Source: Planctomycetaceae bacterium (GTDB taxonomy: Bacteria > Planctomycetota > Planctomycetia > Pirellulales > Thermoguttaceae). From it: 64,000 nt of DNA. The position numbers and the translations under genes were made by a program. The stretch is taken from assembly GCA_009778035.1 (NCBI GenBank), contig WRKP01000003.1, positions 26,132-90,131 of the forward strand. Reading direction: 5' to 3'. Below are positions 1 to 64,000 of the stretch, piece after piece. Numbering within the stretch: the first letter of the stretch is position 1; every line of letters begins with the position of its first letter. Below the pieces are notes generated by a model. The model was not told the DNA's origin. It was given only the letters and a program-made list of their open reading frames with translations, and did not search any database.

Positions 1-429
1 CTGGGCGGCAGACGGGAGCGGATTTTACCGTTTCAGCGGCCCGAAGGTTCCGGCAGTCAGACGGCAATGCTCCGCGTGATGGGTGGCGTGCCGATGGCCC
101 CGCCGCAACTCGAAGAATTTCGCCCTGGAATGGGCGGAATTGTACGGGACGTTGCGGACTATCGGAATTACGGCAATGCCATCGGGTTTTCATTTCGATA
201 TTATGTCGAGGGATTATTCAAGCATGACGGCGTGAAACTGCTGGAAATCGACGGCATTGCACCGAGTATCGCGAACATCCAGAACAGGTCGTATCCGCTG
301 ATCGGCGAATTGGTGATCATTTCGCGGAGGGACAACGAAAATCCGAATGTGCAACGGCTGACCGACTGGTTTCTATCTTCGCAGGGCCAGGAACTCGTCC
401 GCGATGTTGGTTATGTTCCGTTGGAGTAG
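1..429 (+). CDS. Periplasmic substrate-binding protein (PstS/PBP-like family), C-terminal part; 5' end lies outside the window
   Basis: Frame 1 is open from nt 1 (LGGRRERILPFQRPEGSGSQTAMLRV...) to the stop at 427-429. The 'R.EGSGS' segment and the C-terminal 'SYPLIGELVIISRRDNENP...GQELVRDVGYVPL' resemble phosphate/anion-binding PBPs. The family call rests on motif memory only. Confidence 0.5.
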   Translation: MGGRRERILPFQRPEGSGSQTAMLRVMGGVPMAPPQLEEFRPGMGGIVRDVADYRNYGNAIGFSFRYYVEGLFKHDGVKLLEIDGIAPSIANIQNRSYPLIGELVIISRRDNENPNVQRLTDWFLSSQGQELVRDVGYVPLE

Positions 430-483
430 GGAAACCGCGGCTTGCGGCAACGGTCCCGGCTCACACGGCTTGCTTTGTGCACC

Positions 484-1830
484 CTACTCATACCGCAGTG
501 CTTCGATGGGATCCATCTTGGCCGCTCGATATGCCGGATACAAGCCAAACAACACGCCAATAATCACTGCAACCGAAAACGCGACCGGAATTGAAATCGG
601 GACAATCACCGGTTCGATGCCCTGCACAATCTCCGGCAAGGCCGATATGACTTCCGGCATCCGCGTTTTGATGATGTCCATCACGAATATCGTTACCGGC
701 CTGCAAGAGAGGCCGACCAACACGCCGACCGCCCCGCCGACCATCGAAAGCGCGACCGTTTCGACCAAAAATTGCCGAATAATATCGCCCTGCTTCGCCC
801 CCAAGGCTCTGCGGATTCCAATCTCCCGAGTCCGCTCCGTAACCGTCGCCAACATAATGTTCATAATGCCGATGCCGCCGACAACCAGCGAAATTGCCGC
901 AATGAGCCCCATAAAGATATTGAACATCATCCGCGTCGTTTCGGCCTGTTCCAGCAATTCAAGCGGAACGACAACGGAAAAATCTTCGCGATCCCGACGA
1001 TTTTCTTCGAGCGTTGCTTGGATGATCTGTGCCGTTTCCTTGACTTCCCTTCGGTCAGAAACCTGCAAGGTCATTTGGGAAAGTTCAACGACTTCGCCTT
1101 CAAATTGTCCTGCTCTTCGGATCATCACGGTATCCCGCATTTGACTCCACAGCGTCGTAATGGGAATGTAAACATCGTTTGTAAAATCTTGTCCGGCAAA
1201 CGCGCCGCCGACGGCTGCCGTCGCACCACGGGGTTTGGCAACGCCGATCACAACATAGGGAAAGCCGGGATCGTTCATGTTTCCCTGGATGCGGATCGTC
1301 TGGCCGATAGGGTCTTCCGTGGGGAAAAGTCTTTCGGCAACGTTTGCGGAGATAACGCAATGGAGCAGGGCTTCTCGCATATCCATATCGGTAATGAAAG
1401 TTCCGCGGTCCATTTCGATTTGCGACATGGTTGCGTAGAGCGGCGAGGTGCCGACGAGTCGTCCGCCGAATTCTCTGGGGCCGCGGGCGAAAGTGCGGTT
1501 GATTTCCCGAACCGGCATATGAGCGACGATGGCGGGAATGTCGGTAACTCGGATGTAATCATCCCGGCGGATTCCGAAGGAGGGAATGGACCAGCGTCCC
1601 ATCGAAACGATGTCGGGATTGGAGGGTTTGATGGTCCGAACGATGATATTATTTGCCCCGAGGCTTTCGATTTGCTCTTGTGCTTTGAGGCTGATACCTT
1701 CGCCGATGGCCATGAGCCAAATGACGCTGGCAACGCCGATGAAAATGCCGAGTACGGTCAGCATTGATCGCATCGGGTAGAGCAATAAACTTTTAATGCC
1801 GAGTTGCCAAGTACGAATCCAAACGATCAT
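484..1830 (-). CDS. ABC transporter permease, MacB/FtsX family
   Basis: 448-aa ORF. The N-terminus LGIKSLLLYPMRSMLTVLGIFIGVASVIWLMAIG is a typical MacB TM1. A large periplasmic domain follows, then a C-terminal FtsX-type 3-TM bundle (REIGIRRALGAKQGDIIRQFLVETV). No cognate ATPase gene is adjacent. Confidence 0.85.
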   Translation of the reverse strand: MIVWIRTWQLGIKSLLLYPMRSMLTVLGIFIGVASVIWLMAIGEGISLKAQEQIESLGANNIIVRTIKPSNPDIVSMGRWSIPSFGIRRDDYIRVTDIPAIVAHMPVREINRTFARGPREFGGRLVGTSPLYATMSQIEMDRGTFITDMDMREALLHCVISANVAERLFPTEDPIGQTIRIQGNMNDPGFPYVVIGVAKPRGATAAVGGAFAGQDFTNDVYIPITTLWSQMRDTVMIRRAGQFEGEVVELSQMTLQVSDRREVKETAQIIQATLEENRRDREDFSVVVPLELLEQAETTRMMFNIFMGLIAAISLVVGGIGIMNIMLATVTERTREIGIRRALGAKQGDIIRQFLVETVALSMVGGAVGVLVGLSCRPVTIFVMDIIKTRMPEVISALPEIVQGIEPVIVPISIPVAFSVAVIIGVLFGLYPAYRAAKMDPIEALRYE

Positions 1831-1973
1831 TGGTTTAGGGGACAGAAATACACCGCCGCGGTATTGCGGTTATCGCGGTATTATAAGCGATATTATAAGC
1901 AAATTGCGGCCTGGCCGCAACGTTGACCGTTTCCCTTTGCTTTTTCCCCTGTATTCCGCTAAACTGTTAAGAT

Positions 1974-4259
1974 ATGCCGTCGGAATTGCCCCTCATCATT
2001 CGCCGAAAACTTCAACGACTCGCACGCCTACTGCGATTCTACGCCGCACTCCACGGAATCGCCATCCTCCTCCTCACCGCGATCCTCCTCTTCGCCCTAA
2101 ACCTCGCACTCGACAAATTTTTCGAGTTCCCCCTCGCCGTTCGATTCATCTTCCTGCCCATTTTGACCGGCACAATCCTCTACACCATTTGGCAATGCAT
2201 CATCCGCCGATGTTTCGCCGAAATCCGTACCGACCAACTCGCCTCCGCAATCGAACACTTCGTTCCAAAATTGAACGAAACCCTTATTACAACCATCGAC
2301 CAGCAAAATAACGACGATGTTAATCCCGAATTGATCAGGCAAACACTCGACAAAACCGTTTCCAGCCTCCGCGGTGTCGATGTCCGCCGATTTTTTCGTA
2401 CAGGCCGGATTTTTTCCCTGTTCGCAATAAGCCTTCTTTGCGTTGCACTGACGGCCGGAGCCTGTACATATCATTCCGAAACCGTTTCGCTCTGGTTTTC
2501 CCGAAATATCCTGCTCTCGAACGAGGAATACCCCCGCCGGTCGCAGTTGCTGGCCGACGGCTTCCAAGACGGGCGCACCCGCATTGGCCGCGGCGATTCC
2601 TTTACGTTGTCAATCCGTGCCAATATGGAGATGCCGCTCGTTCCCGAAACCCTCCGAGTCCGCATCGGCACGCCGGATGCCGGCTACCGCACCCTGCTCA
2701 TCGACCAATTCCGAACGGAATTGCAGGATAACACACGATGGCGTGTCTTTTCAGCAACCTTTCCCGAAATGCTGGAAACCGTTAATCTGCAAATTCGCGG
2801 TGCGGATTCGACGCTGGAAGGCTTGTCCATCGAAGTCGTTCCTACGCCGATGCTTACCGAAATGATGCTGACGCAGCATTTTCCCGAATACATGCAGAGA
2901 CCGGAACGAACCGTTGCTTTGACGGGCCGAACGGCAATTCCCGACGGCACGGCAATCACGATCACGGCCCAGGCGACGAAACCGTTGCGGGATGCGACGG
3001 CTGACGTTCACGGAGCCCGCGGTGCAAGCCTGGCTCACGCCACGGGCTCTGTCGACATTTCCCTGACCCTGCCGGCATTACGGGAAGAAACATCCATCGA
3101 ATTCCGCCTGACGGACCTGGATTCGCTGTCCAATCGGCAGCCCATTCGGACGGAATTGAACATCATCCGCGATCAACCGCCGATCGTTACGGCAAGATTA
3201 GACGGCATCGGTCCCGCCATCACGCCGGAAGCCGTATTGCCGATGCTCGGGGAAATCATTGACGACAACGGATTGGCCCAGGCACACATCCGGTATGCAA
3301 CGCAGCCCGAGAGCGACGAAACGCCGCCGACGGAGGGAACGGTTTCGCTTAGCGGCCTGACGCCGGGACAAACGATTTGGCCTCTTTCGCAAACTTTTTC
3401 CGTGTTGCCGACGGGTGCAGTGCCGGGCGATAAGTTGCTTTTATACATCGAGGCAAGCGATGCGTTCGATTTGGATGATTCGACCGGCCAAACGGGAACG
3501 AGTCAGCGTTGGCTCTTGGAAATCGTAACGCCGGAGCAACTCAAAACTCTGCTCGAAACGCGGGAAATCACGCTTCGGCAACGCTTTGAAATTGTGATGG
3601 GCGAAGTCGAACGCACGCAAGCCATTTTACAGGATTTCGCATTGGAGCCGTTGCCGACACAAATTCAGCAAGCGGAGGCGTTGCTCCTGGAAAGCCATGA
3701 AAATGAGAGCGAGGAGAGCCTGGCCCAGCGTCGTCGGGAATTGGAGGAGCGGCGGCAACGCATATTGGATACGATCAATATCGACCAGGCCGAGTTGGGC
3801 CGATTTCACATTTCCCGAATGCTTCGGGACACGCACAAAGAGGTTTATGATTTGACGAACATTGTGGAGTCTTTTCGGTTGATTCGGGCGGAGATGATAA
3901 ACAATCGGATATTTACGGAGGATGAGCGGCGGCGGATTGATTTGGAAATTATGCAGCCGATTCAGAGTCTTATGAACATGGATTTTGCTGACATCGACCG
4001 ATCGTTGGGGATTTTGGAGGGGCTGTTATTGCAATCGGAAGCGGCAAATCGTCCGTTGGCATTGGAGGAGCGGCGGCGGATATTGGGAATGTTTGCGGAA
4101 TTGCTTCAGAAGATGTCGGCAATTCGGGACAGGATGGCATCAATGGAGAGTTTTCATGAGGTGCTCGAATTGTTGCGTTCGATCATTCGTCAGCAGCAGA
4201 TATTGCGGAATGAGACGGTAGAGGAGCGCAACCGGCGACTGTTGGATTTGCTGGATTAG
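1974..4259 (+). CDS. Large membrane-anchored protein, DUF4175-like N-terminal double-TM hairpin, C-terminal charged coiled coil
   Basis: 761-aa ORF. N-terminus: RKLQRLARLLRFYAALHGIAILLLTAILLFALNLALDKFF...FIFLPILTGTILYTIWQCIIRR (two TM helices). The last ~230 aa are rich in E/R/L heptad-like sequence (LEERRQRILDTINIDQAEL, LEERRRILGMFAELLQKM). Confidence 0.6.
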   Translation: MPSELPLIIRRKLQRLARLLRFYAALHGIAILLLTAILLFALNLALDKFFEFPLAVRFIFLPILTGTILYTIWQCIIRRCFAEIRTDQLASAIEHFVPKLNETLITTIDQQNNDDVNPELIRQTLDKTVSSLRGVDVRRFFRTGRIFSLFAISLLCVALTAGACTYHSETVSLWFSRNILLSNEEYPRRSQLLADGFQDGRTRIGRGDSFTLSIRANMEMPLVPETLRVRIGTPDAGYRTLLIDQFRTELQDNTRWRVFSATFPEMLETVNLQIRGADSTLEGLSIEVVPTPMLTEMMLTQHFPEYMQRPERTVALTGRTAIPDGTAITITAQATKPLRDATADVHGARGASLAHATGSVDISLTLPALREETSIEFRLTDLDSLSNRQPIRTELNIIRDQPPIVTARLDGIGPAITPEAVLPMLGEIIDDNGLAQAHIRYATQPESDETPPTEGTVSLSGLTPGQTIWPLSQTFSVLPTGAVPGDKLLLYIEASDAFDLDDSTGQTGTSQRWLLEIVTPEQLKTLLETREITLRQRFEIVMGEVERTQAILQDFALEPLPTQIQQAEALLLESHENESEESLAQRRRELEERRQRILDTINIDQAELGRFHISRMLRDTHKEVYDLTNIVESFRLIRAEMINNRIFTEDERRRIDLEIMQPIQSLMNMDFADIDRSLGILEGLLLQSEAANRPLALEERRRILGMFAELLQKMSAIRDRMASMESFHEVLELLRSIIRQQQILRNETVEERNRRLLDLLD

Positions 4260-4288
4260 TGCGTATTCAGATTGGTCTGGACGTCCCT

Positions 4289-4380
4289 CCGTCATCCCGG
4301 CGAAAGCCGGGAACCAGACATTGCGTGTGATACCAGTTCCTCTGGATTCCGGCGTGCGCCGGAATGACGATTTTTTGTCC
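4289..4380. repeat. Family A palindromic element (full copy)
   Basis: CCGTCATCCCGGCGAAAGCCGGGAACCAG, a ~25-nt spacer, CTGGATTCCGGCGTGCGCCGGAATGACG, then ATTTTTTGTCC. Lies just 3' of the 761-aa gene. Confidence 0.9.
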
Positions 4381-4535
4381 AAAGCAAAAATGAATGCGCT
4401 CTAGTGCGAATATCAAAATGCCGCATAGCAGGCGCCGCATAGCAGGCAAAGCAAACACGCCAATTTTCCTCAATTTTTCCGCCGTTTCTGCCGATACAAG
4501 GCAATACGGAACATTTTATCCCCCCGGAGGTTCCC

Positions 4536-5738
4536 TTGAAATCGTCATTCTTTCCCTCCATCGTTTTGGGAGGGATTTTTAGCGTCCTGTTTTACGGTGC
4601 AATCCACAAAGGCTGGATTTCGCAGCCGCTCGTCCTACGCTATTTTGCCAATCATCCCATCGAATACGTGATTACCATCGCGTTTTTCGTCGGACTTGCA
4701 ATCCTGTGCGTTAAATATCTCTCGATTCTCCTGCAACGGCAACTCTTAAAAAGAAGTCCCATCCTGTCGCTGCAACCCGTGCCGATTCCCGTCGCCCAAG
4801 CAGCAAACGATCTCGATGCCGTCCTGCAACATGAGCAACAATACGGCACATCCCTGCTCTCCGAACGGCTTAAAGCGTTGCTGCATTCCCTTGGCCGAAA
4901 CAATTCGGCCAGCAATTTGGATGCCGAACTCCGCAATCAGGCCGACGATGCGGCATCCAAAACCGATGCGGATTATGGGCTCGTTCGCCTCATTCTTTGG
5001 TCGATTCCGATGATCGGGTTTCTCGGTACTGTCATTGGGATTACGGCGGCCCTCGATAATCTTGACCTCAATGCAATGAGCGAGTCGAGCAAAAAACTCT
5101 CGGAAGGCCTTGCAGTCGCGTTCGACACGACGGGACTCGCCATCGCCCTGGCCGTGCTGCTCTTTTTCGTGCAATTTCTTGTCCACCGCGAAGAATCCCG
5201 ACTGCTGACCGAAACTGACCGGCTGACCGAAGCCGAACTCGGTGGCCGATTTGAACAAAACGGTCCGCATAGGGAAAACGACGCTTTGGCAATGATTCAG
5301 GGAATGCTCGAAATGATTACGATTTCCATCGAGCAGGCGACGAAACGGCAAACGTACATTTGGGAGCAGAGTGCGGAGATGTTCAAAAGTTCTTTGTCGT
5401 CCGCTCTCAACGAAAATATGGAGCATCACGCCAAGATGTTGGTGCAGGCGGAGTCGGAACTGCTATCGCACGCGAACAAGACCGCTATGCAATTTGGCGA
5501 AGCGATTGCGAAGAGCGCATCCAGTCTGCTGTCTCTTCGGGACGAAACGGCCAAGCAGACGGAGGCGGTTCGGGAAATTTTGGGAGCGAACACGCAGTTG
5601 CTGCAACTGGAGGAACGGCTGCGGGAGAATTTATCGGTTTTGGCGTCGGTCGGCAACTTTGAGGAGACGGTCAACAGCCTTGCGGCGGCGATTCATTTAC
5701 TGAACAGCAATCGCCGAACGGAACTGCGAGCGGGATAG
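4536..5738 (+). CDS. MotA/TolQ/ExbB-family proton-channel protein with long C-terminal coiled-coil tail
   Basis: TTG start 5 nt after GGAGG. Channel core LILWSIPMIGFLGTVIGITAALDNL ... GLAVAFDTTGLAIALAVLLFFVQFLV. About 170 aa of helical/charged sequence follow the last TM. Confidence 0.8.
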   Translation: MKSSFFPSIVLGGIFSVLFYGAIHKGWISQPLVLRYFANHPIEYVITIAFFVGLAILCVKYLSILLQRQLLKRSPILSLQPVPIPVAQAANDLDAVLQHEQQYGTSLLSERLKALLHSLGRNNSASNLDAELRNQADDAASKTDADYGLVRLILWSIPMIGFLGTVIGITAALDNLDLNAMSESSKKLSEGLAVAFDTTGLAIALAVLLFFVQFLVHREESRLLTETDRLTEAELGGRFEQNGPHRENDALAMIQGMLEMITISIEQATKRQTYIWEQSAEMFKSSLSSALNENMEHHAKMLVQAESELLSHANKTAMQFGEAIAKSASSLLSLRDETAKQTEAVREILGANTQLLQLEERLRENLSVLASVGNFEETVNSLAAAIHLLNSNRRTELRAG

Positions 5739-5757
5739 GGGCCCATAGGGGCCCGTT

Positions 5758-6870
5758 TTACTCGCCCCCCGGCAAGCATAGGGCCAGCGTCAGCAACGCA
5801 TAGCCCGTTACGAGATTCGTATCGTTCTCCATGAACTGCGACGATGCCGTATTGACCCAGGAACCATCGGGCCGCTGCTCCGAAATCAAATGTTCCGACA
5901 AGTCGGCACGCCAATTATTTTGCTTGCCGCCCGATTCCACATAACGCAACGCCAAAACGTCAAGCGTTTTCGACATTGTTTGAAAATAGTAGTACAGGCC
6001 CGCCGCCCCGCGACCCGGATTCTCCGTTACCGTGTAATGCCTGGAAATCCAATCCATCGCGGCCCGGACGCGTTGGTCGTCCGGTGTCAGTGCAGCATAA
6101 ATCATACTTTTCAAACCGGCATATGTCATCGCTCCGTAACTTTTCAGGCCTTCGGCAGCCCCTTCGCCCTCGAGCGAAGGCTCATTGACGTAAATGAAAC
6201 CGCCGTCCAGATTTGCGGCATTGTGCGAAACAAAGGGCATCGTGTTGTGTTCCGATTCCAGGTTTTGGCATCGGGAAACGAAGACGAGTGCCTTTTGGAT
6301 TGCCGGATCATCGGGTTCTGCTCCGGTTGCTTTGAGGGCATCGAGGAAAAATTGAACGTGCGACAAGTCGGGCCGGGCTCCCCGGCCGTATCCGATTCCG
6401 CCGTAATGGGGGTCTTCTGGCCGGGTATTGTTGTCTTCGGTAAATTGTTGCGACCGAAGGAACCGGTCGGCTTTGGCGAGCAGTTCTTTGTAGGGTTCAG
6501 TGCCGTGTTTCTTTTTGGCGGCGGCGTTTGCTTTGGCGAGACACATCACGGCAACGCTTGTTTCGTAATTCAGCAGAAATCCATCGGGCGTGTAAATTCC
6601 GCCGTCTTCTTGGATGAAACTGGCAACCAGTCGAAGACCATTGGCAAGCATAGGATCGTCGATGTCAACACCGGCGTCGATGAGTCCTGCCAGAATGACC
6701 GCAGTGGGGCCGATTCCGGTTCGTGGCGAGGCCGACCAACTGCCCGTGGGATTTTGCGTTGTGCGGAGGTATGCAACGGCTTTGTCGATGGATTGTTGGA
6801 TTTGGGCGGCATCCTGTGCTGTGGCCAGTGGGATGAAGAGGATGAAGGCGAGAGCAAAGAGGCGTTTCAT
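5758..6870 (-). CDS. Secreted prenyltransferase/squalene-oxidase-repeat (alpha-alpha toroid) protein
   Basis: Signal peptide MKRLFALAFILFIPLATAQD. Repeated 'Q..DGSW / GGIGYG' type motifs (TTQNPTGSWSAS, EQRPDGSWVN) are typical of the planctomycetal terpenoid-cyclase-like repeat proteins. Confidence 0.65.
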   Translation of the reverse strand: MKRLFALAFILFIPLATAQDAAQIQQSIDKAVAYLRTTQNPTGSWSASPRTGIGPTAVILAGLIDAGVDIDDPMLANGLRLVASFIQEDGGIYTPDGFLLNYETSVAVMCLAKANAAAKKKHGTEPYKELLAKADRFLRSQQFTEDNNTRPEDPHYGGIGYGRGARPDLSHVQFFLDALKATGAEPDDPAIQKALVFVSRCQNLESEHNTMPFVSHNAANLDGGFIYVNEPSLEGEGAAEGLKSYGAMTYAGLKSMIYAALTPDDQRVRAAMDWISRHYTVTENPGRGAAGLYYYFQTMSKTLDVLALRYVESGGKQNNWRADLSEHLISEQRPDGSWVNTASSQFMENDTNLVTGYALLTLALCLPGGE

Positions 6871-6955
6871 GGTCGGCGGAGCGGTTTGGGACTTTGCGAG
6901 TGTAGCATAAACGGCAAAAAAAACAATCGCGTGCGATGAAATAGCAAGATGTTCT

Positions 6956-6994
6956 GGACAAAAAAGCCGTCATCCCGGCTTACACCGGAATAAC
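6956..6994. repeat. Family A element, half copy
   Basis: GGACAAAAAAGCCGTCATCCCGGCTTACACCGGAATAAC. On the minus strand this reads hairpin + CTTTTTTGTCC, directly 3' of the rluA-like gene. Confidence 0.7.
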
Positions 6995-7000
6995 AACGAA

Positions 7001-7648
7001 CTACCGTCCACCAAAAGTTTTCGGCAAAGGAGCAACCAACTCGATACGCTCCTTTGTCGTCGGATGCGAAAACGCCAATTTCCAAGCATGCAATGCAATT
7101 CCGACGCCAAACGGCTGCTTCGCTCCGTACTTAACATCCCCGCATATCGGATGGCCCCGAACGGAAAACTGCAAACGAATCTGATGCTTTCGGCCCGTTT
7201 CTAAGTGAATTTCAACCAACGAACACCGATTGACCTGCCGTACCGTCCGATAACGCAGCCGAGCCTCCTTCCCCTGCTTGGATTGCGACACAAACGCTCG
7301 ACGGTTTTGCTTATCCTCGCAGATATAGTCGACGCATTCGCCTTCGGGCGGTATGATTTTTCCTTCAACGAGAGCCGCATAGACTTTTTCGACGGTATGC
7401 TCGCGGAATTGGTCATTCAATCTCGCGGCGGCCTTGGACGTTCGGGCAAAGAGGACAACTCCCGTAACGGGCACGTCGAGCCGGCTGACGATGCCCAGAT
7501 AAACCTCGCCGGGCTTGGCATATTTTTTTTTGATATAGGCCTTTGTTTGCGTAAACAGCGTTTCGTGTCCTTCGGGCAGTCCCATCGTCGCCAAACCGGC
7601 CGGTTTAACCAGGGCAATGAGATGGTTGTCTTCGTAGAGGATGTGCAT
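7001..7648 (-). CDS. RluA-family RNA pseudouridine synthase
   Basis: 215 aa. MHILYEDNHLIALVKPAGL, catalytic-loop-like VSRLDVPVTGVVLFARTSKAAARL, and C-terminal GRKHQIRLQF ... HAWKLAFSHP. Confidence 0.85.
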   Translation of the reverse strand: MHILYEDNHLIALVKPAGLATMGLPEGHETLFTQTKAYIKKKYAKPGEVYLGIVSRLDVPVTGVVLFARTSKAAARLNDQFREHTVEKVYAALVEGKIIPPEGECVDYICEDKQNRRAFVSQSKQGKEARLRYRTVRQVNRCSLVEIHLETGRKHQIRLQFSVRGHPICGDVKYGAKQPFGVGIALHAWKLAFSHPTTKERIELVAPLPKTFGGR

Positions 7649-7953
7649 GGTGAGGCATTATACCATTGAACCAAGCACGATAAATCCGTATAATGGCCTA
7701 ATCAAGGAAAGATGCTCTGCGAATTATATGGAAGTTTCACTAAAAATACTTGATTCGGACAATGGCCGGTTTCATGCCGTGCGGACGGTTCCGTGTAATC
7801 CAACTCTTAATGAGAAATTATCTTCCTACGATGTTTCGCAGGGAAAATTCAAGCAAGTATTCGGCAAGCACCAAAATCATCCTGCCGTAGCGAGTATTTT
7901 GTCATCGCATATTGCGGACATCAAGCGAGTTAGTGTGAGTTTCGCGGAGTAAT

Positions 7954-7999
7954 CCGGGGGCTGACGCCCCCGGCTCGTGCGCTCACTCGCTCGTGCGCT
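7954..7999. repeat. Family B GC-hairpin element
   Basis: CCGGGGGCTGACGCCCCCGGCTCGTGCGCTCACTCGCTCGTGCGC, followed by a C8 run (8001-8008) immediately 3' of the flagellin stop codon. Confidence 0.85.
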
Positions 8000-8010
8000 G
8001 CCCCCCCCGT

Positions 8011-11000
8011 CTATCGGCCCAGCAGACTCAACATATAGTTCGGAATCTGATTCGCAATGCCCAACGTGTTCATGTTCGCCTGCACCAATATCTGCGCACG
8101 CGTCATGTTCGACGTCTCCTCCGCAAAGTCCGTGTCGCGAATCTGACTCTCCGCCTCCGTTAAGGCTCCCAACGTGTCATTGAGCACATTGATATTCGTC
8201 TCCAATGTCGCCCGCTGCATCGTGCCCAATCGGCCACGTATCGACGTGATCGCCAATAACGACTCATCCACAATCCGAAATGCCTTGCCGGGATTGTCAA
8301 ACAAGTTTGCATCCCCGCCAGAACGAATCTGATTCAATACGCCCGATACACCGCCGAGTTGCACCGTGTTGATGCTGCGAATACCCATCGTGATTTGCTG
8401 CCGCGATACAACATCCGGCCCGACTTGGAATGTCGCACCGCCGCCCGCGATCGTAAAACCCGTCGAATAGCCCGGATACGTTCCCGCATGTTCGGAAAAT
8501 GTATAGGTCATCGACAACTGCGATGTGTTCAACGACACATTCAAGCCCGTCCCGACCGCACGGATCCCGTTAATCATCGCATCGACATCCTGTCCATACG
8601 ACCTTTCCTGGGCTTTTCCGTTGGCATCGGACACCGAAAATGTCGTCTGAGCACCCGGTTCCACAGGCAATGCCCGCACCTCGACATACTGATCGCTGCC
8701 GTAATCCATCGACCGGAATATCAAATAATAATCCGTGGCATCCGAACCGAAAAGCAGTTTTGCACCGTTCAATTCGCCTGGAGGTGCTGCTCCGCCCTTG
8801 GTAACAAGCGTATCATCGTCAGGATGAATCAAGCCCGTCCCGTTGCCGAGTTGCGAGATCTGAAACTTATTGCGGGTACGCGGGTCCGAGTTGATTAACT
8901 GCTGAATATCATTGGCCGTCGTGGTTCCGAAGTTGACATGCACCGTAATTTTCTTGGACGCTTCGTCATAAACCAGCCGCAATCCCCGTTCGACCGTGCT
9001 GTCCGGCGTAATCAGATTGCCGCAGTCATCCCGCAGCAAGCCGGAGTACACATCATCATCGCACGGATTGAGATCGGAACCATCAACCATATTATCCGCA
9101 AATCGGCCCGTCAGCGAAAGGTCGTTAATGTACTCAATCGTGAATCCGTCCCATTCCGGGCCGAGATTTCGGGCAAACAACTGGTAGGATGAATCAATTC
9201 CCCGTTGCGAGGTCATAATTCCCGTGGAATGTTTGGCGACGTAATGCTGTTGCTCGGCAATGTCATTCCAGCCGACGAACATAATGTCGTTGATAATCAA
9301 CTCATCGCAGTCGCCGTACGCAATCGTCGGGGCCAGGAAGCCGGTTCCGTAGGGGTCATCGCAATCATCCCAAACGGCTCCCGCCGGACGCACCACGCTT
9401 ACGCTGACATTGTCCACGAGTGCGGGATCAAGCGTATTCCACCACGCTTCCAAATCGGCCGCCGTCGTCGTTACGTTGCCCGCTTTGTCCGTTGCAAGAT
9501 GCACGGTAATCACCGCCGGCGAAATCAACCCGCCGTTGGTCAAAACCGGGCCGTCTTTCACGAAATCAATCACTTTCCCATCGGAGCCCTGTACCGTGTT
9601 GTAGGCTCTTGCCGTAAACATTCGGCTGACAACAGGGTCGTTGTTAATAAGCCGAACAACGTCTTCCTGCGTCGGATGGCTGTACACCTGGTTGTTTCCG
9701 GCGGGCGCACCGGGGCCAGCATTGGAATCCGCCAGCCAAACCGTTACCGTGCCGCCTTTGTGGCCGCCGGTGTTGCCGGTATTCGCTATCGTCCTAAATT
9801 GATTCGCGGACAAGCCGATACCGTCCAATTTCCCAAACCCGTCGTTGAGCGGGTCTTCCGCATAGGACAATTCCGCCTTGAAATCGACGCTGGAATTGTT
9901 AATTGCCGCGATAATATCATTCGTCGTCAGTTCGTTAATCCGCAGGCTGTCAATCGAAATTCGCAGTTGGCCGGTTGCGGAATCGAATCGCACCGTTACC
10001 GGGTCGGGACTGGTATGATTATCATCCAACCGCATGACCACGTCGATGTCGTTGAACAAATCGCCGCGCTCCGTTGCCGTAATGTAAAACGCACTGTTCG
10101 GCACCGGCAAGTTCGTGGCCGCATCTCGGAATACCGCTTGCGCGTAGGCAAAGGAACTTCCCGGATCGTATTCCACCCAGCCGTCCCTGCGGTCGGGCGC
10201 AAGCACGCCTTCGGCATCTTCGCCGACGCGTTTGAAGACGAATTGCACATCATCGTACTCCCCGCCCTGCTTGTTGGCCGTAATGGTCAAACTCGCACCG
10301 CTGTCCTGGGCCGTCAGTACCGCTTGCGATTGACCAATCACGGCTGGCACGGTCGTCCGGTCAAGATACAACTCGCTATTCGGCCCATCCACGACAAACC
10401 GGATGTTCGGCGAGTTGAATCCGCCCAAAAATTGCAATGCCGTCCCTTCGTTCGGGTTGCCGTAGTAGGCAACTTCCTCAAATGTACTCACGGGGAAGTA
10501 GCCGTTGTTTCCCGGTGCGAGTCGGGCGGTAATCACGGGTGGAAGCCCGCCGGCATCGTAGTATTTTCCTTCGGCATTTTCGGCGGCGAGTTCGGCAATC
10601 ATATCGGGACACATAATCCCGCCCCAGAATGCGGAGTTATTGAGTGCCGTGATGAGTTCGGCGGCCGTTGTAACGATCGCTCCGCCGGTAACGCCCCCGC
10701 CAAAGATATTCTCGAATGCCGTCTTGTTATGCACGAGCGTCAGGCCGTATTGGTCGTAAATTTCCTTATCCGACATATTGGGATAATCCAAATTGACCAC
10801 TCCGGTCGGCAGATTGGGGTGATTTTGGTATCCGACGAAGTTCCCCTGCCGGTCAATCCAATAATTGTACAGCCGCATGGCCCCGGTTCCATCATTGTCG
10901 ATGGTCGTGGTAACATTGAACAGGCTCGCTGCCCGCTCGCTGCCGCGGGACATGGCATGATCCAGGTTAAATATATTGGTAATGTCATTGGCCGTAATTT

Positions 11001-14000
11001 CCCGCCAGACCGCACCAGTATTGACCGAGTGATTCAGCGGCGGAGTCGGCGGCGGATTGTTGATGACGGAAAACGTTACCTGCCCTAGTTCAATCGCACT
11101 GGCGATGGCAGTGCTCGGAAGTCTTACATCTCCAGGACCACCTGTTCCGTCGTTCCAGCCGAGCAATCCCAGCCCAATCGGCTTGCCCGACCAGTTCCCG
11201 TTGAGGGCATCGAGCAACTCGTTGTAGGTCAAGTTTGCCGTATCGTCATACTGCACAACGAGCGTGTTTCCAACTCGGGAAATGGTCAGATCGCCCGGCG
11301 GATTGGTCGAAGCAACGGGGTCAAAATTGATGACCATCCCATCCCAACGCGGGTCGGAATGCGTAATCATCAAGTTTGCAATTTCTACAGCAACTGCACT
11401 TCCCGAATGACCAACAACCGCCGATTCGGACGATGCCAATCCGTCGATAGGCTTTGTTACGGTCGCCTCAATACCGTTGACATCCACCCAGCGCAGGTCA
11501 TCGCCCGCCGGTAACTGCGATGTCGGAATGGGACTGCCGTCGGGACGCGTCCACTGAGGCAGTTCAAGCCAAGTCGAATCATCCGTCGGGTTGAGGGGAT
11601 TTGCACTGCTGGCGGGATAAGCGGAATACAGAGCCCCGCGAGGATTGTTCAATGCGGCGAGAATCAGGTCATACGTCACCGGCGGCTGCGCCGTGCTGTT
11701 AATAATGACATTCACGGTTTTCCCGTCAAAGTTAATCACAATCGGCGGATGGTCTTCGGGATTTGTTGCCGACGGTGGGCTTGGGCCAGCGGCGACCGTC
11801 GTGAACTTAATATCGAGATTATCCCAGGACTTGTCGGTATGTTGCAAGTAAAGTCCGGTTGGGCCCTCGGGGCCTTGTATCGTACCGATGAGGTCGGATC
11901 GGCCGTCCAGCGAATGGGTGTAGGGGCGATAACTGCCTATCGTCGTCGAACTGACGAGCACCGTTGGGCGACCCGGAATATACTTGTCGCCCGCCGAATT
12001 CACGAACATCAACCCGCCCGCTTCCAGAATGTTTTCCGGTGTTACTCCAATGATGGGATCGTAGTTGGCGCCGATGCTGGTAGGATCGACAATGGTTGGG
12101 ATGTTCAGAGCGGCTGGCGTCGTTGTGTCCGCGTGATTGACAATCCGCCATCCGGCCCAGCCCGGCTGATTATCCATTCCATCAATACCGCCTCTATTTC
12201 CAGTCGGGTCGTTCAGCGCAGCGAGAATATCTTCATACCTTGTGTCGCTGTCGACTCGAATGGTAAGAATCCGGTTGCCGTCGTCGAATTCAATATCGAC
12301 GCTTCCGCCGGTGCGATCGCTTCGCTCAAAACGGAACGTAATCGCATCCCAATCATCGTTTGTATGTGCGAGGAACACATTATCGCCCATCGGGACACTC
12401 GTCCGTGCTTGGATTGTCCCGGAATTAATCGCGGGCAGTGTCCTGCTCGCAGAGGAACTCGTCCCAGTCGCGGGAACCGTGTTGAGCACGAACTGATTGC
12501 CTGGGGCTGTGGTGGGGAAGGTGAACGCCGCTGTTCCAGCGATAGCGGCTGGCCCCTGATAATCAACAAACGAAAATGGGTCAAATCGCGCTCCGCCGAC
12601 CGTTGCTCCGAAGCGGGTGTTCAGCGCATCGAGAACGTTTGCGTAGCTTGCCCCGGCTGCCACGGTAACATCGATTCGCATCGCGGAGTGATCGATATCG
12701 GCTGAATTTGTGGCACCGGCTGTAAAAACGATCGTGTATCCATTAAATTCAGGGCTGCTTTGGAGATACACGGGATTGGCATCGTCCGTGTGCATGTTCG
12801 TATTTGCCCGAAGCGGCGTCCCGTCAAAGACTTCTCCATCGGCTTTAATCCACGCAAATTCGGGCGGATCCACTCCCCTTCCAATTCCCGGCGGCAAGCC
12901 TGTCCAATTTTCAAGGGCGTTGAGAATATCGTCGTACGTCGCATGGTCATTGTACGAAACGGTAATCCTTCCGCTTCCGCTGGAATGGACATTCACGAAA
13001 GTCGTCGCCGGCGGTATCGACGTATGGACAAATTCAATCTGAATGTCATCCATTGCCGTGCTTCGGTGATGGAGGTACAAGGCCTCTCCGCTGATGCTTG
13101 TGAGCGGAGTGGTGCTTCTTCCGACGACGCCACCCATGGTTGAAGTGGCCAGCGACCTCGGTACGCCCGCGACAACTTCATCGCCGTTGGCATCCGACCA
13201 GTAAAAACTGCCGTAATGCGAAATGGATGCTTCCCTTGAAGCGGGCGGTTCTCCGTTTAAGGCACTCAGAATATCGTCGTAGGTTGCGTGTTCGCGAACA
13301 ACAACGTTTACCGTCTTGTTGGCGACATCGTACGCAACGTCTACCGGCGTTCCAACAATGGCGGGCGACTGAGCGAAATTGAACGTCCAGCCGTCCCAGT
13401 TGGCATCTGTGTGTGCCAGGTACATGCCATCGCCGACGGCTCTGAGCGTAACGCCGGGCTTTTCGGGAATGTCCGGCGTTTTGGGCATAAGGCCGTCCGG
13501 GGGCAACACGATGAAGAGCGACCCAGCCGCTCCGCCGCTTTGATGCGTGTTGCTCCTGACCGAATTCCCTGCCGCCGTGGCCGAAAGCGTGACGTCCGTC
13601 AGACTTTTCGCCCCAATGGAAGCATTTACCGAGAATCCATGGCCGGTATTGTTGTTCAGGAAGTTGAGGGCATCCTGGACATCGCGGAGTGTCGTATTTC
13701 CGTTGTTGTTATAGAAGATGGTGAGCGTTTTTCCGCCTGGAATGACGTTTCCGTAGGCGTCGAGTTGTTCGTTATATTGAGCGGAAGCAGCCCTTCCGCC
13801 GAGCGACGCATCGCCGGGACTGGCCGCCACGAATTGGATGGTAACATCATTGTAATCCGAACCCGTCGCGCGGGATTGAATGGAAAAGTATTCGTTCGCC
13901 GCCAAATTGCCGAATGCCAAGGCGGTATTGCTGACACCCATCGTGGCGTCAGACCCGGGAACGTAACCGAACAGTGCCGATGCCGCCTGGCCATGCTCGC

Positions 14001-15147
14001 TGTAGTAAGTGTAGGGCATGCCCGCCGTACCGGTCGGGTTGTCCGAAGAATAAAACCGGGGATCGGTCAGGGAACCATCCACGTAGTAGATGTTGGCATT
14101 GTTGTACTGGGCCCCTTCGATGTTGGCCTCGAATTTGAGGGCATTGTTGTCCCGAAGCGGTACGAGTTTGCCGTTGAGCATATACCAAGTCGTATCGACA
14201 TCATCGGCAAAGGCCGCCTGGTAGGCTTCCGTTTGCAGGTAAACCAAAATGTTGGCCGGCGCGCCGGGATAGAGCGGTTCTTCGTATTTGATTTGCACGC
14301 CTTCGGACGATCCCGGCAGGTATTTGAGTTGGACGTTGCCTTCGTTGAGGCCGGCGAGGCCCGCTTCGATGATAATGTCGTTATCCGGCCCGAGACTGCT
14401 GACGTAGAGCAGGCCTTTGAGGGCATCGGAGCCGACTTCGGCCACGACGCCGGTTCCATCGGAGCGTTTGTTGACGATTTCGGCAATTTCGGCAACGGTT
14501 GCACCTTTATCGAAGGTTTCCATGTCGAATCCGTAATTTCCGCCCCATTGCAGGACGATGGCCTCGGCCAGTGCGGGCTGGTTGTAGTACAGGGCGGCTT
14601 TTTCAGCGGCTTCGCGGACGTTGATGGTAACTTCGACCGGTTCCCGATTCGACCCGAAGGAGGCCTGATGAACGGACAAGCCCTGGAGGTTGTTGCGGTC
14701 GATGCCGACGAGGTTGAAATCGAGGGAGCCGTCGAGCAGTTTTTTGCCCATGAAGGTCGTTTGGGACGCAATCCGGTCGATGGCATCGAGGGATGCATCA
14801 ACCTGGAGTTGGTTGGCATAAATCATTTCGTGGCTCATCGTGCCGGTGCTGGCGGCTTCGGTGATAAGGCCCCGGATGTCATTGAGGAGATTGGTAACTT
14901 CGTTGAGGGCACTTTCCGCCGTGGCAATCATCATATTGGCCCGTTCGGTATTTCGGATGGCCATTTTGATCCCGGTGATGTCGGAGCGGAGCATTTCGCT
15001 GGCGATGAGACCGGCGGGATCGTCTTTACCGCTATTGATTTTGAACCCTGTGCTGAGTCGTTCCAGCGAGGTGGACAGGGCACTCATATTTTGATTGAGA
15101 TTTGCCCTTGCGACCATAGAAGGGACGTTGGTATAAATTCGTGTCAC
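8011..15147 (-). CDS. Giant flagellin (2,378 aa): canonical flagellin N- and C-terminal helical domains flanking a ~1,950-aa repetitive central region
   Basis: GTG start at 15147 preceded by AAGGAG (8-nt spacer). N-terminus MTRIYTNVPSMVARANLNQNMSALSTSLERLSTGFKINSGKDDPAGLIASEMLRSD. C-terminus RGRLGTMQRATLETNINVLNDTLGALTEAESQIRDTDFAEETSNMTRAQILVQANMNTLGIANQIPNYMLSLLGR. One uninterrupted ORF. Confidence 0.9.
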   Translation of the reverse strand: MTRIYTNVPSMVARANLNQNMSALSTSLERLSTGFKINSGKDDPAGLIASEMLRSDITGIKMAIRNTERANMMIATAESALNEVTNLLNDIRGLITEAASTGTMSHEMIYANQLQVDASLDAIDRIASQTTFMGKKLLDGSLDFNLVGIDRNNLQGLSVHQASFGSNREPVEVTINVREAAEKAALYYNQPALAEAIVLQWGGNYGFDMETFDKGATVAEIAEIVNKRSDGTGVVAEVGSDALKGLLYVSSLGPDNDIIIEAGLAGLNEGNVQLKYLPGSSEGVQIKYEEPLYPGAPANILVYLQTEAYQAAFADDVDTTWYMLNGKLVPLRDNNALKFEANIEGAQYNNANIYYVDGSLTDPRFYSSDNPTGTAGMPYTYYSEHGQAASALFGYVPGSDATMGVSNTALAFGNLAANEYFSIQSRATGSDYNDVTIQFVAASPGDASLGGRAASAQYNEQLDAYGNVIPGGKTLTIFYNNNGNTTLRDVQDALNFLNNNTGHGFSVNASIGAKSLTDVTLSATAAGNSVRSNTHQSGGAAGSLFIVLPPDGLMPKTPDIPEKPGVTLRAVGDGMYLAHTDANWDGWTFNFAQSPAIVGTPVDVAYDVANKTVNVVVREHATYDDILSALNGEPPASREASISHYGSFYWSDANGDEVVAGVPRSLATSTMGGVVGRSTTPLTSISGEALYLHHRSTAMDDIQIEFVHTSIPPATTFVNVHSSGSGRITVSYNDHATYDDILNALENWTGLPPGIGRGVDPPEFAWIKADGEVFDGTPLRANTNMHTDDANPVYLQSSPEFNGYTIVFTAGATNSADIDHSAMRIDVTVAAGASYANVLDALNTRFGATVGGARFDPFSFVDYQGPAAIAGTAAFTFPTTAPGNQFVLNTVPATGTSSSASRTLPAINSGTIQARTSVPMGDNVFLAHTNDDWDAITFRFERSDRTGGSVDIEFDDGNRILTIRVDSDTRYEDILAALNDPTGNRGGIDGMDNQPGWAGWRIVNHADTTTPAALNIPTIVDPTSIGANYDPIIGVTPENILEAGGLMFVNSAGDKYIPGRPTVLVSSTTIGSYRPYTHSLDGRSDLIGTIQGPEGPTGLYLQHTDKSWDNLDIKFTTVAAGPSPPSATNPEDHPPIVINFDGKTVNVIINSTAQPPVTYDLILAALNNPRGALYSAYPASSANPLNPTDDSTWLELPQWTRPDGSPIPTSQLPAGDDLRWVDVNGIEATVTKPIDGLASSESAVVGHSGSAVAVEIANLMITHSDPRWDGMVINFDPVASTNPPGDLTISRVGNTLVVQYDDTANLTYNELLDALNGNWSGKPIGLGLLGWNDGTGGPGDVRLPSTAIASAIELGQVTFSVINNPPPTPPLNHSVNTGAVWREITANDITNIFNLDHAMSRGSERAASLFNVTTTIDNDGTGAMRLYNYWIDRQGNFVGYQNHPNLPTGVVNLDYPNMSDKEIYDQYGLTLVHNKTAFENIFGGGVTGGAIVTTAAELITALNNSAFWGGIMCPDMIAELAAENAEGKYYDAGGLPPVITARLAPGNNGYFPVSTFEEVAYYGNPNEGTALQFLGGFNSPNIRFVVDGPNSELYLDRTTVPAVIGQSQAVLTAQDSGASLTITANKQGGEYDDVQFVFKRVGEDAEGVLAPDRRDGWVEYDPGSSFAYAQAVFRDAATNLPVPNSAFYITATERGDLFNDIDVVMRLDDNHTSPDPVTVRFDSATGQLRISIDSLRINELTTNDIIAAINNSSVDFKAELSYAEDPLNDGFGKLDGIGLSANQFRTIANTGNTGGHKGGTVTVWLADSNAGPGAPAGNNQVYSHPTQEDVVRLINNDPVVSRMFTARAYNTVQGSDGKVIDFVKDGPVLTNGGLISPAVITVHLATDKAGNVTTTAADLEAWWNTLDPALVDNVSVSVVRPAGAVWDDCDDPYGTGFLAPTIAYGDCDELIINDIMFVGWNDIAEQQHYVAKHSTGIMTSQRGIDSSYQLFARNLGPEWDGFTIEYINDLSLTGRFADNMVDGSDLNPCDDDVYSGLLRDDCGNLITPDSTVERGLRLVYDEASKKITVHVNFGTTTANDIQQLINSDPRTRNKFQISQLGNGTGLIHPDDDTLVTKGGAAPPGELNGAKLLFGSDATDYYLIFRSMDYGSDQYVEVRALPVEPGAQTTFSVSDANGKAQERSYGQDVDAMINGIRAVGTGLNVSLNTSQLSMTYTFSEHAGTYPGYSTGFTIAGGGATFQVGPDVVSRQQITMGIRSINTVQLGGVSGVLNQIRSGGDANLFDNPGKAFRIVDESLLAITSIRGRLGTMQRATLETNINVLNDTLGALTEAESQIRDTDFAEETSNMTRAQILVQANMNTLGIANQIPNYMLSLLGR

Positions 15148-15198
15148 GTTTCGATCTCCTTATCGTGTGGTGATGTTGTTTTTCGGTTAGCCGAGTGA

Positions 15199-15265
15199 GT
15201 TAGCCGCCCCGTCCTGCGTTGCGCATCGTGCGTCGAGCAGGGCTCGGCGGCCAACGGCGGCTAAC
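15199..15265. repeat. Imperfect 67-nt palindrome in the flagellin leader (family D-related)
   Basis: GTTAGCCGCC(CCGTCCTGC)...(GCAGGGCTCGG)...GGCGGCTAAC. The outer 10-bp arms are perfectly complementary. Shares the GTTAGCCGC core with 15428-15459 and 50429-50459. Confidence 0.6.
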
Positions 15266-15309
15266 ATTTGTACGGATTATGATTGATAAACCGGTATTCC
15301 GTAATTGGA

Positions 15310-15338
15310 TTATCGAAAGGATTAGACCGTAAATTTTA
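15310..15338 (-). promoter_or_regulatory. Possible sigma-28 (FliA)-type promoter for the flagellin gene
   Basis: Minus strand reads TAAAATTT-N13-TTCGATAA, against the consensus TAAAGTTT-N11-GCCGATAA. It lies ~165 nt upstream of the GTG start. The spacer is 2 nt longer than consensus. Confidence 0.3.
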
Positions 15339-15427
15339 GAAATGTTGGATATTTTGGTCTTGCAAGTTGTATGCGTTGTCCGGTTATACGCATTGTACCG
15401 GTTAGGTAAGATGGGCTAGTGCTGCCC

Positions 15428-15459
15428 GTTAGCCGCGTCGCTCTGCGGAGCGAGTTAAC
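15428..15459. repeat. Family D short palindromic element
   Basis: GTTAGCCGCGTCGCTCTGCGGAGCGAGTTAAC. The 20-nt core GTTAGCCGCGTCGCYCTGCG is shared with 50429-50459. Confidence 0.6.
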
Positions 15460-15528
15460 ACAAAGAAAAAGAGCAGGGGCTCTTACGCAATGCCCCTGCA
15501 CGAGGATTGGATTCCAAGGATTACTACC

Positions 15529-16425
15529 TCACTCCGCTGCGGGCCGTTGCCGACCCTGTCTTTGTCCCTGGCCGACCGGCTGCGGCCGCGGCTCGACCTC
15601 CAACGTCGCAAAATTTTCCTTAAATTTCTTCAAATGCTCCATCAAATTCGGAAACATCACAGCCGGAACCATCCGCCTGTTTTCGTCCCGTAATGGCCGA
15701 AGGATTTTTTCGACGTATTCCGCCCAAAGATCGTCGAGTTTTTTGCCCGTGTACTCTTCAAACAGGTCTTCCGAATAGGTTCGGTGCCGACCATGCACGT
15801 TCAATTTCGGAACAATTTCCAAATCGTAGACATCGGCCAACCACATCAAAAAGCCAGCCGATATTTGATACATATCGGTATATCTCGCTCTATCAGGATT
15901 GACCGGGCGCATTTCTTTTTCCGGTTCAAAGAATGCATGCCGAACATAGTCCCCGATTCCTTCGGTAACCCAACTCGGCACGCCGGTTCCTGGCCCGCCG
16001 GGATAACCTTGAATGAAATGAACGAGTTCGTGGGCAATCATCCCCCAATCTTCTTCGCCGGGCTGGCCCGGTTTGATGTAATTGATGTTGAATCCGATGG
16101 TTGTACTGCTGTTCCATCCAATCGGCCCCGTGCTTTGGGCACGCAATTCGATGGCGCCAGAGGGGATATGTCCGTCGGATTCGAGATATTTATCGTAAAC
16201 GGGATAGAGTTCCCGTATAACATTGACGGCAACTGCGAGCCATTCGGGAATACCGGGTTCTGCGATGGCGGCTTCGTCGTAATAGACAACGGTGATTCTC
16301 GTCGGCAGGTAATACCCGCGTTCTTTAGGTTGGCCGGCTTCTTCGGAGGCTTGCACCGCCAAATTGACGGCCAAAATACATGCAAGCGTAACGATCACGC
16401 AGCGTGTGATAGCGAAATGTCTCAT
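15529..16425 (-). CDS. Secreted basic-secretory-protein (BSP) family putative zinc metallopeptidase
   Basis: Signal peptide MRHFAITRCVIVTLACILAVNLAVQA. The segment GMIAHELVHFIQGYPG...SWVTEGIGDYVRHAFF matches the HExxH ... EGIADYVR signature of the BSP/peptidase-of-plants-and-bacteria family. Confidence 0.7.
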   Translation of the reverse strand: MRHFAITRCVIVTLACILAVNLAVQASEEAGQPKERGYYLPTRITVVYYDEAAIAEPGIPEWLAVAVNVIRELYPVYDKYLESDGHIPSGAIELRAQSTGPIGWNSSTTIGFNINYIKPGQPGEEDWGMIAHELVHFIQGYPGGPGTGVPSWVTEGIGDYVRHAFFEPEKEMRPVNPDRARYTDMYQISAGFLMWLADVYDLEIVPKLNVHGRHRTYSEDLFEEYTGKKLDDLWAEYVEKILRPLRDENRRMVPAVMFPNLMEHLKKFKENFATLEVEPRPQPVGQGQRQGRQRPAAE

Positions 16426-16461
16426 AGCAGTTCACGTTTGATTGTTGGAGTGTACCGCTGG

Positions 16462-17871
16462 TCATTCTACACTGCTTGACCTCGTGGAGCAAGACCGCTG
16501 GGTAATCTGCTCCAGCAAATCGCCCAAATCCCGATAGGAAAAATCAATTGCCGCAAGTTGATGGCCATACTCTTCCGCCTGACCGTAGTTCTCCAGTGTA
16601 AACGCCAATTTCATCGCCAAGTACAATGCCCTTTTTTTGTTTTCGCCCTTTTCCAATGTTTGCACGGCCTCATGATAATGCGTCATCGCCAACTTGTATT
16701 GCCTGATCATTTGAAAGCATCGGCCAAGTTCCAGCAAACAGTCGCCCGTCCTGGCCGGATCCGATTTCGCCGTCTGGAATTCGGCAATCGCTTCCTTAAC
16801 CTGCTCATTCTTTTGCAACAAAAGCCCGTATTCATAACGATAGCCCGAATTGTGCGGATGATGCTTAATCCGATGCTGTGCGAGTTCGATGCTTTTGGTT
16901 TCATATTGCGTTCGGGTTGCCAAAAACACGGCTTTGAGAGCATCCTGCGGATGCCGTTCGTATTCTTCTTTCAAACGGAGCGTTTCCGCATAGAGCCGTT
17001 TTTTCTGCGTTTCCAAGAGCATTCCGACGATGTCGGGAGCGTTATCGGAAACTTCGAGGGCTCGGGTATAACTCTTTTCCGCCTCGGCCAAGTTGGATTG
17101 TTTGAGAAAGCATTGCGCAAGTTCGATGTAATTAGCGGTATCCTGCGGATTCTTTGCGATTCGGCGTTCGATCTGCTCTTCGAGCGTCAACACTCGCCCC
17201 ATCACGTCTTCGTTTTTGGGAACCGCTGTGCTGGAAAAATCGAAAAATTCCCGAGACGTTCCGGTCGCATATTGACCGCGATGGATTGTCTGTTCGGCTA
17301 ACAATTTTTGCACGAGTTGGCGAGCATCCTGATTGTCGGGCTGCTGCTTCAGGATGCGTTGGACGCAGGCCAATGCGTTGTCATATTCCGTAACTTCTCC
17401 CAACGCAATGGCATATGCGAAATTGGCGCCGATGTGATTCGAATCCGCTTCGACGGCCGACTGGTAATAGACGAGAGCCGACTTGATATGGCCGAGTTCC
17501 TCGCAGGCATTGCCCGCCGAAATAAGGGCTTCGACGGCCCAAGGATTTGATTTGAGTGCGCTGATGCTGATTTTGAACAAATTTTCCGGCCTTTTAGAAT
17601 CGACGGTCATTTTCTTGCCGACGGCGATAATTGAGCGTGTCGTCTTCTTTTTTTCGCCGAATTTTCTCCGCAAATTAACCAGGAACGTTTTGGCATAAAT
17701 CGGGTTTTCGGGATCCTGCAAGACGCACGGTGTGAAATAGATATTGTCGGCATATTCGTATGCCTTCAGCGACATCTGTTCGTTGCCTCGAACGAAAAGT
17801 TGTTGAAGTTGTTCGCGTTTTGCGGGGGAGATTGTTAAATCGGCAGACATTTCCCGATGCGGAGTAGACAT
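16462..17871 (-). CDS. Tetratricopeptide-repeat protein
   Basis: 469 aa of recurrent 34-aa TPR-like units (AEKSYTRALEVSDNAPD, AIAEFQTAKSDPARTGDCLLELGRCF, AMTHYHEAVQTLEKGEN). Confidence 0.8.
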   Translation of the reverse strand: MSTPHREMSADLTISPAKREQLQQLFVRGNEQMSLKAYEYADNIYFTPCVLQDPENPIYAKTFLVNLRRKFGEKKKTTRSIIAVGKKMTVDSKRPENLFKISISALKSNPWAVEALISAGNACEELGHIKSALVYYQSAVEADSNHIGANFAYAIALGEVTEYDNALACVQRILKQQPDNQDARQLVQKLLAEQTIHRGQYATGTSREFFDFSSTAVPKNEDVMGRVLTLEEQIERRIAKNPQDTANYIELAQCFLKQSNLAEAEKSYTRALEVSDNAPDIVGMLLETQKKRLYAETLRLKEEYERHPQDALKAVFLATRTQYETKSIELAQHRIKHHPHNSGYRYEYGLLLQKNEQVKEAIAEFQTAKSDPARTGDCLLELGRCFQMIRQYKLAMTHYHEAVQTLEKGENKKRALYLAMKLAFTLENYGQAEEYGHQLAAIDFSYRDLGDLLEQITQRSCSTRSSSVE

Positions 17872-17975
17872 ATTTCACCGGGAACATGATGCAGAAATTG
17901 CCGGTTTTGTGCAAGAGGTTTTTGGGCCACGCAGGAACGGAGAGGCTTTAGAGCACATCCCAAAGAGGCATGGAC

Positions 17976-18078
17976 GGACAAAAAAGCCGTCATTCCGGCG
18001 AAGGCCGGAATCCAGACATTGCGTGCGATACCAGTTCCCCTGGATTCCGGCTTTCGCCGGAATGACGAAAAAATGTCC
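17976..18078. repeat. Family A palindromic element (full copy, best exemplar)
   Basis: GGACAAAAAAGCCGTCATTCCGGCGAAGGCCGGAATCCAG-ACATTGCGTGCGATACCAGTTCCC-CTGGATTCCGGCTTTCGCCGGAATGACGAAAAAATGTCC. Confidence 0.9.
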
Positions 18079-18125
18079 AGAGCAATTTGAAACACGCCTT
18101 CGCCCCTGCTATTCGGGAGACGCCC

Positions 18126-18770
18126 CTATTTTCTGACTCGCTGATACAGTTCCGCAACTTTTGCTTCGCATACTTGCCGTAATTCCTCTTCGGGCATATC
18201 CTTAAAATCGTCGTACATCATCGGCTGGCCGTACACAACTCGCATTTTTCCCCATAATTTTGGATATTTTTGCGTTCGCGGAAACGCCTCATAACATCCG
18301 CTGATCGCCGCCGGCAAAATAGCCGACTTCGTCCGCTGGGCAAGCGTTAAGGAACCCTGCAAAAACGGAGCAATGTTGCCGTCCCAAGTTCGGCCGCCTT
18401 CGGGAAATATCAAAATAATTTCGCCGTTCTTCAAACGCTTGAGAGATTCCTTGATCCCTGCAAAGCCGATTCCGTCAATTTCAAGCGGAATGGCATCGAG
18501 CATATCAATCAACCAGGCGAAGGGTTTGAACCTAAAAAGCGATTTGCGGGCCAAAAAATTGAGTCGGCGACGCAATCCCACGCCGAGTAGTGGCGGATCG
18601 TAATGCGACTGATGGTTGCAGATGAGAATCACCGGCCCGTTTTCCGGCATATTATTCTGTCCGTAATAGCGGACTCGATAAAATACGGCGAAAAACACAT
18701 ACAACGGAAATCGGCAACAGTAATAAAACAGCCGTTTTTGCCAGCGTTTTTTCCAGGAAATTTGCGTCAT
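18126..18770 (-). CDS. 1-acyl-sn-glycerol-3-phosphate acyltransferase family (PlsC-like) lysophospholipid acyltransferase
   Basis: NHQSHYDPPLL (the NHxxxxD catalytic motif) and IFPEGGRTWDG (the FPEGTR-type motif). Confidence 0.85.
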   Translation of the reverse strand: MTQISWKKRWQKRLFYYCCRFPLYVFFAVFYRVRYYGQNNMPENGPVILICNHQSHYDPPLLGVGLRRRLNFLARKSLFRFKPFAWLIDMLDAIPLEIDGIGFAGIKESLKRLKNGEIILIFPEGGRTWDGNIAPFLQGSLTLAQRTKSAILPAAISGCYEAFPRTQKYPKLWGKMRVVYGQPMMYDDFKDMPEEELRQVCEAKVAELYQRVRK

Positions 18771-18806
18771 CGTGATGGGTTAGGGGTTAGGAACAACCGT
18801 TTCGCT

Positions 18807-18845
18807 CGTACAGGGCGAGCACGAGCGGGGGATTTGAGCCCCCGG
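18807..18845. repeat. Family B GC-hairpin element (degenerate)
   Basis: CGTACAGGGCGAGCACGAGCGGGGGATTTGAGCCCCCGG, between the two acyltransferase genes. Confidence 0.6.
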
Positions 18846-19976
18846 TTACTCAATCGGCCGATCATAAATCCGATAGGTCTTCGTCCGAACGGCACCGCCC
18901 TTCTCGAGACTGCCCCTGGAGTACGCATTCGATTCCAAAACCCACGAAAACTCCGCATCGGTAATTCCGCTCTCCAAGACCTTCGGCACGAGGCCATTGA
19001 GCAACACCAAACCGAGCCCCAGCATCTGATATTCCGGCAACACATTCGTACTCAACACCCTAATTGCTTTAATTTGCTCCTTGCGGCGAAGCAGTTTGAA
19101 CAACCGAAGCGGCGAAATGCGGCCGCCGATTTCCTTGATCCGAGGATTGAAATCAGGAAGGGCAAACGACGCTCCTACCATCTTGCCGTCAACTTCGACG
19201 GCAACCGTTAATTCCGGCACGATCAAGTATTTCAGATAAAATGCCATCTCCTTGATTTCTTTGAGCGACATCGGCACGAAGCCCCAGGTGTTCGTCAAGG
19301 CCCTATTGTAAATATGCAAAAATTGCTCGACATCCCGTTGAAAATTCTTGACATCGACAGGCCGAATCGTCGCTCCGGTGCGGGCTTCGATTTGTTCGCA
19401 AATCGGCAAAAGTTTTTCGCGAATTTTGGGCAACATCCCGACTTCGCCCCAATAGGCATACAAATCTTGCGATTTGGTAAAGCCGTTATCCTCGAAAAGT
19501 TTTTCGTAATAGGGCGAATTATAGGTCATCATAAACATCGGCGAACTGTTGAATCCGTCGATAAGCAGTCCGAGCGTATGGTTCAGCGAGGGATTGATGG
19601 GGCCCCGAATCACGGAACAGCCGCGTTGCTTAAGCCAATCGGCAGCGGTATTGAAAAGCCCCTGTGCGGTATCGAGATCGTCAATGCAGTCGAAAAATCC
19701 GAGAAATCCGACGCCGTCGTTGTATCGGTCGATATGTCCTTTGTTCCAGATGGCACAGATTCGGCCAAGGACGTTTTTGCCGTCCAGGGCGATGAATGCT
19801 TGGCCTTCGTTGAATTCGTAAAAGGGGTCTTTGTTTCCCCAGGAGCGGAATCCGACGAGTCCGCTTTGTTCCATGCGCAGTTGGGGAATCCAGTAGGGAT
19901 CGTCTTGGTAGATTTTCCAGGGAAGATCCAAAAAGGCTTTTTGTTGCGTCCAGGTTTTGGCGGGAATGATCTGCAT
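18846..19976 (-). CDS. Conserved ~375-aa GNAT-like N-acyltransferase family protein
   Basis: N-terminus MQIIPAKTWTQQKAFLDLPWKIYQDDPYWIPQL is typical of a widespread uncharacterised acyl-CoA N-acyltransferase-fold family. The call is from memory of that N-terminal signature. Confidence 0.55.
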   Translation of the reverse strand: MQIIPAKTWTQQKAFLDLPWKIYQDDPYWIPQLRMEQSGLVGFRSWGNKDPFYEFNEGQAFIALDGKNVLGRICAIWNKGHIDRYNDGVGFLGFFDCIDDLDTAQGLFNTAADWLKQRGCSVIRGPINPSLNHTLGLLIDGFNSSPMFMMTYNSPYYEKLFEDNGFTKSQDLYAYWGEVGMLPKIREKLLPICEQIEARTGATIRPVDVKNFQRDVEQFLHIYNRALTNTWGFVPMSLKEIKEMAFYLKYLIVPELTVAVEVDGKMVGASFALPDFNPRIKEIGGRISPLRLFKLLRRKEQIKAIRVLSTNVLPEYQMLGLGLVLLNGLVPKVLESGITDAEFSWVLESNAYSRGSLEKGGAVRTKTYRIYDRPIE

Positions 19977-20140
19977 TATGCGTATATTCTAGTCGGTGGA
20001 CGGCGAAAAGCAAGATTGGCTCCGAGATGGGACATTATGGACATCTGGAGACGGACCTCTCTTGACGAAACGGAAAATTCAACTAGAATCGCATGCGGTC
20101 TGTTGGGATGGCGTCTAATTTGGCGGCATTCGGAGGCATT

Positions 20141-20212
20141 ACCTGGTGGTGTAATTGGCAACACAAGGGATTTTGGTTCCCTCGTTCTAGGTTCGAGTCC
20201 TAGCCGGGTAAA
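20141..20212 (+). tRNA. tRNA-Gln (anticodon UUG)
   Basis: Hand-folded cloverleaf. Acceptor TACCTGG/CCGGGTA with U1-A72 as in bacterial tRNA-Gln. D arm GTGT-AATTGGCA-ACAC. Anticodon arm AGGGA-TTTTGGT-TCCCT (anticodon TTG). V loop CGTT. T arm CTAGG-TTCGAGT-CCTAG. Discriminator A. CCA is not encoded. Confidence 0.9.
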
Positions 20213-20436
20213 TTTGCTGCAAAGTGGCGTAAAGCCAAAAACGGTGTAGTGTTACACCTACTTGGTGCTCCGGGTGTTACAAAAGTGTCGGGATTTCGGG
20301 TATTTGCGAGAAATTCCCTATAACTCGCAGTGACGTTAGGGAGTGCGAGAATGGGTAGAAGACGTACCGGAAAGCCCTATTTGCACAAGGCAAGCGGTAA
20401 GGCAATTATCTTGCTTCGCTGCGTGATTTTCATTTT

Positions 20437-21378
20437 TCACGTCCAGCCCAAGCGGATTTCGCCCTGACGGTTAGTGCTGCCAGGCCGTTGCAAACGCACT
20501 TCGCAACGAGGGCCGTTGCCTATGTAAAAACGGACAAGATCCAATAACTCCTGACGCCGCACTCCCTCTGAACTCGGCAAAAATTCCCGATACTGCGACA
20601 ATGTGAGATTTTCCAATCGCAACACAATACCCGCCGTTTGATTCCAAAATCGCCCGCCAAGCATTGCCGTTTCGCCCAAACGATGATTCGCCCTGCCCAA
20701 CTGCGTTCGGTCATGCTTTTCGACGACAAGCCATTGGCCATGAAATTCCTCAACCACCGCCTGCACGCCAAAACGTTCCGAAACGATTTTTTCCAGTCCC
20801 AGTGCCGTCTTCCGAACATTTGCAAACAGCACGGCATAGGGCAACAGCCGGGCACGTTGCGGTTGTTTTAGTTTTTCAGTCAGCAAACCGGCAACGGCAA
20901 ACAGGTATTCGGCAAACTCCGTCTCTGCCGGGTCGGTGGCCAATCCAGCACCGGGCCGCATCGGCTCCATCGCTCGATAAAAAAGCGAAATGAGCCGATG
21001 GTTAAATAAATCCAAAAAATCCTTCAGAGCGGTATCGCCGATTCGGCTGCGTTCCAAAATCAATTCGGTCATCGGCGGCGGCATCGGGCCGTGCGCTCCG
21101 GCCAGGCCGAGAAAGTTGATGGACAAACACGGTTTTTCATCATCCGTGATCGCTTGAATATCGCTGGCGGGAAAGTTTTGCGAAATATGCGAGGCGAACC
21201 GAAATTGCTCGCGATCAGGACTGGCCGCGGCGATGCTGGCCGTAGCGATTTCGGCCTGCGGCGATGATTCCGCGTGCAAAATACGGACGGCTTGCCAAAA
21301 GTCGAACGCCCAAGGTTCACGGCGGAATTGTTCGGCCAGACTCAAATTTTTGGCCGTATTCCGAAATTCGGTTTCCAT
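20437..21378 (-). CDS. tssG: Type VI secretion baseplate subunit TssG
   Basis: EPWAFDFWQAVRILH hallmark (FDFFQAVRLLE type). 313 aa. Overlaps the tssF 3' end by 37 nt, as in canonical clusters. Confidence 0.85.
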   Translation of the reverse strand: METEFRNTAKNLSLAEQFRREPWAFDFWQAVRILHAESSPQAEIATASIAAASPDREQFRFASHISQNFPASDIQAITDDEKPCLSINFLGLAGAHGPMPPPMTELILERSRIGDTALKDFLDLFNHRLISLFYRAMEPMRPGAGLATDPAETEFAEYLFAVAGLLTEKLKQPQRARLLPYAVLFANVRKTALGLEKIVSERFGVQAVVEEFHGQWLVVEKHDRTQLGRANHRLGETAMLGGRFWNQTAGIVLRLENLTLSQYREFLPSSEGVRRQELLDLVRFYIGNGPRCEVRLQRPGSTNRQGEIRLGWT

Positions 21379-23213
21379 AATTTATAAGGCTCTTCGCTGG
21401 TTGTATTTTTCCAAGTCATCTCCGTCGGCGTGTTCAGGTCGGCATACATTCGGAAAAATGTATTCATCACTTCGGCGAATAAATACGCACTGGAGCCGTT
21501 AAAAAACGATTCGTCAAGCGTCAACTCGATTCCGATGCCGTTTGCAAACCCCCGCCACGGGACATTGCCCATTCGCCGAACGATGGGTTTAATGTGAATA
21601 TCTTTCAGGCCTTGCAGTTGGCGTTGCATCGCCGTATCTTCCGGCTGCACGTACAACCGCAGTATTTCCCGAAGGGCTGCCGCCCCGTTTTCTCCTTCAA
21701 GCGAAAGGTAGTTCAGGGATAGATGCGAAATGAGCATCCATAGCGACCGTCCTCCCATTGCCGGCGTCTGCGAAAGCGTCGGTTTTGCGATCAAAAACAC
21801 TGCCGAGCAGGGGATTTCCGTTTCGCACTCAAGCCGGATCCCCGCCGGAGCCTCCGCGGCAAAATGCCGATTCGTGCAAAGCAGCCGGGCAAAGGCCGTT
21901 CGGGACTTGACGCGGTTGACCCGAAATTCAGAATCGACGAATCGTAGCCAAACATCCGTACCGGGTATCCCGCCCGACGCGGGTGTTCGTTCCATAACCC
22001 AGTACGATTTCGCGTTTTCTGGTTTTTCCGGCTCGGTATTGCGCGGCGTGAAAAACGGCTCCAGCGGAACCGTATCGCCGCGTTCCGGGTCAATGACCGA
22101 AACCGTTTCAATCGAATGAATTTCCGTGCTGGCATTGCGTCGGGCATCCCCCAACAGCCGGTATTCGCTCTTCGTTTCGTTCAAATCGACGGGCTCCGAA
22201 ATTTTTGCAAACAAATTCAGGGCTGGCGTTGCGTGAAGCCGAAACATATCCGGGGAGATGAATAATCCCTGCGAATCAATCGCAAGCGGGATGAGCACAT
22301 CGAGCCTGTTGAGGGGGCAATCTTGCGTCAACGGAGCGATGTGTTTTTGCAAGTTGATTTCAATATCCCAAAACAGGAATCGTTCGGGAAAAGCGAGGTA
22401 TTCCTGCAAAAGTTGGTATGCCGGAATTGCGTGTTGCCCTTTCGGCAAGACGAGTTCCTCCGGCAACAAACCGGCCGGGCGGAGCGCTTCCGAATGGAGC
22501 GGGATGGCGATCTTTTTCCAGTCATCATCGGGATTATCCAGTTCGATCCCCAATTTGTGCAGCAAGACTTTTTCGTAGACTTTATACGTTTCGAGCCGGT
22601 CGCCCTTCAGGAAAATCCGCAGTGTTTTAAGATTGCAATTTTGCAAAGGCACCGAATCGCTGGCCAATCCCAGCCGCAAAACGGAAATGGCACTGCGGCC
22701 TGTACCGGAAAAATGGTATTGGTTGGCCGGCTGGAAATCGGCCCTGACGATACGGATCGGATAAATCGTTACCGGCCAGGCGGTTTTCCATTTGATCGCA
22801 AGTTCATCCCCAGCGTGTTGGGATTCGTCGAATGCGTTGCATCCCAGCATCGTGCCTGCCGGAATTATTGCACCGTCGGCCAACTCGGAACGTTTGGCGT
22901 CGGGCTGGAATTCGACGATACCGAGCGAGGGAATCGGTGCGGTGAAATTCGGGTACAACGCACCGAGCAGGGCGGTTGAAATCTGCGGCAGCCGGGCATC
23001 GACGGAGTAACGGATTCGGCCTGCGAGCCAAGCGAAGGACTCGATTAAGCGTTCGGTGAAGGGGTCCGGCGAAACGTCTTCGGTAAGTTCGAGTTGGGCG
23101 GCAATTCGGGGGTGTTTTTGTGCAAATTCCGCACCGGACTTGCGGAGATACGCGAGTTCGCTTTGATAGTATTCGCGGAGCAGTTGTTCATTATCGTGCG
23201 TATTCATAGGCAA
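21342..23213 (-). CDS. tssF: Type VI secretion baseplate subunit TssF
   Basis: N-terminus LLREYYQSELAYLRKSGAEFAQKHPRIAAQL (TssF/ImpG signature). 623 aa. Confidence 0.9.
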   Translation of the reverse strand: MPMNTHDNEQLLREYYQSELAYLRKSGAEFAQKHPRIAAQLELTEDVSPDPFTERLIESFAWLAGRIRYSVDARLPQISTALLGALYPNFTAPIPSLGIVEFQPDAKRSELADGAIIPAGTMLGCNAFDESQHAGDELAIKWKTAWPVTIYPIRIVRADFQPANQYHFSGTGRSAISVLRLGLASDSVPLQNCNLKTLRIFLKGDRLETYKVYEKVLLHKLGIELDNPDDDWKKIAIPLHSEALRPAGLLPEELVLPKGQHAIPAYQLLQEYLAFPERFLFWDIEINLQKHIAPLTQDCPLNRLDVLIPLAIDSQGLFISPDMFRLHATPALNLFAKISEPVDLNETKSEYRLLGDARRNASTEIHSIETVSVIDPERGDTVPLEPFFTPRNTEPEKPENAKSYWVMERTPASGGIPGTDVWLRFVDSEFRVNRVKSRTAFARLLCTNRHFAAEAPAGIRLECETEIPCSAVFLIAKPTLSQTPAMGGRSLWMLISHLSLNYLSLEGENGAAALREILRLYVQPEDTAMQRQLQGLKDIHIKPIVRRMGNVPWRGFANGIGIELTLDESFFNGSSAYLFAEVMNTFFRMYADLNTPTEMTWKNTTSEEPYKLWKPNFGIRPKI

Positions 23214-23234
23214 TGTGAGGATTTTGGGGCGACG

Positions 23235-23735
23235 TCATTCCGAATAAAAACAGCCATCCTCGTCTTGTACAACTCCGAATGTTACTAAAAAGCCCTCGCC
23301 CAGTCCGTGGAGTTCCGCTTCGATCGAAATTCCTGCCCGAAACTTCACCGAAGCAATGTCGCGACCAAACACGTCGGTCGCACTGCGTATTCCCAAAAAA
23401 GGATTGGCGGAAAACTCATTCGCCGTGCCCGGCCGGTCTCGGAAAAAACGCTCCGGCGATGTGCCCGAAAGGTCAACCGAACGCACCGACACATTCTTTA
23501 GCCGCGGCTCGAATGCCGCAATCGTTCGTCCCAACTCGCCCGCAAGATCGGTGTCGTTTCCATCCGGCAAACCGTAATCGAGGACTGTCAATTCGGCATC
23601 GGGCTCGACATTCACACTGCGTCGGGTATTGAGCAGCCAAAGCAAATCCCGAAAGACGGACTCTCGGTATTGCTCCGGCGTGAGACTGCCGCTGCCGATG
23701 AAACGGTCTAATAATGATGGGGCGTTACCGGTCAT
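23235..23735 (-). CDS. tssE: Type VI secretion baseplate subunit TssE (gp25-like)
   Basis: SLLDRF...FRDLLWLLNTRR...VLDYGLPD...IAAFEPRL pattern of the GPW/gp25 family. 166 aa. Confidence 0.8.
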   Translation of the reverse strand: MTGNAPSLLDRFIGSGSLTPEQYRESVFRDLLWLLNTRRSVNVEPDAELTVLDYGLPDGNDTDLAGELGRTIAAFEPRLKNVSVRSVDLSGTSPERFFRDRPGTANEFSANPFLGIRSATDVFGRDIASVKFRAGISIEAELHGLGEGFLVTFGVVQDEDGCFYSE

Positions 23736-23768
23736 TGCTCTTTCTCCTACAGGGCTCCTACGAGGCCC

Positions 23769-24266
23769 CTACGAGGCCAACTTCCCTTGCGACAGGTCGT
23801 ATCCCGCAGCGGCATTGCCCGCGGAACCGCCTTCGTTCTTCTGCTTCATGTAGGCAATTTCAATCTTCGAATAGTTCATCGACACCGTCTCGCCCGGCAA
23901 ATCGCCGCCGCCCGATATGTTGTAACTCGAAATGACAACATTGCTCAACTTGATTTCCAAGTATGCCAACAGCGGTGCGCTGCCGTCCTGCGCCTCGCTC
24001 CGGCAAAGCGTCAGAACCACATTCGGGATCGTCTTTCCTTCCCAAAGCCTTTGGCAAATCGACGGCGAGGATATGTCAAAACGTTTGGAAAGCGACAGGT
24101 CTGAACATTGCGGTCTCGCGACCGTTCCGCCGCCTTCCGAACTCCGAAGGGCCGACGTCGGCTGCGAAAAGTCGAGCGAAAAGGAATAGATTTCGATCTG
24201 TTCCTCGTAGCCGGATACGGTACATTCGCCCTTAATGTCATCTATTTTCAGGAACATGCTTTGCAT
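23769..24266 (-). CDS. hcp: Type VI secretion tube protein Hcp (TssD)
   Basis: MQSMFLKIDDIKGECTVSGYEEQIEIYSFSLDFSQP is an Hcp1-family N-terminus. 165 aa. Confidence 0.85.
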   Translation of the reverse strand: MQSMFLKIDDIKGECTVSGYEEQIEIYSFSLDFSQPTSALRSSEGGGTVARPQCSDLSLSKRFDISSPSICQRLWEGKTIPNVVLTLCRSEAQDGSAPLLAYLEIKLSNVVISSYNISGGGDLPGETVSMNYSKIEIAYMKQKNEGGSAGNAAAGYDLSQGKLAS

Positions 24267-24320
24267 GATAATTGTCTCCTATTTGTTGTGTGTATTGTTT
24301 GTTTGTGAACGTTAACAGGG

Positions 24321-24340
24321 CCGCAACCGTACGGTTGCGG
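24321..24340 (-). other. Perfect 8-bp stem / 4-nt loop hairpin between tssBC and hcp
   Basis: CCGCAACC-GTAC-GGTTGCGG in the 104-nt intercistronic spacer. No U-run follows on the minus strand. Confidence 0.6.
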
Positions 24341-24370
24341 TACTGCTCGTGGTGGATTAAATGTTTGGCA

Positions 24371-26353
24371 TTATGCGGCCGGCGGCGGGAGTTCGGCAAC
24401 GAGCCGAATACTGACCGTCAACTCTTCCATCTGGAAATGCGGACGCAAAAATACGACTGCCTTGAATACGCCCGGCTTGCCCGGGACTTCGGCAACATCG
24501 ACGCGGGCTTCCCGGAGCGGAAACTTCGCTTTCACTTCCTGCGGAGCATCGTCGGAAAGAAGAACGTAATTGGATATCCAATTATTCAGATACGACGAAA
24601 CATTTTCTGCCGAAAGGAAACTGCCGACCTTATCCCGCATGATCGCTTTGATGTAGTGTGCAAACCGCGACGCATTGAGCAAATAGGGCAAAATGGCGGA
24701 AAGTCGGGCATTGGCATTGGCCGAATCCAGGTTATAAATCGGCGGTTTGTTCGTCGTTTGGCCTCCGAAAAAGACGGCGTAATCCGTTCCTTTGCAGTAC
24801 ACGAGGGGCAGGAAGCCCAGCGTCGAAAGTTCTTTTTCCCGTCTGTCCGTGATGGCAATTTCCGTGGGGCATTTGACGATGGTTTCGCCGTCATCGGTTC
24901 GGAATGCATGCACCGCCAAGCCGCGGACATCGCCGCCGCCTTCGAGACCGCGAATGGCAGCCGTCCAACGGTGTTTCGCGAAGGCTGCCGTGATTCGTTC
25001 GGCCAAGGCCCAACCGGCACTGCCCCAAAGGTATTTTTCGTGCAATTTGCCGTCAACGTCTTCCTGGAAATCGAATTCCTCAATCGGGCTGGTTGCCGGC
25101 CCGTAGGGCAAACGCATCAAAATATGCGGCAAACAGAACGTAACATAACGCGAATCATCGCTTTCCCGAAACGACCGCCATTTGATCAGTTCGGAACTCT
25201 CGAACAGTTTCGTCAAATCTCGGGGATTGGCAAGTTCCGTGAAACTTTCCATATCGAACATTTTCGGCGAGACGGGCAAAATGGCCGGTGCGTGCGCCGC
25301 GGCGGCGACTTCGGCAAGTTTCTCCAGCAATTTCATATCCTGCGGATGCCGACCAAACTCGAAATCGCAGAGCAAAGCACTGTACGGAGCACCACCGAAG
25401 GTCCCGTATTCCTCTTCGTACACTTTTTTGAACAGTTGGCTCTGGTCAAACTCGACCGCTTTCTCCAAATCGTCCTGGAGTTCTTTTCGGGAAACGTTAA
25501 ATACCCGTAATTTGAGCATTTCGCCGGTTTCCGTTTGCATCACGAGATAATGCAGGCCTCGCCATGCCGCTTCAAGACGCTGGAATTCGGGAGCGTGCAT
25601 GATTTCGTTTAATTGAGTCGAAAGCATCACGTCAATTTCCTTGATTCGCACCATAATCAAGGAAATGCAGTCCAGCGTCGCATTCGGGTCATCCGACAGT
25701 TTGACGTTCCCGGCAATCAGTTGCTCCGCCAACTCCGCAAGCATCTTTTTCGCGTAGGGGATTTGCGACGGGTCTTTAACCATTTTGGCGTCGGTCAAGA
25801 GCGATTCGACGAGACTGTCGGCTTCGATCGTTTCATCGGGTTCCGCATCCAACGCTCCCTTGGTTTCGGTCTGGAGTGCGGTCTGTTTGGCCGAATCTTG
25901 AAAAATGTCTTGAAACAGGGCATCAAGTTTGTCGTTTCCGTCAATTTTCGCCGTCAGGTCGATGAGGCGTTGCCTTGAATCGAACAGGCTGCTTAATTCG
26001 GGAACTTGCCGAACAACACGGATCGGCGTGAAGTCATCCATTGATTTGAAGGCCAACGAGACGGCCAACTTGCTGGCTTCGGCATCGGGCGTCAGTTTGC
26101 CGGCAACGGTCAATTCAAGATGCGGGCTGAAGGCCGACAGAACGTCGTTGAGGTTGTCCCTGTCGATGTTGACGAATTTGCGATCTTTCAGGGGCCCGAA
26201 GGGAGAGGCACGGTGCGAAGAGAAATCGCCGATAATTCCCAGCACGAAGGGGAGTTGTTTCATTACGATGGCGCCTCCGACTTCGACATCGTAGGTGATT
26301 TGTACTCGAGGGGGCCGAACTCGGCTCAACTTATGTTGGATGCTTTCTGGCAT
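24371..26353 (-). CDS. tssBC: Fused type VI secretion contractile sheath protein TssB-TssC (single 660-aa polypeptide)
   Basis: aa 1-~165 are TssB/VipA-like (MPESIQHKLSRVRPPRVQITYDVEVGGAIVMKQLPFVLGIIGDFS...DGNDKLDALFQDI). From aa ~167 the sequence is a full-length TssC/VipB (LNEIMHAPEFQRLEAAWRGLHYLV at aa ~250 ... FKAVVFLRPHFQMEELTVSIRLV). There is no stop codon or frame change between the parts. Confidence 0.9.
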   Translation of the reverse strand: MPESIQHKLSRVRPPRVQITYDVEVGGAIVMKQLPFVLGIIGDFSSHRASPFGPLKDRKFVNIDRDNLNDVLSAFSPHLELTVAGKLTPDAEASKLAVSLAFKSMDDFTPIRVVRQVPELSSLFDSRQRLIDLTAKIDGNDKLDALFQDIFQDSAKQTALQTETKGALDAEPDETIEADSLVESLLTDAKMVKDPSQIPYAKKMLAELAEQLIAGNVKLSDDPNATLDCISLIMVRIKEIDVMLSTQLNEIMHAPEFQRLEAAWRGLHYLVMQTETGEMLKLRVFNVSRKELQDDLEKAVEFDQSQLFKKVYEEEYGTFGGAPYSALLCDFEFGRHPQDMKLLEKLAEVAAAAHAPAILPVSPKMFDMESFTELANPRDLTKLFESSELIKWRSFRESDDSRYVTFCLPHILMRLPYGPATSPIEEFDFQEDVDGKLHEKYLWGSAGWALAERITAAFAKHRWTAAIRGLEGGGDVRGLAVHAFRTDDGETIVKCPTEIAITDRREKELSTLGFLPLVYCKGTDYAVFFGGQTTNKPPIYNLDSANANARLSAILPYLLNASRFAHYIKAIMRDKVGSFLSAENVSSYLNNWISNYVLLSDDAPQEVKAKFPLREARVDVAEVPGKPGVFKAVVFLRPHFQMEELTVSIRLVAELPPPAA

Positions 26354-26536
26354 TGTGGTTTAATTTCTTGTAGAAAAATTATGTTTGAATGTGAATAGAG
26401 TCTCCCCGGACGTCCAGAGTCCGCAAGCTCACAATGTATCTATCGTATGCTTCCGGCCAATCGGATTAACCTAAACATTACGTATTATACATTTTTTTTG
26501 GCAGGATCGCAAGAGCAAAATCTCGCAATTCCAGGC

Positions 26537-26672
26537 CAACTGCAAGTGTCAAACAGGCAGGTTGCTGAAGGTAGGTTGCCGACCGCCGGGCGGCAACTGC
26601 GGTACTCCGCACATTTGATCCTTCCAGTCGGCTGCGCCGACGCACCCGCCCGGCGGTCGGCTGCCTACCTTC
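26537..26672. repeat. Family C nested-palindrome element (inverted relative to the other two copies)
   Basis: CAACTGCAAGTGTCAAACAGG...AAGGTAGGTTGCCGACCGCCGGGCGG...CCTTCCAGTCGGCTGCGCCGACGCACCCGCCCGGCGGTCGGCTGCCTACCTT. Confidence 0.85.
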
Positions 26673-26858
26673 CCTCAAACGTCAAACGAGGCAGTATTAA
26701 CGCAAGAATATGACGGATGTGCCAAATATACCGTTTTGCGTTAATGCTCTTTTTGTACCGGCAATGATTATTCTAACAAGCGATGGCCGTTTGAGCCGAA
26801 TAAAATAGATATTAGTGTCGTGAGGGTTCCGAATCCGCAAAAAGGAAGCCGCCATCCT

Positions 26859-27347
26859 ATGTTACACCGTACCATCTCTCTTACCGTAATTGCTTCGATT
26901 GCCCTAACCCTGGCGTTTTCGGGCTGTGCGAGTATGACGGAAAGGACAGATAGGGTGCGCACGGTGTTCGTCAACGACGTAAAGATTCGTGTTTCGTTGC
27001 CGCCGGAAGGGAATGAACGGACGGGCATAGCGGTCGATTTTTTGACGGTACACAATGCGGAACTTGCCGCAAAATTGATGGAAACCGATGCGAAAACGTG
27101 GTTTTCGGCCAAAAATCAGTTCAAAAACGATTATACGGCAGGCAAGGATTTCGACATTGAGGAGCGTGAGTATGCACCGGGCAGTTTTGTGCGTCCGGTA
27201 GAGTTGCCGTGGCGGAGTCGCCGGACGGTATTGTTGATTTATGCGGATTACAGGAGTCCGGGTCCGCATCGATTTCGGGCGAATCAGCGGCAGGAATTGA
27301 TTCTCACGCTCGGCGAAAAGGAGTTCAGCGTCGTGCCGAAGAATTGA
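26859..27347 (+). CDS. Lipoprotein, TssJ-like (candidate T6SS outer-membrane lipoprotein)
   Basis: ATG at 26859 with AAGGAAG upstream. Lipobox LAFSGC. ~160 aa. The pattern IAVDFLTVHN..L......F....... and LLIYADYRSPGPHRFR resembles the TssJ pattern (VRVYQL..F..ADF ... GVVAAYRD...WR). Divergent from tssBC. Confidence 0.45.
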   Translation: MLHRTISLTVIASIALTLAFSGCASMTERTDRVRTVFVNDVKIRVSLPPEGNERTGIAVDFLTVHNAELAAKLMETDAKTWFSAKNQFKNDYTAGKDFDIEEREYAPGSFVRPVELPWRSRRTVLLIYADYRSPGPHRFRANQRQELILTLGEKEFSVVPKN

Positions 27348-27442
27348 CCGTTTACTGCCTGGGCTATCGAAAATGTGTTGTTTTTCGGTAGTGGTTGCAT
27401 ATTGCCGATGCCGAACAAGTCTAGCAAATGCAAAAAACCCTC

Positions 27443-27471
27443 TTGAAACAATATCCTGTTTTTGGTAAAAT
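27443..27471 (+). promoter_or_regulatory. Possible sigma-70-type promoter
   Basis: TTGAAA-N17-TAAAAT with a TGg extended -10, 42 nt upstream of the ATG at 27513. Confidence 0.35.
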
Positions 27472-27512
27472 GCAGTTGGCCCAGTCGTTGCCTCCCTTTT
27501 CCCTTCGTTTTC

Positions 27513-27827
27513 ATGCCAACCCTAAATGTAACCGTCGCTCACCAACTCTCGCAGGCCGAAGCCACGGAGCGGTTGAAGAAAAAGAGGACCGAAATAAAAG
27601 AGCAAAGTACCTATACCGTTACCGACCTCAAGGAAACCTGGACGACCCCAGATTCGCTGGATTTTTCCTTCAAGATATTGGGATTTTCCCTCACGGGAAC
27701 CGTCGAATCGCAGGAATCTTCCGTGAAAATATCCGTCGCCTTGCCCGCTGCGGCCTTAATGATGAAAGGGACAATCGAAAGCCAAGTCCGCCGGGAACTC
27801 GAGCAGGTTTTGGGCAATTCCGGTTAG
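27513..27827 (+). CDS. Small protein of the 'polyhydroxyalkanoic acid system/granule region' family (PHA_gran_rgn-like)
   Basis: MPTLNVTVAHQLSQAEATERLKKK...LDFSFKILGFSLTGTVESQESSVKISVALPAAALMMKGTIESQVRRELEQVL follows the pattern of that ~100-aa family. Confidence 0.55.
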   Translation: MPTLNVTVAHQLSQAEATERLKKKRTEIKEQSTYTVTDLKETWTTPDSLDFSFKILGFSLTGTVESQESSVKISVALPAAALMMKGTIESQVRRELEQVLGNSG

Positions 27828-27909
27828 CCCCGACCCGCTTGACATTTGCCCAGCAGTTTGGTAGCATGTCTTTTAGAAATGTTTTTAGCCGCTTTTTGAG
27901 GTTTTTGCT

Positions 27910-28269
27910 ATGACACGAGTTCTCGTTGCCGACGATTCCAGCACAATGCGTAAAATCATTTTGCGTTCCCTTCAGGCCGTCGGCGTCAAAGATGTTACAG
28001 AAGCCGCCGACGGAGCGGAAGCCGTCGCTTTATTCGCTCCAGGCAAGTTCGACCTAGTCCTGACCGACTGGAATATGCCCGGTAAAACAGGACTGGAAGT
28101 CCTTAAAGATATCCGGGCCCAAGATGCCAAAGTTCCCGTCATCATGGTAACGACGGAGGCCGAAAAATCGCGTATTTTGGAGGCCATCCAAGCCGGTGTA
28201 ACCGATTACCTTGTCAAACCTTTCCAACCCGACGCCCTGCGGGAAAAACTCGAAAAACACGGATGTTAG
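27910..28269 (+). CDS. Single-domain CheY-like response regulator
   Basis: VLVADDSSTMRKII...DLVLTDWNMPGKTGLEVLKDIR...PVIMVTTEA...DYLVKPF: DD, the phospho-acceptor D, T and K residues are all in place. 119 aa. Confidence 0.9.
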   Translation: MTRVLVADDSSTMRKIILRSLQAVGVKDVTEAADGAEAVALFAPGKFDLVLTDWNMPGKTGLEVLKDIRAQDAKVPVIMVTTEAEKSRILEAIQAGVTDYLVKPFQPDALREKLEKHGC

Positions 28270-28369
28270 GGGGGAAGGAATTAGGGATTGGGGAGTTTTC
28301 GTCTCCCGATTCCTAACTCCAGCCTCCAGAACTCCCTCCCACCACACACTTTACTAAAAGGAGTTTTCA

Positions 28370-29815
28370 ATGAAAATTAGACCGCAATCTTTCGTTTTTT
28401 GCTGGTTGTTTCTCTGTGCGATGACGTTCCTGTTTATCGGGTCTGCGTCGTTGTTTGCGCAGGAGGACGACCCAGCGACACCGCCGGCGACACCCGCAAC
28501 GCCGGCAGCGCCCGGGGTAGGGGCGGCTGGTGCCCTTACTCAGCCGACGCAGGGCGGTATTCGCATTGATGCCCGCGGCGTCGTTGCCCGTATTGCCAAC
28601 CAAGATTTCGGACGCCTCACCGCCCAACAACTCAATGCCGCCCGAACGGCCTACACGCTTTCCGATGACATTTCCGCCAAAAGTCCGATGCGCTGCATCA
28701 GTCTGAACCGAATGGAAAAAAGTATCATCGAATCCGGCGGAATCGTTACCGACGAGATGAAATATCTTGCCGGTATTCAACGCATTACGCACGTGTTTTA
28801 CTTTCCCGATTCCAAAGACATCGTCGTTGCGGGTCCTGCCGAAGGTTGGTTTCCGGGCTACGAAGGCGCGATGATCGGCATCGAGTCCTTGCAGCCGGTC
28901 TGCGAATTGCAGCATTTGATTACCGCCCTGCGAGCCTTTGGGCCGAATACGGAAGGGCCCGGCCTCGTAACCTGCTCCATCGACCCGACTGCGGAGGGCA
29001 ATGTGCGGCTGCAGCAGTTTTTATCCCGTTCCATCGGCTTGAATACCCGGCGGTTCGTCGAAGGAGTCAGCCGAAGCCTTGGAATGCAAGTTATTACGGT
29101 CGATGGGATTCCCGAAACGACGCATGCCGCCCAAATGATGGTCGCTGCCGATTACCGAATGAAACGCATCGCCCTCGGCCTCGATACATTGCGTGTTCCC
29201 GGCTTGCAGACGTTTATTGCGAATACCGCCCCAAATGCCCCGAATGCGCTGTTCCGTTGGTACTTCGTGCCGGATTATGATTCCGTGATTATGACGCCAG
29301 ACCGGACGGCCATGCAGTTAGTCGGCGACGCTGTTCGGCTGATTGGCGAGAATGAACTCGTCAGTGAGACGGGCGAGCGGAGTACGATGGGCGGCGAATT
29401 GGATCCCGGCAGCCGGGCATTTACCGAGAGTTTCACAGAGCATTATCCGCAAATTGCCCGACAGGCGTTGGTTTTTGCCCAACTGCGGAATTGGATTGAT
29501 ATGCTGATTTGTGCGGCTCATATCCATCAGGAAGATTTTTATGCTCGGTCTGGCTGGTCGATGGAGTTTTTCGGCTGCGAAGAGAAATTTCCGTTGGAGA
29601 CCTTCACAGCGGCTCGTGAGGTTGCTCCGGTCGTTGCGACGCGTTCGGTTGGCCGATTAACGGTCGCGCCGGTCGGCGGCGGAATTGAAATCCAAGCGGA
29701 ATTGGCCCTGTCCGATGAGCACGCGCAGCCGGACAGAGACGGCAACGTCGCGGAGCAGCGGAATCAAATTTCGCTGAATCTGCCCGAGGGCGTGTGGTGG
29801 TGGGACGTTAAGTAA
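28370..29815 (+). CDS. Secreted protein, DUF1598-like (planctomycete-type)
   Basis: Signal peptide, then a PATPPATPATPAAP linker, then GGIRIDARGVV...MRCISLNRMEKSI, which I recall as characteristic of DUF1598. No catalytic motif seen. Confidence 0.5.
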   Translation: MKIRPQSFVFCWLFLCAMTFLFIGSASLFAQEDDPATPPATPATPAAPGVGAAGALTQPTQGGIRIDARGVVARIANQDFGRLTAQQLNAARTAYTLSDDISAKSPMRCISLNRMEKSIIESGGIVTDEMKYLAGIQRITHVFYFPDSKDIVVAGPAEGWFPGYEGAMIGIESLQPVCELQHLITALRAFGPNTEGPGLVTCSIDPTAEGNVRLQQFLSRSIGLNTRRFVEGVSRSLGMQVITVDGIPETTHAAQMMVAADYRMKRIALGLDTLRVPGLQTFIANTAPNAPNALFRWYFVPDYDSVIMTPDRTAMQLVGDAVRLIGENELVSETGERSTMGGELDPGSRAFTESFTEHYPQIARQALVFAQLRNWIDMLICAAHIHQEDFYARSGWSMEFFGCEEKFPLETFTAAREVAPVVATRSVGRLTVAPVGGGIEIQAELALSDEHAQPDRDGNVAEQRNQISLNLPEGVWWWDVK

Positions 29816-29864
29816 GGGTTCGGGGCGACTTGTTCGCCAATGTGTCCCGTTTTTTGAATATGTT

Positions 29865-30977
29865 ATGCTGCACGTCATCATTCTCGCTGGCGGTTCAGGC
29901 ACGCGGCTCTGGCCGGCCAGCCGAATTAACAAACCGAAACATCTGCTCGCCTTCGAGGGACGGCAGACGCTTTTAGAAACAACGCTCCACCGAGCAGCCG
30001 GGCTCGCTCCGCCCGAGCAAACTTGGATCATTACCAGCCAAGCCCAGGCTAAATTGGTTGCGGATTCGCTTGCTCATTCCGAGATACGGCATTTCGCTCC
30101 CCAACACATTTGGGCAGAGCCCGTCGCCCGAAATACCGCCGCCAGCATCGGTTGGGCCGCCCTTAAACTTCGGCATATCGACCCCGATGCCGTGATGGTC
30201 GTTTTGCCCGCCGACCATATCATCAAACCGGCCGCAACTTTTTGCGAAACCGTACAATCTGCCGCCGAAATCGTTGAAAAATCGCCGGAAATGCTTGTTA
30301 CGCTCGGCATTAAACCGACGTTTCCCGCTTTGGTATACGGCTACATCAAACGGGGCGAGGCTCTCAAAGGGACAAATTCTGCGTATCATGTCCGCCAATT
30401 TTGCGAAAAGCCGATGGAGGAACTTGCAAAACAGTTTTACGAATCCGGCGAGTATTATTGGAATGCCGGCATTTTCGTTTGGAAAGCCGGCACGATTTTG
30501 GATTTAATCGAGCAATTCGAGCCGGAAATCGGGCAGAGTCTGCGTCAGATTGAACCCGCACTCGGAACCGCCGAGGAAAAATCCGAAACGGACTCGGCTT
30601 TCCAGAGTATGAAGTCGATTTCGATTGATTACGCCGTGATGGAACGAGCGGAAAATGTTGCCGTTTTGGAGGCATCTTTTGATTGGAACGATGTCGGAAC
30701 CTGGACGTCGCTTGATCGGCTCTATGCGGAGCAGAGCGATTCGCAGGGCAATTTGGCGATCGGCTCGGAATTGTTGGCAATCAATTCGACGGGCTGTACT
30801 GTCCGGTGTGATGATGCGAATCATTTGCTTGCGATCGTTGGTTTGGATGACATCGTCGTGATTCAAACGGCTGATGCGACGTTGATTGCCCGAAAGGAGC
30901 AGGAGGAATCCGTCCGCCGCATTGCCGAGGAGTTGCGAAAACGCAATGCCGACCGCGGCGATGCACGCTGGAGTTGA
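29865..30977 (+). CDS. Mannose-1-phosphate guanylyltransferase (nucleotidyltransferase domain only)
   Basis: HVIILAGGSGTRLWPASR...KPKHLL N-terminus, GYIKRGE, and WNAGIFVWKAGTILD. Confidence 0.85.
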   Translation: MLHVIILAGGSGTRLWPASRINKPKHLLAFEGRQTLLETTLHRAAGLAPPEQTWIITSQAQAKLVADSLAHSEIRHFAPQHIWAEPVARNTAASIGWAALKLRHIDPDAVMVVLPADHIIKPAATFCETVQSAAEIVEKSPEMLVTLGIKPTFPALVYGYIKRGEALKGTNSAYHVRQFCEKPMEELAKQFYESGEYYWNAGIFVWKAGTILDLIEQFEPEIGQSLRQIEPALGTAEEKSETDSAFQSMKSISIDYAVMERAENVAVLEASFDWNDVGTWTSLDRLYAEQSDSQGNLAIGSELLAINSTGCTVRCDDANHLLAIVGLDDIVVIQTADATLIARKEQEESVRRIAEELRKRNADRGDARWS

Positions 30978-31014
30978 TGTTGTTCGTGCCGTGCTCGATT
31001 TGTGCTCCAGCCCG

Positions 31015-31821
31015 TCATTTCGCTTCTGGGCGGCCCGGCCCGGAAATATACTCAACAAGCGCACTGCCCACCGGATTGCAGAGCAACGCCAAAATGATGC
31101 GATAACGCAGCGATGGAATGCACACGACCCGCGAACGACGCCGAATCGAATGCAATGACGTCCTGACAACATACTCCGAGGAAAGCCAAAGCCAAGGCGG
31201 CACATCGCCTTTCTGGAAAAACTTCATCGACTCCGTCGAATGAAAGCCCGTATGCGTAAAACCGGGACAAAGGGCCTGCACCCGAACGCCGTAGCGGCGT
31301 ACATCGCATTGCAGCGATTTGGAAAAACTCAAGGCATACGCCTTCGTCGCGACATAATCTGCCGTGCGATGGCCGTGTAAAAATGCCGCAACGGACGATA
31401 CGTTGATAATGTACCCCTTATTCCGTTTGCACATCGGAATCAGAGCAGCCCGGGAAAGCCGCATCAACGCGATTGCGTGCAGGCGGATCATGGATTCCTC
31501 CAAGTCGGTATTGACGTCGGGAAATGCGTCCCCGAGTCCGAAACCGGCATTGTTAACCAGGATTTCGAGCGATTCTTCCTTTTCGAGCCGTTCTTCAACG
31601 AGTTTTAGTTCGTCGGGCTTGGAAAGGTCGCAAACGACGGGCTCGACTTGGATACCGAATTTCGATTCCAAGTCGGCTTTGAGTTCCTGGAGCATCGCGG
31701 CACGTCGTGCGATGACGATGAGGTTGTATCCTTCGGCGGCGAGTTGCCGGGCGAACTCTTTGCCGAGTCCTTCACTGGCTCCTGTTACAGCGGCAAGCGG
31801 CGGTGTTGTCATGCTGGTCAT
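31015..31821 (-). CDS. SDR-family short-chain dehydrogenase/reductase
   Basis: AAVTGASEGLGKEFARQLAAEGYNLIVIARR (TGxxxGxG). NNAG. An S...YxxxK-type triad (SSVAAF...YVATKAY). Start taken at ATG 31821 (MTSMTT) rather than the upstream in-frame ATG. Confidence 0.85.
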   Translation of the reverse strand: MTSMTTPPLAAVTGASEGLGKEFARQLAAEGYNLIVIARRAAMLQELKADLESKFGIQVEPVVCDLSKPDELKLVEERLEKEESLEILVNNAGFGLGDAFPDVNTDLEESMIRLHAIALMRLSRAALIPMCKRNKGYIINVSSVAAFLHGHRTADYVATKAYALSFSKSLQCDVRRYGVRVQALCPGFTHTGFHSTESMKFFQKGDVPPWLWLSSEYVVRTSLHSIRRRSRVVCIPSLRYRIILALLCNPVGSALVEYISGPGRPEAK

Positions 31822-31961
31822 TATGACGCAAATCGCGGCAAGGTGCAAGGAGTCTGATTGAAAAATCGGCGGCTCGGGCAACGTTCGCATACTTGAATTG
31901 CAACGGCATTCGGGTTAGAATGGCCGCAACAAGAAAAACCTTTACACACACGCATCCAAAC

Positions 31962-33245
31962 ATGAAGCAAACGCTCACACTTGTACTCGCTCTCGCTTTT
32001 TTCGCGACAACAACACTCGCCCAAGCCGAACAATGGGCCGGATTCCGCGGCCCCAACGGACAAGGAATCTCCAAAGCGACCGGCCTGCCCACACAATGGT
32101 CAAGTACCGAAAATGTCGCCTGGAAAACTCCCATCCCCGGCGGAAATAGTTGGTCCTCGCCCGTCATCTGGGACAATCACATCTTCCTGACCACAACCAC
32201 CGATGAAGGAAAAGAATGCCGAGTCATCGCCATTGACCGAAGAAACGGCAACATCCTCTGGAATACGATGGTCTTCACGCAGGAAATACAGCAAAAACAT
32301 GGCCGAAATTCGGATGCCACACCGACGCCTGTTACCGACGGACAGCGAGTCTACGCCCTGTTTGCCAACGGCCATTTCGTTGCACTCGACTTTGACGGCA
32401 ACATCGTTTGGACAAATGACCACACCTACTACTCCAATCACGGACTCGGTGCTTCGCCGATGCTCTACGGCGATTTGCTGATTACCGCAATCAATCCGAG
32501 CGTTGATCCCCGAAATAATCCGAATGATGAAAATGTTCGCAATGGTTGGCAAGTGCCCTGGGACCGTTCCTATCTCTTGGCTCTCGACAAAAATACGGGC
32601 CGAGAGCGTTGGCGGGCGATGCGGGGAATGAGCCGAATCAGCCATTCGATGCCGGTCGTCATCCAAGTTGACGGCAAAGATCAAATTTTGAGTGCGACGG
32701 GCGACGTGATCCAGGGTTTTGTGCCGGAAACCGGCGAATTGGTTTGGTCGGTGCGAAGTTCTGGCGAGCCGGCTGTTCCCGTACCGGCAATCGGCAACGG
32801 AGTTGTCTTTATGTCTTCATCGCCGGGCAGTCCGATTATCGCCATTAAAACAGACGGCAAAGGCGATGTTACCGATTCGCATGTTGTTTGGTCGCAGAGT
32901 CAGAATTCTCCGATGACGGCATCGTTTTTGTACATCAGTCCGCATCTTTATACGGCACACGATAATGGAACTTTTGCGGCACACGATGCTGCAACGGGCG
33001 AAATTATCTGGCGGAGTCGCTTGGAGGGCAGGCCGGATGCGTCGCCGATTTACGCGGATGGCAAAATTTATGTTACGACGCATATTGGGACGACAACGGT
33101 ATTCCGATTGAATAATGATCCTGCCAATCCGGCGGAGGTCATTTCGGTCAACGAGACGGGCGAAACGATTCAGGCGGGCTTGGCCATTGCGGGCAATCAG
33201 ATTTTCATCCGCACGGACAAGGAACTCTGGTGCATCGGAAGGTAA
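31962..33245 (+). CDS. Secreted PQQ-like/BamB-like beta-propeller repeat protein
   Basis: Signal peptide MKQTLTLVLALAFFATTTLAQA. WAGFRGPNGQGIS...AWKTPIPGGNSWSSPVIWDNHIFLTT and repeated 'G..VW' blades. Confidence 0.75.
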   Translation: MKQTLTLVLALAFFATTTLAQAEQWAGFRGPNGQGISKATGLPTQWSSTENVAWKTPIPGGNSWSSPVIWDNHIFLTTTTDEGKECRVIAIDRRNGNILWNTMVFTQEIQQKHGRNSDATPTPVTDGQRVYALFANGHFVALDFDGNIVWTNDHTYYSNHGLGASPMLYGDLLITAINPSVDPRNNPNDENVRNGWQVPWDRSYLLALDKNTGRERWRAMRGMSRISHSMPVVIQVDGKDQILSATGDVIQGFVPETGELVWSVRSSGEPAVPVPAIGNGVVFMSSSPGSPIIAIKTDGKGDVTDSHVVWSQSQNSPMTASFLYISPHLYTAHDNGTFAAHDAATGEIIWRSRLEGRPDASPIYADGKIYVTTHIGTTTVFRLNNDPANPAEVISVNETGETIQAGLAIAGNQIFIRTDKELWCIGR

Positions 33246-33261
33246 TTGTTGCCCGCCGCGG

Positions 33262-33446
33262 TGGAAATGCAAGACTTCAAACAGGTAGAATGTCGAAACA
33301 GGTAGGATGCCGACCGCCGGGCGGCATCGTCGGCGCGAGCCGACTGGAGGCATGTTCGGCAACGGTGTGCGGCCAAGAATCGGCTACGCCGACGCACCCG
33401 CCCGGCGGTCGGCTGCCTACCTTTTCTGATGTGAAACTTGCAGTTG
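33262..33446. repeat. Family C nested-palindrome element (full copy)
   Basis: Outer arms AATGCAAGACTTCAAACAGG / GTGAAACTTGCAGTTGCC. Inner arms CAGGTAGGATGCCGACCGCCGGGCGG / CCGCCCGGCGGTCGGCTGCCTACCTT. Confidence 0.85.
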
Positions 33447-33512
33447 CCCCGCCGCACCCGTATTGACATTCGCAAATCTTACGGCTATAGTATGACTCGC
33501 AGGAGGCTCACT

Positions 33513-35663
33513 ATGGCAGAACCAGTACAAAAAATCGAAAAAAACGATTCGCTAAAGTCAAAACCGACAAAAAAAATTAAAAAACCAGCACGACAACTGT
33601 TCCTCCGACGGGAAATTAGTTGGCTCATCTTCAACGAACGAGTTCTCCTCGAAGCCGCTGACCCTACCGTTCCCGTAATCGAAAGACTCAACTTCCTCGG
33701 GATTTTTTCCAGCAATATGGACGAATTCTACCGAGTCCGCGTTGCCATCCTGCAACGACTCGCTAATCTTAAAAAAGAAGAAGATGACGTCGAACTTGAC
33801 TTCGATCCCGTGAAAGTCCTCCGCGACATCCATCGAAAATCCGTCGGCCTCCGAAATAAAGCCGACGATATTTACAAACGCATTTGCCGAGAACTTGCCG
33901 CCGAAAACATCTTTTTCGTCAGCGAACAGGACTTGACCGAAGAACAAGGCGTCTACGTCCGGCGATATTTCCGCGAAACCGTTCGGCAACACCTCTTTCC
34001 CCTGATGCTGGAGCGTTTTCGCAATTTTTCCAGCCTCCACGATGACTCCATATATCTGCTCGTTGACCTGTCCCATAAACACAATCCCACAGCCGAAAAT
34101 CTGGCAATCATCGAAGTTCCTACGCAACACGTTCCCCGATTTTTCGTCCTGCCTCTCGGGCCCGACAAACGCAATCTCGTCATGTACCTCGATGACGTCA
34201 TTCGCTATTGCCTCGATGATATTTTTATGGTTCACGGCTTCACCGACTGCAAGGCATATACCATCAAATTCACCCGGGATGCCGAATTTGACATAGATAC
34301 CGACGTGTCAAAAAGTTTTCTCGAAGCCGTCAGCGAAGGATTGCGTCAGCGAAAACACGGCAGCACCGTCCGATTCGTGTTTGACAAGTCGATGCCGAAA
34401 AAAGTCCTGGCTACCATCCTGAAAAAATTTAGCCTCAAACGCGGCGATTCGCTCGAAAAGGGCGGCCGCTATCATAATGCCCGAGACCTCGTGCAGTTTC
34501 CGCGAAGTTTGGGAACCCGAAAAATGCAATACGAGCCGATGCCGCCGCGCGAAGTTGCGGACTTCCCGCACGGCGTTTCGATGCTCGACGTGATTCGGGA
34601 AAAAGATGTGCTGCTGCACTATCCCTATCATTCGTTTCAGTACATTATTGAACTGCTTCGGGAAGCATCCATCGACCCTGCCGTTCGGACAATCAAGATG
34701 ACGATTTATCGGGCGGCGAAGCGTTCGGCAATCGTCAATGCTTTGATTAACGCAGCCCGAAACGGCAAGGAAGTGATTGTGTTCGTCGAATTCCAAGCGA
34801 GGTTCGATGAAGCGGCAAACATCTCTTGGGCGGCGAGAATGCAGGAAGAAGGCGTCCGTGTGTTGCCGAGCATTCCGAGTATGAAGGTGCATAGTAAACT
34901 GATTTTAATCCGGCGTAAAGAACATGGAGCGAACGTCTACTATACGGCCATCGGGACGGGCAATCCGAATGAAAACACGACCAAAGTCTACTGCGATGAG
35001 CATCTTTTGACGGCGGATAAGAGCATTGCTTCGGAGGTTAACAAGGTATTCCATATTTTGGATGACCAAAAATATCAGAGGCCGGATTTCAAGCATATCG
35101 TGGTGTCGCCGTTTGGAACACGTCGATTTTTCCTCAAGCACATCGAACGGGAAATACGCAATGCCAAAAAAGGCAAACCGGCTTGGATGATTGTGAAGGT
35201 CAACAATTTGGTGGACAAAAAATTGATCGGCAAACTTTACGAGGCGAGCGAGGCGGGCGTCAAGATTGATTTAATTATACGGGGGATATGTTCGCTCATC
35301 CCGGACTTACCGGAGGCGGCGAACATTCGTGCGATTCGGATTGTGGATCGTTTTTTGGAGCATTCTCGGATATTTGTATTTTGCAATGATGACAAACCGG
35401 AATACTTTATTGGTTCGGCGGATTGGATGGAGCGGAATTTGGATCAGCGATTTGAGGTGATTGTTCCGGTCAAGGATCCTGGACTTTGCCGTCAGATTTG
35501 GGACATATTGCAGATACAAATATCGGACAATGTCAAATCGCGATTGATAAGTGTATCGCATCCGAACGAGAAGATGGTTGTACCGAAGAATGCGAAGCGG
35601 ATTCGTGCTCAGATGGAGATATACCGTTATCTCAAAAAGGCCCCGGAAGAGGAGATGCAATAG
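33513..35663 (+). CDS. ppk1: Polyphosphate kinase 1
   Basis: REISWLIFNERVLLEAADPTVPVIERLNFLGIFSSNMDEFYRVRV, plus two PLD-like HKL/HSK modules (KVHSKLILIRR; FLEHSRIFVF). Start set at the ATG 6 nt after AGGAGG (33501-33506). The ORF is open from 33438, but that part overlaps the repeat. Confidence 0.95.
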   Translation: MAEPVQKIEKNDSLKSKPTKKIKKPARQLFLRREISWLIFNERVLLEAADPTVPVIERLNFLGIFSSNMDEFYRVRVAILQRLANLKKEEDDVELDFDPVKVLRDIHRKSVGLRNKADDIYKRICRELAAENIFFVSEQDLTEEQGVYVRRYFRETVRQHLFPLMLERFRNFSSLHDDSIYLLVDLSHKHNPTAENLAIIEVPTQHVPRFFVLPLGPDKRNLVMYLDDVIRYCLDDIFMVHGFTDCKAYTIKFTRDAEFDIDTDVSKSFLEAVSEGLRQRKHGSTVRFVFDKSMPKKVLATILKKFSLKRGDSLEKGGRYHNARDLVQFPRSLGTRKMQYEPMPPREVADFPHGVSMLDVIREKDVLLHYPYHSFQYIIELLREASIDPAVRTIKMTIYRAAKRSAIVNALINAARNGKEVIVFVEFQARFDEAANISWAARMQEEGVRVLPSIPSMKVHSKLILIRRKEHGANVYYTAIGTGNPNENTTKVYCDEHLLTADKSIASEVNKVFHILDDQKYQRPDFKHIVVSPFGTRRFFLKHIEREIRNAKKGKPAWMIVKVNNLVDKKLIGKLYEASEAGVKIDLIIRGICSLIPDLPEAANIRAIRIVDRFLEHSRIFVFCNDDKPEYFIGSADWMERNLDQRFEVIVPVKDPGLCRQIWDILQIQISDNVKSRLISVSHPNEKMVVPKNAKRIRAQMEIYRYLKKAPEEEMQ

Positions 35664-35666
35664 AAG

Positions 35667-35696
35667 GCACGAGCCGGGGGCTAACGCCCCCGGCTA
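35667..35696. repeat. Family B GC-hairpin element
   Basis: GCACGAGCCGGGGGCTAACGCCCCCGGCT immediately after the ppk1 stop. Confidence 0.85.
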
Positions 35697-35733
35697 TGGC
35701 GCAAAAGTGCCCCGCAAGCGAAACGGCCAACAC

Positions 35734-36842
35734 TTACTCGACATCCACTCCCACAGCCGCTCCGCGCATGTCGATGATGAGACCGATGTTGCCCTCCGCC
35801 GTAATGGTTCCGCCAGCCCTGCACAGAGTATCAATGTATCCGTAACTATTGTCGAAGGTACCGCCACGCAGAGCAAACTCTCCAATAGAACCTGAGTTCA
35901 CAAATTTTCCAGCCCGAATGTCCACAGTTGTTACAACGCCATCAAGGTCGTTCGTCATCTGATCGCCGGTCATCTTGCACTCGTCAATGTTGCCGCAAAC
36001 GTTCGTCATCACGCTGTTGGTTACGGTGAGACTGTCAATGTTGCCATTTATCTTTTGTATCTTTAGTCCAACTTCTTTAATGGATCCATTCTGGAAACTC
36101 CCGTTGCTTAGTGTCGCATCGTTAATAGTGCCGTAGTTTGTAAGCGAACTGCCAGCGCACGACAACCGAACGAACTTGAGCACGCCGCCGGTACTATTGA
36201 GCATCTCACCTCGCAGACTCGCGTGCTCAATCGTGCCGTTGCTCGTAATGCGACTGAAGTCTCCGACTTGAAGATTCCCGACCTTGCCGTCACTATTTTG
36301 GACATTTGACCGCCGTTCATTATTGCGTGAAACGGTACCGTAGTTGTCAAGATAACCGCCGTTGACCGTCAAATCCTGAATGTCTCCGTTCTTTCGGTTC
36401 TTAATGATGAACTGAGTATCTCTCCATTTCTCGTCCACCCCCCCATTTTGAGGTGGTTTTGCTACCGTAGGTGATTGATTTTTCATTGAGCACCAAAGGT
36501 TTGTTGGCAATCCGATTGCCGAAAGACTGGCCATACACATTCGTCGTGCCCACTTGCAGGATAAAGTTTTCGATTACCGACGTGTTGAACCATCTGGAAG
36601 TTGAGCGATCGCCATTCAAGGTGTCGGTGGTTACCCATAGGTTATCGAAGTACGTGTTGGTGCAATCGGCAATGACCCTCGCTGTCACCATGCATTTGCT
36701 CGGCGGTGCCGTCGAACTGTTCGGTTTCTTCGATCATCGGGTCTTCTGGTAAAGAATCGTTGTAAAATTGTGCGTACGCGGAAGAGATTCCGCCGAGCGT
36801 GATGGCCGCCCCGGTCAGTTTTTTGTGAATTGAGGAAGTCAT
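35734..36842 (-). pseudogene. Frameshifted gene for a secreted Asn/Gly/Thr-rich beta-helix-like repeat protein (three consecutive overlapping frames)
   Basis: ORFs 36642-36842 (signal peptide MTSSIHKKLTGAAITLGGISSAYAQ), 36401-36691 and 35734-36540 abut head to tail on the same strand. The last two overlap across a G7 tract, and removing one G fuses them (..TSKWG-VDEKWRDTQF..). Repeats such as NYGTINDATLSNGSFQNGSI. Visibly AT-richer than the flanks. Confidence 0.55.
36438..36444 (-). repeat. G7 (plus-strand C7) homopolymer at a frameshift point
   Basis: tcgtcca-ccccccc-attttg. Both overlapping reading frames traverse it. Confidence 0.9.
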
Positions 36843-36967
36843 GGTCGGTTCTTCTTACATGAGGGGTTTGCGGTGGGCGAAATGTCAACCGGTCTATGAG
36901 GTTATGGCAAATGGGAAGCGATTTGCGACAGGGAGCGGGGAGGATTTTTTTTTGCGTCAAATTAAAG

Positions 36968-37072
36968 AGCCGGGGGCGTCAGCCCGCGGGTTGGTTCGAC
37001 GTAGATTTGTTCGATAGACTCACCCGGGGGCTAACGCCCCCGGCTCTTGCGTGCACTTGCTCGTGCCCCCGG
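36968..37072. repeat. Family B composite element (two hairpins plus spacer, inverted orientation)
   Basis: AGCCGGGGGCGTCAGCCCGCGGG-TTGGTTCGACGTAGATTTGTTCGATAGACTCA-CCCGGGGGCTAACGCCCCCGGCTCTTGCG. The spacer is roughly the reverse complement of the spacers at 40052-40088 and 44838-44869. Confidence 0.85.
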
Positions 37073-37073
37073 G

Positions 37074-37101
37074 TTGACACCGCAAGCAAATATGGTAAAA
37101 A
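37074..37101 (+). promoter_or_regulatory. Possible sigma-70-type promoter of the DUF1559 gene
   Basis: Perfect TTGACA (37074-37079), a 16-nt spacer, then TGgTAAAAA. An AGGAG SD (37121-37125) and the ATG at 37134 follow. Confidence 0.4.
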
Positions 37102-37133
37102 GGGACCTTTCCAACCAAATAGGAGTATCAACC

Positions 37134-38359
37134 ATGCGAAATTATCGCCACAAAATGTTAACTTGGGGGGGGGGGGCAGTATAGGAAGGCACAAAACGCT
37201 CGCTTCCGCTCGCAATCACGCCTTCACCCTCGTCGAACTCCTCGTCGTTATTGCCATCATCGGCATGCTCGTCGCTCTTCTGCTTCCCGCCGTTCAGGCC
37301 GCTCGCGAAGCCGCCCGACGAATGCAATGCAGCAACCACATGAAACAAATCGGACTGGCCGTCCACAACTTTGAAAATACCCAAAGTGTTCTGCCGCCAT
37401 TGGTTATCAGCCGAGGCAGAACAAGCATTTTCTTCCTGATTTTGCCCTTCATGGAGCAAACGGCAGTTTACGAATCGCAAACCGGCGTCGCAGCACACGG
37501 TTGGGGCGAACGAAGAGATCCCATCACCTCCGTTTGGGTGATTAACTGGCCGGATCAGGCAACTGCAACCTCGTTCACGCCAAGCGATAGGATCGGCGGA
37601 CAGGGAAGCGATGAAGCAAGCCGAAGAGCCTGGATAGACGCTTTGGCAGCGATTTCCGTGTATGTTTGTCCGACACGCCGCCCGGCGGGAAGACTAACGA
37701 GCGGCGGAATGACCGACGATTGGTGTAACGGGACCCCTACCCGGGATTATGGCTGGGGGCCTGCAAGCGATTATGCCGCCGTATCGCTTTCGTTCAGGGA
37801 AGGCAGCGGAATGATGCAGCCCGCCGACCTGAATCGGGAAATCCATGAGGATTATATGCACGTGACGATGGAAAATACCAATGCCGTTTCATCGAGGTTT
37901 CGCGGCCCCTTCCGACCAGCAACCTTTGGCACATCGCCTCCGTCCGGTTCTGATATGAACTGGCTTGAAGAAATCGCAAGTTGGCGGGGCCGGGATTCGA
38001 TGGCTTGGTGGCGCGATGGGGCCTCCAATCAGTTAATCTTCGGAGAAAAGTATTACTCCAATGACCAGCAGTATTCGCATTTGAACGATTCGACTTGGCT
38101 CGGCATCTATTGGAATTCGCACCAAGGTGCTGCACGAAGTTTTCACGGGTCATGGTGGCCGATTGCACGATCGGGAGTGAAGGAAAACCTCTCGAACTGT
38201 TGGGAAGCCAGAAACCGATTCGGCAGTTGGCATCCGGGCGTTTGCCTGTTCCTGCTCGGCGATGGTTCTGTGCGTTCTATTTCGCACACGACGCCGACCA
38301 ACGATGTTTTGTTCCGGTTGGCACACGTGAATGACGCCCAAACGGTCAGTTTGCCGTAG
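37134..38359 (+). CDS. DUF1559 protein with type IV pilin-like N-terminal methylation/cleavage motif; the start region is out of frame with the body in this sequence because of a G12 tract
   Basis: Body frame: ...[56 protein letters not shown] ... GDGSVRSIS. The ATG at 37134 (with SD) stops after 16 codons ([16 protein letters not shown]). One extra G, or two fewer, joins it to the body. The only in-frame alternative start is TTG at 37163, which abuts the tract. Confidence 0.8.
37165..37176 (+). repeat. G12 homopolymeric tract
   Basis: acttGGGGGGGGGGGGcagt. By far the longest homopolymer in the window. Confidence 0.95.
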
Positions 38360-38455
38360 ATCGCCAGCAAGTTCGTACAAGAGCGGGAACATTGGCCTTC
38401 CCGCTTTTTGGCCCCGTTTTTGGCATTTTTCTCACCACGAATCCCTAACTCCTTT

Positions 38456-38875
38456 ATGAAATACCATATTTTCCCCTTATTATTTGCATTACTCATCGCG
38501 GCTGGGTGCAGCGGCAAGGTGCCGCTTACCGGGACAGTAACCTTTTCCGATGATGGTTCGCCATTGCCCCAGGGAGTCATTTATTTCCAGTCGGACACGC
38601 TGGTGGCACAGGGCGGCATCCAACCTGATGGAACCTTTAGAGTCGGGACGGACAAAACAACCGATGGTTTGCCGCCGGGAACGTACCGGGTATACATTGG
38701 CGGAGCCGAATTGAGCGAATTTGTGCCTCATACGGTTGGAATTCACCAAACGTTGCGGCAAAACATTACGCCGTTGATTGATACGAAGTATAATGACCCT
38801 GCCACATCGGGTCTTTCCGTGGAGGTCGATAACCGAACCCGGACGTTCGACATTCAAGTCGACCGGGCTCGTTAG
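38456..38875 (+). CDS. Small lipoprotein, carboxypeptidase-regulatory-like beta-sandwich (typical DUF1559 companion)
   Basis: MKYHIFPLLFALLIAAGCSGKVPLTGTVTF.DGSPLPQGVIYF...GTFRVGT...LPPGTYRVYI. Lipobox AAGC. Confidence 0.6.
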   Translation: MKYHIFPLLFALLIAAGCSGKVPLTGTVTFSDDGSPLPQGVIYFQSDTLVAQGGIQPDGTFRVGTDKTTDGLPPGTYRVYIGGAELSEFVPHTVGIHQTLRQNITPLIDTKYNDPATSGLSVEVDNRTRTFDIQVDRAR

Positions 38876-38881
38876 ACGTCA

Positions 38882-39970
38882 TTGCAATATCATCGCAATT
38901 TAGGTAAAATGTCCCGCATATTGCGGTTATTCCACCAAACGAGAATGGGTGAATGGGAAGAAGAACTACGCCGGTTTCGCAAACTTACTCTGTCCTGTTG
39001 GTTCCTGACAGGACCGACCAGCGTCGGAAAAAGTAAAGTCGGACTTGCTCTCGCTAAAAGCCTCGATGCCGAAGTCGTCTCCATGGATTCCATGGCCGTC
39101 TATCGCGAAATGGACATCGGTACGGCTAAACTCGCGCCCGAAGACCGAGCCGGTATCCCCCATCACCTCGTTGATATCATTGATCCCAGCGATAACTATT
39201 CCCTCGCACAATACGTCAACGAAGCCGCCGATAAAATTGCCGAAATCCATCTGCGCAACAAAAACGTCCTCTTCGTCGGCGGAACACCGCTGTACCTCAA
39301 AGCAATGCTCCGCGGCATCTTTGAAGGCCCGCCCGCCGACCAAGAATTCCGGATGGAACTGCAACGAAAAATGCAAGGAAAACCGCCCGAAGCACTGCAT
39401 AATCTGCTTAAAAAAGTCGATCCCATCTCCGCAAAGCGATTGCATCCCAACGATGTCAAAAGGGTCGTTCGGGCATTGGAAGTCTATGAAAAGATGAAAA
39501 AGCCGATCAGTGCGTTCCAAAAACAATTCGATAAAGGCTCCCCGCCGGAAAAATGCAACGTCTACGTCCTGCAAATGCCGAGGGAACTTTTGTATGCTCG
39601 AATCGACAAACGTGTTGATCGAATGATTTATGACGGCCTGCTCGATGAAGTCAAATTATTGACGAAGCGCACTGCTCCCGTCAGTCAATCGGCACGTCAG
39701 GCTCTCGGTTACAAGGAACTTTTTGATTATCTTGAGGGGAAGAGTACTTATTCGCAGGCGGTGGAGTATATTAAGCAGAGTACGCGAAATTTTGCCAAGC
39801 GTCAGGAGACGTGGTTTCGTGGTTTGAGCGAATGCCGATTTATTCCGTTCGACAAGCCTGTTTTTGAGGGCGTCGATGATTTCAAGATGAGTGTATCGCC
39901 TCAATACAGCAACATGCCGGCTGGCGTTCGCATTCCGACTGGCGGCGAAGATGACGCGGCATATCCGTAG
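38882..39970 (+). CDS. miaA: tRNA dimethylallyltransferase MiaA (start uncertain: TTG 38882, ATG 38909 or ATG 38945)
   Basis: LTGPTSVGKSKVGLALAKSLDAEVVSMDSMAVYREMDIGTAK and PHHLVDIIDP. Carries a ~40-aa C-terminal extension. Confidence 0.9.
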   Translation: MQYHRNLGKMSRILRLFHQTRMGEWEEELRRFRKLTLSCWFLTGPTSVGKSKVGLALAKSLDAEVVSMDSMAVYREMDIGTAKLAPEDRAGIPHHLVDIIDPSDNYSLAQYVNEAADKIAEIHLRNKNVLFVGGTPLYLKAMLRGIFEGPPADQEFRMELQRKMQGKPPEALHNLLKKVDPISAKRLHPNDVKRVVRALEVYEKMKKPISAFQKQFDKGSPPEKCNVYVLQMPRELLYARIDKRVDRMIYDGLLDEVKLLTKRTAPVSQSARQALGYKELFDYLEGKSTYSQAVEYIKQSTRNFAKRQETWFRGLSECRFIPFDKPVFEGVDDFKMSVSPQYSNMPAGVRIPTGGEDDAAYP

Positions 39971-40008
39971 TGGGTTTGTGGAATCCCTTAAACGGTCCGG
40001 AATTGCGT

Positions 40009-40127
40009 TGCGCACGAGCGAGTGAGCGCACGAGCCGGGGGCGTAAGCCCCCGGGTTAGGTCTATCAAAGAATATCATATGTCGAAGAACCCGGGGGCTA
40101 ACGCCCCCGGCTCTTGCGCGTCGCCCC
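40009..40127. repeat. Family B composite element
   Basis: GCGCACGAGCGAGTGAGCGCACGAGCCGGGGGCGTAAGCCCCCGGG-TTAGGTCTATCAAAGAATATCATATGTCGAAGAA-CCCGGGGGCTAACGCCCCCGGCTCTTGCGCG. Confidence 0.9.
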
Positions 40128-40198
40128 CGTGTCAGAAAATGCCCGGGTTGAAATTCACGCAAAATGTGTCAAAATGAGCAACAGAATGCCGAAACCCT

Positions 40199-41272
40199 AT
40201 GCGTAAACTACTCGACGAAACCCTCTCGCGATTTGAAGAACTCGAATGCCTTATGTCGGATCCCGATGTATTGGCCGACTCCCATCGTATGCAACAAATC
40301 GCCCGCGAACACGGAACACTCGCCAAATTGGCAACCAAATACCGACGATTCCGACAACTCAATGCCCAAATCGAAGAAGCAAGCGAACTGCTCCGCTCGC
40401 CCGATGCCGAAATGAGGGAACTCGCCGAATTAGAACTGCCCGAACTCAAAACAGAACGCGAATTCCTCTGGAATGAACTCCTCGATATGACCATCGGCGG
40501 TGCCGATGCCAATCGTACCAATCTCGTGATGGAAATCCGAGCCGGTACTGGCGGCGATGAAGCGGCCCTCTTCGCCCGCGATCTCTATGATATGTACAAA
40601 CACTATGCCGAAGCGCAGGGTTGGAAAGTCGAAATCCTGTCCTACAATGCCACGGAACTCGGCGGATTCAAGGAAATGATCCTCGGGATCGACGGCGATG
40701 GATGTTTTCGGCATCTGCAATTTGAAAGCGGAGGGCATCGCGTGCAGCGTGTTCCCGAAACGGAAGCCAAGGGACGAATCCATACTTCGGCAGCGACTGT
40801 TGCCGTGATGGCAGAGCCGGAAGATGTCGAAATCGACCTCAAACCGGAGGATTACCGAAAGGATTTATACTGTGCCAGCGGTCCGGGCGGACAGCACGTC
40901 AACAAGACGGAATCGGCGGTGAGGCTCACGCACCATGCGACGGGAATTGTCGTTAGTTGTCAGGATGAAAAGAGTCAGCACAAAAATTTTGCCAAGGCAT
41001 TGCGTGTTTTGAAGACTCGTCTTTACGAAGCGAAACGGGAAGAGGAGCAGCGCAAGCGTTCTGAGGAGCGGATGAGCAAGATTGGCAGCGGCGACCGCAG
41101 CGAGCGGATTCGGACGTACAATTTTCCTGAGAATCGGGTAACGGATCATCGGATTGGTCTGACGTTGTACAAATTGGACACGATACTTTCTGGCAGTTTA
41201 TCGCCGGTGATTGATGGTCTTTTGGAATACGAGCGTCAGGAACTCCGCAGTGCGTTTGGGCAGGCGGAATAG
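40199..41272 (+). CDS. prfA: Peptide chain release factor 1
   Basis: [16 protein letters not shown] (GGQ motif). [20 protein letters not shown] (the RF1-type PxT tripeptide region). Confidence 0.95.
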
Positions 41273-41310
41273 GGGCAAGGGGCAAAATGGCCGCCATTCC
41301 GGCTCCTCTA

Positions 41311-41399
41311 CGTCGTTCCGGCGAAAGCCGGAACCCAGTCATTACGTGTAATGCCGGTTCCTCTGGATTCCGGCTTCCGCCGGAATGACGGTTTTTTGT
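41311..41399. repeat. Family A palindromic element
   Basis: CGTCGTTCCGGCGAAAGCCGGAACCCAG...CTGGATTCCGGCTTCCGCCGGAATGACGGTTTTTTGT. Fills the whole gap between the convergent prfA and the nucleotidyltransferase gene. Confidence 0.9.
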
Positions 41400-42146
41400 C
41401 TATAGCAACGCGAGCATCGCTCTTTCGACGCTTTCGGCTTCCTCAACCGTGTTGATTCCCAGCGATTCAATCGGCTGCAAGACAGGCAATGCCAACACCC
41501 GTTTGCCCTGCGAACGCAGGATCGCTGGCGCGTCCGTCAAATAGTATTCCTTTTGAGCATTATTCGTCTGCAAATGCGTTAAAGCATCCAGCAAATCCGG
41601 CGTGTGGAAAACGTAATAACTCATATTCACCTCCGTGATTTTTTTCTGCTCCGGCAAAGCATCCTTTTCTTCGACGATCGCCTGAAACCCGCCCGACGCA
41701 TCGCGAACGATTCGCCCAAGTCCAAAGGGATTGTCCTTATATGCCGTTCCCAAAATGCACGATGCATGCTCTCCGGTCGCCGTATCTTGATAGGCCGTAA
41801 ACATTTTTTGAATCGAATCCACCTGGATCATCGGACAATCGCCGGCAACGACCATCACGGCATCGTTGCAGGATTGCAATTTATCGCGGCAGACCATCAC
41901 GGCGTGGCCGGTCCCGAGTTGCTCCGTTTGTTCTACAAATTCCAGGTTTCGGCGATGGGATAAGGCTTTTTGCACCAATTTGCTTTGGTATCCGACGACG
42001 GCGAAAATTTTGTCGATACCGGCTTGTTCGAGGGCATCGAGGACGTATTCGATCATTGGCCGATTGAGGATGGGATAGAGCACTTTGGGCAATTCGGACT
42101 TCATTCGGGAGCCTTTTCCGGCGGCCAAAACGATGGCGTGTTTCAT
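41400..42146 (-). CDS. GlmU-N-terminal-like sugar-1-phosphate nucleotidyltransferase (no left-handed beta-helix acetyltransferase domain)
   Basis: MKHAIVLAAGKGSRMKSELPKVLYPILNRPMIEYVLDAL...EQTEQLGTGHAV parallels the uridyltransferase half of GlmU. The ORF ends at 248 aa. Confidence 0.75.
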   Translation of the reverse strand: MKHAIVLAAGKGSRMKSELPKVLYPILNRPMIEYVLDALEQAGIDKIFAVVGYQSKLVQKALSHRRNLEFVEQTEQLGTGHAVMVCRDKLQSCNDAVMVVAGDCPMIQVDSIQKMFTAYQDTATGEHASCILGTAYKDNPFGLGRIVRDASGGFQAIVEEKDALPEQKKITEVNMSYYVFHTPDLLDALTHLQTNNAQKEYYLTDAPAILRSQGKRVLALPVLQPIESLGINTVEEAESVERAMLALL

Positions 42147-42255
42147 AGTTCGGGTTCTGTTACTCTATAAATTGCATTGCACAGCGATTATACCGCAAAA
42201 GAGAATGAAAAATTCCCCCGTTTTGGTATTATTAGAGCGTATTCCAAATGGCCCT

Positions 42256-42365
42256 GGACAATTTTTCGTCATTCCGGCGCAAGCCGGGAACCAGGAAAAC
42301 GGCATGCACGCCGCTCGGCTGGATTCCGGCTTGCGCCGGAATGACGATGTGTTCGCCGGAATGAC
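42256..42365. repeat. Family A palindromic element (with extra half-unit)
   Basis: GGACAATTTTTCGTCATTCCGGCGCAAGCCGGGAACCAG...CTGGATTCCGGCTTGCGCCGGAATGACGATGTGTTCGCCGGAATGAC. Confidence 0.85.
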
Positions 42366-42430
42366 AGAAGCGATTCCTGGCCAATTTGGACTAATACGTC
42401 AATAGTTTGGTTTAACCGAAAACAAAAATC

Positions 42431-42964
42431 ATGCGAATTATTCTAGGAATGACCGGTGCAAGCGGGACGGTTTACGGCATTCGACTGCTCGAATTGCTCC
42501 TGAAAAAAGGCCATGAAATCCACCTCGTGATGAGTCCGGCATGGCAACAATCCGCTGTACACGAAGGAGTTTCGCCGCCGCAACCGAATCCGCTTCTCAC
42601 GATATACGATCCGGCTGATTATAATGTTCCGATTGCCAGCGGTAGCAGCAATTTTGATGCAATGGTCATCGCACCTTGTTCGGGCAGTTCGCTCGGCTGC
42701 ATTGCATCGGGCATCAATCAGCACTTAATACATCGTGCTGCCGAAGTGCAACTGAAGGAGCGTCGCCGATTGATTTTGCTTTTTCGCGAATCGCCGCTTT
42801 CGTTGATTCACATTCAAAATATGGAGCGGATCACATTGGCTGGTGGAATCATTCAAGTTGCTGTTCCGCATTTTTATACTGCTCCGCAAACGCTCCAAGA
42901 TATGGTAGATACCGTACTTACACGGACAGTGCAACTTTTGGACGGGAATGCAACGCGGACGTGA
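42431..42964 (+). CDS. ubiX: UbiX-family flavin prenyltransferase
   Basis: MRIILGMTGASGTVYGIRLLELL...MVIAPCSGSSLGCIASG...LILLFRESPLS. Confidence 0.9.
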   Translation: MRIILGMTGASGTVYGIRLLELLLKKGHEIHLVMSPAWQQSAVHEGVSPPQPNPLLTIYDPADYNVPIASGSSNFDAMVIAPCSGSSLGCIASGINQHLIHRAAEVQLKERRRLILLFRESPLSLIHIQNMERITLAGGIIQVAVPHFYTAPQTLQDMVDTVLTRTVQLLDGNATRT

Positions 42965-43051
42965 GCGGGGCATACTTTACCCCCTGCTTGACGCTTTTCT
43001 CCAAATCAGTACAATTTCCGAAAGTTAGCCCACGCTAACTAACACCAAACA

Positions 43052-43363
43052 ATGCCCCAGTGCCGACTCAATCAGTTCATCGCCTGCTCCGTGCTCGCTC
43101 TGTATCTGCTTGCGCTCGTTGCCGCACCCGCTCTGCATTGGCACCTCTTCGATCACCATATCGCAATCGCCGAACAGTCGCCCGAAAACGAAGACGCCTG
43201 TCCGCTCTGCGAATTCCTCCGTTCGGCCATTCCGCTCTCCACGGAATACGAACCTCCATCTCTGCAGGCAGATGCCGTTGCCGAAACGGTTCACTCGCCG
43301 GCAACTCCCTTGGTTGCATACGCAACCATTCTTCCGCCAGCCCGCGCTCCACCAAGTGTGTGA
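43052..43363 (+). CDS. Hypothetical small membrane-anchored protein with HWH/HH and CPLC motifs
   Basis: 103-aa ORF. One N-terminal TM (FIACSVLALYLLALVAAPAL), then HWHLFDHH and CPLCEF. It is followed by a family A element whose plus-strand end is hairpin + T6, consistent with a real transcript end. Confidence 0.35.
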   Translation: MPQCRLNQFIACSVLALYLLALVAAPALHWHLFDHHIAIAEQSPENEDACPLCEFLRSAIPLSTEYEPPSLQADAVAETVHSPATPLVAYATILPPARAPPSV

Positions 43364-43421
43364 TGCTCAACAAACAGCACCGCACGTTCGCCGCGTATCC
43401 CAAACTGGTCTGGAATTGCCT

Positions 43422-43514
43422 CCGTCATTCCGGCACAAGCCGGAATCCAGAGGAATCGGCATCGCACGCAGTGTCTGGATTCCGGCTTTTGCCGGGATGA
43501 CTGCTTTTTTGTCC
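43422..43514. repeat. Family A palindromic element
   Basis: CCGTCATTCCGGCACAAGCCGGAATCCAG...CTGGATTCCGGCTTTTGCCGGGATGACTGCTTTTTTGTCC. Confidence 0.9.
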
Positions 43515-43613
43515 AGAGCTTTTTCGTCCAGAGCAAGCAACACGCTCTAGCCGCTCCGCCTGCGGAGGCGATGCGGCTCACATATCCAACCACACTCAAC
43601 CAATATAATCACC

Positions 43614-44768
43614 ATGACAATAATCACCATGACAAACAAATCCAATTACCGAGCGTTCACGCTCGTCGAACTCCTCGTCGTCATCGCCATCATCGGCATG
43701 CTCGTCGCCCTGCTCCTTCCCGCCGTTCAGGCCGCTCGCGAAGCCGCCCGGCGAATGTCCTGTACCAACAACTTCAAACAATGGGGTATCGCCCTGCATA
43801 ACTACTATGCCCAAAATAATGCCATGCCCCGAATGGAAGCACGCTGGGCCGAAATGAATGGACGGGGAAATCCCGTCTGGCCCACCGATACAAACGGCGA
43901 ATACGCCTTCGATCCCGCATTCCCATCCAATACCGACCTGTCGATTCACACTCGGCTCTTCCCCTTCGTTGAGCAGGGAGCGTTTATCGCTGCACACGAC
44001 GAGGCTTTACAGGGGCCGCTTTACCGAACGCGAACCGGCATCAGAACACCGCTGTTGAATCCGATCAATGGCGTTGCCCTGCTGGATTATACGGCTCCGC
44101 TCCTTATCTGTCCCAGCGAATCGGAAAGCCGAATACAGGGAACGGCGGCGGGAGATTCGGGAGCGATCCAGGAAATGATGGGCGGTACGAATTATGTCTG
44201 GTGCAACGGAACCGGCATCGGTCCATTTTGGAGCATTGCCAATGTAACGACTTCGGACGGCTTGTTCAGTCGGCGGACGGGCGGGATGTCGCAAATGCAA
44301 GATGGGAGCAGTAACACGCTGGCAATCAGCGAAACGCTTCTTGCGCAGGCCAGCCGGACGGCAACGACGGACAGAAAAGTATGGCGTCGGGTATTTATGT
44401 CATTTCAGCCTGGCGATGAACTTCCGGCATCGCAGTATGAGGATCTCGACTTGTTGGCAATCGCACAGGGGCTTAATCCAGGGCCGGGCGGCGGCAATCG
44501 CGGATTTCCGTGGCTTTCGTCGCGGGGGACGGCAACGGGATTTTCGACGTATTATGTTCCTAATGCGGGCATACCGGGAAATTGGATACGTAGGATTGCG
44601 GGAGGCGAGTCGGTCAATTCCAATTACAATTTTACGAGCAGCAATCATCCTGGCGGGGTGGGGGGATGTTTTGCCGATGGGAGTGTGCGTTTCATTACGG
44701 ATGGCATCGCATTGGAGGTATGGCGGGCGTTGAGCACGTGTGCAGGCGGCGAGTCGGTTTCGCTGTAA
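43614..44768 (+). CDS. DUF1559 protein with type IV pilin-like N-terminus (second copy)
   Basis: [65 protein letters not shown] ... [17 protein letters not shown]. There are two in-frame ATGs (43614, 43629), created by a 15-bp tandem duplication. Confidence 0.9.
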
Positions 44769-44812
44769 TGTGTTGCATTGCCGTTAGTTCTGGAGGTGCT
44801 TTTGCGAGGGAT

Positions 44813-44905
44813 TCACGAGCCGGGGGCTAACGCCCCCGGGTTGGTCTATCAAAAAACATCATATGTCGAACCCGGGGGCTTACGCCCCCGGCTCTTGCGC
44901 TCGAG
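44813..44905. repeat. Family B composite element
   Basis: CACGAGCCGGGGGCTAACGCCCCCGGG-TTGGTCTATCAAAAAACATCATATGTCGAA-CCCGGGGGCTTACGCCCCCGGCTCTTGCGCTCG. Confidence 0.9.
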
Positions 44906-44981
44906 TCGCCTGTTTATGCAAAAAAAGATGCGATAAAACCCGGATGCAGCCGCTGGAGCCGGAAATTCGAGTCGTTCCCGT

Positions 44982-45009
44982 TTGCGGGATCATACTTTTG
45001 TGGTATAAT
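44982..45009 (+). promoter_or_regulatory. Possible sigma-70-type promoter of rplQ
   Basis: TTGCGG-N16-TATAAT with a TGtGg extended -10 context, ~80 nt upstream of the rplQ ATG. Confidence 0.4.
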
Positions 45010-45090
45010 GAGCCAGGAAGGGGCACGAGGATTCACGAAAAACTGCCGGTTTATCGGCACTGCACCGTACAACAATAGCATCATACAACC

Positions 45091-45654
45091 ATGCGACACT
45101 TAAAAAAAGGACGAAAACTTGGACGTAATCCCAATCACCAAAGGGCTTTGCTGAAAAATCTGGTGATTTCCATTCTGATGACCGAACGCGATGCCGAACA
45201 CGATGATAACAAGCCCAAAGTGCCCGGCCGAATCGTTACCACACTGCCCAAAGCAAAGGAAGTCCGGCCGCTCCTGGAAAAGTGCATCACCATAGCCAAA
45301 AAAGCACAAAAGCACATCAAAGCAGCGGAAGAATTTGAGTCCTCCGCCTCCCGAGGCTCCACGGAATGGAAACAATGGCGGGAAAGCGAAACCTGGCAAA
45401 AATGGAACAAGGCGATTGCACCGGCCGTTGCGGCCCGCCGCCGGGTGATGCAACTCATCGGCAACCATAAAGAGGCCGTCGCCATTCTTTTCAATGATGT
45501 CGCACCGCGTTTTGCCGACCGCAATGGCGGATACACTCGGATATTGAAGTTGTCCAAACCTCGTTTGGGCGATGCCGGAAAACGGGCGGTCATCGAATTC
45601 GTCGGCAAAAATGACCGAGCGAAAAAACGAACGCAAAAACCCGTGATGGAGTAG
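45091..45654 (+). CDS. rplQ: 50S ribosomal protein L17, expanded (187 aa)
   Basis: MRHLKKGRKLGRNPNHQRALLKNL...TTLPKAKEVRPLLEKCITIAKK...RFADRNGGYTRILKL aligns by eye to bacterial L17, with two insertions. Confidence 0.9.
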   Translation: MRHLKKGRKLGRNPNHQRALLKNLVISILMTERDAEHDDNKPKVPGRIVTTLPKAKEVRPLLEKCITIAKKAQKHIKAAEEFESSASRGSTEWKQWRESETWQKWNKAIAPAVAARRRVMQLIGNHKEAVAILFNDVAPRFADRNGGYTRILKLSKPRLGDAGKRAVIEFVGKNDRAKKRTQKPVME

Positions 45655-45677
45655 GCTCGTTCGGAATCCGTCAAAAT

Positions 45678-45757
45678 CGTCATTCCGGCGGAAGCCGGAA
45701 CCCAGAGGGACACCTTGCAGGCCATTCGGCTGGATTCCGACTTTCGCCGGAATGACG
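45678..45757. repeat. Family A palindromic element
   Basis: CGTCATTCCGGCGGAAGCCGGAACCCAG...CTGGATTCCGACTTTCGCCGGAATGACG. Confidence 0.85.
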
Positions 45758-45866
45758 ACAACAAGTCCATGCCAATTTGGGAAATGCCTATTTTTATCGC
45801 ACGCGATTGATTTTTCTGCCGTTTATGCTACAAACTGCTGGCGAACTTTTCCCGTTCTCGATACTA

Positions 45867-46697
45867 ATGTCCGACGCATCCACACCGTCCAAATACGAGC
45901 AGTTGAAAAACCATCTACGGCAACTCAAACGGCTCGTCGTCTCGTTCTCCGGCGGCGTCGATTCTACGTTTCTGCTCAAAACCGCATACGACGTCCTGGG
46001 AAATAATGTCATTGCCGTCTCCGCTCGCTCTTCAACGTTTCCAAAACGCGAACTCGATGAAGCAACCGCATTCGCCCAGCGCTACGGCATCGAACATATT
46101 ATCGTTGATTCGGAAGAACTCGACGTCGAAGGCTTTGCAAGCAATCCGCCGAACCGCTGTTATCTGTGCAAAACAGAACTGCTCGGTAAAATTCGGGCCG
46201 TCGCCGACGCTCGCGGGATCGCTCATATTGCCGAAGGTTCCAATGCCGACGATGTTGGGGACTATCGGCCCGGCCTGCAAGCCGTACAGGAATGCAAGGT
46301 GTTGAGTCCATTACGGCAAGCCGGATTGACGAAAAACGAAATTCGGCAACTCTCGAAAGAGCAAGGGTTGCCGACCTGGAATAAGCAGAGTTTCGCCTGT
46401 CTTTCGTCGCGGTTCCCGTATGGCGAAACGATTACCAGAGAACGGTTACGGCGGATTGATTTGGCGGAGCAGTTTCTGTTGGACAATGGATTCCGGCAAG
46501 TTCGCGTTCGTTTTCACGGCAATTTGGCACGGATTGAAACCGACGAAGACGGTTTTCAACAACTTGCCGACCGGGAGTTGCGGAGCCTGATTTATGCCGA
46601 GTTCAAAACAATCGGTTTCGATTATGTTGCACTGGACCTTCTCGGTTATCGGACGGGCAGCATGAACGAAACGCTTACGATTCAGATTTCTCCGTGA
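45867..46697 (+). CDS. larE: LarE-type ATP-dependent sulfur transferase (PP-loop ATP pyrophosphatase)
   Basis: VVSFSGGVDSTFLLKTA (the SGGxDS PP-loop). CYLCK. FACLSSRFPYG. GFRQVRVRFHGNLARIE. Start taken at ATG 45867 (MSDAST). Confidence 0.85.
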   Translation: MSDASTPSKYEQLKNHLRQLKRLVVSFSGGVDSTFLLKTAYDVLGNNVIAVSARSSTFPKRELDEATAFAQRYGIEHIIVDSEELDVEGFASNPPNRCYLCKTELLGKIRAVADARGIAHIAEGSNADDVGDYRPGLQAVQECKVLSPLRQAGLTKNEIRQLSKEQGLPTWNKQSFACLSSRFPYGETITRERLRRIDLAEQFLLDNGFRQVRVRFHGNLARIETDEDGFQQLADRELRSLIYAEFKTIGFDYVALDLLGYRTGSMNETLTIQISP

Positions 46698-46733
46698 TGT
46701 TTGTTTTGGTACAATAGACAAAACAGCAAGAAA

Positions 46734-49256
46734 ATGAGCAAAATGCAGAATCCCAAAAATTACAAAACCAATCTCACGGACTGGCTCTGCATCCATTTCG
46801 TTCGGCTCCACGAAAAAGACGGCGATAATACGCCCTCCGATCCCAATCTCATCAAACGAATCAATCCGGCGGAAAAAGACCCTTGCGGTAAACTGCTCCA
46901 TCCCGTATATTCGCTCGCACAACGAGCAAAAGATCTTCTGCCCCAAATTGCCGGATACTCGCACGATGAACTCCAAAAAACGAAAAAAAATCTGCAATAC
47001 TCCGCCCTTTCGCTGATTTTCGGCTTCGCCCTGCTTCTCCTCGTCGGCGGAGGCGTTGCCAACTTCTTGCCCATCACCCGAGAAGTCAATCTCTTCATCT
47101 TCCTGCTCGCTTTCGCCTGGATTATGTTTTGGCTCGCCTTCTACATCGTTTTTGCGATCGTATCGGCAATCTATCCCGCTTTTTGGCAACGCAGCACCTG
47201 GTTCCAATTTCTCTCCGGCTTCGTCGGCACCGTCTTCGGGCTTCTCGCCTTTCGCCTCTTCACCGTCATCGACAGGCTCCGCGAAAAATGGGGACTCAAA
47301 GAATTGCAGTCGGCTACGACGGTGTTGCCGCCCGACGGTCAGCAACCTACCTTGCGGCAATCGCCCCTGTCCGGCGAGTGTCTTGCATTTTTCTGCTCCA
47401 AAAAACGCTTTTTGGCCAGCACGGCAGCCCTGCTCTCGCATTTCTATTGGCTGACATTTCTGCTCTGCTTGCTCCTTGCCATGCTCTTTTATCTTTGCTT
47501 TGAATCGTATACTTTTTCCGTCCGAACGACTATTTTAACGAGCGATGCCGACAGGACGATCGTCCAAATCCTGAACATTTTGGGGAAACCCGGCACCTGG
47601 CTGGGCCTGCATCCGCCCGTCGATGAACAGCATTTCACGCAAATCAAAAATCCGCATCCCGTTAGAGCCGTACCGAGACCGCCGACGGAAAATGAGGTCC
47701 ATGCCTTTTGGGGCCGATACATTTTAGGCCTTGTCGCAATTTGGGCATTCGCTCCCCGACTGTTTTTGTTTGGCATCGCGTATCTGTCCTATCGCCGCCG
47801 AAGCCGAGATTACCGGCCCGACCTCGCAGAACCCTATTTTGCGGAACTCATCAGGCAGATGGAAGCGGAAATCGAGGCTGACCCGCCAGCGCACGAAATC
47901 GTCGAAACTGTTCCAGCGGAACCGGGATCCAAGCCGGTCAACGTTCCCAAATTGCTGGCTGCCGTCCAATCCATGCAAGGGGTTTTAGCAACCCTGGACT
48001 CGGCAGAGCAGATTTCGTTCGCCAGTCCCCGAGCGTTGGTGTTCGGATGCTTGCCGCATCAGGCAATCCCCGGGGATATTTGGCAATCGCTGCTTCCCGA
48101 CAACGAATTGCAGCAGTTTCATTGCCTTCGCCGGGATGATGCCGACATTGCTTCTTGGCTTGACGGCCATGCCGAACAGGTTCAAAAGGTTGTTATTCTG
48201 CTCGAATGGGGCCTGGTTCTCAGCGGCACGATGGCGGATTCGCTCGAAAATATCATCCGAAAAACGCCCCATGCCGAACATTTTGCGATTTTGTCCGGCG
48301 GGAAACGCTATCGGGCAAAACTCAAAAGCGATGAGCACAAAATTGCCGCCCTGTGGGACGATTACAAGGCCAAATTCAATCGGCACAGCGTCGAATGCTT
48401 GGAATTTGACCTCGATGCTCCGACGGATCACGCTCGGGAATTAGTGCGGGGACGGCTTGCGGGCAAGGATTGTGCATTCCAGATTGCCGGCAAATTTGAC
48501 GAAGCACTGGAATTGATTCTCGCTGCCGCCGAAGAGGATGGCCGAGCGGTGCAAGACCGGACTGCAAAATTGCACGAGGAGATTTCTAAACTTTACGACA
48601 AGGAAATCACCCGGTTTTACAATACATTATCGAACATTCGCTTGCCGGAGGATGTGCTTGAAAAGGCTTTGGATGCCGCCGAAATGTTTCACGATGCGGC
48701 GGGGCGGACGGAGGAATTCATTCGGGCCGAAGTCGAGAATGGAATTAAGAAAGCGTTGGGACTTTGGTATTATCTTCCTCGTCTTAAGACGGCGGGGATG
48801 ATGGCGCTGTCGGGCGCGACGCTTGGAGCGGGCGCAGCGGTTGTTGGAACGGTTGCGGCAGCGGGCCCGTGGGCCGCATTGCCTTTTTTAGCCTACGCGG
48901 CGGGGGCGGGCGGGGGCGTTGGCGGAGCGGTAGCGGGTTCGCTGCCCTTTGTCGGCAATTTACTGAAGGACTCGTTCCCGACGCTGCCCTGGAAGAGGGC
49001 GGAGTCGATGCCGGCAGAGGCGGACGATACTGAAATTGCGGAATTGGTTCGTTCATCAGCGGCTTGGGCATTGACGCTGGAACTCCAGGGATTGCCGGAG
49101 CCGGAATTGGTTCGGCGGCTTAATGAATTTAGCGAAAAATTAGGCATTGTTCAACATGGCAGTCGGCAGGGCAATCGGCTTGCTCAACTATCTGACTGCC
49201 GTGCGGTACTGGAAGGCATTGCGGCGGAATTGCTGATTCCCGAACGGGTCGATTAG
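46734..49256 (+). CDS. Large multi-pass membrane protein of unknown function (start uncertain; TTG at 46701 lies 4 nt after the larE stop)
   Basis: Continuous ~840-aa ORF. It has two TM clusters (aa ~100-200 and ~245-380), a ~350-aa soluble helical middle, and a Gly-zipper TM segment ([42 protein letters not shown]) near the C-terminus. No catalytic motif recognised. Confidence 0.6.
47307..47360. repeat. Half-copy of the family C element embedded in frame in the coding sequence
   Basis: TCGGCTACGACGGTGTTGCCGCCCGACGGTCAGCAACCTACCTTGCGGCAATCG compared with copy 3 TCGGCTCTGTCGCACGTTGCCGCCCGGCGGTCGGCAACCTACCTTCAGCAACCG. It encodes ..[18 protein letters not shown].. Confidence 0.7.
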
Positions 49257-50416
49257 CGAGCCGCAACCATCGCGACGTCCTTGTCCCCGCGACCGGAAAG
49301 ATTGACTACGATAATCCTATCGCCCGACATTTCCGACGCAACCTTAACCGCATACGCAACCGCATGAGCACTTTCTATCGCCGGTATAATCCCTTCCGTC
49401 CTGGCCAACAAACCAAATGCCGATACCGCCTCATCGTCCGTGATCGAAACATACTCCGCCCGGCCTGTATCAAATAATTCCGCATGCTCCGGCCCAATGC
49501 CAGGATAATCCAAGCCCGCCGAAATCGAATAAACCGGAGCAATCTGGCCATACGCATTCTGGCAAAAATACGACTTCATTCCATGAAAAACGCCGACACT
49601 GCCCGTCGCAAACGTTGCTGCATTTTGCGGTGTGTCAATTCCTTTGCCCGCCGCCTCGCAACCAACCAACGCAACGGATTTCTCCCCCAAAAACTCATAA
49701 AATGCTCCGATTGCATTGCTCCCGCCGCCGACGCACGCAATCACGCAATCCGGCAGCCGGCCTTCACGCTCCCAAAGTTGGGCCCTGATTTCCTGACCGA
49801 TGATTTTCTGAAAATCCCTGACAATCATCGGAAAGGGATGCGGCCCCATCACGGAGCCGAGCACATAATGCGTATCCTGCATCCGGGCAGTCCATTCCCG
49901 CATCGTTTCGCTGACCGCATCTTTAAGTGTCATCGTGCCCGATGTTACGGCATGAACTTTCGCTCCCAAAAGTTCCATCCGAAAGACATTAAGTGCTTGC
50001 CGTTCGGTATCTTCTTTGCCCATAAAGATTTCGCATTCGAGTCCCAACAGAGCGGCGGCGGTTGCCGTCGCGACACCGTGTTGGCCCGCACCGGTTTCGG
50101 CAATCACTCGGGTCTTCCCCATCTTTTTCGCGAGCAATGTTTGGCCCAGCACATTGTTGATTTTATGCGAGCCGGTATGGTTCAGGTCTTCGCGTTTGAG
50201 ATAGATTTTTGCTCCGCCGAGTTCTTTGGTCAATTTTGCGGCAAAGTAGAGCAGCGAGGGCCGACCGGCATAATCGGTTAGCAGTTGCGAAAATTCTTGC
50301 TGGAAGTCGGCATCGTTTTGATAAAATGCGTAGGCTTTTTCCAATTCCAGCACCGCATTCATCAGCGTTTCCGGGATGTATTGCCCTCCGTGTTGTCCGA
50401 AGCGTCCGTTGTGCAT
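49253..50416 (-). CDS. trpB: Tryptophan synthase beta chain
   Basis: [26 protein letters not shown] and HTGSHKINN (PLP lysine). 387 aa. Confidence 0.95.
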
Positions 50417-50428
50417 GGTTTGTTAAAT

Positions 50429-50459
50429 GTTAGCCGCGTCGCCCTGCGACTCGCACGAC
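50429..50459. repeat. Family D short element
   Basis: GTTAGCCGCGTCGCCCTGCGACTCGCACGAC. Shares a 20-nt core with 15428-15459. Confidence 0.55.
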
Positions 50460-50532
50460 TCTCCGACGGAGGGGCCATTCTAGCATATCGTTATGGGCAA
50501 TGCAACCGACACGGCATGAGCAAATCCTGTCG

Positions 50533-50558
50533 GCACGAGCCGGGCGTCAGCCCCTGGG
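50533..50558. repeat. Family B element, degenerate, overlapping the ilvN stop codon
   Basis: CACGAGCCGGGCGTCAGCCCCTGGGC. Confidence 0.45.
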
Positions 50559-51020
50559 CAGGGCGATGATTCCACTGCGGACGAGTTCGATAATGCCAAA
50601 GGGACGCATCGCTTCGACGAAGCCCTCCAGTTTCGTGGCCTGACCGGAAATCTCAATCATCATTGTCGTATCGCTGACATCGACGACTTTGCCTCGAAAG
50701 ATGTTGACCATTTCGAGAATTTTGCTCCGCGCACCAGGCAGTGCTTCGACTTTCATAAGCATCAGGTCTCTTTCGACATGCTTTTGATTGGTAATATCTT
50801 TGGCTTGGACGACGGTAACGAGTTTTTGCAATTGTTTAAGGACTTGTTCTTGTACTTTTTCACCGCCGACGACGACGAAAGTCATACGGGACAGTTTTGG
50901 ATTTTCCGTTTCGCCGACGGCCAAACTGTCGATATTATAACCGCGTGCGGCGAGCATTCCCGATATATGGGAGAGCACACCGGGAACGTTTTGAACAAGA
51001 GCGGAAATTACGTGTCTCAT
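50547..51020 (-). CDS. ilvN: Acetolactate synthase small (regulatory) subunit
   Basis: MRHVISALVQNVPGVLSHISGMLAARGYNIDSLAVGETE (ACT domain) ... ELVRSGIIALPRG. Confidence 0.9.
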   Translation of the reverse strand: MRHVISALVQNVPGVLSHISGMLAARGYNIDSLAVGETENPKLSRMTFVVVGGEKVQEQVLKQLQKLVTVVQAKDITNQKHVERDLMLMKVEALPGARSKILEMVNIFRGKVVDVSDTTMMIEISGQATKLEGFVEAMRPFGIIELVRSGIIALPRG

Positions 51021-51075
51021 GGTAGAAATCAGTTTACCGCATTTTTCCGTTTTGGCAAGGCCAAACGTTTTGCGG

Positions 51076-51103
51076 GCAAGGGGGGCTGACGCCCCGCCCC
51101 GGC
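51076..51103. repeat. Family B element, degenerate
   Basis: GCAAGGGGGGCTGACGCCCCGCCCCGGC. Confidence 0.5.
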
Positions 51104-51130
51104 ACCCTCTCGCAAATCTCTAATTTTCGC

Positions 51131-51158
51131 TTGCTTATTGCCAAATACATGCTATAAT
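51131..51158 (+). promoter_or_regulatory. Possible sigma-70-type promoter of the chemoreceptor gene
   Basis: TTGCTT-N16-TATAAT with a TGc extended -10. ~105 nt upstream of the ATG at 51265. Confidence 0.4.
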
Positions 51159-51264
51159 AACCCGTCGAACCGCATTTCTGCGCCGAAAACAGCATAAAAT
51201 TTCGACGATTGCGGCTCTTGGGCTTCACAACGGACGAAATATCCTCTAAAAACGACATCCAAAA

Positions 51265-53622
51265 ATGATTGACACCCTAAACCGCTTCAAAATTGGCACC
51301 AAACTCGCCATTGCCTTCGGAATCGTCATCTTTCTGCTGCTCGCCATTACGGGCGTCATGATTTACTCCTATGCAAACATCACCCGATCAACCGACCGGC
51401 TGCTCAACTACTCCGATGCAATGGTCCGAGCCGGTGATTGCGTGAACCTCGCCAACCAAATGCGAAGAGATTTCCTCGTCTACCTGGCAACAAATAATCA
51501 CGATGAACTCGATTCCTTCGATCATGAACTGCACCAAACCATTGAAACCCTGGAAAATATCGCACAAGCGACCACCATTGAGGCAAACAAAACCGCAGCC
51601 AACGAAGCCGTTAGACTCCTGCGGACCATCGCAACCCTGAAGGACAGTTTTGTCCGACAGGAACAAGCCGTCGATGCTCTCCGCGATGAATGTTCTGCGA
51701 CTTCCAACAAAGTACGCTCTACTCTCCAAGAAATGGGCCAAGACCTCTATGTAAAACACTCGGCGGAAGCCAGGAATGATACCGAAGGGCAGCGAGCCAT
51801 CCGAACGGCCAATGTGGAACTGGAAACAAGCCTTTATCAGGCACAAATCATCGTCGGCAGAATCCTGCAGTTTAGGGACAGTTTCGTTTTCGCAACTGTA
51901 CCGGCACGGCAAGCCGTGTACAAAGAGTCTCTGTTCAAAGCCGCAGACGAATTGAGAGAACTTCTTGAAGAAATCAGAAGAAGTCCTGCAATGCCTAATG
52001 ATTTTGCAGGCCGGATGAACAGTGCCATCGCAGACCGCAACGAATGGGCAAATGTCGCGGGAAGATACGTCGCCGCCATCGAGGAATTACGCGGAATGCA
52101 GGAACCGATGCTGGCACGCATTCGGGAAGTGATGGCGGTTGTCCAGCAAATCCAGGAAAATGTTACCGAAGAAACGAAAAAAGTGGGGACGGAACAGAAA
52201 GACATCGTCAACGAGTCACAAACGATCAGCGTCGCCGTTGCGGCTACGGCAATGATCGGTGCTGTCCTGATGGGCTGGCTCTTAACCATCTCCGTGGCTG
52301 GCGGTATCAAAATTGCCGTCGCTGCAATGACCATTGTCGCCGAAGAGGGTAAGGTCGATATTGACATTCCCGAAAGGGACCTTGCCCGCGGCGATGAAGT
52401 CGGCCAATTAGCCCACGCGGTCCAGGGTATTTTACAACAGTTCAAAAACGTAGAACAACTCGCGAACGACCTTGCCGACGGCAACTACACGGTAGAAACG
52501 AAAGTCCGCAGTGATGTGGATACGATGAACATCTATCTCAACAAAATGCTTGACCAGGTCAATCAAGCGATGAGTGAGATTAACGAAAACGTCAAACAGG
52601 TTGCCATCGGCTCCGGCGAAGTATCGAGTGCGGCACAGTCGTTGTCGAATGGTGCTCAAGAGTCGGCGGCCAGTTTGCAGCAGATTACGGCCTCGATGAG
52701 CCAAATTAGCAGTCAGGTCAAAATGAATGCCGAAAGTGCGAGCCAAGCGAGGGATCTTGCCCAGCAGACCAACAAGGCGGCTTCGGAAGGGCAGGAGGCG
52801 ATGCAGGAAATGACGGTAACGATGAACCGGATTACGCAAAACTCCAACGAAATTCAACGGGTCATCAAGGTTATTGATGACATTGCGTTCCAGACGAACT
52901 TGCTTGCGTTGAATGCGGCGGTCGAAGCGGCCCGAGCGGGACAGCACGGCAAGGGGTTTGCCGTTGTTGCCGAGGAAGTGCGGAATCTTGCATCTCGGAG
53001 TGCGAAAGCGGCTCGGGAAACGTCGGAGTTGATCGCCAAGAGCGGTCAGGAAATCGAGACGGGCGGAGAGGTTGCGACGCGGACTGCCGAAATGCTTAAT
53101 TCGATTGTCGAGGAAATTAAGCAAACGACGGATTTGGTGGCGGGCATTGCGGTTGCGAGCAATGAGCAGGCACAGGGGGTCAATCAGATCACCATCGGTT
53201 TGCAGCAGATTGACCAGGTTACGCAGCAGAACACGGCGGCGGCGGAGGAGTCGGCGAGTGCGGCGAACGAAATGAGCGGGATGGCAACGAATTTGCAGAA
53301 CTTGATTGCGAGGTTTAGGCTTCGCGGCCAGTCCAAGGGGTTGGCGTCATCGAAGCCTGCGGCGGCACCGGCTCCATCGGCGTCGGCTCCGGCACACACA
53401 CATACACCGCCGAAGCCTGCAGCACCGGCTCCGGTGCACAAACCGGCGGCACCGGCTGCCCACAAGCCTGCGGCGGCGGCACCGGCGTATAAACCGGCGA
53501 TCCCGCACAAACATGCGGCGGGTTCGGATCCATCGGCACCGATCGAGGGCAACCAATGGGGCGGTGGCGGCAGTGCGGAGATCAAAATCGACCTCGACGC
53601 GAAGGATTTTGGCAAGTATTAG
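51265..53622 (+). CDS. Methyl-accepting chemotaxis protein (large helical periplasmic sensor, HAMP, signalling domain, Pro/Ala-rich C-terminal tether)
   Basis: TM1 at aa ~10-35, TM2 at aa ~325-350. Highly conserved hairpin tip [44 protein letters not shown]. Confidence 0.9.
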
Positions 53623-53642
53623 AGTGCATTTCGGTTTGCCAC

Positions 53643-53753
53643 GGATAAAAAACCGTCATCCCGGCGCAAGCCGGGATCCAGGGGAACTGGTACCACACGC
53701 AATGTCTGGCTTCCGGCTTTCGCCGGAATGACGGCAGGTATACCGGAATGACG
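53643..53753. repeat. Family A palindromic element (with extra half-unit)
   Basis: GGATAAAAAACCGTCATCCCGGCGCAAGCCGGGATCCAG...CTGGCTTCCGGCTTTCGCCGGAATGACGGCAGGTATACCGGAATGACG. On the minus strand it reads hairpin + T6, 3' of pheA. Confidence 0.85.
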
Positions 53754-53812
53754 AGGATGAGTCCAAACCAATGCGAAAAACGCCCTGGCCTGGCTTCCCG
53801 GTTGTTGTTCTC

Positions 53813-54949
53813 TCACAGTTCCGCGTAACATCCCAGGAACACGAAGTGATCCGTGCCGTTTTCCAAAAGGGAAAACAATTTCTGGATCTTGTCATCGTAC
53901 ACGGACATATCAAGGTCGAAATAGAACATAAACTCAAAGTCCCTATCCGGTATCGGTCGGCTCTCCAATTTCGTCAAATTGATGTCGAGCGTCGAAAATT
54001 TCGTCATCAACTGGTAAAGCGAGCCAGGCCGGTGCGGTATCGTTACCACAATGCTGATTTTCTGCGCACCAGGATAAATTTCCAACTGCTTTGATATGCA
54101 CACAAAACGCGTATAGTTGTTGTCGTTATTTTGAATGTCATTATCCAAAATGTCCAATCCGTAGAGTTCCGCACAGTTTGTCGATGCAATCGCCGCTATA
54201 TCATTTCGCGGGGACTCCGCAACGAATTGGGCGGCCAAAGCCGTATTTTCATGAACTTGAATTTCGTATTTTTTGTCTTTCAAGAACAGACTGCACTGGG
54301 CTAATGCTTGCTCATGCGAATACACGGCTTTCACGTCGGTGAGTTTGACGCCGGGTTTGGCAAGCAGGGCGTGATTGATTTTCAATTTCAAACTGCGGAC
54401 AATATGAAATTGATACCGTTTCATCAAATCGTAGATGTTCGTAACGGAGCCGTGTAAACTGTTTTCAACCGGCAGGATACCGTATCGACACAGTCCTTTA
54501 TCGACGGCATTGAACACGCTGTCAAAACTGTTGAAATACAGGATGGTCGGCCTGCTAAACAATTTTTCGCAGGCAAATGTCGAATTCGCTCCTTCGGTTC
54601 CTTGGCAGGCGACTTGTGCTTCTTTGGGAAACAACTGCGGCGTTTCCGCCAGGGCTTTGGTAATGTTTTCCGTCGTTTTGGAACTTCTGTCAGTCAGGAC
54701 GATTTGGTGCGACCGGGAAATGTCGAGAATCGTCTTGAAGAGGACTTTGATGTAATCGGCTGTCGAGCCGTCTTGCCCGTTGGTCAATCGGCTGATAATT
54801 TCGCGTTCTCGCGTCGGTTTATGGACGGAGGCGTTGGTATCTTTTTTGAGTTGTGCGACGGATTCAACGAGTTTGAGGCGTTGTTTGAACAGGTTGGCGA
54901 TTTCGTCGTCAATTTTGTCGGTTTCCGAACGAATTTCTTCGAGGTTCAT
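53813..54949 (-). CDS. pheA: Bifunctional chorismate mutase / prephenate dehydratase
   Basis: N-terminal CM (LEEIRSETDKIDDEIANLFKQRLKLVESVAQLK). PDT (VACQGTEGANSTFACEKLF). C-terminal ACT (KISIVVTIPHRPGSLYQLMTKF...INLTKLESRP). Confidence 0.9.
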   Translation of the reverse strand: MNLEEIRSETDKIDDEIANLFKQRLKLVESVAQLKKDTNASVHKPTREREIISRLTNGQDGSTADYIKVLFKTILDISRSHQIVLTDRSSKTTENITKALAETPQLFPKEAQVACQGTEGANSTFACEKLFSRPTILYFNSFDSVFNAVDKGLCRYGILPVENSLHGSVTNIYDLMKRYQFHIVRSLKLKINHALLAKPGVKLTDVKAVYSHEQALAQCSLFLKDKKYEIQVHENTALAAQFVAESPRNDIAAIASTNCAELYGLDILDNDIQNNDNNYTRFVCISKQLEIYPGAQKISIVVTIPHRPGSLYQLMTKFSTLDINLTKLESRPIPDRDFEFMFYFDLDMSVYDDKIQKLFSLLENGTDHFVFLGCYAEL

Positions 54950-55004
54950 GGTGCGATATGTGGGTGCTATTGCCCGTATTATACCGCAAAAATGTCAAAT
55001 CCGG

Positions 55005-55033
55005 CAAGAGCCGGGGGGGTGAGCCCCCGGGTT
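55005..55033. repeat. Family B GC-hairpin element
   Basis: GCAAGAGCCGGGGGGGTGAGCCCCCGGGT. Confidence 0.75.
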
Positions 55034-55097
55034 CCTCGCCGAAGGGCTATTTTGCCGCTTGCAAACGCTTCGCAAAAAAGTTACAATCCAAAACACC

Positions 55098-56153
55098 ATG
55101 ATCAAAATTTGCTCCGCTCTTGCCGTTCTTGCTCTGTTCACGCTCGCGTCCATCGCCCATGCAGACGGCACGGACTGGCGGAACCATATCATTCCCAGCG
55201 AAGAAAGAACGTTCGACTTCAAAACCGTCGCAAAAGGGGCAACGCCTGAACATCAGTTTATCCTCAAAAATCCTTTCCTCGAGCCAATACACATCGGTGC
55301 AATCACGGCAAGTTGCGTCTGCACCACGCTTCATTTCGATACGGAAAAACTGGTATTAAAAACCTACGAGGAAATCATCATTACCGTTCGCCTTCGCGGG
55401 GATTTGTACGACGGTCAGCGGAGTTCCACGCTCACCGTGTTGATTGACCAACCGAGCCGAACGGAGATTCAACTGAATGTTCGCGGGGACATCCGGGCCG
55501 ACTTGAATATCTCGCCGCAAAATGTGATTGATTTCGGCAACGTCGAACTCAGCCAAGAACATGCCCGACAGTTGACCGTAACCTATACAGGCCGTAATCC
55601 GCAATGGCGATTGCTTGATGCCCTGTGTGAAAACAATTTTATCCGCACGGCCGTTTCAAATGAAACGGCACGGAGCGGTGCTCGAATTTTTAGAGTTGAT
55701 GTGTCGATCGACGAATCCGCACCGCACGGGCCTATCAATTCGCATTTGATTTTAATCAGCAATGATACCGGAGCCCGTCGGGAGATTCCGATCGCCGTCC
55801 GGGCAACGGTTGGGACGGTGATTCGGGTGAGTCCGCCTTCGTTGTTTTTGGGAGTATTGTCGCCGGGCGAGGCATCACCGCGAAGGAATGTTATGCTATC
55901 GGGCACGCAGCCGTTTCGCATTGAAAAGATTGAGAGCGACAATCCGGCAATCGAGGTATTTCTTGCGGCGGATGCTGATGCGTTGCCGCAGTTACGGCAT
56001 TTCATTCCGATTGCGTATAAAAATCCGCTTGAGGGCGAAGGTTCTCCCGAAAACGGCGTGATGCGTTCGGCTGTTCGCATCACGACGGACGTTCCAGGCC
56101 TTACTTCGATGTTTTATGTTACGGCAAGCATCCGGCCAGAGGGGGCTGAATAG
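55098..56153 (+). CDS. Secreted DUF1573-domain protein
   Basis: Signal peptide MIKICSALAVLALFTLASIAHA. ERTFDFKTVAKGATPEHQFILKNPFLEPIHIGAITASCVCTT is the DUF1573 signature (F.FG.V..G......F...N.G...L.I....SCGCT). Confidence 0.8.
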   Translation: MIKICSALAVLALFTLASIAHADGTDWRNHIIPSEERTFDFKTVAKGATPEHQFILKNPFLEPIHIGAITASCVCTTLHFDTEKLVLKTYEEIIITVRLRGDLYDGQRSSTLTVLIDQPSRTEIQLNVRGDIRADLNISPQNVIDFGNVELSQEHARQLTVTYTGRNPQWRLLDALCENNFIRTAVSNETARSGARIFRVDVSIDESAPHGPINSHLILISNDTGARREIPIAVRATVGTVIRVSPPSLFLGVLSPGEASPRRNVMLSGTQPFRIEKIESDNPAIEVFLAADADALPQLRHFIPIAYKNPLEGEGSPENGVMRSAVRITTDVPGLTSMFYVTASIRPEGAE

Positions 56154-56171
56154 TTGCCTCGTTCGTAAACC

Positions 56172-56211
56172 GGTCATTCCGGCCGCCATTCCGGCGAAAG
56201 CCGGAATCCAG
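56172..56211. repeat. Family A element, half copy
   Basis: GGTCATTCCGGCCGCCATTCCGGCGAAAGCCGGAATCCAG. Confidence 0.7.
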
Positions 56212-56239
56212 CCGAGCGGCCCGGCGACGCGGCTTGCTC

Positions 56240-56809
56240 CTATTTTTTCCGTTTAGGCAGAGCATCCTTTCGGAAGGGCATGCCGAACTCACGCAGCAGT
56301 TCCCGGGACTCATCGTCGCTATCACCCTTGATGGTGAACGATATGTTGAGACCCTGACTCTTGGAATATTTGTCGGGATTCAGTTCGGGAAAGACCAAAA
56401 ATTCCGTGATTCCAAGATTATAGTTCCCGTTTCCATCGAAACTTTTGGGATTGACACCCTGGAAGTCGCGAACTCGCGGCAATACCAATGAAATGAGCCT
56501 ATCGAGGAATTCGTACATTCGGCTACCGCGAAGCGTTACCATACAGCCGACGTTCATCCCTTCGCGGAGTTTGAAACTCGCGATGGATTTTCGGGCTTTC
56601 GTGATCACGGGCTTTTGCCCCGTGATTTGCGTCAGCACATCGACGGCCTCTTCCATGTACTTCTTCTCGGTCAAATTACTCCCGACTCCCATATTGAGGA
56701 CGATTTTTTGCAATTTGGGAAGCGACATCACATTTTCCCTGTTGAACTGTTTTTTCAAGTTGGGAATAATCGTTTTCGTATATTTTTCCTGTAATCTCGG
56801 TAGGGCCAT
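56240..56809 (-). CDS. rplE: 50S ribosomal protein L5
   Basis: LQEKYTKTIIPNLKKQFNRENVMSLPKLQKIVLNMGVG...GQKPVITKARKSIASFKLREGMNVGCMVTLRGSRMYEFLDRLI...RDFQGVNPKSFDGNGNYNLGI. Start taken at ATG 56809 (MALPRLQ). Confidence 0.9.
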   Translation of the reverse strand: MALPRLQEKYTKTIIPNLKKQFNRENVMSLPKLQKIVLNMGVGSNLTEKKYMEEAVDVLTQITGQKPVITKARKSIASFKLREGMNVGCMVTLRGSRMYEFLDRLISLVLPRVRDFQGVNPKSFDGNGNYNLGITEFLVFPELNPDKYSKSQGLNISFTIKGDSDDESRELLREFGMPFRKDALPKRKK

Positions 56810-57060
56810 GAAACGCGGGAGTTGTGTTGCGGCATTGTACGCAACGATTCCATAGGGACGCAGGGTATTATAGCGTATGAGTCCCATTTTGAGAATCCCC
56901 CCCTGTCCGGGTCGGGACTTACCGCCGTGTTACAACACAATTAGGCCTCGCGTTTTCGGTCATGAACTGTCCGTCGATGCCATTATGATATAACGTTGAC
57001 AATTCCCGCCCCATAACGGATAATGCGAGAGACTATCGCCCAAGCAGGCAACCACGTTCA

Positions 57061-58788
57061 ATGGCTTTTCTACGGACCCGCGATCCCAACATTATCGCCA
57101 AACATACCTTCCCCCTCGATGATGCGGTCAATCGAATCGGCCGCTCTGCAAACAGCGAAGTTGCCCTCGACCATCACGGAATCAGCCGAGAACATGCCGT
57201 TATTTCGCACGACGAAACAGGATATTATCTGACCGACCTCGGAAGCCGAAACGGGACGTACATCAATGGAAATGCCGTCAAAGAAAAAATAAAACTCGCC
57301 GACGGCGATTTACTTCGGTTCTGCGACCTCGAACTCATTTTTCTCGAATACGAATGCTCCTACGATTCGCAACTCAGTCATCTTCAACACCATAATCCGC
57401 CATCCGAGAGCGAAAGCCGACGGCGGCAAAATGAAGCCCGAGTCAATCAAGTTGTCGTAACGGACACCGTTCCCGAAGAGGGATATTACGTAAAATCGAA
57501 GATCGCGTTGGACGAAAAACGGCCCGCTCTGACCTCGGCCAAGGCATCCGTCAAACTTCGTGCAATGATCGACATCGGACGCAATCTCGGTGCTGACATG
57601 CACCAAGTTTTGCCCCAACTCGTCGAGAACTTGCTCAAGATTTTCCTGCAAGCGGACTGTGCGTATATTTTTCTCCAAGAAGGCCAAACGCGGCGTCTCG
57701 AACTGAGGGCATTTCTGCACCGCGACCCGCATAACCAGGAATCTTTCCATGTCAGCCGGTCGATATTGGAACGCGTCGCGAACTCCAAGGCCGCCATTCT
57801 TTCCGATGATATTGCCAATGATTCCCGATTCGAGCCGACGGACAGCATAATCAGTTACAATATCTGCTCCATTATGGCAGTTCCCATCATGGATTACGAC
57901 CAGGCGGAAGTGTTGGGCGTCATTCAGGTCGATGCCCGGTCGCGGGGCCAAAAATTCACGCACGAAGACCTGGATTTGCTCGTTTCGCTGGCCTATCAGG
58001 TTGCGGTCTGTTATCAAAATGCCAAACTCCACGAAATCGCCCTGACGGAACGGATTATGGAACAGGAGATGCACATTGCCAATTCGGTGCAACGTGGCCT
58101 GTTGCCGCAGTCTTCGCCGGTCGTTGAAAACTACAGTTTTTTTGATTTTTACCGTCCTGCCCGATTCCTCGGCGGTGATTATTACGATTACATTCAACTC
58201 GCCGACGGCCGATTGGTGTTTGCATTGGGCGATGTATCCGGCAAGGGCGTCGCGGCATCGCTTCTGATGGCGAAACTCTCGGCGGAGGTTCGCGGAAGTT
58301 TAATCATCGAATCCTCCTCCACCGGCATGATGCAGCGGCTGAATAGGATATTTTGCGATCCGCGTTGGGATAATCGGTTTATCACCTTTTGTTTCGGCGT
58401 GTTGGACCCGCAATCGCACGAAATTTGCTTTCACAATGCAGGCCATTATCCGCCGATTTTGGTGTCGCCCGAAGCGAAGCCCGAAATGTTGGGAGAGTGC
58501 ATTATCGGCCTGCCGTTGGGTGTTTCGGACGATACGGAGTATCCCGAAAGCCGATTCACGATACAGCCGGGACAGAAATTGGTCGTGTTAAGCGATGGAA
58601 TCACCGATGCGATGAACTCGCAGGGGAATTATTTTACGATGACAGGGGTGATCAAACACGTTTCTGGAATGCGGGTCGATTCGGTAAGGGAATTTGGCGA
58701 GCGTTTGGTTAGTGCGGTGCATAGTTTTTCCGGTCGCACGCCGCAGACGGATGACCAGAGTTTGCTGATCGTCGGACGGAACCTGTAA
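57061..58788 (+). CDS. FHA - GAF - PP2C/SpoIIE-type serine phosphatase
   Basis: FHA: NRIGRSANSEVALDHHGISREHAVISHDETGYYLTDLGSRNGTYING. PP2C: LGGDYYDYIQLADGRLVFALGDVSGKGVAASLLMA ... VVLSDGITDA ... DDQSLLIV. Confidence 0.85.
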   Translation: MAFLRTRDPNIIAKHTFPLDDAVNRIGRSANSEVALDHHGISREHAVISHDETGYYLTDLGSRNGTYINGNAVKEKIKLADGDLLRFCDLELIFLEYECSYDSQLSHLQHHNPPSESESRRRQNEARVNQVVVTDTVPEEGYYVKSKIALDEKRPALTSAKASVKLRAMIDIGRNLGADMHQVLPQLVENLLKIFLQADCAYIFLQEGQTRRLELRAFLHRDPHNQESFHVSRSILERVANSKAAILSDDIANDSRFEPTDSIISYNICSIMAVPIMDYDQAEVLGVIQVDARSRGQKFTHEDLDLLVSLAYQVAVCYQNAKLHEIALTERIMEQEMHIANSVQRGLLPQSSPVVENYSFFDFYRPARFLGGDYYDYIQLADGRLVFALGDVSGKGVAASLLMAKLSAEVRGSLIIESSSTGMMQRLNRIFCDPRWDNRFITFCFGVLDPQSHEICFHNAGHYPPILVSPEAKPEMLGECIIGLPLGVSDDTEYPESRFTIQPGQKLVVLSDGITDAMNSQGNYFTMTGVIKHVSGMRVDSVREFGERLVSAVHSFSGRTPQTDDQSLLIVGRNL

Positions 58789-58810
58789 TAGGGGAAATTC
58801 CCTTGCTTCC

Positions 58811-59005
58811 GCCTGCAAGTTTCGCATTAGGGAAAGGTAGGCAGCCGACCGCCGGGCGGGTGCGTCGGCGCAGCCGACTGGAAGGCTCAATATGCGGCCA
58901 AGACATCGGCTCTGTCGCACGTTGCCGCCCGGCGGTCGGCAACCTACCTTCAGCAACCGAACCGCACAAGGTCGGCAGCCCACCGATTTGAAACTTGCAG
59001 TTGCC
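58811..59005. repeat. Family C nested-palindrome element (longest copy)
   Basis: CCTGCAAGTTTCGCATTAGGGAAAGGTAGGCAGCCGACCGCCGGGCGGGTGCGTCGGCGCAGCCGACTGGAAGG...GTTGCCGCCCGGCGGTCGGCAACCTACCTT...GATTTGAAACTTGCAGTTGCC. Confidence 0.9.
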
Positions 59006-59068
59006 CGGAATCTGCAGTTGCATCTCCGTTAACTTTTTCAAGTTTACGGTATAATAACGGCGGCGTCA

Positions 59069-60790
59069 ATGAAAGCAATCACACAATCCTCATTTTTCTG
59101 GATTTTCCTCGGCGGTCTGTGCTATTACCTGGCCCTGCCGCCGCTTAATGTCGCACCACTCGCCCTGGCCAGCCCCATCTGCTGGGGAATCGCGATCCTC
59201 CGAAATGAAACAAAAATTAAAAGATACGTCTTCCCCACCGCATACCTCTTTTGGCTCGCCTCCATCTGGTGGGTCGCCTGTCCCTATCCGCCCTATACCG
59301 CCATCGGCCTCTTCGCCCTGGCAGCCGTATTAGCCCTATTTTGGCTCCTCTTTTTCGCATCCGCAAGAGTTGCCGTCCATCGTTACCGTATCCCGCTGAC
59401 CGTTGCCATGCCGCTTTGCTGGCTCGGTACGGAATACATCCGCTGCCGATTCCTCGGCGGGTTTTCCTTCTGCGCAATCGAACACGCCTTTTACCTCTAT
59501 CCGCCGCTCATCCAGTTGGCATCAATCGGCGGAAGCCTGCTCCTCGGCGGAATTATTATGTTCCTCGGTGCGGCTGCCGTCAGCATCTGCTCCGTCAGCG
59601 CGCCGGGACGGGAAACACAAAATCGTTGCCGAACAGGCTCGGCAGCGAACGGACTGGTCTTGATTTTTACCATTTTAATCATCATTGGAGCATCGTTTAC
59701 GATACAACGCATTGACCCGAACGACGAAAATTACACCCCGTTCTCCATCGTTGCTCTACAGGGCAACCGCCAGGTCTACATCGACGGCGGGCAAACCGAA
59801 GCCAACAAGACTTTTCAGCAATTTCTCGACCTGATACACGCCGAACTCAACCACCGGGTAGAAAACGGTATTCCCCTGCCGGACTTGATTGTGTTTCCCG
59901 AAACCGTCTGCCCAATTCCGCTGTTTGCATTTGAAGGAACAACTAACATCGACGATCTCGGCTTGCACGATGATGATCGCGAGATGCTCGAAGACGGCAG
60001 ATGGTTTCGGGAATTCGCTCAAAATGCTCAAACGGCAATCCTGTTTGGCCTTTCGACCTGGGTTTACGGCGACACGCTCGACTCGATTCGCCTGAATTCT
60101 GCCCTGTTTGTTCGACCGCAGTACGACTCGCATTCCCTGTCCGCCGCGTCGTCCTGCGAAGAGCATCCCGCCAAAATGCTCCGATACGACAAAATGCACT
60201 TGGTGCTGTTGGGCGAATATGTTCCGTTTGCGGAATACCTGCCGGACGACTTTTTTCTCCGCACGCTGTGCCACGAAGCCCGACACGGTACGGAGCCGTT
60301 GGCGGTTCCGATTGGTCGGGGCGATCATATCGTCGAGGCGGCAGTCAATATCTGTTTTGAGAGTACGGTTGCACATTTAATTCGGCAGCAGATTTTGACG
60401 TTGCGACATCAGGGACATGATCCGCGGATATTGATCAATTTGTCTAATGACGGCTGGTTTCGATTTTCGCGAGCGATTGAGCAGCATTTGGCAACGCATA
60501 TATTTCGAGCGGTGGAGAATCGGAAGTATTATGTTACGGCAACGAATGGCGGATATTCGGCAATCATCAATCCGTATGGGGAGATTCGGGCGAAGGGCGA
60601 GCGTGGCGGAGCCGAAGCGGTCAGCGGGCTGGTTTCGGTGAATTTGAATGGGCCGCAGGCGTTGACGTTTTATCAGGTTATTGGCGATTGGTATGCATTG
60701 CCTTTTGCGGTGTTGGTTGTGTTGTTGGCAAGCGTTAGGGCGAGGGGCAGGAGGAGTGGAAATTTCGAGTTGGGGGATCGCAAGGCGTGA
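59069..60790 (+). CDS. lnt: Apolipoprotein N-acyltransferase
   Basis: Multi-TM N-terminal half. C-terminal CN-hydrolase domain with DLIVFPETVCP (Glu), KMHLVLLGEYVPF (Lys) and VNICFESTV (Cys). Confidence 0.85.
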   Translation: MKAITQSSFFWIFLGGLCYYLALPPLNVAPLALASPICWGIAILRNETKIKRYVFPTAYLFWLASIWWVACPYPPYTAIGLFALAAVLALFWLLFFASARVAVHRYRIPLTVAMPLCWLGTEYIRCRFLGGFSFCAIEHAFYLYPPLIQLASIGGSLLLGGIIMFLGAAAVSICSVSAPGRETQNRCRTGSAANGLVLIFTILIIIGASFTIQRIDPNDENYTPFSIVALQGNRQVYIDGGQTEANKTFQQFLDLIHAELNHRVENGIPLPDLIVFPETVCPIPLFAFEGTTNIDDLGLHDDDREMLEDGRWFREFAQNAQTAILFGLSTWVYGDTLDSIRLNSALFVRPQYDSHSLSAASSCEEHPAKMLRYDKMHLVLLGEYVPFAEYLPDDFFLRTLCHEARHGTEPLAVPIGRGDHIVEAAVNICFESTVAHLIRQQILTLRHQGHDPRILINLSNDGWFRFSRAIEQHLATHIFRAVENRKYYVTATNGGYSAIINPYGEIRAKGERGGAEAVSGLVSVNLNGPQALTFYQVIGDWYALPFAVLVVLLASVRARGRRSGNFELGDRKA

Positions 60791-60833
60791 GTGCAAGAGC
60801 GAGTGTGCACGAGCCGGGGGCGTAAGCCCCCGG
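60791..60833. repeat. Family B GC-hairpin element
   Basis: GTGCAAGAGCGAGTGTGCACGAGCCGGGGGCGTAAGCCCCCGG, between the convergent lnt and queG. Confidence 0.85.
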
Positions 60834-60844
60834 GTGAGTCGTTG

Positions 60845-61678
60845 TTAACCCAGCGCACTGCCCGAAAGGAAACTCTGCAAAGTCGCCGAATCAAGCGAAA
60901 ATGGGTCAAGTGTTCCCTCCGGCACGGCAGGCAACAAACGATTGTGCGGACACACACTTTGACACGTATCGCAACCCAAAAACCGACCACCCCGCTTTGC
61001 CGCAATCTCCGGCGGCAATTCGCCGTGGTGAATAAGCGTCCAATAACTCAAACAGTGCCGAGTGTCCAAAATATAAGCCTCCGCCAACGCTCCCGTCGGG
61101 CAAGCGTCGAGACACCGTCGACAATGGGTGCAAGGGGCAAACGATTCTGTTTGCGTCGTTGACTCCAACGGCTCCGTGGAGAGCAATGCACCGAGGAAAA
61201 ACTTTGAGCCAAATTGCGGATGAATGAGCAGCGTGTTTTTACCTACCGTACCCAGACCGGCTTCGGCGGCGTAGTGTTTTTCAAGGAACGGGGCTGTATC
61301 GACCGCGATTCGGCAACGGCCAGTGGGGAAAAATTCGCGGTGCTTGTCCGCTAACTTTTCGAGCCGACTGCGAATCCAGTGGTGATAATCGACACCGCGG
61401 GCATATTCGACGATGCCGTGTAATTGCTGGATGGGATGCGGTTCGCTGGTTAAAACTTTGGCATAGGAAACGCCGACCATCAGGATCGACTGCACGTCGG
61501 CCAGGAGGGATTTCGGGTGCTTTCGTGCTTCAAAATTCCGAACGAAGTGCTGCATTTCGGCGTGTTTTCCGGCTTGGAGCCAGCGTTCAAAAGCGTCGAA
61601 AAACTTTGGCGGTTCGGCTTTTGCAATTCCGCACAGTTCAAAGCCCAGCGATTTGGCGTCGTGTAGTAGTTGTTGCAT
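60845..61678 (-). CDS. queG: Epoxyqueuosine reductase QueG (short form)
   Basis: GFELCGIAKAEP...GKHAEMQHF and two ferredoxin-type clusters CTHCRRCLDACPTGAL ... CLSYWTLIHHG ... GCDTCQSVCPHN. Confidence 0.85.
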   Translation of the reverse strand: MQQLLHDAKSLGFELCGIAKAEPPKFFDAFERWLQAGKHAEMQHFVRNFEARKHPKSLLADVQSILMVGVSYAKVLTSEPHPIQQLHGIVEYARGVDYHHWIRSRLEKLADKHREFFPTGRCRIAVDTAPFLEKHYAAEAGLGTVGKNTLLIHPQFGSKFFLGALLSTEPLESTTQTESFAPCTHCRRCLDACPTGALAEAYILDTRHCLSYWTLIHHGELPPEIAAKRGGRFLGCDTCQSVCPHNRLLPAVPEGTLDPFSLDSATLQSFLSGSALG

Positions 61679-61684
61679 AGAAGT

Positions 61685-62428
61685 CTATTTTCCCGTCAAC
61701 GGGCCTCGCCGCGAGGCGTGCGTTCCGCTGTTGCGTTTGTGTTCCTTGCCTTGGATTCGCCGGTCGATAATGTTATCCAACCGCTCAAAATTTTCCTTCA
61801 AACAAAGTTGCAAAATGACACTCTCCGCAGTTTGCGTATGATAGGTTTTTAAGCACCGTAAGGCAATTTTCGTCATTAAATTGTAATGTCGGGCTTCACC
61901 GCGTTCTTCCGTCCATTTTGGGCCTTTGACGAGCAGCATTCGGTCAAAACTCGACCAACAAGGGGCGAAATGCCGAAGGAGCGATACCATTCGGGAGACG
62001 GCCCTAATTGTAAGCGTTGTAAAATGTCGGCCTTTTTCCAAGAGCAACGCATCTGCTTTTGTATGGTGGATCGGGATATTGATCCGTAATTCTTGCATCA
62101 TTTCGCTCACTGCCAGTGTTTTTTTGCCGGTGGAGTCGCAGAGTTCGATGTGCAAATCTGGCCGCAAAATTGCCAAAATGATACCAGGCACACCGCCGCC
62201 GGTTCCGACATCGAGGACCCGTTCGCCTTGCCGCAAAAACTCGGACAGTGCCAGGGAATCGACGACATCGCGGGCAACGAATTTTTCGTAATCGGTATGC
62301 CGGGTCAAATTGATTTTTTCGTTCCAATCCCAGAGCAGTTGAGCGTATTGATCGAGTTTGTTAATTTGAATTTTTGGCAGCGAGATGTTATGTTGTTTTA
62401 GGGAATCGGCCAGTGTTTGATGTGTCAT
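61685..62428 (-). CDS. rsmG: 16S rRNA (guanine527-N7)-methyltransferase RsmG
   Basis: LLWDWNEKINLTRHTDYEKFVARDVVDSL ... VLDVGTGGGVPGIILAI. Start taken at ATG 62428, which overlaps the upstream gene's TGA (ATGA). Confidence 0.85.
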   Translation of the reverse strand: MTHQTLADSLKQHNISLPKIQINKLDQYAQLLWDWNEKINLTRHTDYEKFVARDVVDSLALSEFLRQGERVLDVGTGGGVPGIILAILRPDLHIELCDSTGKKTLAVSEMMQELRINIPIHHTKADALLLEKGRHFTTLTIRAVSRMVSLLRHFAPCWSSFDRMLLVKGPKWTEERGEARHYNLMTKIALRCLKTYHTQTAESVILQLCLKENFERLDNIIDRRIQGKEHKRNSGTHASRRGPLTGK

Positions 62429-64000
62429 ATTGCCTGGGTTTCCATTTTTTCGGGAACGAAGGTTGAGCGGGAAAAAGAACGGGGCCATTGTATCATAAAC
62501 GGCGGGCACAATGTATGCAGTGGCCAACACGGAATGGGCTTGGCCTCTTGTCGGTCGGCTTCGCTGCCGCCCGTCGTTGTGAACCACACATTGTAGCCGA
62601 CGACGTGGCCGTCCGGCAAAACACCCGGGTCGCCGTTGGCGTCCAGCAGAATGCTGTGCCCGTTCAACTGGAGGTCAATCCTAAAATTGTCATTCCCGCT
62701 GAGGTAGCCCGGCTGACTCACCGTGATCTCGCTCAAAGTCGGTGTCGACAGTTCAAACGGGAGGGGAGCCGAAGTGGCTGCCGCGTAGTACCCCGGCTTA
62801 CTCGCATCTTCCTCACCGCCGATCGTCCAATAACCGGGAATGGTTTCCCCGTCTTCATCTTCGTCTTCAGGCACCCAGGTATCCACAACGGGCGCGACCC
62901 ATTCGCCGGGCGGCGAGTAAACTGCGTCACTCCCAGGACCCACCGCTACGACCCAGAAGTAGTACGTTTCCCCTTGTTCCAAGTCGGCTACGAACTTCAA
63001 GTTGGGAGCGCTGTCGGGAGATCGGGTTATAGTCGAGGTGTCCACTCCCTCGGCATCGGCGAAATTCTCCGTCGTCGAGGCGAAAAGTGTGTAGCGGGTC
63101 GGCGATTCCTGGCCCGCAAATCCACCGACCGCGTTCGTCCCAACCGGCTGGACATTCACGTTCGTCGTGATGGTGTACTTGCCAAGGTTCGGGTTGACAT
63201 TGCCGTTTTCGAGGAGTCGCTCGGTGTCGAGCGTAACCGTGAAGGGGTTCGCCGCGGCCTCGTTGGTCTCGATTATCGGCGGGACGGCATAGTAAAAAGG
63301 CACCGTGATATCCACTCCATCCGACGGCGCGAAGGTTACCACCGGCGGCGTGAACGTGATCTGATCCGGTTCGCCATCGCCATTTATATCTATTAGGTAG
63401 AGCACCCTGTTACCGTGGTACGTCATGCCGGTAATCCGGAAGACGCCCTCCGGCAGAGGACCCGCCGAGCCCGGAACGACCTGGAATTGGAAGTATTCTT
63501 TGCCATCAGTTGGATCTGTGTATACTGTCCCGGCTGGATCCAGTTTCACGAAGATATCGCCGAGGTGGTAACTCGTAACCCAGAAGGTAACATCCACGCC
63601 GGAGGGGAGGTTCAAATCGCTCGCGGTCGCCAAGCCGAGGCCTGCATCAAGCAGTCTGGGCTGGGAAACAACAGTTTCGCCCGTTGCCGGATCGGTATAC
63701 GACCAGTTCAGGTACGACATGAGTTCATTATTGTATGCATCCTGGCCAAGTTCGCTGCCCACCCGCAGTTCGACCGTCCACAGACCGGTTGTCGTATTTT
63801 GTACGAAGGTCGTGTTATTGGCATAGAAGGATGTCCCATTTTCCGGCAAGTTCTGGCCGGTATTGGCCGTGAAACTGAGGGTCAAGTCCCCCATCAAGCC
63901 GTATTCTGCGCCGGAACCATTCTCGTTTCCACCGGCAGTCGCTTGCAGGGTGAAAATATCCGAATCCGGAGCGGTAACGTGTTCCGCATCCCCCTGAACC
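62425..64000 (-). CDS. C-terminal part of a large secreted/surface protein with FN3/Ig-like repeats; 5' end lies outside the window
   Basis: The frame stays open through nt 64000 (..VQGDAEHVTAPDSDIFTLQATAGGNENGSGAEYG-LMGDLTLSF..). Contains beta-sandwich-like segments (GETYYFWVVAVGPGSDAVYSPPGEW). No catalytic motif recognised. Confidence 0.6.
   Translation of the reverse strand, partial: VQGDAEHVTAPDSDIFTLQATAGGNENGSGAEYGLMGDLTLSFTANTGQNLPENGTSFYANNTTFVQNTTTGLWTVELRVGSELGQDAYNNELMSYLNWSYTDPATGETVVSQPRLLDAGLGLATASDLNLPSGVDVTFWVTSYHLGDIFVKLDPAGTVYTDPTDGKEYFQFQVVPGSAGPLPEGVFRITGMTYHGNRVLYLIDINGDGEPDQITFTPPVVTFAPSDGVDITVPFYYAVPPIIETNEAAANPFTVTLDTERLLENGNVNPNLGKYTITTNVNVQPVGTNAVGGFAGQESPTRYTLFASTTENFADAEGVDTSTITRSPDSAPNLKFVADLEQGETYYFWVVAVGPGSDAVYSPPGEWVAPVVDTWVPEDEDEDGETIPGYWTIGGEEDASKPGYYAAATSAPLPFELSTPTLSEITVSQPGYLSGNDNFRIDLQLNGHSILLDANGDPGVLPDGHVVGYNVWFTTTGGSEADRQEAKPIPCWPLHTLCPPFMIQWPRSFSRSTFVPEKMETQAI

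Follow-up and report, generated by a model that had tools for sequence, protein, structure and literature searches.

A planctomycete flagellin of 2,378 residues with a serial array of an approximately 85-residue module in its outer region

The window analysed here, a 64-kb stretch of planctomycete DNA, contains an open reading frame (ORF) with flagellin-like ends and an exceptionally long central part. This raises the questions of whether so large a protein is a genuine flagellin, and of what its outer region is made. The gene is a real, intact planctomycete flagellin of 2,378 residues. The reading frame is uninterrupted, with a Shine-Dalgarno (SD) sequence, AAGGAG, located 8 nt 5' of the GTG start, all as described in the initial annotation, and both the SD and the GTG-TRIYTNVP start are also kept in two orthologous loci. 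The proposed flagellin termini were recovered in profile searches, where Flagellin_N (PF00669) reached 99 bits (cut-off 26.6) and Flagellin_C (PF00700) 58.5 bits (cut-off 23). In a search of PDB sequences, solved flagellins align to the two protein ends and nowhere else, and between the D0/D1 ends lie approximately 2,100 residues of outer-domain material. The designation as a giant flagellin is therefore sound, since the protein exceeds 1,000 residues and carries a large hypervariable insert (about 2,100 aa), the two features used by Thomson et al. (2018) to recognise this class. It is a large member of that known class and no new kind of system. A metalloprotease flagellin (flagellinolysin) was considered and rejected: HExxH is absent from the protein, as the initial annotation had noted, and the Pfam scan found no peptidase family. 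The features of the locus are collected in Table 1.

Table 1. Features of the giant flagellin locus, in window coordinates
Feature	Position	Strand	Details
Terminator-like hairpin with T-run	15469..15484	(-)	Ends the upstream BSP-peptidase gene
Conserved upstream block	15272..15356	(-)	Candidate flagellin promoter with sigma-28-like pair
Sigma-28-like pair	15339-15336 and 15315-15310	(-)	TAAA, 19 nt, CGATAA; inside the conserved upstream block
Predicted 5' UTR	15148..15305	(-)	RNA fold -56.6 kcal/mol, z -4.4
Giant flagellin ORF	8011..15147	(-)	2,378 aa, 253 kDa, pI 4.4; GTG start, TAG stop
Flagellin_N, D0/D1 N-terminal helices	14725..15138	(-)	aa 4-141; Pfam PF00669, E 3.1e-28
Single canonical-position Flagellin_IN-type motif (...GATVAEIAEIVNKRSDGTGVVAEV...)	14398..14559	(-)	aa ~197-250; putative, orthology only
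Module M1	13663..13950	(-)	aa 400-495; A1 HMM 53 bits, jackhmmer i-E 2e-15
Subclade-specific insertion, six tandem modules M2-M7	10996..13470	(-)	aa ~560-1384; alignment with shorter relatives
Module M2	13228-13476	(-)	In six-module insertion
Module M3	12901-13140	(-)	In six-module insertion
Module M4	12613-12819	(-)	In six-module insertion
Module M5	12202-12441	(-)	In six-module insertion
Module M6	11638-11904	(-)	In six-module insertion
Module M7	11185-11409	(-)	In six-module insertion
Module M8, divergent, large internal insertion	10621..11022	(-)	aa 1376-1509; jackhmmer 18.7 bits, i-E 1e-5
Half-module M9, N-terminal strands only	10207..10353	(-)	aa 1599-1647; A1 HMM 21.5 bits, profile positions 4-50
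Module M10 (…TTNDIIAAINN)	9889..10176	(-)	aa 1658-1753; jackhmmer 60 bits, A1 HMM 56 bits
Module M11 (…TTANDIQQLIN), split by a ~30-aa insert	8875..9252	(-)	aa 1966-2091; 49.7 bits
Flagellin_C, D1/D0 C-terminal helices	8020..8274	(-)	aa 2292-2376; Pfam PF00700, E 8.4e-16
GC-rich hairpin (CCGGGGGC-GTCA-GCCCCCGG)	7954..7973	(-)	Read from sequence; possible terminator

The core of the protein had been proposed to be a serial array of one diverged module, and three lines of analysis agree with this. An HMM trained on the family matches 11 modules in the giant flagellin, with no match in 200 shuffles. Self-BLAST, run by segment because a whole-protein run yields the identity match alone, contained HSPs being culled, gives off-diagonal matches down to E 6.5e-14. 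Finally, the relaxed motif T...[ILV][ILVAQ].[AL][ILVW]N occurs eight times against 0.04 expected (2000 shuffles), and a second motif, [WF][DN]x[hydrophobic]x[ILVF]x[FY], six times against 0.08. All 13 nucleotide ranges given for the motif in the initial annotation translate, in place, to the motifs quoted. Ten of these correspond to the C-terminal helix of a module and three (aa 213-231, 1825-1844 and 1893-1909) fall outside modules. The count of at least 13 modules is too high; statistical support extends to nine complete modules of approximately 85 aa, plus two that are partial or divergent.

Each module consists of two to four β-strands followed by a T-x-x-D-I-x-x-A-[IL]-N helix. An AF2 model of a single module has a β-β-β-α arrangement (pLDDT 82.4), and in an AF2 model of the C-terminal half of the protein (994 aa) a strand-strand-helix-strand unit is present at every motif site, with M10 modelled at pLDDT 85-91. 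Under the A1 HMM, modules M2-M7 score 34-66 bits, the match to M8 is limited to its C-terminal helix part, and M11 is matched in two separate pieces. The outer region also holds several other β-rich segments. The module has no match among Pfam, NCBIfam or PDB entries. Foldseek searches of the PDB returned nothing significant for either the single-module model (best E 0.3) or the 994-aa model (best E 0.65), and in a search of PDB sequences with the module profile neither the best hit, a legume lectin (E 0.05), nor FliD (E 0.22) was significant. The same module does occur in tandem in giant bacterial surface proteins ('beta strand repeat-containing protein' entries and LExRxLLSA-headed giants). 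These proteins, of 2,000-7,278 aa and from several phyla, lack flagellin termini; they include examples from Thermodesulfobacteriota, Opitutales and Planctomycetaceae, with a period of approximately 100-110 aa and up to 26 modules. They look like surface adhesins and, since they have no flagellin termini, presumably use another secretion route.

The modules had been described as IN-type, an assignment that the profile comparisons do not uphold. The Flagellin_IN profile PF07196 has no match in the giant flagellin at E<=1, and at E<=0.01 it recognises only one of 100 module instances. An HMM built from the canonical IN region of the giant planctomycete flagellin family scores real modules at a median of 0.7 bits, compared with 0.3 for shuffled and 0.6 for reversed sequences, and when the module and IN-region profiles are compared by hhalign, the probability is 5.4% over 24 columns. 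The two elements are alike in having a β-strand and then a short helix with I/L-N at its end; however, PF07196 spans 55 aa rather than approximately 85, and the module profile resembles that of the family's own IN region no more than expected by chance. The repeat is therefore a β/α module distinct from the Pfam Flagellin_IN motif. One putative IN-type site can be assigned to the giant flagellin by orthology alone: PF07196 matches the equivalent of aa ~197-253 in all six homologs scanned (25-31 bits), with the giant flagellin itself below detection. This region is conserved in alignment A2 and coincides with the first of the 13 motif sites.

The initial annotation took the protein to be about double the size of the giants in the literature, themselves a rarity of marine gammaproteobacteria. 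This does not hold, because giant flagellins have been catalogued in many phyla, Planctomycetes included, with entries of 1,965 and 2,628 aa and, for Blastopirellula marina, of 1,281 and 1,190 aa (Thomson et al., 2018; PMC6248924). Moreover, relatives of the protein reach 2,545 aa. The family comprises at least 145 clusters of 1,300-2,545 aa, and all source names given are Planctomycetota; among the 120 clusters listed, Flagellin_N is present in every one and Flagellin_C is missing from two. One database protein (P0001) is identical to the giant flagellin, and ENA and JGI assemblies, independent of one another, supply full-length collinear orthologs of 2,266 and 2,300 aa that are 62-64% identical to it. 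The nearest relatives are of termite hindgut origin. A full-length alignment of 42 sequences was also used. A contig search with the giant flagellin alone as query found no relative, and a profile search with alignment A5 detected, among GTDB species representatives, no close relative and no member of the P0001-P0009 subclade.

Comparison with shorter relatives accounts for the extra length. Relatives of approximately 1,450-1,570 aa (P0014, P0028 and P0033) align to aa 1-~555 and ~1385-2378 only. The extra length is an insertion of approximately 825 aa, carrying six modules, between the N- and C-terminal outer parts; it is confined to the small subclade P0001-P0009. M1 belongs to the ancestral N-terminal portion, and the family ancestor was already about 1,500 aa long before the insertion. 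Serial amplification, suggested as the origin of the outer domain, thus explains no more than a part of it. In a set of 70 flagellins from planctomycetes, the number of modules correlates with length (r=0.85), from none at approximately 470 aa to 11 at approximately 2,300 aa. Other planctomycete flagellins (approximately 680-740 aa in Rhodopirellula, 470-940 aa in Pirellulales and 1,450-1,860 aa in Thermoguttaceae and termite-gut Planctomycetaceae) belong to the same D0/D1 sequence family, with 44-73% identity over the C-terminal 175 aa. They often have an IN motif after D1, and most of those above approximately 575 aa carry the same module, in 0-9 copies as compared with 11 in the giant flagellin.

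The upstream block is near-invariant in the window and in the loci L001 and L003, despite different flanking genes. Its assignment to sigma-28 is put forward tentatively, because the spacing of the pair is 2 nt above the textbook sigma-28 consensus. The hairpin and T-run following the BSP-peptidase gene suggest that the flagellin gene forms its own transcription unit. The predicted leader, whose transcription start is expected near 15303, carries a conserved 5' hairpin, UACGGA…UCCGUA, and a short predicted hairpin, CGAU-AAGGAG-AUCG, has the SD in its loop. In L003 both sides of this stem are altered, to CAAU/AUUG, and pairing is kept. An Rfam search of the leader gave no match. The SD hairpin loop, within a leader of approximately 155 nt, is a plausible candidate CsrA site, which would fit FliW/CsrA control, and the ACGGAAUAC motif may be a second putative CsrA target. 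Downstream, the GC-rich hairpin that could act as terminator lies approximately 40 nt past the stop codon, has no U-tract and was not called in a terminator scan.

No flagellar gene was detected among the Pfam-scanned ORFs of at least 150 aa, and a tblastn search of the entire window, with nine flagellar proteins as queries, was also negative, so that the gene is, as first described, an orphan within these 64 kb, with no fliD, fliS, fliW/csrA or flgKL association. A methyl-accepting chemotaxis protein gene is located at 51265-53622; this gene and the sigma-28-like promoter candidate are indirect hints that the genome may encode a flagellar export apparatus. Relatives of at least 1,470 aa are as a rule orphans as well, the exception being P0116, a protein of 1,637 aa with nine modules. 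On a 10.2-Mb contig, P0116 lies in the order flgA-H-I-J-N-K-L-fliW-csrA-[flagellin]-cheR-TPR-fliD-fliS, a canonical late flagellar cluster, and therefore the family is one of genuine filament flagellins. Many shorter planctomycete flagellins with the same C-terminal region are found in the same type of cluster.

On this basis the gene probably encodes a genuine filament subunit of a Pirellulales-type planctomycete. That it instead encodes a flagellin-derived export product which is no bulk subunit of the filament, such as a minor, segment-specific or alternative flagellin, or a secreted or tip adhesin with a stalk of modules, is unlikely. The orphan position of the gene would suit such a product, as would the cost of exporting and packing thousands of 253-kDa subunits and the presence of the same module in the adhesin-like giants. 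In addition, two loci for giant flagellins occur in several related MAGs, so that this copy might be a minor or alternative subunit. However, its D0/D1 regions are as conserved as those of relatives inside flagellar clusters, P0116 fills the sole flagellin slot of its cluster with the same architecture, and the smooth rise from 0 to 11 modules across planctomycete flagellins includes members of such clusters.

Two further readings are far less probable. Relatives of the protein bear the JGI label 'flagellin-like hook-associated protein FlgL', a generic COG name, and FlgL models do match weakly, which might point to a hook-filament junction protein. Against this, NCBIfam flagellin models give 120-162 bits (best 161.9) and the FlgL model TIGR02550 gives 55 bits, all below the cut-offs set for full-length matches, since alignment is confined to the termini; Flagellin_C is present; and locus L002 encodes a separate FlgL of 908 aa beside FlgK, with the family member following fliW-csrA. 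FlgL identity was rejected on these grounds. It is similarly improbable that the ORF is an assembly artefact or a decaying pseudogene, produced by collapse or expansion of repeats, even though the sequence comes from a metagenome-assembled genome and the ORF encodes a repetitive protein. Within the ORF the DNA contains no tandem array and no long or near-identical repeats, the best being 32 nt at 66-78% identity, which makes repeat-driven misassembly unlikely. The unbroken frame, the collinear orthologs from independent assemblies and the identical database protein likewise led us to reject an artefact.

If the protein is a filament subunit, its gene would be transcribed alone from the conserved sigma-28-like promoter, and the product would be exported unfolded via the flagellar type III apparatus and polymerise through D0/D1 beneath the FliD cap. 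The module array would then fold outside the core as a string of small independent domains, giving the filament a dense coat of acidic protein (pI 4.4) and a width of approximately 30-60 nm. The most likely function is thus that of a subunit of a very thick, acidic filament, whose coat would most likely stiffen or protect it, or make it adhesive, in viscous, particle-rich habitats. The width is a volume estimate from sequence that assumes an axial rise of 4.7 Å per subunit and a core radius of 60 Å, with packing fractions back-calculated from the values that PMC6248924 gives for Salmonella (24 nm, 495 aa) and for Bermanella (at least 30 nm, 1,020 aa).

Giant size has been tied to thicker filaments, of at least 30 nm (PMC6248924), whereas the largest outer domains solved so far by cryo-EM give a 24-nm filament (bioRxiv 10.1101/2024.03.18.585621). 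The giants of Bermanella marisrubri and Oleibacter marinus likewise have canonical D0/D1 regions around a very large surface insert, and some giant flagellins have tandemly duplicated insert domains, as here (PMC6248924). The planctomycete protein, known from its gene alone, is 2.3 times the length of the experimentally studied giants, and its insert contains 9-11 copies of the module, in contrast to the DE/DX inserts of the Oceanospirillales giants. The sheath- or screw-forming outer domains of EHEC H7, Achromobacter and Sinorhizobium (PMC8931119) and G. thiophilus D2-D5 (bioRxiv 10.1101/2024.03.18.585621) would be expected to share the principle that surface contacts among outer domains alter mechanics in viscous media. 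Those flagellins have 1-4 outer domains and filaments of up to 24 nm, whereas each subunit of the giant flagellin has more than a dozen, and Foldseek found no significant structural match to its models in the PDB.

A bolder proposal, which is possible but doubtful, is that the module is a new, widespread extracellular domain that was accreted stepwise (0 to 12 copies) on planctomycete flagellins and here makes a self-sheathing filament of 40-60 nm. In Pirella (Blastopirellula) marina and in Planctomyces species, negative staining is reported to show 'membranous sheaths' on the flagella (reviewed in PMC7175336). Were the proposal correct, these sheaths would be a protein coat of flagellin with no membrane, and the sharing of the module with giants that lack flagellin termini would imply domain traffic between flagellar and surface-adhesin repertoires.

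Giant flagellins, planctomycete ones included, have been known since 2018; the approximately 85-aa domain is undescribed until now. It is uncatalogued, occurs in about 1,400 representative proteins, and deserves a family entry and a structure. Experimental study of giant flagellins has yet to move beyond examples of approximately 1,000 aa, and the planctomycete proteins offer a natural size series in which a common D0/D1 scaffold carries from 0 to 11-12 copies of one type of module. The flagellar export channel is approximately 2 nm wide. The series could be used to probe the export of a 250-kDa subunit through such a channel, the limit on the surface mass that a flagellar filament can carry, and the role of thick filaments in viscous habitats such as termite hindguts.

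The flagellin gene reads as the initial annotation had described it, a single unbroken ORF of 2,378 codons with a GTG start 8 nt downstream of an AAGGAG SD. The 253 kDa product (pI 4.4) contains five cysteines and, again as described, no HExxH sequence. The proposed flagellin D0/D1 termini were also confirmed: Pfam placed Flagellin_N at aa 4-141 (3.1e-28) and Flagellin_C at aa 2292-2376 (8.4e-16), and both termini matched NCBIfam flagellin models (up to 162 bits, versus 55 bits for FlgL). The match to solved flagellin structures was limited to these two termini, and the Pfam scan of the protein gave no other significant match, Flagellin_IN having none at E<=1. The database copy P0001 (2,368 aa, 100% identical) and its ortholog P0003 (2,266 aa) are annotated from an internal ATG. 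When the GTG 10 codons upstream is taken as the start (at 9971-10000 in L001, the locus of a relative), the canonical flagellin N-terminus TRIYTNVPS... is recovered, and both the GTG and the AAGGAG SD are kept in two orthologous loci. A conserved cysteine pair in the outer region is unusual for flagellins; here Cys1929 and Cys1947, 18 residues apart in that region and kept in 32-33 of 42 homologs, suggest a disulfide or metal site. Another pair, Cys2029 and Cys2042, is found in an insert of narrower distribution.

Features of the window (nt) and module matches in its giant flagellin (aa)
Feature	Position	Strand	Detail
MotA/TolQ/ExbB-family protein	4536-5738	+	E 3.5e-15; flagellar stator or ExbB-type channel
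Pseudouridine synthase			downstream neighbour of flagellin
Flagellin ORF	8011-15147	-	
Cys1947 codon	9307-9309	-	
Cys1929 codon	9361-9363	-	
Subclade-specific insertion	10996-13470		aa ~560-1384, module copies M2-M7
GTG start and codons before annotated ATG	15118-15147	-	
Predicted leader	15148-15305	-	
Conserved ~85-nt block	15272-15356	-	
BSP-type peptidase and TPR protein			upstream neighbours of flagellin
Type VI secretion cluster	20437-26353		
Apparent TssB-TssC sheath fusion	24371-26353	-	660-aa ORF; T6SS_VipA aa 10-164, VipB and VipB_2 aa 236-655
DUF1559 protein	36896-38359	+	N-terminal methylation (type IV pilin-like) motif
DUF1559 protein	43614-44768	+	N-terminal methylation (type IV pilin-like) motif
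Methyl-accepting chemotaxis protein	51265-53622	+	785 aa
jackhmmer module matches 1-4	aa 369-495, 520-640, 671-747, 782-844		
jackhmmer module matches 5-8	aa 876-980, 1089-1170, 1243-1320, 1376-1506		
jackhmmer module matches 9-11	aa 1605-1647, 1658-1753, 1971-2091		

All 13 nucleotide ranges at which a recurring motif had been noted translate to the motifs as quoted, and the serial array proposed from them is real. In the window protein the helix motif occurs eight times in relaxed form (0.04 expected) and a W-D-G-x-T-F-x-F type motif six times (0.08 expected), and segment-wise self-BLAST showed the internal repeats as off-diagonal alignments as low as E 6.5e-14. A jackhmmer profile trained on the window protein and its 120 listed homologs found 11 matches in the protein and 0 in 200 shuffles. 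The number of copies was overstated, however: against the claim of at least 13, an independent profile (A1, built from 100 diverse module instances) recognised nine full modules and one half-module (aa 1599-1645), together with a divergent copy (aa 1376-1509) of which it matched only the helix part. Of the 13 sites, ten correspond to a module's C-terminal helix and three (aa 213-231, 1825-1844 and 1893-1909) lie outside modules; the ‘second motif’ of the initial annotation is the module's first strand pair. Across the gene no DNA repeat beyond 32 nt at 66-78% identity and no tandem array was found, so a repeat-driven assembly artefact is unlikely.

The modules had been labelled ‘IN-type’, and some likeness to Flagellin_IN exists, in that hhalign aligned the module profile with a profile of the family's IN region (A2) over 24 columns covering a strand and a T..IN helix. 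The probability of that alignment was 5.4%, and on 521 real modules the A2 HMM (median 0.7 bits) performed no better than on shuffled (0.3 bits) or reversed (0.6 bits) ones. The Pfam model PF07196 itself matched one of 100 module instances at E<=0.01; in six homologs it maps solely to aa ~197-253, orthologous to the first of the 13 sites, and the repeated module is distinct from this single IN position. No model for the module was found in Pfam or NCBIfam and no significant match among PDB sequences. AlphaFold2 with a 100-sequence alignment modelled the module with confidence as a small unit of beta-beta-beta-alpha order (pLDDT 82.4), for which Foldseek found no relative in the PDB. The module is thus not the Pfam IN motif, and its likeness to IN is one of a short secondary-structure motif, homology not being demonstrated. 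A model of the conserved C-terminal half (aa 1385-2378, pLDDT 71.9) has a strand-strand-helix-strand unit at every motif site, the two non-module sites included, and a beta-rich domain immediately N-terminal to D1-C; no relative of this model was found in the PDB.

Profile matches indicate that the module occurs beyond flagellins. Among 1.84 billion representative proteins A1 matched 1,406 at E<=1e-3 and 97 at E<=1e-30, the top matches including proteins of 2,000-7,278 aa in which the module is repeated in tandem up to 26 times, once every ~100-110 aa. A flagellin terminus was found in none of the 29 new matches longer than 1,990 aa, and module-array giants without such termini include P0121, P0122, P0123, P0129, P0132, P0160 and P0178. 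Source names include ‘beta strand repeat-containing protein’ (Thermodesulfobacteriota), hypothetical protein (Opitutales) and ‘S8 family serine peptidase’ (Planctomycetaceae). Several of these giants carry an LExRxLLSA-type motif at the N-terminus, and Pfam gave no match on the three that were scanned.

The flagellin family comprises at least 145 clusters at 90% identity. Flagellin_N is present in all 120 listed clusters and Flagellin_C in all but two; their lengths run from 1,300 to 2,545 aa, and their named sources are all Planctomycetota (Planctomycetaceae, Thermoguttaceae, Pirellulaceae, Blastopirellula). P0002 (64% identity) and P0003 (62%) are full-length and collinear with the window protein. 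For members of ~1,450-1,570 aa the alignment is restricted to aa 1-~555 and ~1385-2378, which indicates that the region between, with six modules, was inserted in the P0001-P0009 subclade alone; the proteins of this subclade have 10 to 12 modules each. The conserved C-terminal 175 aa identified 80 loci among GTDB species representatives, all in Planctomycetota; the best match was 73% identical over this segment, and the expanded subclade therefore seems to be absent there. Module number tracks length (r = 0.85 for the 70 complete flagellin ORFs in the GTDB-scan loci), planctomycete flagellins measuring ~470 aa with no module, ~580 aa with one, ~690 aa with two, ~900-940 aa with three to four, 1,470-1,860 aa with three to six and ~2,300 aa with 11. 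They thus make up a series of increasing size in which one domain supplies most of the growth, and the window protein falls in the second-largest size class observed in the family.

Giant flagellins are a known class, reported across many phyla, Planctomycetes included (Thomson et al., 2018; PMC6248924), of which the window protein is a genuine and very large member. The claim that its size is unprecedented does not hold: besides the family maximum, the 2017 UniProt table of Thomson et al. (2018) lists a Desulfosporosinus protein of 1,965 aa and one of 2,628 aa, the latter filed under the fungus Beauveria bassiana (PMC6248924) and interpreted here as a bacterial contaminant in the fungal assembly. 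What is distinctive is how the protein is built, with an uncatalogued domain in serial array and a lineage-specific six-module insertion. A 2024 survey of outer-domain folds, in which the largest solved filament is 24 nm, mentions neither planctomycetes nor giant flagellins (bioRxiv 10.1101/2024.03.18.585621).

The gene had been called an orphan, and indeed no flagellar genes were found in the 64-kb window by Pfam on its main ORFs (150 aa or longer) or by tblastn with nine flagellar proteins. The P0002 and P0003 genes are likewise solitary, with neighbours that differ from the window's. At loci L004-L083 of other assemblies, planctomycete flagellins of 440-940 aa lie mostly in fliW-csrA or fliD-fliS clusters, and for relatives of at least 1,470 aa no flagellar neighbours were found in flanks of up to 10 kb each side; standing alone is thus characteristic of the giant clade and not an oddity of the window. 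P0116 (1,637 aa, nine modules) is encoded on a 10.2-Mb contig in the order flgA-flgH-flgI-flgJ-flgN-flgK-flgL-fliW-csrA-[flagellin]-cheR-TPR-fliD-fliS. Several MAGs (Ncb351_bin97, Rs511_bin15, EPI_MAG_00177, EPI_MAG_00141) each have two giant flagellin loci.

Elsewhere in the window, the methyl-accepting chemotaxis protein gene points indirectly to a motile organism. No adjacent MotB/ExbD partner is evident for the MotA/TolQ/ExbB-family gene, and the TssB-TssC fusion ORF adjoins Hcp, gp25-like TssE, TssF and TssG. DUF1598 and DUF1573 proteins are also encoded. DUF1559/N-methyl, DUF1598 and DUF1573 are planctomycete hallmark genes, and the planctomycete-typical content of the window agrees with the taxonomy of the flagellin family.

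A terminator-like hairpin closes the gene upstream of the flagellin. The conserved block, almost invariant across the window, L001 and a further locus, L003, includes TAAA-N19-CGATAA, a candidate promoter resembling the sigma-28 type with a spacing 2 nt longer. The predicted leader has a stable fold (z -4.4), with the AAGGAG SD as the loop of a 4-bp hairpin whose stem changes from CGAU/AUCG to CAAU/AUUG in L003, both sides being altered and the pairing kept; a conserved ACGGAAUAC motif lies close to its predicted 5' end. CsrA sites usually have this form. The SD loop and the ACGGAAUAC motif are possible CsrA sites, and a hairpin of this type fits the fliW-csrA pair adjoining the P0116 gene. 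An Rfam search with the predicted leader found no match.

The best-supported reading is that the protein is a filament subunit, in which D0/D1 would build the core and the ~2,100 residues outside it a thick, acidic coat. By a volume estimate, the filament would measure at least 30 nm across if fully packed, and 48-61 nm at packing fractions derived from the published dimensions for Salmonella (24 nm, 495 aa) and for Bermanella (at least 30 nm, 1,020 aa; PMC6248924). The nearest relatives come from the hindguts of termites that feed on soil and humus; L006 is from MAG Lab288P3bin146 (JGI project Ga0123353, also the source of P0003), Lab288 being Labiotermes labralis (PMC7024585). Given this habitat, the protein may plausibly serve motility, protection or adhesion where the medium is viscous and rich in particles. 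Membranous sheaths have been described from negative stain on the flagella of Pirella (Blastopirellula) marina and Planctomyces species (review PMC7175336); since B. marina has giant flagellins, a protein coat is an alternative explanation worth testing for such sheaths.

What the first reader, a model, noticed from the sequence alone, without database searches (positions are those of the whole stretch)
24371..26353. TssB and TssC fused end to end into a single-chain T6SS sheath protein
Seen: a 660-aa ORF. Residues 1-~165 are a complete TssB/VipA (ESIQHKLSRVRPPRVQITYDVEVGG ... DGNDKLDALFQDIF). From ~167 onwards the sequence is a complete TssC/VipB: the APEFQRLEAAWRGLHYLV motif sits at aa ~250-270 of the fusion, leaving about the same length of sequence ahead of the motif as I recall for stand-alone TssC. 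No stop or frame change separates the two parts (junction near nt 25850-25900). Established: in canonical T6SS the sheath is a heterodimer of two separate proteins, and the ClpV disassembly ATPase docks on the free N-terminal helix of TssC. Phage, pyocin and eCIS sheaths are single chains. Inference: the fusion enforces 1:1 stoichiometry and buries the TssC N-terminus behind TssB, which fits the absence of clpV from this locus and suggests a different recycling mechanism. I do not recall such a fusion being characterised.
Basis: partly seen in the sequence, partly recalled or inferred. Interest (0 to 1): 0.8.

Follow-up and report, generated by a model that had tools for sequence, protein, structure and literature searches.

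The report
Naturally fused single-chain T6SS sheath protein
This planctomycete encodes the two proteins of the type VI secretion "sheath" as one continuous chain; the fusion is real and conserved, but similar fusions have arisen many times in other bacteria (including Pseudomonas aeruginosa, next to the recycling ATPase ClpV), so it is an uncharacterised variant of a known machine rather than evidence for a new recycling mechanism.

Summary
ORF 24371-26353 (-) encodes 660 aa: a full-length TssB (aa 6-165), a ~15-aa acidic linker (aa 166-180), then a full-length TssC (aa 180-656). It is not an artefact. Eight or more independent planctomycete assemblies (75-89 % identical) carry the same uninterrupted fusion, with linkers differing only by in-frame indels.

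It is not unique. At least 114 database clusters (90 % identity) are simple TssB-TssC fusions, in Planctomycetes and in Alpha-, Beta- and Gammaproteobacteria. A TssC tree shows the fusions are polyphyletic (at least 10 state changes). The planctomycete clade nests among ordinary split genes of Desulfovibrionales type. In the nearest of these, tssB and tssC are in frame with one stop codon between them, so one substitution would fuse them.

The ClpV interpretation is not supported. P. aeruginosa PA99 has a fused sheath gene with clpV in the same operon-like cluster. The nearest split relatives also lack clpV in their clusters. The ClpV-docking helix is retained behind a flexible linker. The window also lacks tssA/K/L/M and vgrG, so absence here is uninformative.

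Only a different fusion (1,684-aa TssCL of roseobacters) was found in the literature. Verdict: real, recurrent, uncharacterised variant; moderate interest.

The parts
24371..26353 (-). tssBC: single ORF of 660 aa encoding the fused T6SS sheath protomer
   Evidence: ORF. Full-length TssB and TssC profile matches. Identical protein P0001 in an NCBI Planctomycetaceae MAG.
25859..26353 (-). TssB (VipA) module, aa 1-165
   Evidence: TIGR03358 at aa 6-165, profile 1-158/160. 57.5 % identical to D. senezii stand-alone TssB. aa 1-31 have low pLDDT, as expected for the inter-subunit strand in a monomer model.
25814..25858 (-). Linker, aa 166-180 (GALDAEPDETIEADS): acidic, predicted coil
   Evidence: Lies between the two profile matches. 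pLDDT falls to ~60 and DSSP assigns coil at 170-180. Length and sequence vary among fused orthologues, but the linker is always in frame and stop-free.
24374..25813 (-). TssC (VipB) module, aa 181-660, beginning with the conserved N-terminal helix (aa 181-188, LVESLLTD) that corresponds to the ClpV-docking helix
   Evidence: TIGR03355 at aa 180-656, profile 3-473/473. 64 % identical to the A. vinelandii TssC chain 9n4v_A over the Foldseek-aligned columns. Helix and alignment.
23769..24266 (-). hcp (tssD), tube protein
   Evidence: PF05638, E 8.3e-35.
23235..23735 (-). tssE (gp25-like baseplate wedge)
   Evidence: PF04965, E 1.8e-9. TIGR03357 gives 49.4 bits, just under its cutoff of 53.2.
21342..23213 (-). 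tssF
   Evidence: PF05947, E 2.9e-162. TIGR03359 matches full length.
20437..21378 (-). tssG; last T6SS gene of the cluster in this window
   Evidence: PF06996, E 1.8e-77. TIGR03347 gives 255 bits.
26820..27347 (+). Divergent candidate TssJ-like lipoprotein (lipobox LAFSGC)
   Evidence: 49 % identity (E 6e-56) to the gene upstream of the Thermoguttaceae fused tssBC, and 34 % (E 6e-20) to the equivalent 158-aa gene of the PA99 cluster. Not recognised by Pfam or NCBIfam, so the assignment is tentative.

Best explanation
The ORF encodes a functional single-chain T6SS sheath protomer. SHOWN: it consists of a complete TssB, a short flexible acidic linker and a complete TssC. It replaces separate tssB and tssC genes at the head of a tssBC-hcp-tssE-tssF-tssG cluster. 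The fused state has been kept through substantial divergence in a planctomycete lineage (Planctomycetaceae/Thermoguttaceae MAGs). INFERRED ORIGIN: adjacent tssB and tssC of a Desulfovibrionales-type, clpV-less T6SS cluster fused in situ, through loss of the tssB stop codon and trimming of the charged TssB tail and the intergenic codons. This route is one mutation away wherever the two genes share a frame, and it has been taken independently in many lineages. INFERRED FUNCTION: the chain folds like the TssB/TssC heterodimer. The TssB N-terminal strand and the TssC C-terminal strand still make the inter-protomer 'handshake', and the linker simply bridges two termini that are flexible or unresolved on the sheath surface. 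The sheath would then assemble and contract as usual, with 1:1 stoichiometry and co-folding built in. Recycling is not necessarily changed: the TssC N-terminal docking helix is intact and accessible behind the linker.
For: Domain completeness. Not an artefact: fused orthologues P0002-P0007 and loci L004, L005, L006 and L087, from different MAGs and samples, are 81-89 % identical in the TssC part, with no internal stops and with linkers of 15-21 aa differing by in-frame indels. There is no conserved internal start codon. No homopolymer occurs at the junction, and the other frames are closed. In-situ origin: ranked by TssC, the 7 nearest full-length hits are the fused planctomycete clade and the next 100 or more (65-74 %) are all split. 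The clade has 100 % bootstrap and sits among split P0043/P0081/P0127/P0135. The TssB half also ranks D. senezii split TssB (57.5 %) above other fused lineages (48-53 %). Gene order matches that subfamily. One-step route: in D. senezii, tssB and tssC are in frame with one stop plus 10 codons between them, and 36 of 147 split loci have exactly one in-frame stop between the genes. Recurrence: 114 fused clusters among the top hits, 15 maximal all-fused groups of which 6 have bootstrap >=90, and a Fitch minimum of 10 changes. Structural tolerance: the AlphaFold model has pLDDT 76.9 and pTM 0.71, with a coil at 170-180 and a helix at 181-188. It matches TssC and TssB chains of solved sheaths. Solved contracted sheaths lack the TssB C-terminal ~30 residues and the TssC N-terminal ~50 residues, that is, the two ends being joined (coverage). 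C-terminal sfGFP tags on TssB are functional (and general knowledge). Compatibility with ClpV: the PA99 cluster.
Against: There is no expression, assembly or activity data for any simple fused sheath. In this window the cluster stops after tssG, and tssA/K/L/M, vgrG and clpV are not within 64 kb. The system could therefore be split across the genome or be a remnant, although all six genes are intact. Deep nodes of the NJ tree are weakly supported (bootstrap 2-30 around the planctomycete clade), so the exact sister group and the exact number of fusion events are uncertain. The monomer AlphaFold model does not test assembly into a sheath.
Confidence: 0.8

Rival explanations
1. One reading: the fusion buries the TssC N-terminus, prevents ClpV docking and goes with loss of ClpV and a different sheath-recycling mechanism (ClpB, another unfoldase, or single-shot use).
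For: No clpV or clpB is present in the 64-kb window. None was found in the available parts of the fused planctomycete, Thalassomonas or Bacterioplanes clusters. Of the loci of at least 15 kb, 4 of 6 fused loci show no ClpV, against 26 of 69 split loci (tiny and non-independent sample).
Against: P. aeruginosa PA99 has fused TssBC plus ClpV in one cluster. The nearest split relatives lack clpV in their clusters too, so the trait is older than the fusion. The docking helix is conserved and preceded by a flexible linker. In stand-alone TssC the docking peptide is already internal, at residues 15-35. The genomes could not be searched as a whole, so clpV may be encoded elsewhere.
Confidence: 0.1
2. 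Artefact: two ordinary genes joined by a sequencing or assembly error that removed the stop codon or introduced an indel.
For: The window comes from a metagenome-assembled genome. A single substitution would be enough where the genes share a frame.
Against: The same fusion occurs in at least 8 independent assemblies of the clade, with diverged linkers that are in frame and stop-free. An identical fused protein occurs on 24 or more P. aeruginosa contigs, including complete genomes. No homopolymers occur at the junction.
Confidence: 0.02
3. Decaying remnant: the fused gene belongs to a truncated, non-functional T6SS cluster, and the fusion is a tolerated read-through in a gene no longer under selection.
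For: The cluster in the window ends after tssG and is followed by unrelated genes, whereas the Thermoguttaceae relative continues with vgrG-PAAR-like-tssK-tssL-tssM.
Against: All six T6SS ORFs are intact with full-length profile matches. The TssC part is 81-89 % identical to orthologues, indicating purifying selection. In the Thermoguttaceae relative the fused gene sits in a full cluster. Scattered T6SS loci also occur in other fused-sheath genomes.
Confidence: 0.08

Closest known systems
Canonical T6SS(i) sheath heterodimer TssB/TssC (VipA/VipB, HsiB/HsiC). Nearest solved structure: Azotobacter vinelandii extended sheath-tube complex, PDB 9n4v
   Same: Both modules are complete and highly similar: phmmer of the TssC part against 9n4v_A gives E 6e-212 (64 % identity over the Foldseek-aligned columns), and the TssB part against 9n4v_B gives E 9e-45. 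The neighbourhood is the same (hcp, tssE, tssF, tssG). The N-terminal TssC helix is conserved.
   Different: One polypeptide instead of two. The lysine/aspartate-rich C-terminal tail of TssB, the stop codon and the intergenic region are replaced by a 15-aa acidic linker. Every solved T6SS sheath in the PDB is two-chain.
Simple TssB-TssC fusions in other bacteria (e.g. the P. aeruginosa PA99 683-aa protein, Thalassomonas viridans 646 aa, Bacterioplanes sanyensis 647 aa, Holosporaceae ~690 aa). These are annotated only as 'sheath large subunit' and are uncharacterised.
   Same: Same B-linker-C architecture, replacing the separate genes. Same downstream order hcp-tssE-tssF-tssG.
   Different: They are independent fusion events: 60-64 % identical in the TssC part, less than the 73 % to the nearest split TssC. 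Linkers range from about 0 to 80 aa (one outlier of ~176 aa). The PA99 cluster includes clpV.
TssCL of roseobacter-clade symbionts (Suria et al. 2022, Front Microbiol, PMC9515649)
   Same: It is the only published natural fusion of TssB and TssC domains found in the searches. It was also identified in silico only.
   Different: TssCL is 1,684 aa with two VipA domains and one divergent VipB domain. It coexists with normal tssB and tssC in the same cluster and was reported only in Alphaproteobacteria. Here the fusion is a simple 1:1 replacement of both genes.
Single-chain sheaths of phage tails, R-pyocins and extracellular contractile injection systems
   Same: One polypeptide per sheath protomer. 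The core fold is shared (a weak Foldseek hit to the eCIS chain 6j0n_V, E 5e-3).
   Different: No detectable sequence relationship. The fusion here is a secondary joining of T6SS-type TssB and TssC nested within split T6SS lineages, not a retained ancestral single chain.

Membership tests
TssB / VipA (T6SS sheath small subunit) | Full-length match to curated TssB models above their cutoffs | tested here: met
   TIGR03358 equivalog: 167.1 bits (cutoff 97.25), aa 6-165, profile 1-158/160. PF05591: E 4.9e-50.
TssC / VipB (T6SS sheath large subunit) | Full-length match to curated TssC models, including the C-terminal gpW/gp25-like domain | tested here: met
   TIGR03355 equivalog: 659.7 bits (cutoff 271.5), aa 180-656, profile 3-473/473. 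PF05943 and PF18945 also match.
T6SS sheath (TssBC) | Fold of the sheath protomer | tested here: met
   AlphaFold model with pLDDT 76.9. Foldseek probability 1.00 to the TssC chains of 9n4v, 5n8n, 5urw, 3j9g, 5mxn and 3j9o, and to the TssB chains of 5n8n, 5ojq and 5mxn.
T6SS sheath (TssBC) | Encoded in a T6SS gene cluster with tube and baseplate genes | tested here: met
   hcp, tssE, tssF and tssG lie directly downstream. A TssJ-like gene lies upstream.
Complete T6SS(i) (13 core genes) | Presence of tssA, tssK, tssL, tssM, vgrG and clpV | tested here: not met
   None was detected anywhere in the 64-kb window by tblastn with Thermoguttaceae, D. senezii and PA99 proteins or by Pfam on the other ORFs. 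The rest of the genome could not be searched. In the Thermoguttaceae relative, vgrG, tssK, tssL and tssM are contiguous with the fused gene.
T6SS sheath (TssBC) | Polymerises around Hcp, contracts and is recycled | not testable with these tools
   Needs microscopy, cryo-EM or secretion assays.
ClpV-recycled sheath | N-terminal TssC helix that docks the ClpV N-domain, with a cognate clpV | tested here: inconclusive
   The helix is present and conserved (aa 181-188). No clpV is seen in the window or in the clusters of the nearest split relatives.
TssCL (roseobacter long sheath protein, PMC9515649) | About 1,700 aa, two VipA domains plus one VipB domain, coexisting with separate tssB and tssC | tested here: not met
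   660 aa with one VipA, one VipB and one VipB_2 domain. No separate tssB or tssC in the cluster.

The most novel reading that the evidence does not exclude
In the clpV-less T6SS subfamily to which this cluster belongs (Desulfovibrionales-type relatives and the fused planctomycete clade), contracted sheaths would be recycled by something other than a dedicated ClpV, for example a housekeeping ClpB as in Francisella, or not recycled at all. Covalent linkage of TssB to TssC would be an adaptation to that regime, for instance by keeping the two halves together after unfolding or by preventing loss of one partner.
Probability: 0.1. Interest if true: 0.7.

Novelty: new variant of a known kind. Interest (0 to 1): 0.4.

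Why it matters
Textbooks and all solved structures describe the T6SS sheath as an obligate two-protein heterodimer. These data show that nature has repeatedly made it a single chain, in at least six well-supported independent lineages across at least two phyla. One of these is in the experimentally tractable pathogen P. aeruginosa. That has three uses. First, it gives a natural test of whether a covalent B-C link is compatible with assembly, contraction and ClpV-driven disassembly. Second, it offers ready-made single-chain sheath designs for structural work and engineering. Third, it warns annotators, because these proteins are labelled only as 'large subunit' and such genomes look as if they lack tssB. 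It does not, on present evidence, reveal a new recycling mechanism.

Tried and rejected
(1) P. aeruginosa H4-T6SS as the home of the fused Pseudomonas gene. Rejected: the published H4 has separate tssB4 and tssC4, with hcp4 upstream.

(2) Treating every tblastn match covering residues 1-660 as a fusion. Rejected after the ORF check: about 70 of the 80 genome loci have an in-frame stop or a frame change between tssB and tssC.

(3) Internal translation restart at TTG-168, which is preceded by AAGGGAG. Rejected: the feature is not conserved in the four fused orthologues.

(4) Walking beyond the window and beyond the Thermoguttaceae locus to find clpV. The left flank, from another assembly (L086), holds no T6SS genes. 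The right-end protein is not on record. The TssM fragment search found nothing and used the last protein search.

(5) A metagenome scan for more planctomycete fused loci gave only one short contig, L087.

(6) Curated TssJ models do not recognise the upstream ORF.

(7) Literature searches for a simple natural TssB-TssC fusion returned only GFP tags and the roseobacter TssCL.

(8) A single origin for all fusions is rejected by nearest-neighbour identities and by the tree.
Full report
OBSERVATION. The ORF listing gives a single ORF at 24371..26353 on the minus strand (660 aa, ATG start). Pfam finds T6SS_VipA at aa 10-164 (profile 2-154/155, E 4.9e-50), VipB at aa 236-534 and VipB_2 at aa 545-655. 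The NCBIfam equivalog models match end to end: TssB (TIGR03358) at aa 6-165, profile 1-158/160, and TssC (TIGR03355) at aa 180-656, profile 3-473/473, both far above their cutoffs. The linker is aa 166-180 (GALDAEPDETIEADS; nt 25814-25858). No homopolymer lies near the junction, and the two other frames are closed by 19-21 stops.

CONTEXT IN THE WINDOW. Downstream on the same strand lie hcp (23769-24266), tssE (23235-23735), tssF (21342-23213) and tssG (20437-21378). Upstream and divergent lies a small lipoprotein-like ORF (26820-27347). It is 49 % identical to the gene in the same position in a Thermoguttaceae cluster and 34 % identical to the equivalent gene of the P. aeruginosa PA99 cluster. 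Curated TssJ models do not recognise it. After tssG come unrelated genes: a GNAT-like gene, an acyltransferase, a TPR protein, a peptidase and a 2,378-aa flagellin. tblastn with TssA/K/L/M, VgrG and ClpV from three related clusters finds nothing anywhere in the 64 kb, and Pfam on the remaining ORFs shows housekeeping and planctomycete-typical genes. clpV is therefore absent, but so is half of the core machinery, and the absence cannot be read as a property of the sheath.

IS THE FUSION REAL? The identical protein is on record from an NCBI Planctomycetaceae MAG (P0001). Six further full-length clusters (P0002-P0007, 75-82 % identical overall and 81-89 % in the TssC part) come from ENA, Logan, JGI and NCBI assemblies, and all carry the three domains. 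At the DNA level, loci L004 (Thermoguttaceae MAG), L005 and L006 (Planctomycetaceae MAGs) and L087 (metagenome contig) each have one uninterrupted ORF of 676-686 aa. Their linkers differ in sequence and length (15-21 aa), yet they are always acidic, in frame and stop-free. A possible internal TTG start seen in the window is not conserved. A sequencing artefact is excluded, and the fused chain is what selection has maintained.

HOW COMMON IS IT? A full-length search returned 114 fused clusters (640-816 aa) among the 120 best hits. They include proteins from complete genomes of P. aeruginosa (683 aa), Thalassomonas viridans and Bacterioplanes sanyensis, a draft genome of Oceanobacter mangrovi (955-kb contig), and many Holosporaceae and other alphaproteobacterial MAGs. 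tblastn joins adjacent genes, so every fetched locus was checked for an uninterrupted ORF. Eight of 78 classifiable species-representative genome loci and 3 of about 79 metagenome loci are truly fused; the rest are split. With the TssB part alone against 1.84 billion cluster representatives, roughly 5 % of the best 150 hits are long enough to be fusions. The fusion is a minority state but far from unique.

ONE ORIGIN OR MANY? Ranked by the TssC part alone, the seven nearest full-length hits are the fused planctomycete clade. The next 100 or more (65-74 %) are ordinary ~485-aa TssC proteins from Desulfovibrionales, Rhodospirillales, Desulfobacterales and others. The fused proteobacterial proteins are more distant (58-64 %). 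In an NJ tree of 198 TssC cores with 100 bootstraps there are 15 maximal all-fused groups, six of them with support of at least 90 %. The planctomycete group has 100 % support and lies among split sequences (P0043, P0081, P0127, P0135). Fitch parsimony needs at least 10 changes. Deep nodes are weak, so the count is approximate. Even so, for the planctomycete, P. aeruginosa and Thalassomonas groups the nearest split TssC is clearly closer than the nearest outside fused one: 73 vs 66 %, 75 vs 69 % and 70 vs 65 %. The TssB half tells the same story. The fusions are secondary and recurrent, not a retained ancestral single chain.

HOW DOES IT ARISE? In the nearest split relative, Desulfobaculum senezii, tssB and tssC are in the same frame with exactly one stop codon and ten sense codons between them (...KEKPAKK*PHAPQPVRESAMSPEND...). 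In 36 of the 147 split loci the two genes are likewise separated by a single in-frame stop (the sample is biased by how loci were ranked, so this shows availability, not frequency). One substitution can therefore create a fusion. In the planctomycete clade the charged TssB tail and the intergenic codons have since been trimmed to a short acidic linker.

WHY IS IT TOLERATED? The AlphaFold model (72-sequence alignment, pLDDT 76.9, pTM 0.71) shows the TssB C-terminal helices (to aa 169), a low-confidence coil (aa 170-180), then a confident short helix (aa 181-188) that starts the TssC module. The only long low-confidence stretches at the termini are aa 1-31 and 641-660, the strands that pair with neighbouring protomers in assembled sheaths. 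Foldseek matches TssC and TssB chains of all solved T6SS sheaths, always as separate chains. By sequence, no PDB entry spans both halves. In contracted-sheath models the deposited chains stop short of the TssB C-terminus and start about 50 residues into TssC (coverage), so the two ends being joined are flexible. C-terminal sfGFP fusions to TssB are functional (for example TssB4-sfGFP; also general knowledge of VipA-sfGFP). A short linker between these ends should therefore not disturb assembly. This last step is inference.

THE ClpV ARGUMENT. Four results count against it.
- In P. aeruginosa PA99 the fused gene heads tssBC-hcp-tssE-tssF-tssG-clpV (849 aa, Clp_N + two AAA modules), with tssJ-like, tssK, tssL, tssM, tssA and a sigma-54 activator on the other strand. 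The identical protein is on 24 or more contigs.
- The three nearest split relatives (D. senezii, Maridesulfovibrio zosterae, P0127) share the order tssK-L-M-A-B-C-hcp-E-F-G-(x)-vgrG with no clpV in the cluster. The clpV-less layout therefore predates the fusion.
- The N-terminal TssC helix is conserved in all fused lineages (LVESLLTDAKM here, LLDEIIAKGRM in PA99).
- In EAEC the ClpV N-domain binds TssC1 residues 23-35 as a peptide in a groove (PMC5048182). Docking does not need a free terminus, and stand-alone TssC already has 15-25 residues ahead of the helix.
Whether this planctomycete has clpV elsewhere could not be determined.

LITERATURE. Searches for natural fusions found only sfGFP tags and one in-silico report, TssCL of roseobacter symbionts. 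TssCL is 1,684 aa, with two VipA domains and one divergent VipB domain, and it coexists with normal tssB and tssC (PMC9515649). That architecture is different. The fused P. aeruginosa cluster does not match the published H4-T6SS, which has separate tssB4 and tssC4. Reviews state that T6SS sheaths are made of two proteins (for example PMC9230969).

VERDICT. This is a real, conserved single-chain TssB-TssC sheath protomer. It is one of many independent fusions of adjacent sheath genes, and it most likely works like the canonical heterodimer with stoichiometry built in. It is an uncharacterised variant of a known machine. The proposed link to loss of ClpV is not supported. Interest is moderate (0.4): the recurrence of the fusion and its presence in a tractable pathogen make it directly testable.

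Noticed in passing
window 8011-15147 (-): A 2,378-aa ORF with Flagellin_N only at aa 4-141 and Flagellin_C only at aa 2292-2376. This is a giant flagellin with an unannotated central region of about 2,150 aa.
   Followed up: no
L001 (P. aeruginosa PA99, CP042967.1, 6,341,037-6,363,088) and L002: A complete T6SS cluster with a fused 683-aa TssBC and an adjacent ClpV in P. aeruginosa. The identical protein occurs on 24 or more contigs. The layout differs from the published H4-T6SS (separate tssB4/tssC4, hcp4 upstream), so this may be a further accessory T6SS not described in the papers read.
   Followed up: partly
window 18846-21378, compared with L085 7594-13632: The T6SS cluster in the window stops after tssG and is followed by GNAT-like and acyltransferase genes. 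The Thermoguttaceae relative continues with x-vgrG-DUF4280(PAAR-like)-tssK-tssL-tssM. The window holds none of these, which implies a split or rearranged T6SS locus.
   Followed up: partly
L084 9395-10150, and 36 of the 147 split loci in L009-L166: tssB and tssC often lie in the same frame with exactly one stop codon between them. Each such locus is one substitution away from a fusion. tblastn aligns straight through these stops, which can make split genes look fused.
   Followed up: yes
window 26763-27347 (+): The TssJ-like lipoprotein candidate is missed by the Pfam and NCBIfam TssJ models. Its homology to the Thermoguttaceae gene begins 57 nt upstream of the first ATG/GTG/TTG of the ORF, and the relative is much longer (292 aa). 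The start or the N-terminus of this gene is therefore uncertain.
   Followed up: partly
L167 10001-12145; locus of P0078 (no DNA held): In some alphaproteobacterial (Holosporales-like) genomes the fused tssBC stands among housekeeping genes (priA, dnaN). It is accompanied by one or two small ORFs or just a tssE, so the T6SS genes are scattered.
   Followed up: no
window 57061-58788 (+): An FHA-GAF-PP2C (SpoIIE) phosphatase. FHA and PP2C proteins regulate some T6SSs post-translationally, but this gene is 30 kb from the cluster and no link was tested.
   Followed up: no
window 36896-38359 and 43614-44768 (+): DUF1559 proteins with N-terminal prepilin-type methylation motifs, plus a DUF1598 protein at 28370-29815. 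These families support the planctomycete origin given by the NCBI record for P0001 (that they are typical of Planctomycetes is from memory).
   Followed up: no

What the first reader, a model, noticed from the sequence alone, without database searches (positions are those of the whole stretch)
37074..37200. G12 tract between promoter/SD/ATG and the body of a DUF1559 pilin-like gene: candidate phase-variable ON/OFF switch
Seen: a perfect -35 TTGACA, an extended -10 (TGgTAAAAA), AGGAG and the ATG at 37134 are followed after 10 codons by 12 consecutive G (37165-37176). In this sequence the ATG frame terminates 3 codons after the tract ([16 protein letters not shown]). The pilin-like body (..[29 protein letters not shown]..) lies in another frame, which has no ATG or GTG start downstream of the promoter; its only candidate is TTG at 37163, which abuts the tract. 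G13 or G10 would give one continuous protein with a ~30-aa leader. No other homopolymer in 64 kb exceeds 9 nt. Established: homopolymeric tracts of this length at the 5' end of surface-protein genes are the classical slipped-strand phase-variation device (Neisseria, Haemophilus, Campylobacter, Helicobacter). DUF1559 proteins form very large paralogous families in planctomycetes and their function is unknown. Inference: stochastic switching of a DUF1559 surface or pseudopilin protein would be new for this phylum. The alternative is a homopolymer sequencing error.
Basis: partly seen in the sequence, partly recalled or inferred. Interest (0 to 1): 0.65.

Follow-up and report, generated by a model that had tools for sequence, protein, structure and literature searches.

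The report
Poly-G switch in a planctomycete pilin-like gene
A run of 12 G bases sits inside the cleaved-off leader of a pilin-like surface-protein gene, and because the same run recurs in over 100 related gut-bacterial genes at lengths that put them in or out of frame, it is most likely a slippage-driven on/off switch not yet described in this phylum.

Summary
G12 lies at 37165-37176 and is the only G/C run longer than 8 in 64 kb. The SD+ATG frame (37134) stops 5 nt after the tract. The DUF1559/H-X9-DG prepilin body is in another frame, whose only start candidate is TTG 37163. It is not an assembly error: an independent Illumina/MEGAHIT contig of a 99.7%-identical strain also has G12. Comparative data support a hypermutable contingency tract. 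A homologue with a near-identical leader (L001) has G13 and reads straight through from its SD+ATG. At least 88 DUF1559-type genes in gut Planctomycetota MAGs (termite, ruminant, names suggesting stool) carry G10-G17 at the same leader position. Their SD+ATG frames relative to the pilin body are spread almost evenly (26:20:20). Pairs of genes with near-identical flanks differ only in tract length. GGG is the rarest Gly codon in these genes, and about 73 environmental DUF1559 loci lack the tract. The window's copy is therefore most likely in an OFF, or leaky TTG-dependent, phase. Switching at this exact locus was not observed: two strains both show G12 and a third contig breaks inside the tract. 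The mechanism is classical; the gene family, phylum and scale are new.

The parts
37074..37079 (+). -35-like hexamer TTGACA
   Evidence: Read directly. The consensus scan did not pair it into a promoter, because the -10 is imperfect.
37093..37101 (+). Extended -10-like TGgTAAAAA, 16-nt spacer, lacking the final T of TATAAT
   Evidence: Homologue L001 has TTGACT-N17-TATACT at the equivalent place.
37121..37125 (+). Shine-Dalgarno AGGAG, 8 nt before ATG 37134
   Evidence: SD+ATG pairs are found at the same position in 66 of 88 homologous loci.
37134..37184 (+). Short ORF from the SD-linked ATG ([16 protein letters not shown]). This is the ancestral leader frame, now cut off by TAG 5 nt after the tract. 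A second in-frame ATG lies at 37155.
   Evidence: The same frame is continuous with the pilin body in L001 (G13).
37154..37162 (+). Conserved leader-cassette motif AATGTTAAC. It reads N-V-N in the pilin frame and M-L-T in the ATG frame, and has TAA in the third frame.
   Evidence: GTTAA lies within 14 nt upstream of the tract in 60 of 88 Planctomycetota loci and in 0 of 29 loci from other phyla.
37163..37165 (+). TTG, the only canonical start candidate in the pilin frame. It abuts the tract and has no SD.
   Evidence: state 'altstart_only', with TTG at -2.
37165..37176 (+). G12 homopolymer, the proposed slipped-strand switch
   Evidence: The same G12 is present in the independent contig L203. 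Homologous tracts are G10-G17.
37177..37222 (+). Post-tract part of the leader peptide in the pilin frame (..[15 protein letters not shown]), ending at the predicted prepilin-peptidase site A|F
   Evidence: The post-tract peptide G-S-I-G is shared with L018 and L071.
37223..38359 (+). Mature DUF1559 / H-X9-DG pilin-like protein: [14 protein letters not shown].., a 52-residue N-terminal helix and a large globular domain
   Evidence: Pfam and NCBIfam hits. AF2 model has pLDDT 81 with helix 17-68. Only the helix matches a solved pilin, 1ay2.
38456..38875 (+). 139-aa lipoprotein (MKYHIFPLLFALLIAAGC..), the conserved downstream partner and probably co-transcribed
   Evidence: Homologues follow DUF1559 genes in L001, L003, L058, L090, L097, L106, L122, L124 and L126. 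No terminator-like site was called between the two genes.

Best explanation
The G12 run is a hypermutable homopolymer, a contingency tract, placed in the part of a DUF1559/H-X9-DG prepilin-like gene that encodes the leader peptide removed by prepilin peptidase. Slipped-strand mispairing during replication adds or removes G residues. This puts the SD-linked ATG (37134) in or out of frame with the mature pilin-like protein. In the sequenced state (G12) that ATG frame stops 5 nt after the tract, so the gene is OFF. At best it is weakly expressed from the SD-less TTG 37163. G13 or G10 would restore a 30-aa leader and full expression, probably together with the downstream lipoprotein partner. Because the leader is cleaved off, its sequence is free to tolerate a Gly run of variable length. 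In related gut Planctomycetota many paralogues per genome carry the same cassette, so each cell lineage would display a different subset of these surface proteins. What is shown: the tract, the frames, conservation of the tract across the family, length differences between genes with near-identical flanks, and a near-uniform frame distribution. What is inferred: replication slippage as the cause, reversibility, the switching rate, surface exposure, and the selective agent (host immunity, phage or niche).
For: 1. The tract is an extreme outlier and sits exactly between the SD+ATG and the pilin body.
2. It is not an error: an independent Illumina/MEGAHIT contig from a 99.7%-identical strain also has G12.
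3. L001 has a near-identical leader but G13, and reads through in frame from its SD+ATG.
Of these, 88 are Planctomycetota loci with G10-G17 lying 8-38 nt before FTLVE.
5. Of those 88, 40 have no start codon at all in the pilin frame. Forty-two of the 49 loci that lack an in-frame ATG have an ATG ORF entering the tract in another frame.
6. The SD+ATG frame relative to the pilin body is 0, +1 or +2 in 26, 20 and 20 loci. Out-of-frame ORFs mostly stop 0-60 nt after the tract.
7. Pairs with near-identical flanks and no flank indels differ in tract length and state: L025 G11 vs L121 G13, L057 G11 vs L088 G12, L014 G11 vs L049 G12, and L079 G14 vs L097 G12 (the last pair are two contigs of one MAG).
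8. GGG is the rarest Gly codon (11.6%) in the mature parts of these genes, so the homopolymer is not a product of codon preference.
9. In 568 kb of these loci, 90 of 95 G>=9 runs precede a pilin motif, and 4 of the other 5 have the same upstream cassette.
10. In a protein-based sample of 80 DUF1559 loci, the 5 with G>=11 tracts are all termite-gut or (by MAG name) stool MAGs. None of about 73 environmental or isolate loci has one.
11. G12 exceeds the poly-G>=9 threshold used to call phase-variable genes in Neisseria (PMC5953494).
Against: - No length variation was seen at this locus itself. Two strains both have G12, and the third contig (L205) merely ends inside the tract.
- All data are consensus assemblies, and no reads were available.
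- TTG 37163 is in frame, and the pilin frame here is the family's commonest pre-tract frame (N-V-x-L-GGGG). G12 could therefore be a functional state.
- The closest homologue (L122, 70% identity) has a decayed tract with an in-frame TAG. This shows that some copies simply degenerate.
- My pattern search required G>=10 and a short post-tract gap, so the sample is biased by how it was collected.
Confidence: 0.7

Rival explanations
1. There is no switch at this locus. The gene is expressed constitutively from TTG 37163 (leader [20 protein letters not shown]). The Gly4 run is simply part of a conserved leader peptide, and the SD+ATG ORF is an unrelated upstream ORF.
For: TTG is in frame. The pilin frame upstream of the tract reads [12 protein letters not shown], which matches the commonest family leader frame. 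G12 is identical in two strains.
Against: TTG has no SD, and it lies inside an ORF served by a good SD+ATG whose sequence (MxxYRxKMLxW) is conserved with L001, where it is the real start. A peptide-only constraint would not use the rarest Gly codon four times. It also would not leave 45% of family members without any in-frame start.
Confidence: 0.1
2. Fixed frameshift: the gene is a recently inactivated pseudogene, or a decaying copy, in a large redundant family, with no reversible switching.
For: G12 is shared by two strains. The closest homologue, L122, has a degraded tract with an in-frame TAG. The uniform frame distribution is also what neutral decay would give.
Against: The 379-codon mature part is intact and identical in both strains. 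Tracts stay long and uninterrupted (G10-G17) across many diverged lineages, whereas neutral decay would interrupt them quickly. Genes with near-identical flanks differ by tract length alone.
Confidence: 0.1
3. Programmed recoding: RNA polymerase slippage on the G run, or a -1 ribosomal shift on G GGG GGG, produces in-frame product from G12 templates. The tract then sets a fixed expression level rather than switching.
For: The pilin frame is -1 relative to ATG 37134. G_GGG_GGG formally fits the X_XXY_YYZ slippery pattern (own knowledge), and a stop follows 5 nt after the tract.
Against: A recoding site needs a constant frame offset across homologues, but offsets of 0, +1 and +2 are about equally common. 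No stimulatory RNA structure was found (fold z-score +0.73) and there is no Rfam match at the tract. Known efficient transcriptional slippage uses A/T runs (own knowledge).
Confidence: 0.07
4. Homopolymer assembly or sequencing error: the true length is G13.
For: Long G runs are error-prone, and one JGI contig breaks inside the tract.
Against: The same G12 appears in an independent MEGAHIT contig from a different strain or sample. The family-wide frame spread cannot be produced by rare consensus errors.
Confidence: 0.03

Closest known systems
Neisseria pilC1/pilC2 poly-G phase variation
   Same: A G9-G20 run lies inside the 5' coding region of a type IV pilus-associated gene, and frameshifts switch it ON or OFF (PMC5953494). 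Placement in the signal-peptide-coding part is from my own knowledge (Jonsson et al. 1991).
   Different: PilC is a pilus tip/assembly protein with a Sec signal peptide, found in a proteobacterial pathogen at one or two copies. Here the gene is a prepilin-like DUF1559/H-X9-DG protein with a class III (prepilin) leader, in Planctomycetota, with up to 13 or more copies per genome in relatives.
Neisseria opa multigene family (CTTCT repeats)
   Same: It is a multi-copy surface-protein family. Each copy carries its own repeat, which I recall lies in the leader-peptide coding region (own knowledge), and switches independently, giving combinatorial expression. It is listed as Opa, CTTCT(7-21), genic, 4-12 copies in PMC5953494.
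   Different: The repeat is a pentanucleotide rather than a homopolymer, and the products are outer-membrane beta-barrel adhesins rather than pilin-like proteins.
Campylobacter, Helicobacter and Haemophilus homopolymeric contingency loci
   Same: Poly-G/C tracts of 8-13 nt sit in surface-structure genes of host-associated bacteria, and roughly random ON/OFF states are seen in genome sequences (own knowledge).
   Different: The gene classes differ (glycosyltransferases, OMPs, R-M systems), and there is no shared leader cassette.
Programmed transcriptional slippage or ribosomal frameshifting (dnaX, IS elements)
   Same: A homopolymer separates two reading frames that must be joined to make the product.
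   Different: Those sites have a fixed length and fixed offset conserved among homologues. Here both length and offset vary freely.

Membership tests
SSR-mediated phase-variable (contingency) locus | Homopolymer at or above the mutability threshold (poly-G/C >=9) within the ORF or promoter | tested here: met
   G12 at 37165-37176. The threshold is from PMC5953494.
SSR-mediated phase-variable (contingency) locus | A change of repeat number changes the reading frame or expression of the gene | tested here: met
   With G12 the SD+ATG frame stops at 37182, while G13 or G10 reads through. L001 with G13 is in frame.
SSR-mediated phase-variable (contingency) locus | Repeat number differs among orthologues or closely related strains while the flanks are conserved | tested here: inconclusive
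   This is met for the family: L025/L121, L057/L088 and L014/L049 (different MAGs) and L079/L097 (two contigs of one MAG) differ in tract length with conserved flanks. It was not seen at this locus: two strains have G12 and a third contig ends in the tract.
SSR-mediated phase-variable (contingency) locus | Mixed ON and OFF states across homologous genes in sequenced genomes | tested here: met
   Frames 0, +1 and +2 occur in 26, 20 and 20 loci, and 40 of 88 loci have no in-frame start.
SSR-mediated phase-variable (contingency) locus | Reversible, high-frequency switching within a clonal population | not testable with these tools
   This needs reads, single-colony resequencing or reporter assays.
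DUF1559 / H-X9-DG prepilin-like proteins (PF07596, TIGR04294) | N-terminal prepilin cleavage/methylation motif (G/A|FTLxE plus a hydrophobic helix) | tested here: met
   PF07963 E 7.8e-7 and TIGR02532. The AF2 model has helix 17-68, which matches gonococcal pilin 1ay2.
DUF1559 / H-X9-DG prepilin-like proteins (PF07596, TIGR04294) | DUF1559 domain and C-terminal H-X9-DG motif | tested here: met
   PF07596 E 7e-32 (112 bits, cutoff 23.3). TIGR04294 scores 33.1 bits (cutoff 19), and the motif reads [12 protein letters not shown].
DUF1559 / H-X9-DG prepilin-like proteins (PF07596, TIGR04294) | Processing by a prepilin peptidase and assembly into a filament or pseudopilus | not testable with these tools
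   No biochemical data are available, and no peptidase or secretion ATPase gene was examined in the window.
Programmed recoding site (transcriptional slippage / -1 PRF) | Constant frame offset and tract length conserved among homologues | tested here: not met
   Offsets are spread evenly over the three frames and lengths range from 10 to 17.
Programmed recoding site (transcriptional slippage / -1 PRF) | Stimulatory downstream RNA structure | tested here: not met
   The fold of 37108-37260 has z-score +0.73, and there is no Rfam hit at the tract.

The most novel reading that the evidence does not exclude
Host-associated Planctomycetota (termite hindgut, ruminant hindgut, and MAGs whose names suggest stool) have turned part of the huge DUF1559 pilin-like family into a multigene contingency system. 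There are dozens of paralogues per genome (at least 13 tracts in MAG Kf353_bin130). Each carries a shared leader cassette, (A)ATGTTAAA + G10-17. The cassette offers start codons in two frames and a TAA in the third, so cells display stochastic, combinatorial subsets of these surface proteins. The same trick, poly-G in the cleaved prepilin leader, recurs in pilin genes of gut Bacilli/Mollicutes-like bins, Saccharibacteria and Elusimicrobia. That would make the phase-variable prepilin leader a general and so far unrecognised adaptation of gut bacteria.
Probability: 0.5. Interest if true: 0.75.

Novelty: new member of a known kind. Interest (0 to 1): 0.64.

Why it matters
DUF1559/H-X9-DG proteins are among the largest paralogous families in Planctomycetota, and their function is unknown. 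Only the host-associated lineages equip them with classical contingency tracts. That argues these proteins are surface-exposed and under fluctuating selection from phage receptors, host immunity or substrate niches, and it gives a concrete handle for experiments. It would also be the first SSR phase variation reported for this phylum, as far as the held literature shows. There is a practical side too. These genes are routinely mis-annotated in MAGs: the database call for this gene starts at ATA 37181, and homologues are called from internal Met or TTG. The poly-G tracts also break assemblies.

Tried and rejected
- Exact-flank searches for other alleles of this locus found nothing in genome contigs or metagenome contigs.
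- Exact-protein look-ups of the TTG-start protein and of the database call P0001 found nothing. The 487-aa ORF and the lipoprotein partner did work as anchors. The upstream 250-aa ORF only re-found the same contig.
- A structured RNA element was rejected: the fold z-score is +0.73 and there is no Rfam hit at the tract.
- Programmed frameshifting was rejected because frame offsets are not constant.
- I considered reading the conserved TGTTAAAAT as a promoter -10 with a G-rich discriminator. I rejected it because no start codon lies between the tract and the F codon in most loci.
- Foldseek against the PDB matched only the N-terminal pilin helix. The globular domain has no solved relative.
- My first 'control' (G runs within 70 nt of the F codon) under-counted tracts. 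Four termite-gut loci have the tract 70-100 nt upstream.
- A literature search for the JGI sample numbers returned nothing, so the habitat of the window's own organism is not established.

Full report
**Observation**

- G12 occupies 37165-37176. The next-longest G/C run in the 64-kb window is C8, and the longest run of any base is T9.
- In 100 dinucleotide-preserving shuffles a G10/C10 occurs 0.1 times on average, and never three overlapping times.
- Upstream lie TTGACA (37074-37079), TGgTAAAAA (37093-37101), AGGAG (37121-37125) and ATG 37134.
- The ATG frame reads [16 protein letters not shown] and stops at TAG 37182-37184.
- The consensus promoter scan did not pair the two hexamers, because TAAAAA lacks the final T. 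The promoter is plausible but not strong.
- The downstream frame encodes a 379-residue mature protein with the prepilin N-methylation motif (PF07963, TIGR02532), the DUF1559 domain (PF07596, E 7e-32) and the C-terminal H-X9-DG motif (TIGR04294).
- Within 100 nt upstream of the tract that frame has no ATG or GTG, only TTG 37163. The long in-frame ORF from ATG 36896 runs through the promoter region and two REP-like palindromes, so it is not credible as coding sequence.

**The tract is not an assembly error**

The 487-aa ORF and the downstream lipoprotein served as exact-match anchors. They recovered an ENA MEGAHIT contig (ERZ27257348 k141_2191649, locus L203). It is 99.7% identical to window 33896-40043, with 15 substitutions and 3 single-base gaps, all outside the gene, so it is another strain or population. 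It carries the same G12. A third contig from JGI 3300002469 (L205) begins inside the tract with G11 followed by CAGTATAGG. It gives no information on length, but it shows the tract breaks assemblies.

**What the homologues show**

Among the 120 best protein homologues, about a fifth have GGGG in the leader. Gene callers read the same DNA in different frames..KMLNWGGGG....NVKLGGGG.., or a start at MGGGG. Several homologues are called from an internal Met, which loses the FTLVELL N-terminus. DNA of four homologues was inspected.
- L001 has a leader almost identical to the window's, but with G13. The sequence aaggag-N7-ATGAATGCTTATCGAAACAAAATGTTAAACTG13CAGTTTAGGCAG.. reads MNAYRNKMLNWGGGGSLGRLG|FTLVEL in one frame from its SD+ATG. 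It shows that the window's SD-linked ATG frame is the ancestral start of this sub-lineage.
- L003 has G12 in frame.
- L002 has an interrupted GGAG8.
- The closest homologue, L122 (70% identity, from the same ENA sample as L203), has a decayed tract TTAGGGAGGGAGGGGC with an in-frame TAG.

**Family-wide scan**

I searched one genome per GTDB species for G10 + N8-38 + TTYACNYTNRTNGARYT. Of these, 88 are Planctomycetota. Their record titles name a Termes hospes P3 hindgut bin, many bins with similar termite-style names, and Thermoguttaceae from goat, water-deer and roe-deer hindgut. Planctomycetia bins labelled 'St' may be from stool, judging by the name alone. The naming of the termite bins was checked for Th196 in PMC7024585.

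The results are as follows.
- Tracts are G10-G17, with a mode of 12.
- Sixty of the 88 loci share GTTAA within 14 nt upstream of the tract. No locus from another phylum does.
- Forty of 88 have no ATG, GTG or TTG at all in the pilin frame between the last stop and the F codon. Nine, like the window, have only a TTG or GTG.
- Forty-two of the 49 loci that lack an in-frame ATG have an ATG ORF that enters the tract in another frame.
- In the 66 loci where an SD+ATG can be recognised, its frame relative to the pilin body is 0, +1 or +2 in 26, 20 and 20 loci. Out-of-frame ORFs mostly stop 0-60 nt beyond the tract.
- The conserved GTT-AAR (V-K) codons give the same picture: 23, 22 and 15.
- Pairs with near-identical, indel-free flanks differ in tract length and therefore in state:
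  - L025 G11 (OFF) vs L121 G13 (ON)
  - L057 G11 (ON) vs L088 G12 (OFF)
  - L014 G11 (OFF) vs L049 G12 (ON)
  - L079 G14 (OFF) vs L097 G12 (ON); this pair lies on two contigs of one MAG, so these are paralogues
- One termite MAG (Kf353_bin130) contributes 12 contigs with 13 tracts. Its near-identical paralogues are in different phases (ataG11 in frame; ataG12 or aatG13 out of frame).

**Controls**

- GGG is the rarest Gly codon in the mature parts of these genes, at 11.6% of 2,795 Gly codons. Three or four consecutive GGG codons are therefore not explained by codon preference.
- In 568 kb of these loci, 90 of 95 G>=9 runs lie just upstream of a pilin motif. Four of the remaining five have the same upstream cassette.
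- A protein-based sample that did not depend on the tract gave 80 DUF1559 loci, mostly from environmental MAGs and isolates such as Blastopirellula, Rhodopirellula, Novipirellula and Paludisphaera. Only five had tracts of G>=11, and all five are termite-gut or stool-named MAGs. None of about 73 environmental or isolate loci has one, apart from a single unrelated G9.
- The window's second DUF1559 paralogue (43614-44768) has no tract.

**Alternatives tested**

- A programmed recoding site would show a constant offset among homologues, and it does not.
- The 5' region has no significant RNA structure (z = +0.73), and there is no Rfam match at the tract.
- The conserved TGTTAAAAT could look like a -10 element. 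In most loci, however, no start codon exists between the tract and the F codon, so the tract must be translated.

**Mechanism**

The best-supported reading is a slipped-strand contingency tract in the leader-peptide coding region. The leader is removed at A/G|F by prepilin peptidase. Its sequence evidently evolves freely: both pre-tract frames, and even alternative post-tract frames, are used by 'locked' relatives with interrupted runs. It can therefore host a frameshift switch without affecting the mature protein.

In the window the G12 state uncouples the SD+ATG from the body, which is the OFF state. The in-frame but SD-less TTG 37163 may allow some leakiness. G13 or G10 would be ON. The conserved 139-aa lipoprotein gene 96 nt downstream follows DUF1559 genes in many loci, and no terminator-like site was called between the two genes. 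It is likely to be co-regulated, but this is inference.

The AF2 model (pLDDT 81) shows the 52-residue pilin-type helix, which matches gonococcal pilin 1ay2. The large globular domain has no solved relative.

**Limits**

- No reads were available, and switching at this locus was not observed. Two strains share G12.
- The habitat of the window's own organism is not established.
- Slippage as the cause, reversibility and surface exposure are all inferred by analogy with classical systems.

**Comparison with known systems**

This works like Neisseria pilC (G9-G20, genic) and like the opa family, where each copy has its own repeat and switches independently (PMC5953494). I recall that both repeats lie in the leader/signal-peptide coding region; that detail is from my own knowledge. 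G12 exceeds the poly-G>=9 criterion used there.

The differences are the gene family (DUF1559/H-X9-DG prepilin-like), the phylum, the shared (A)ATGTTAAA-Gn leader cassette and the copy number. Full-text searches for DUF1559, for phase variation plus Planctomycetes, and for H-X9-DG found no report of this.

**Verdict**

This is a new member of a known kind.

Noticed in passing
window 7954, 35674, 36970(-), 37024, 40035, 40091, 44820, 44872, 55011, 60814 (20-nt sites): A REP-like palindrome, CCGGGGGCTAACGCCCCCGG, has 13 matches (up to 3 mismatches) against 0 in shuffles. The sites appear to lie between the long ORFs. Two copies sit just upstream of the DUF1559 promoter region. There is a sub-threshold Rfam hit to Acido-Lenti-1 (21 bits, gathering score 37). 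Collinearity with the related strain contig L203 ends at the palindrome pair near 40043.
   Followed up: partly
L027, L034, L035, L037, L042, L044, L070 (Bacilli MAG Lapin-027__bin54); also L019/L062, L043/L061, L021, L029, L060, L072, L094: Pilin-like genes (FTLIE type) of low-GC gut Bacilli, 'Tenericutes', Saccharibacteria and Elusimicrobiaceae bins also carry G10-G15 in the leader-coding region. Seven near-identical paralogues in one Bacilli bin all have G10, one G longer than the in-frame length. G9 copies would have escaped my search.
   Followed up: partly
L107 (Neisseria sp. MAG S28M_Sa_33): G10 lies immediately upstream of the ATG of a PilE-like gene (MQKTLQKG|FTLIE). It is therefore in the 5' UTR or promoter rather than in the leader.
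   Followed up: no
window 37154-37162 and the equivalent place in 60 of 88 Planctomycetota loci: A conserved DNA motif, (A)ATGTTAAA, lies directly before the tract. It gives N-V-K in one frame, an ATG start (M-L-K/N-W) in the second and a TAA stop in the third. It is unresolved whether this reflects common descent or selection for two usable start frames.
   Followed up: partly
L122 760-850 (ENA ERZ27257348 k141_2680859): The closest homologue of the window's protein (70% identity) comes from the same sample as L203. Its tract has decayed to TTAGGGAGGGAGGGGC, and TAG replaces the TGG codon. The gene caller starts at an internal Met and loses the pilin N-terminus.
   Followed up: yes
L205 1-20 (JGI 3300002469): A contig of the same species as the window starts inside the tract (G11 CAGTATAGG..). 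Assemblies therefore break at this homopolymer.
   Followed up: yes
window 37181: The database gene call for this gene (P0001, 392 aa, MGRHKTL..) starts at ATA 37181, just after the tract. An ENA call uses ATG 36896 (487 aa) and reads through the promoter. Both are annotation artefacts caused by the frameshift.
   Followed up: yes
window 38456-38875; L001, L003, L058, L090, L097, L106, L124, L126: A small lipoprotein of about 140-160 aa with no Pfam or NCBIfam match is a conserved downstream partner of DUF1559 genes. It is also present in Blastopirellula marina.
   Followed up: partly
window 43614-44768: A second DUF1559/H-X9-DG paralogue has an ordinary leader ([14 protein letters not shown]|FTLVELL) and no homopolymer. 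It is followed by two REP-like palindromes and by rplQ.
   Followed up: yes
L123, L136, L186, L197 (termite-gut MAGs): G12-G15 tracts with the same cassette lie 70-100 nt upstream of the F codon, so the post-tract leaders are longer. The G10+N8-38 scan therefore under-counts tract-bearing genes.
   Followed up: partly
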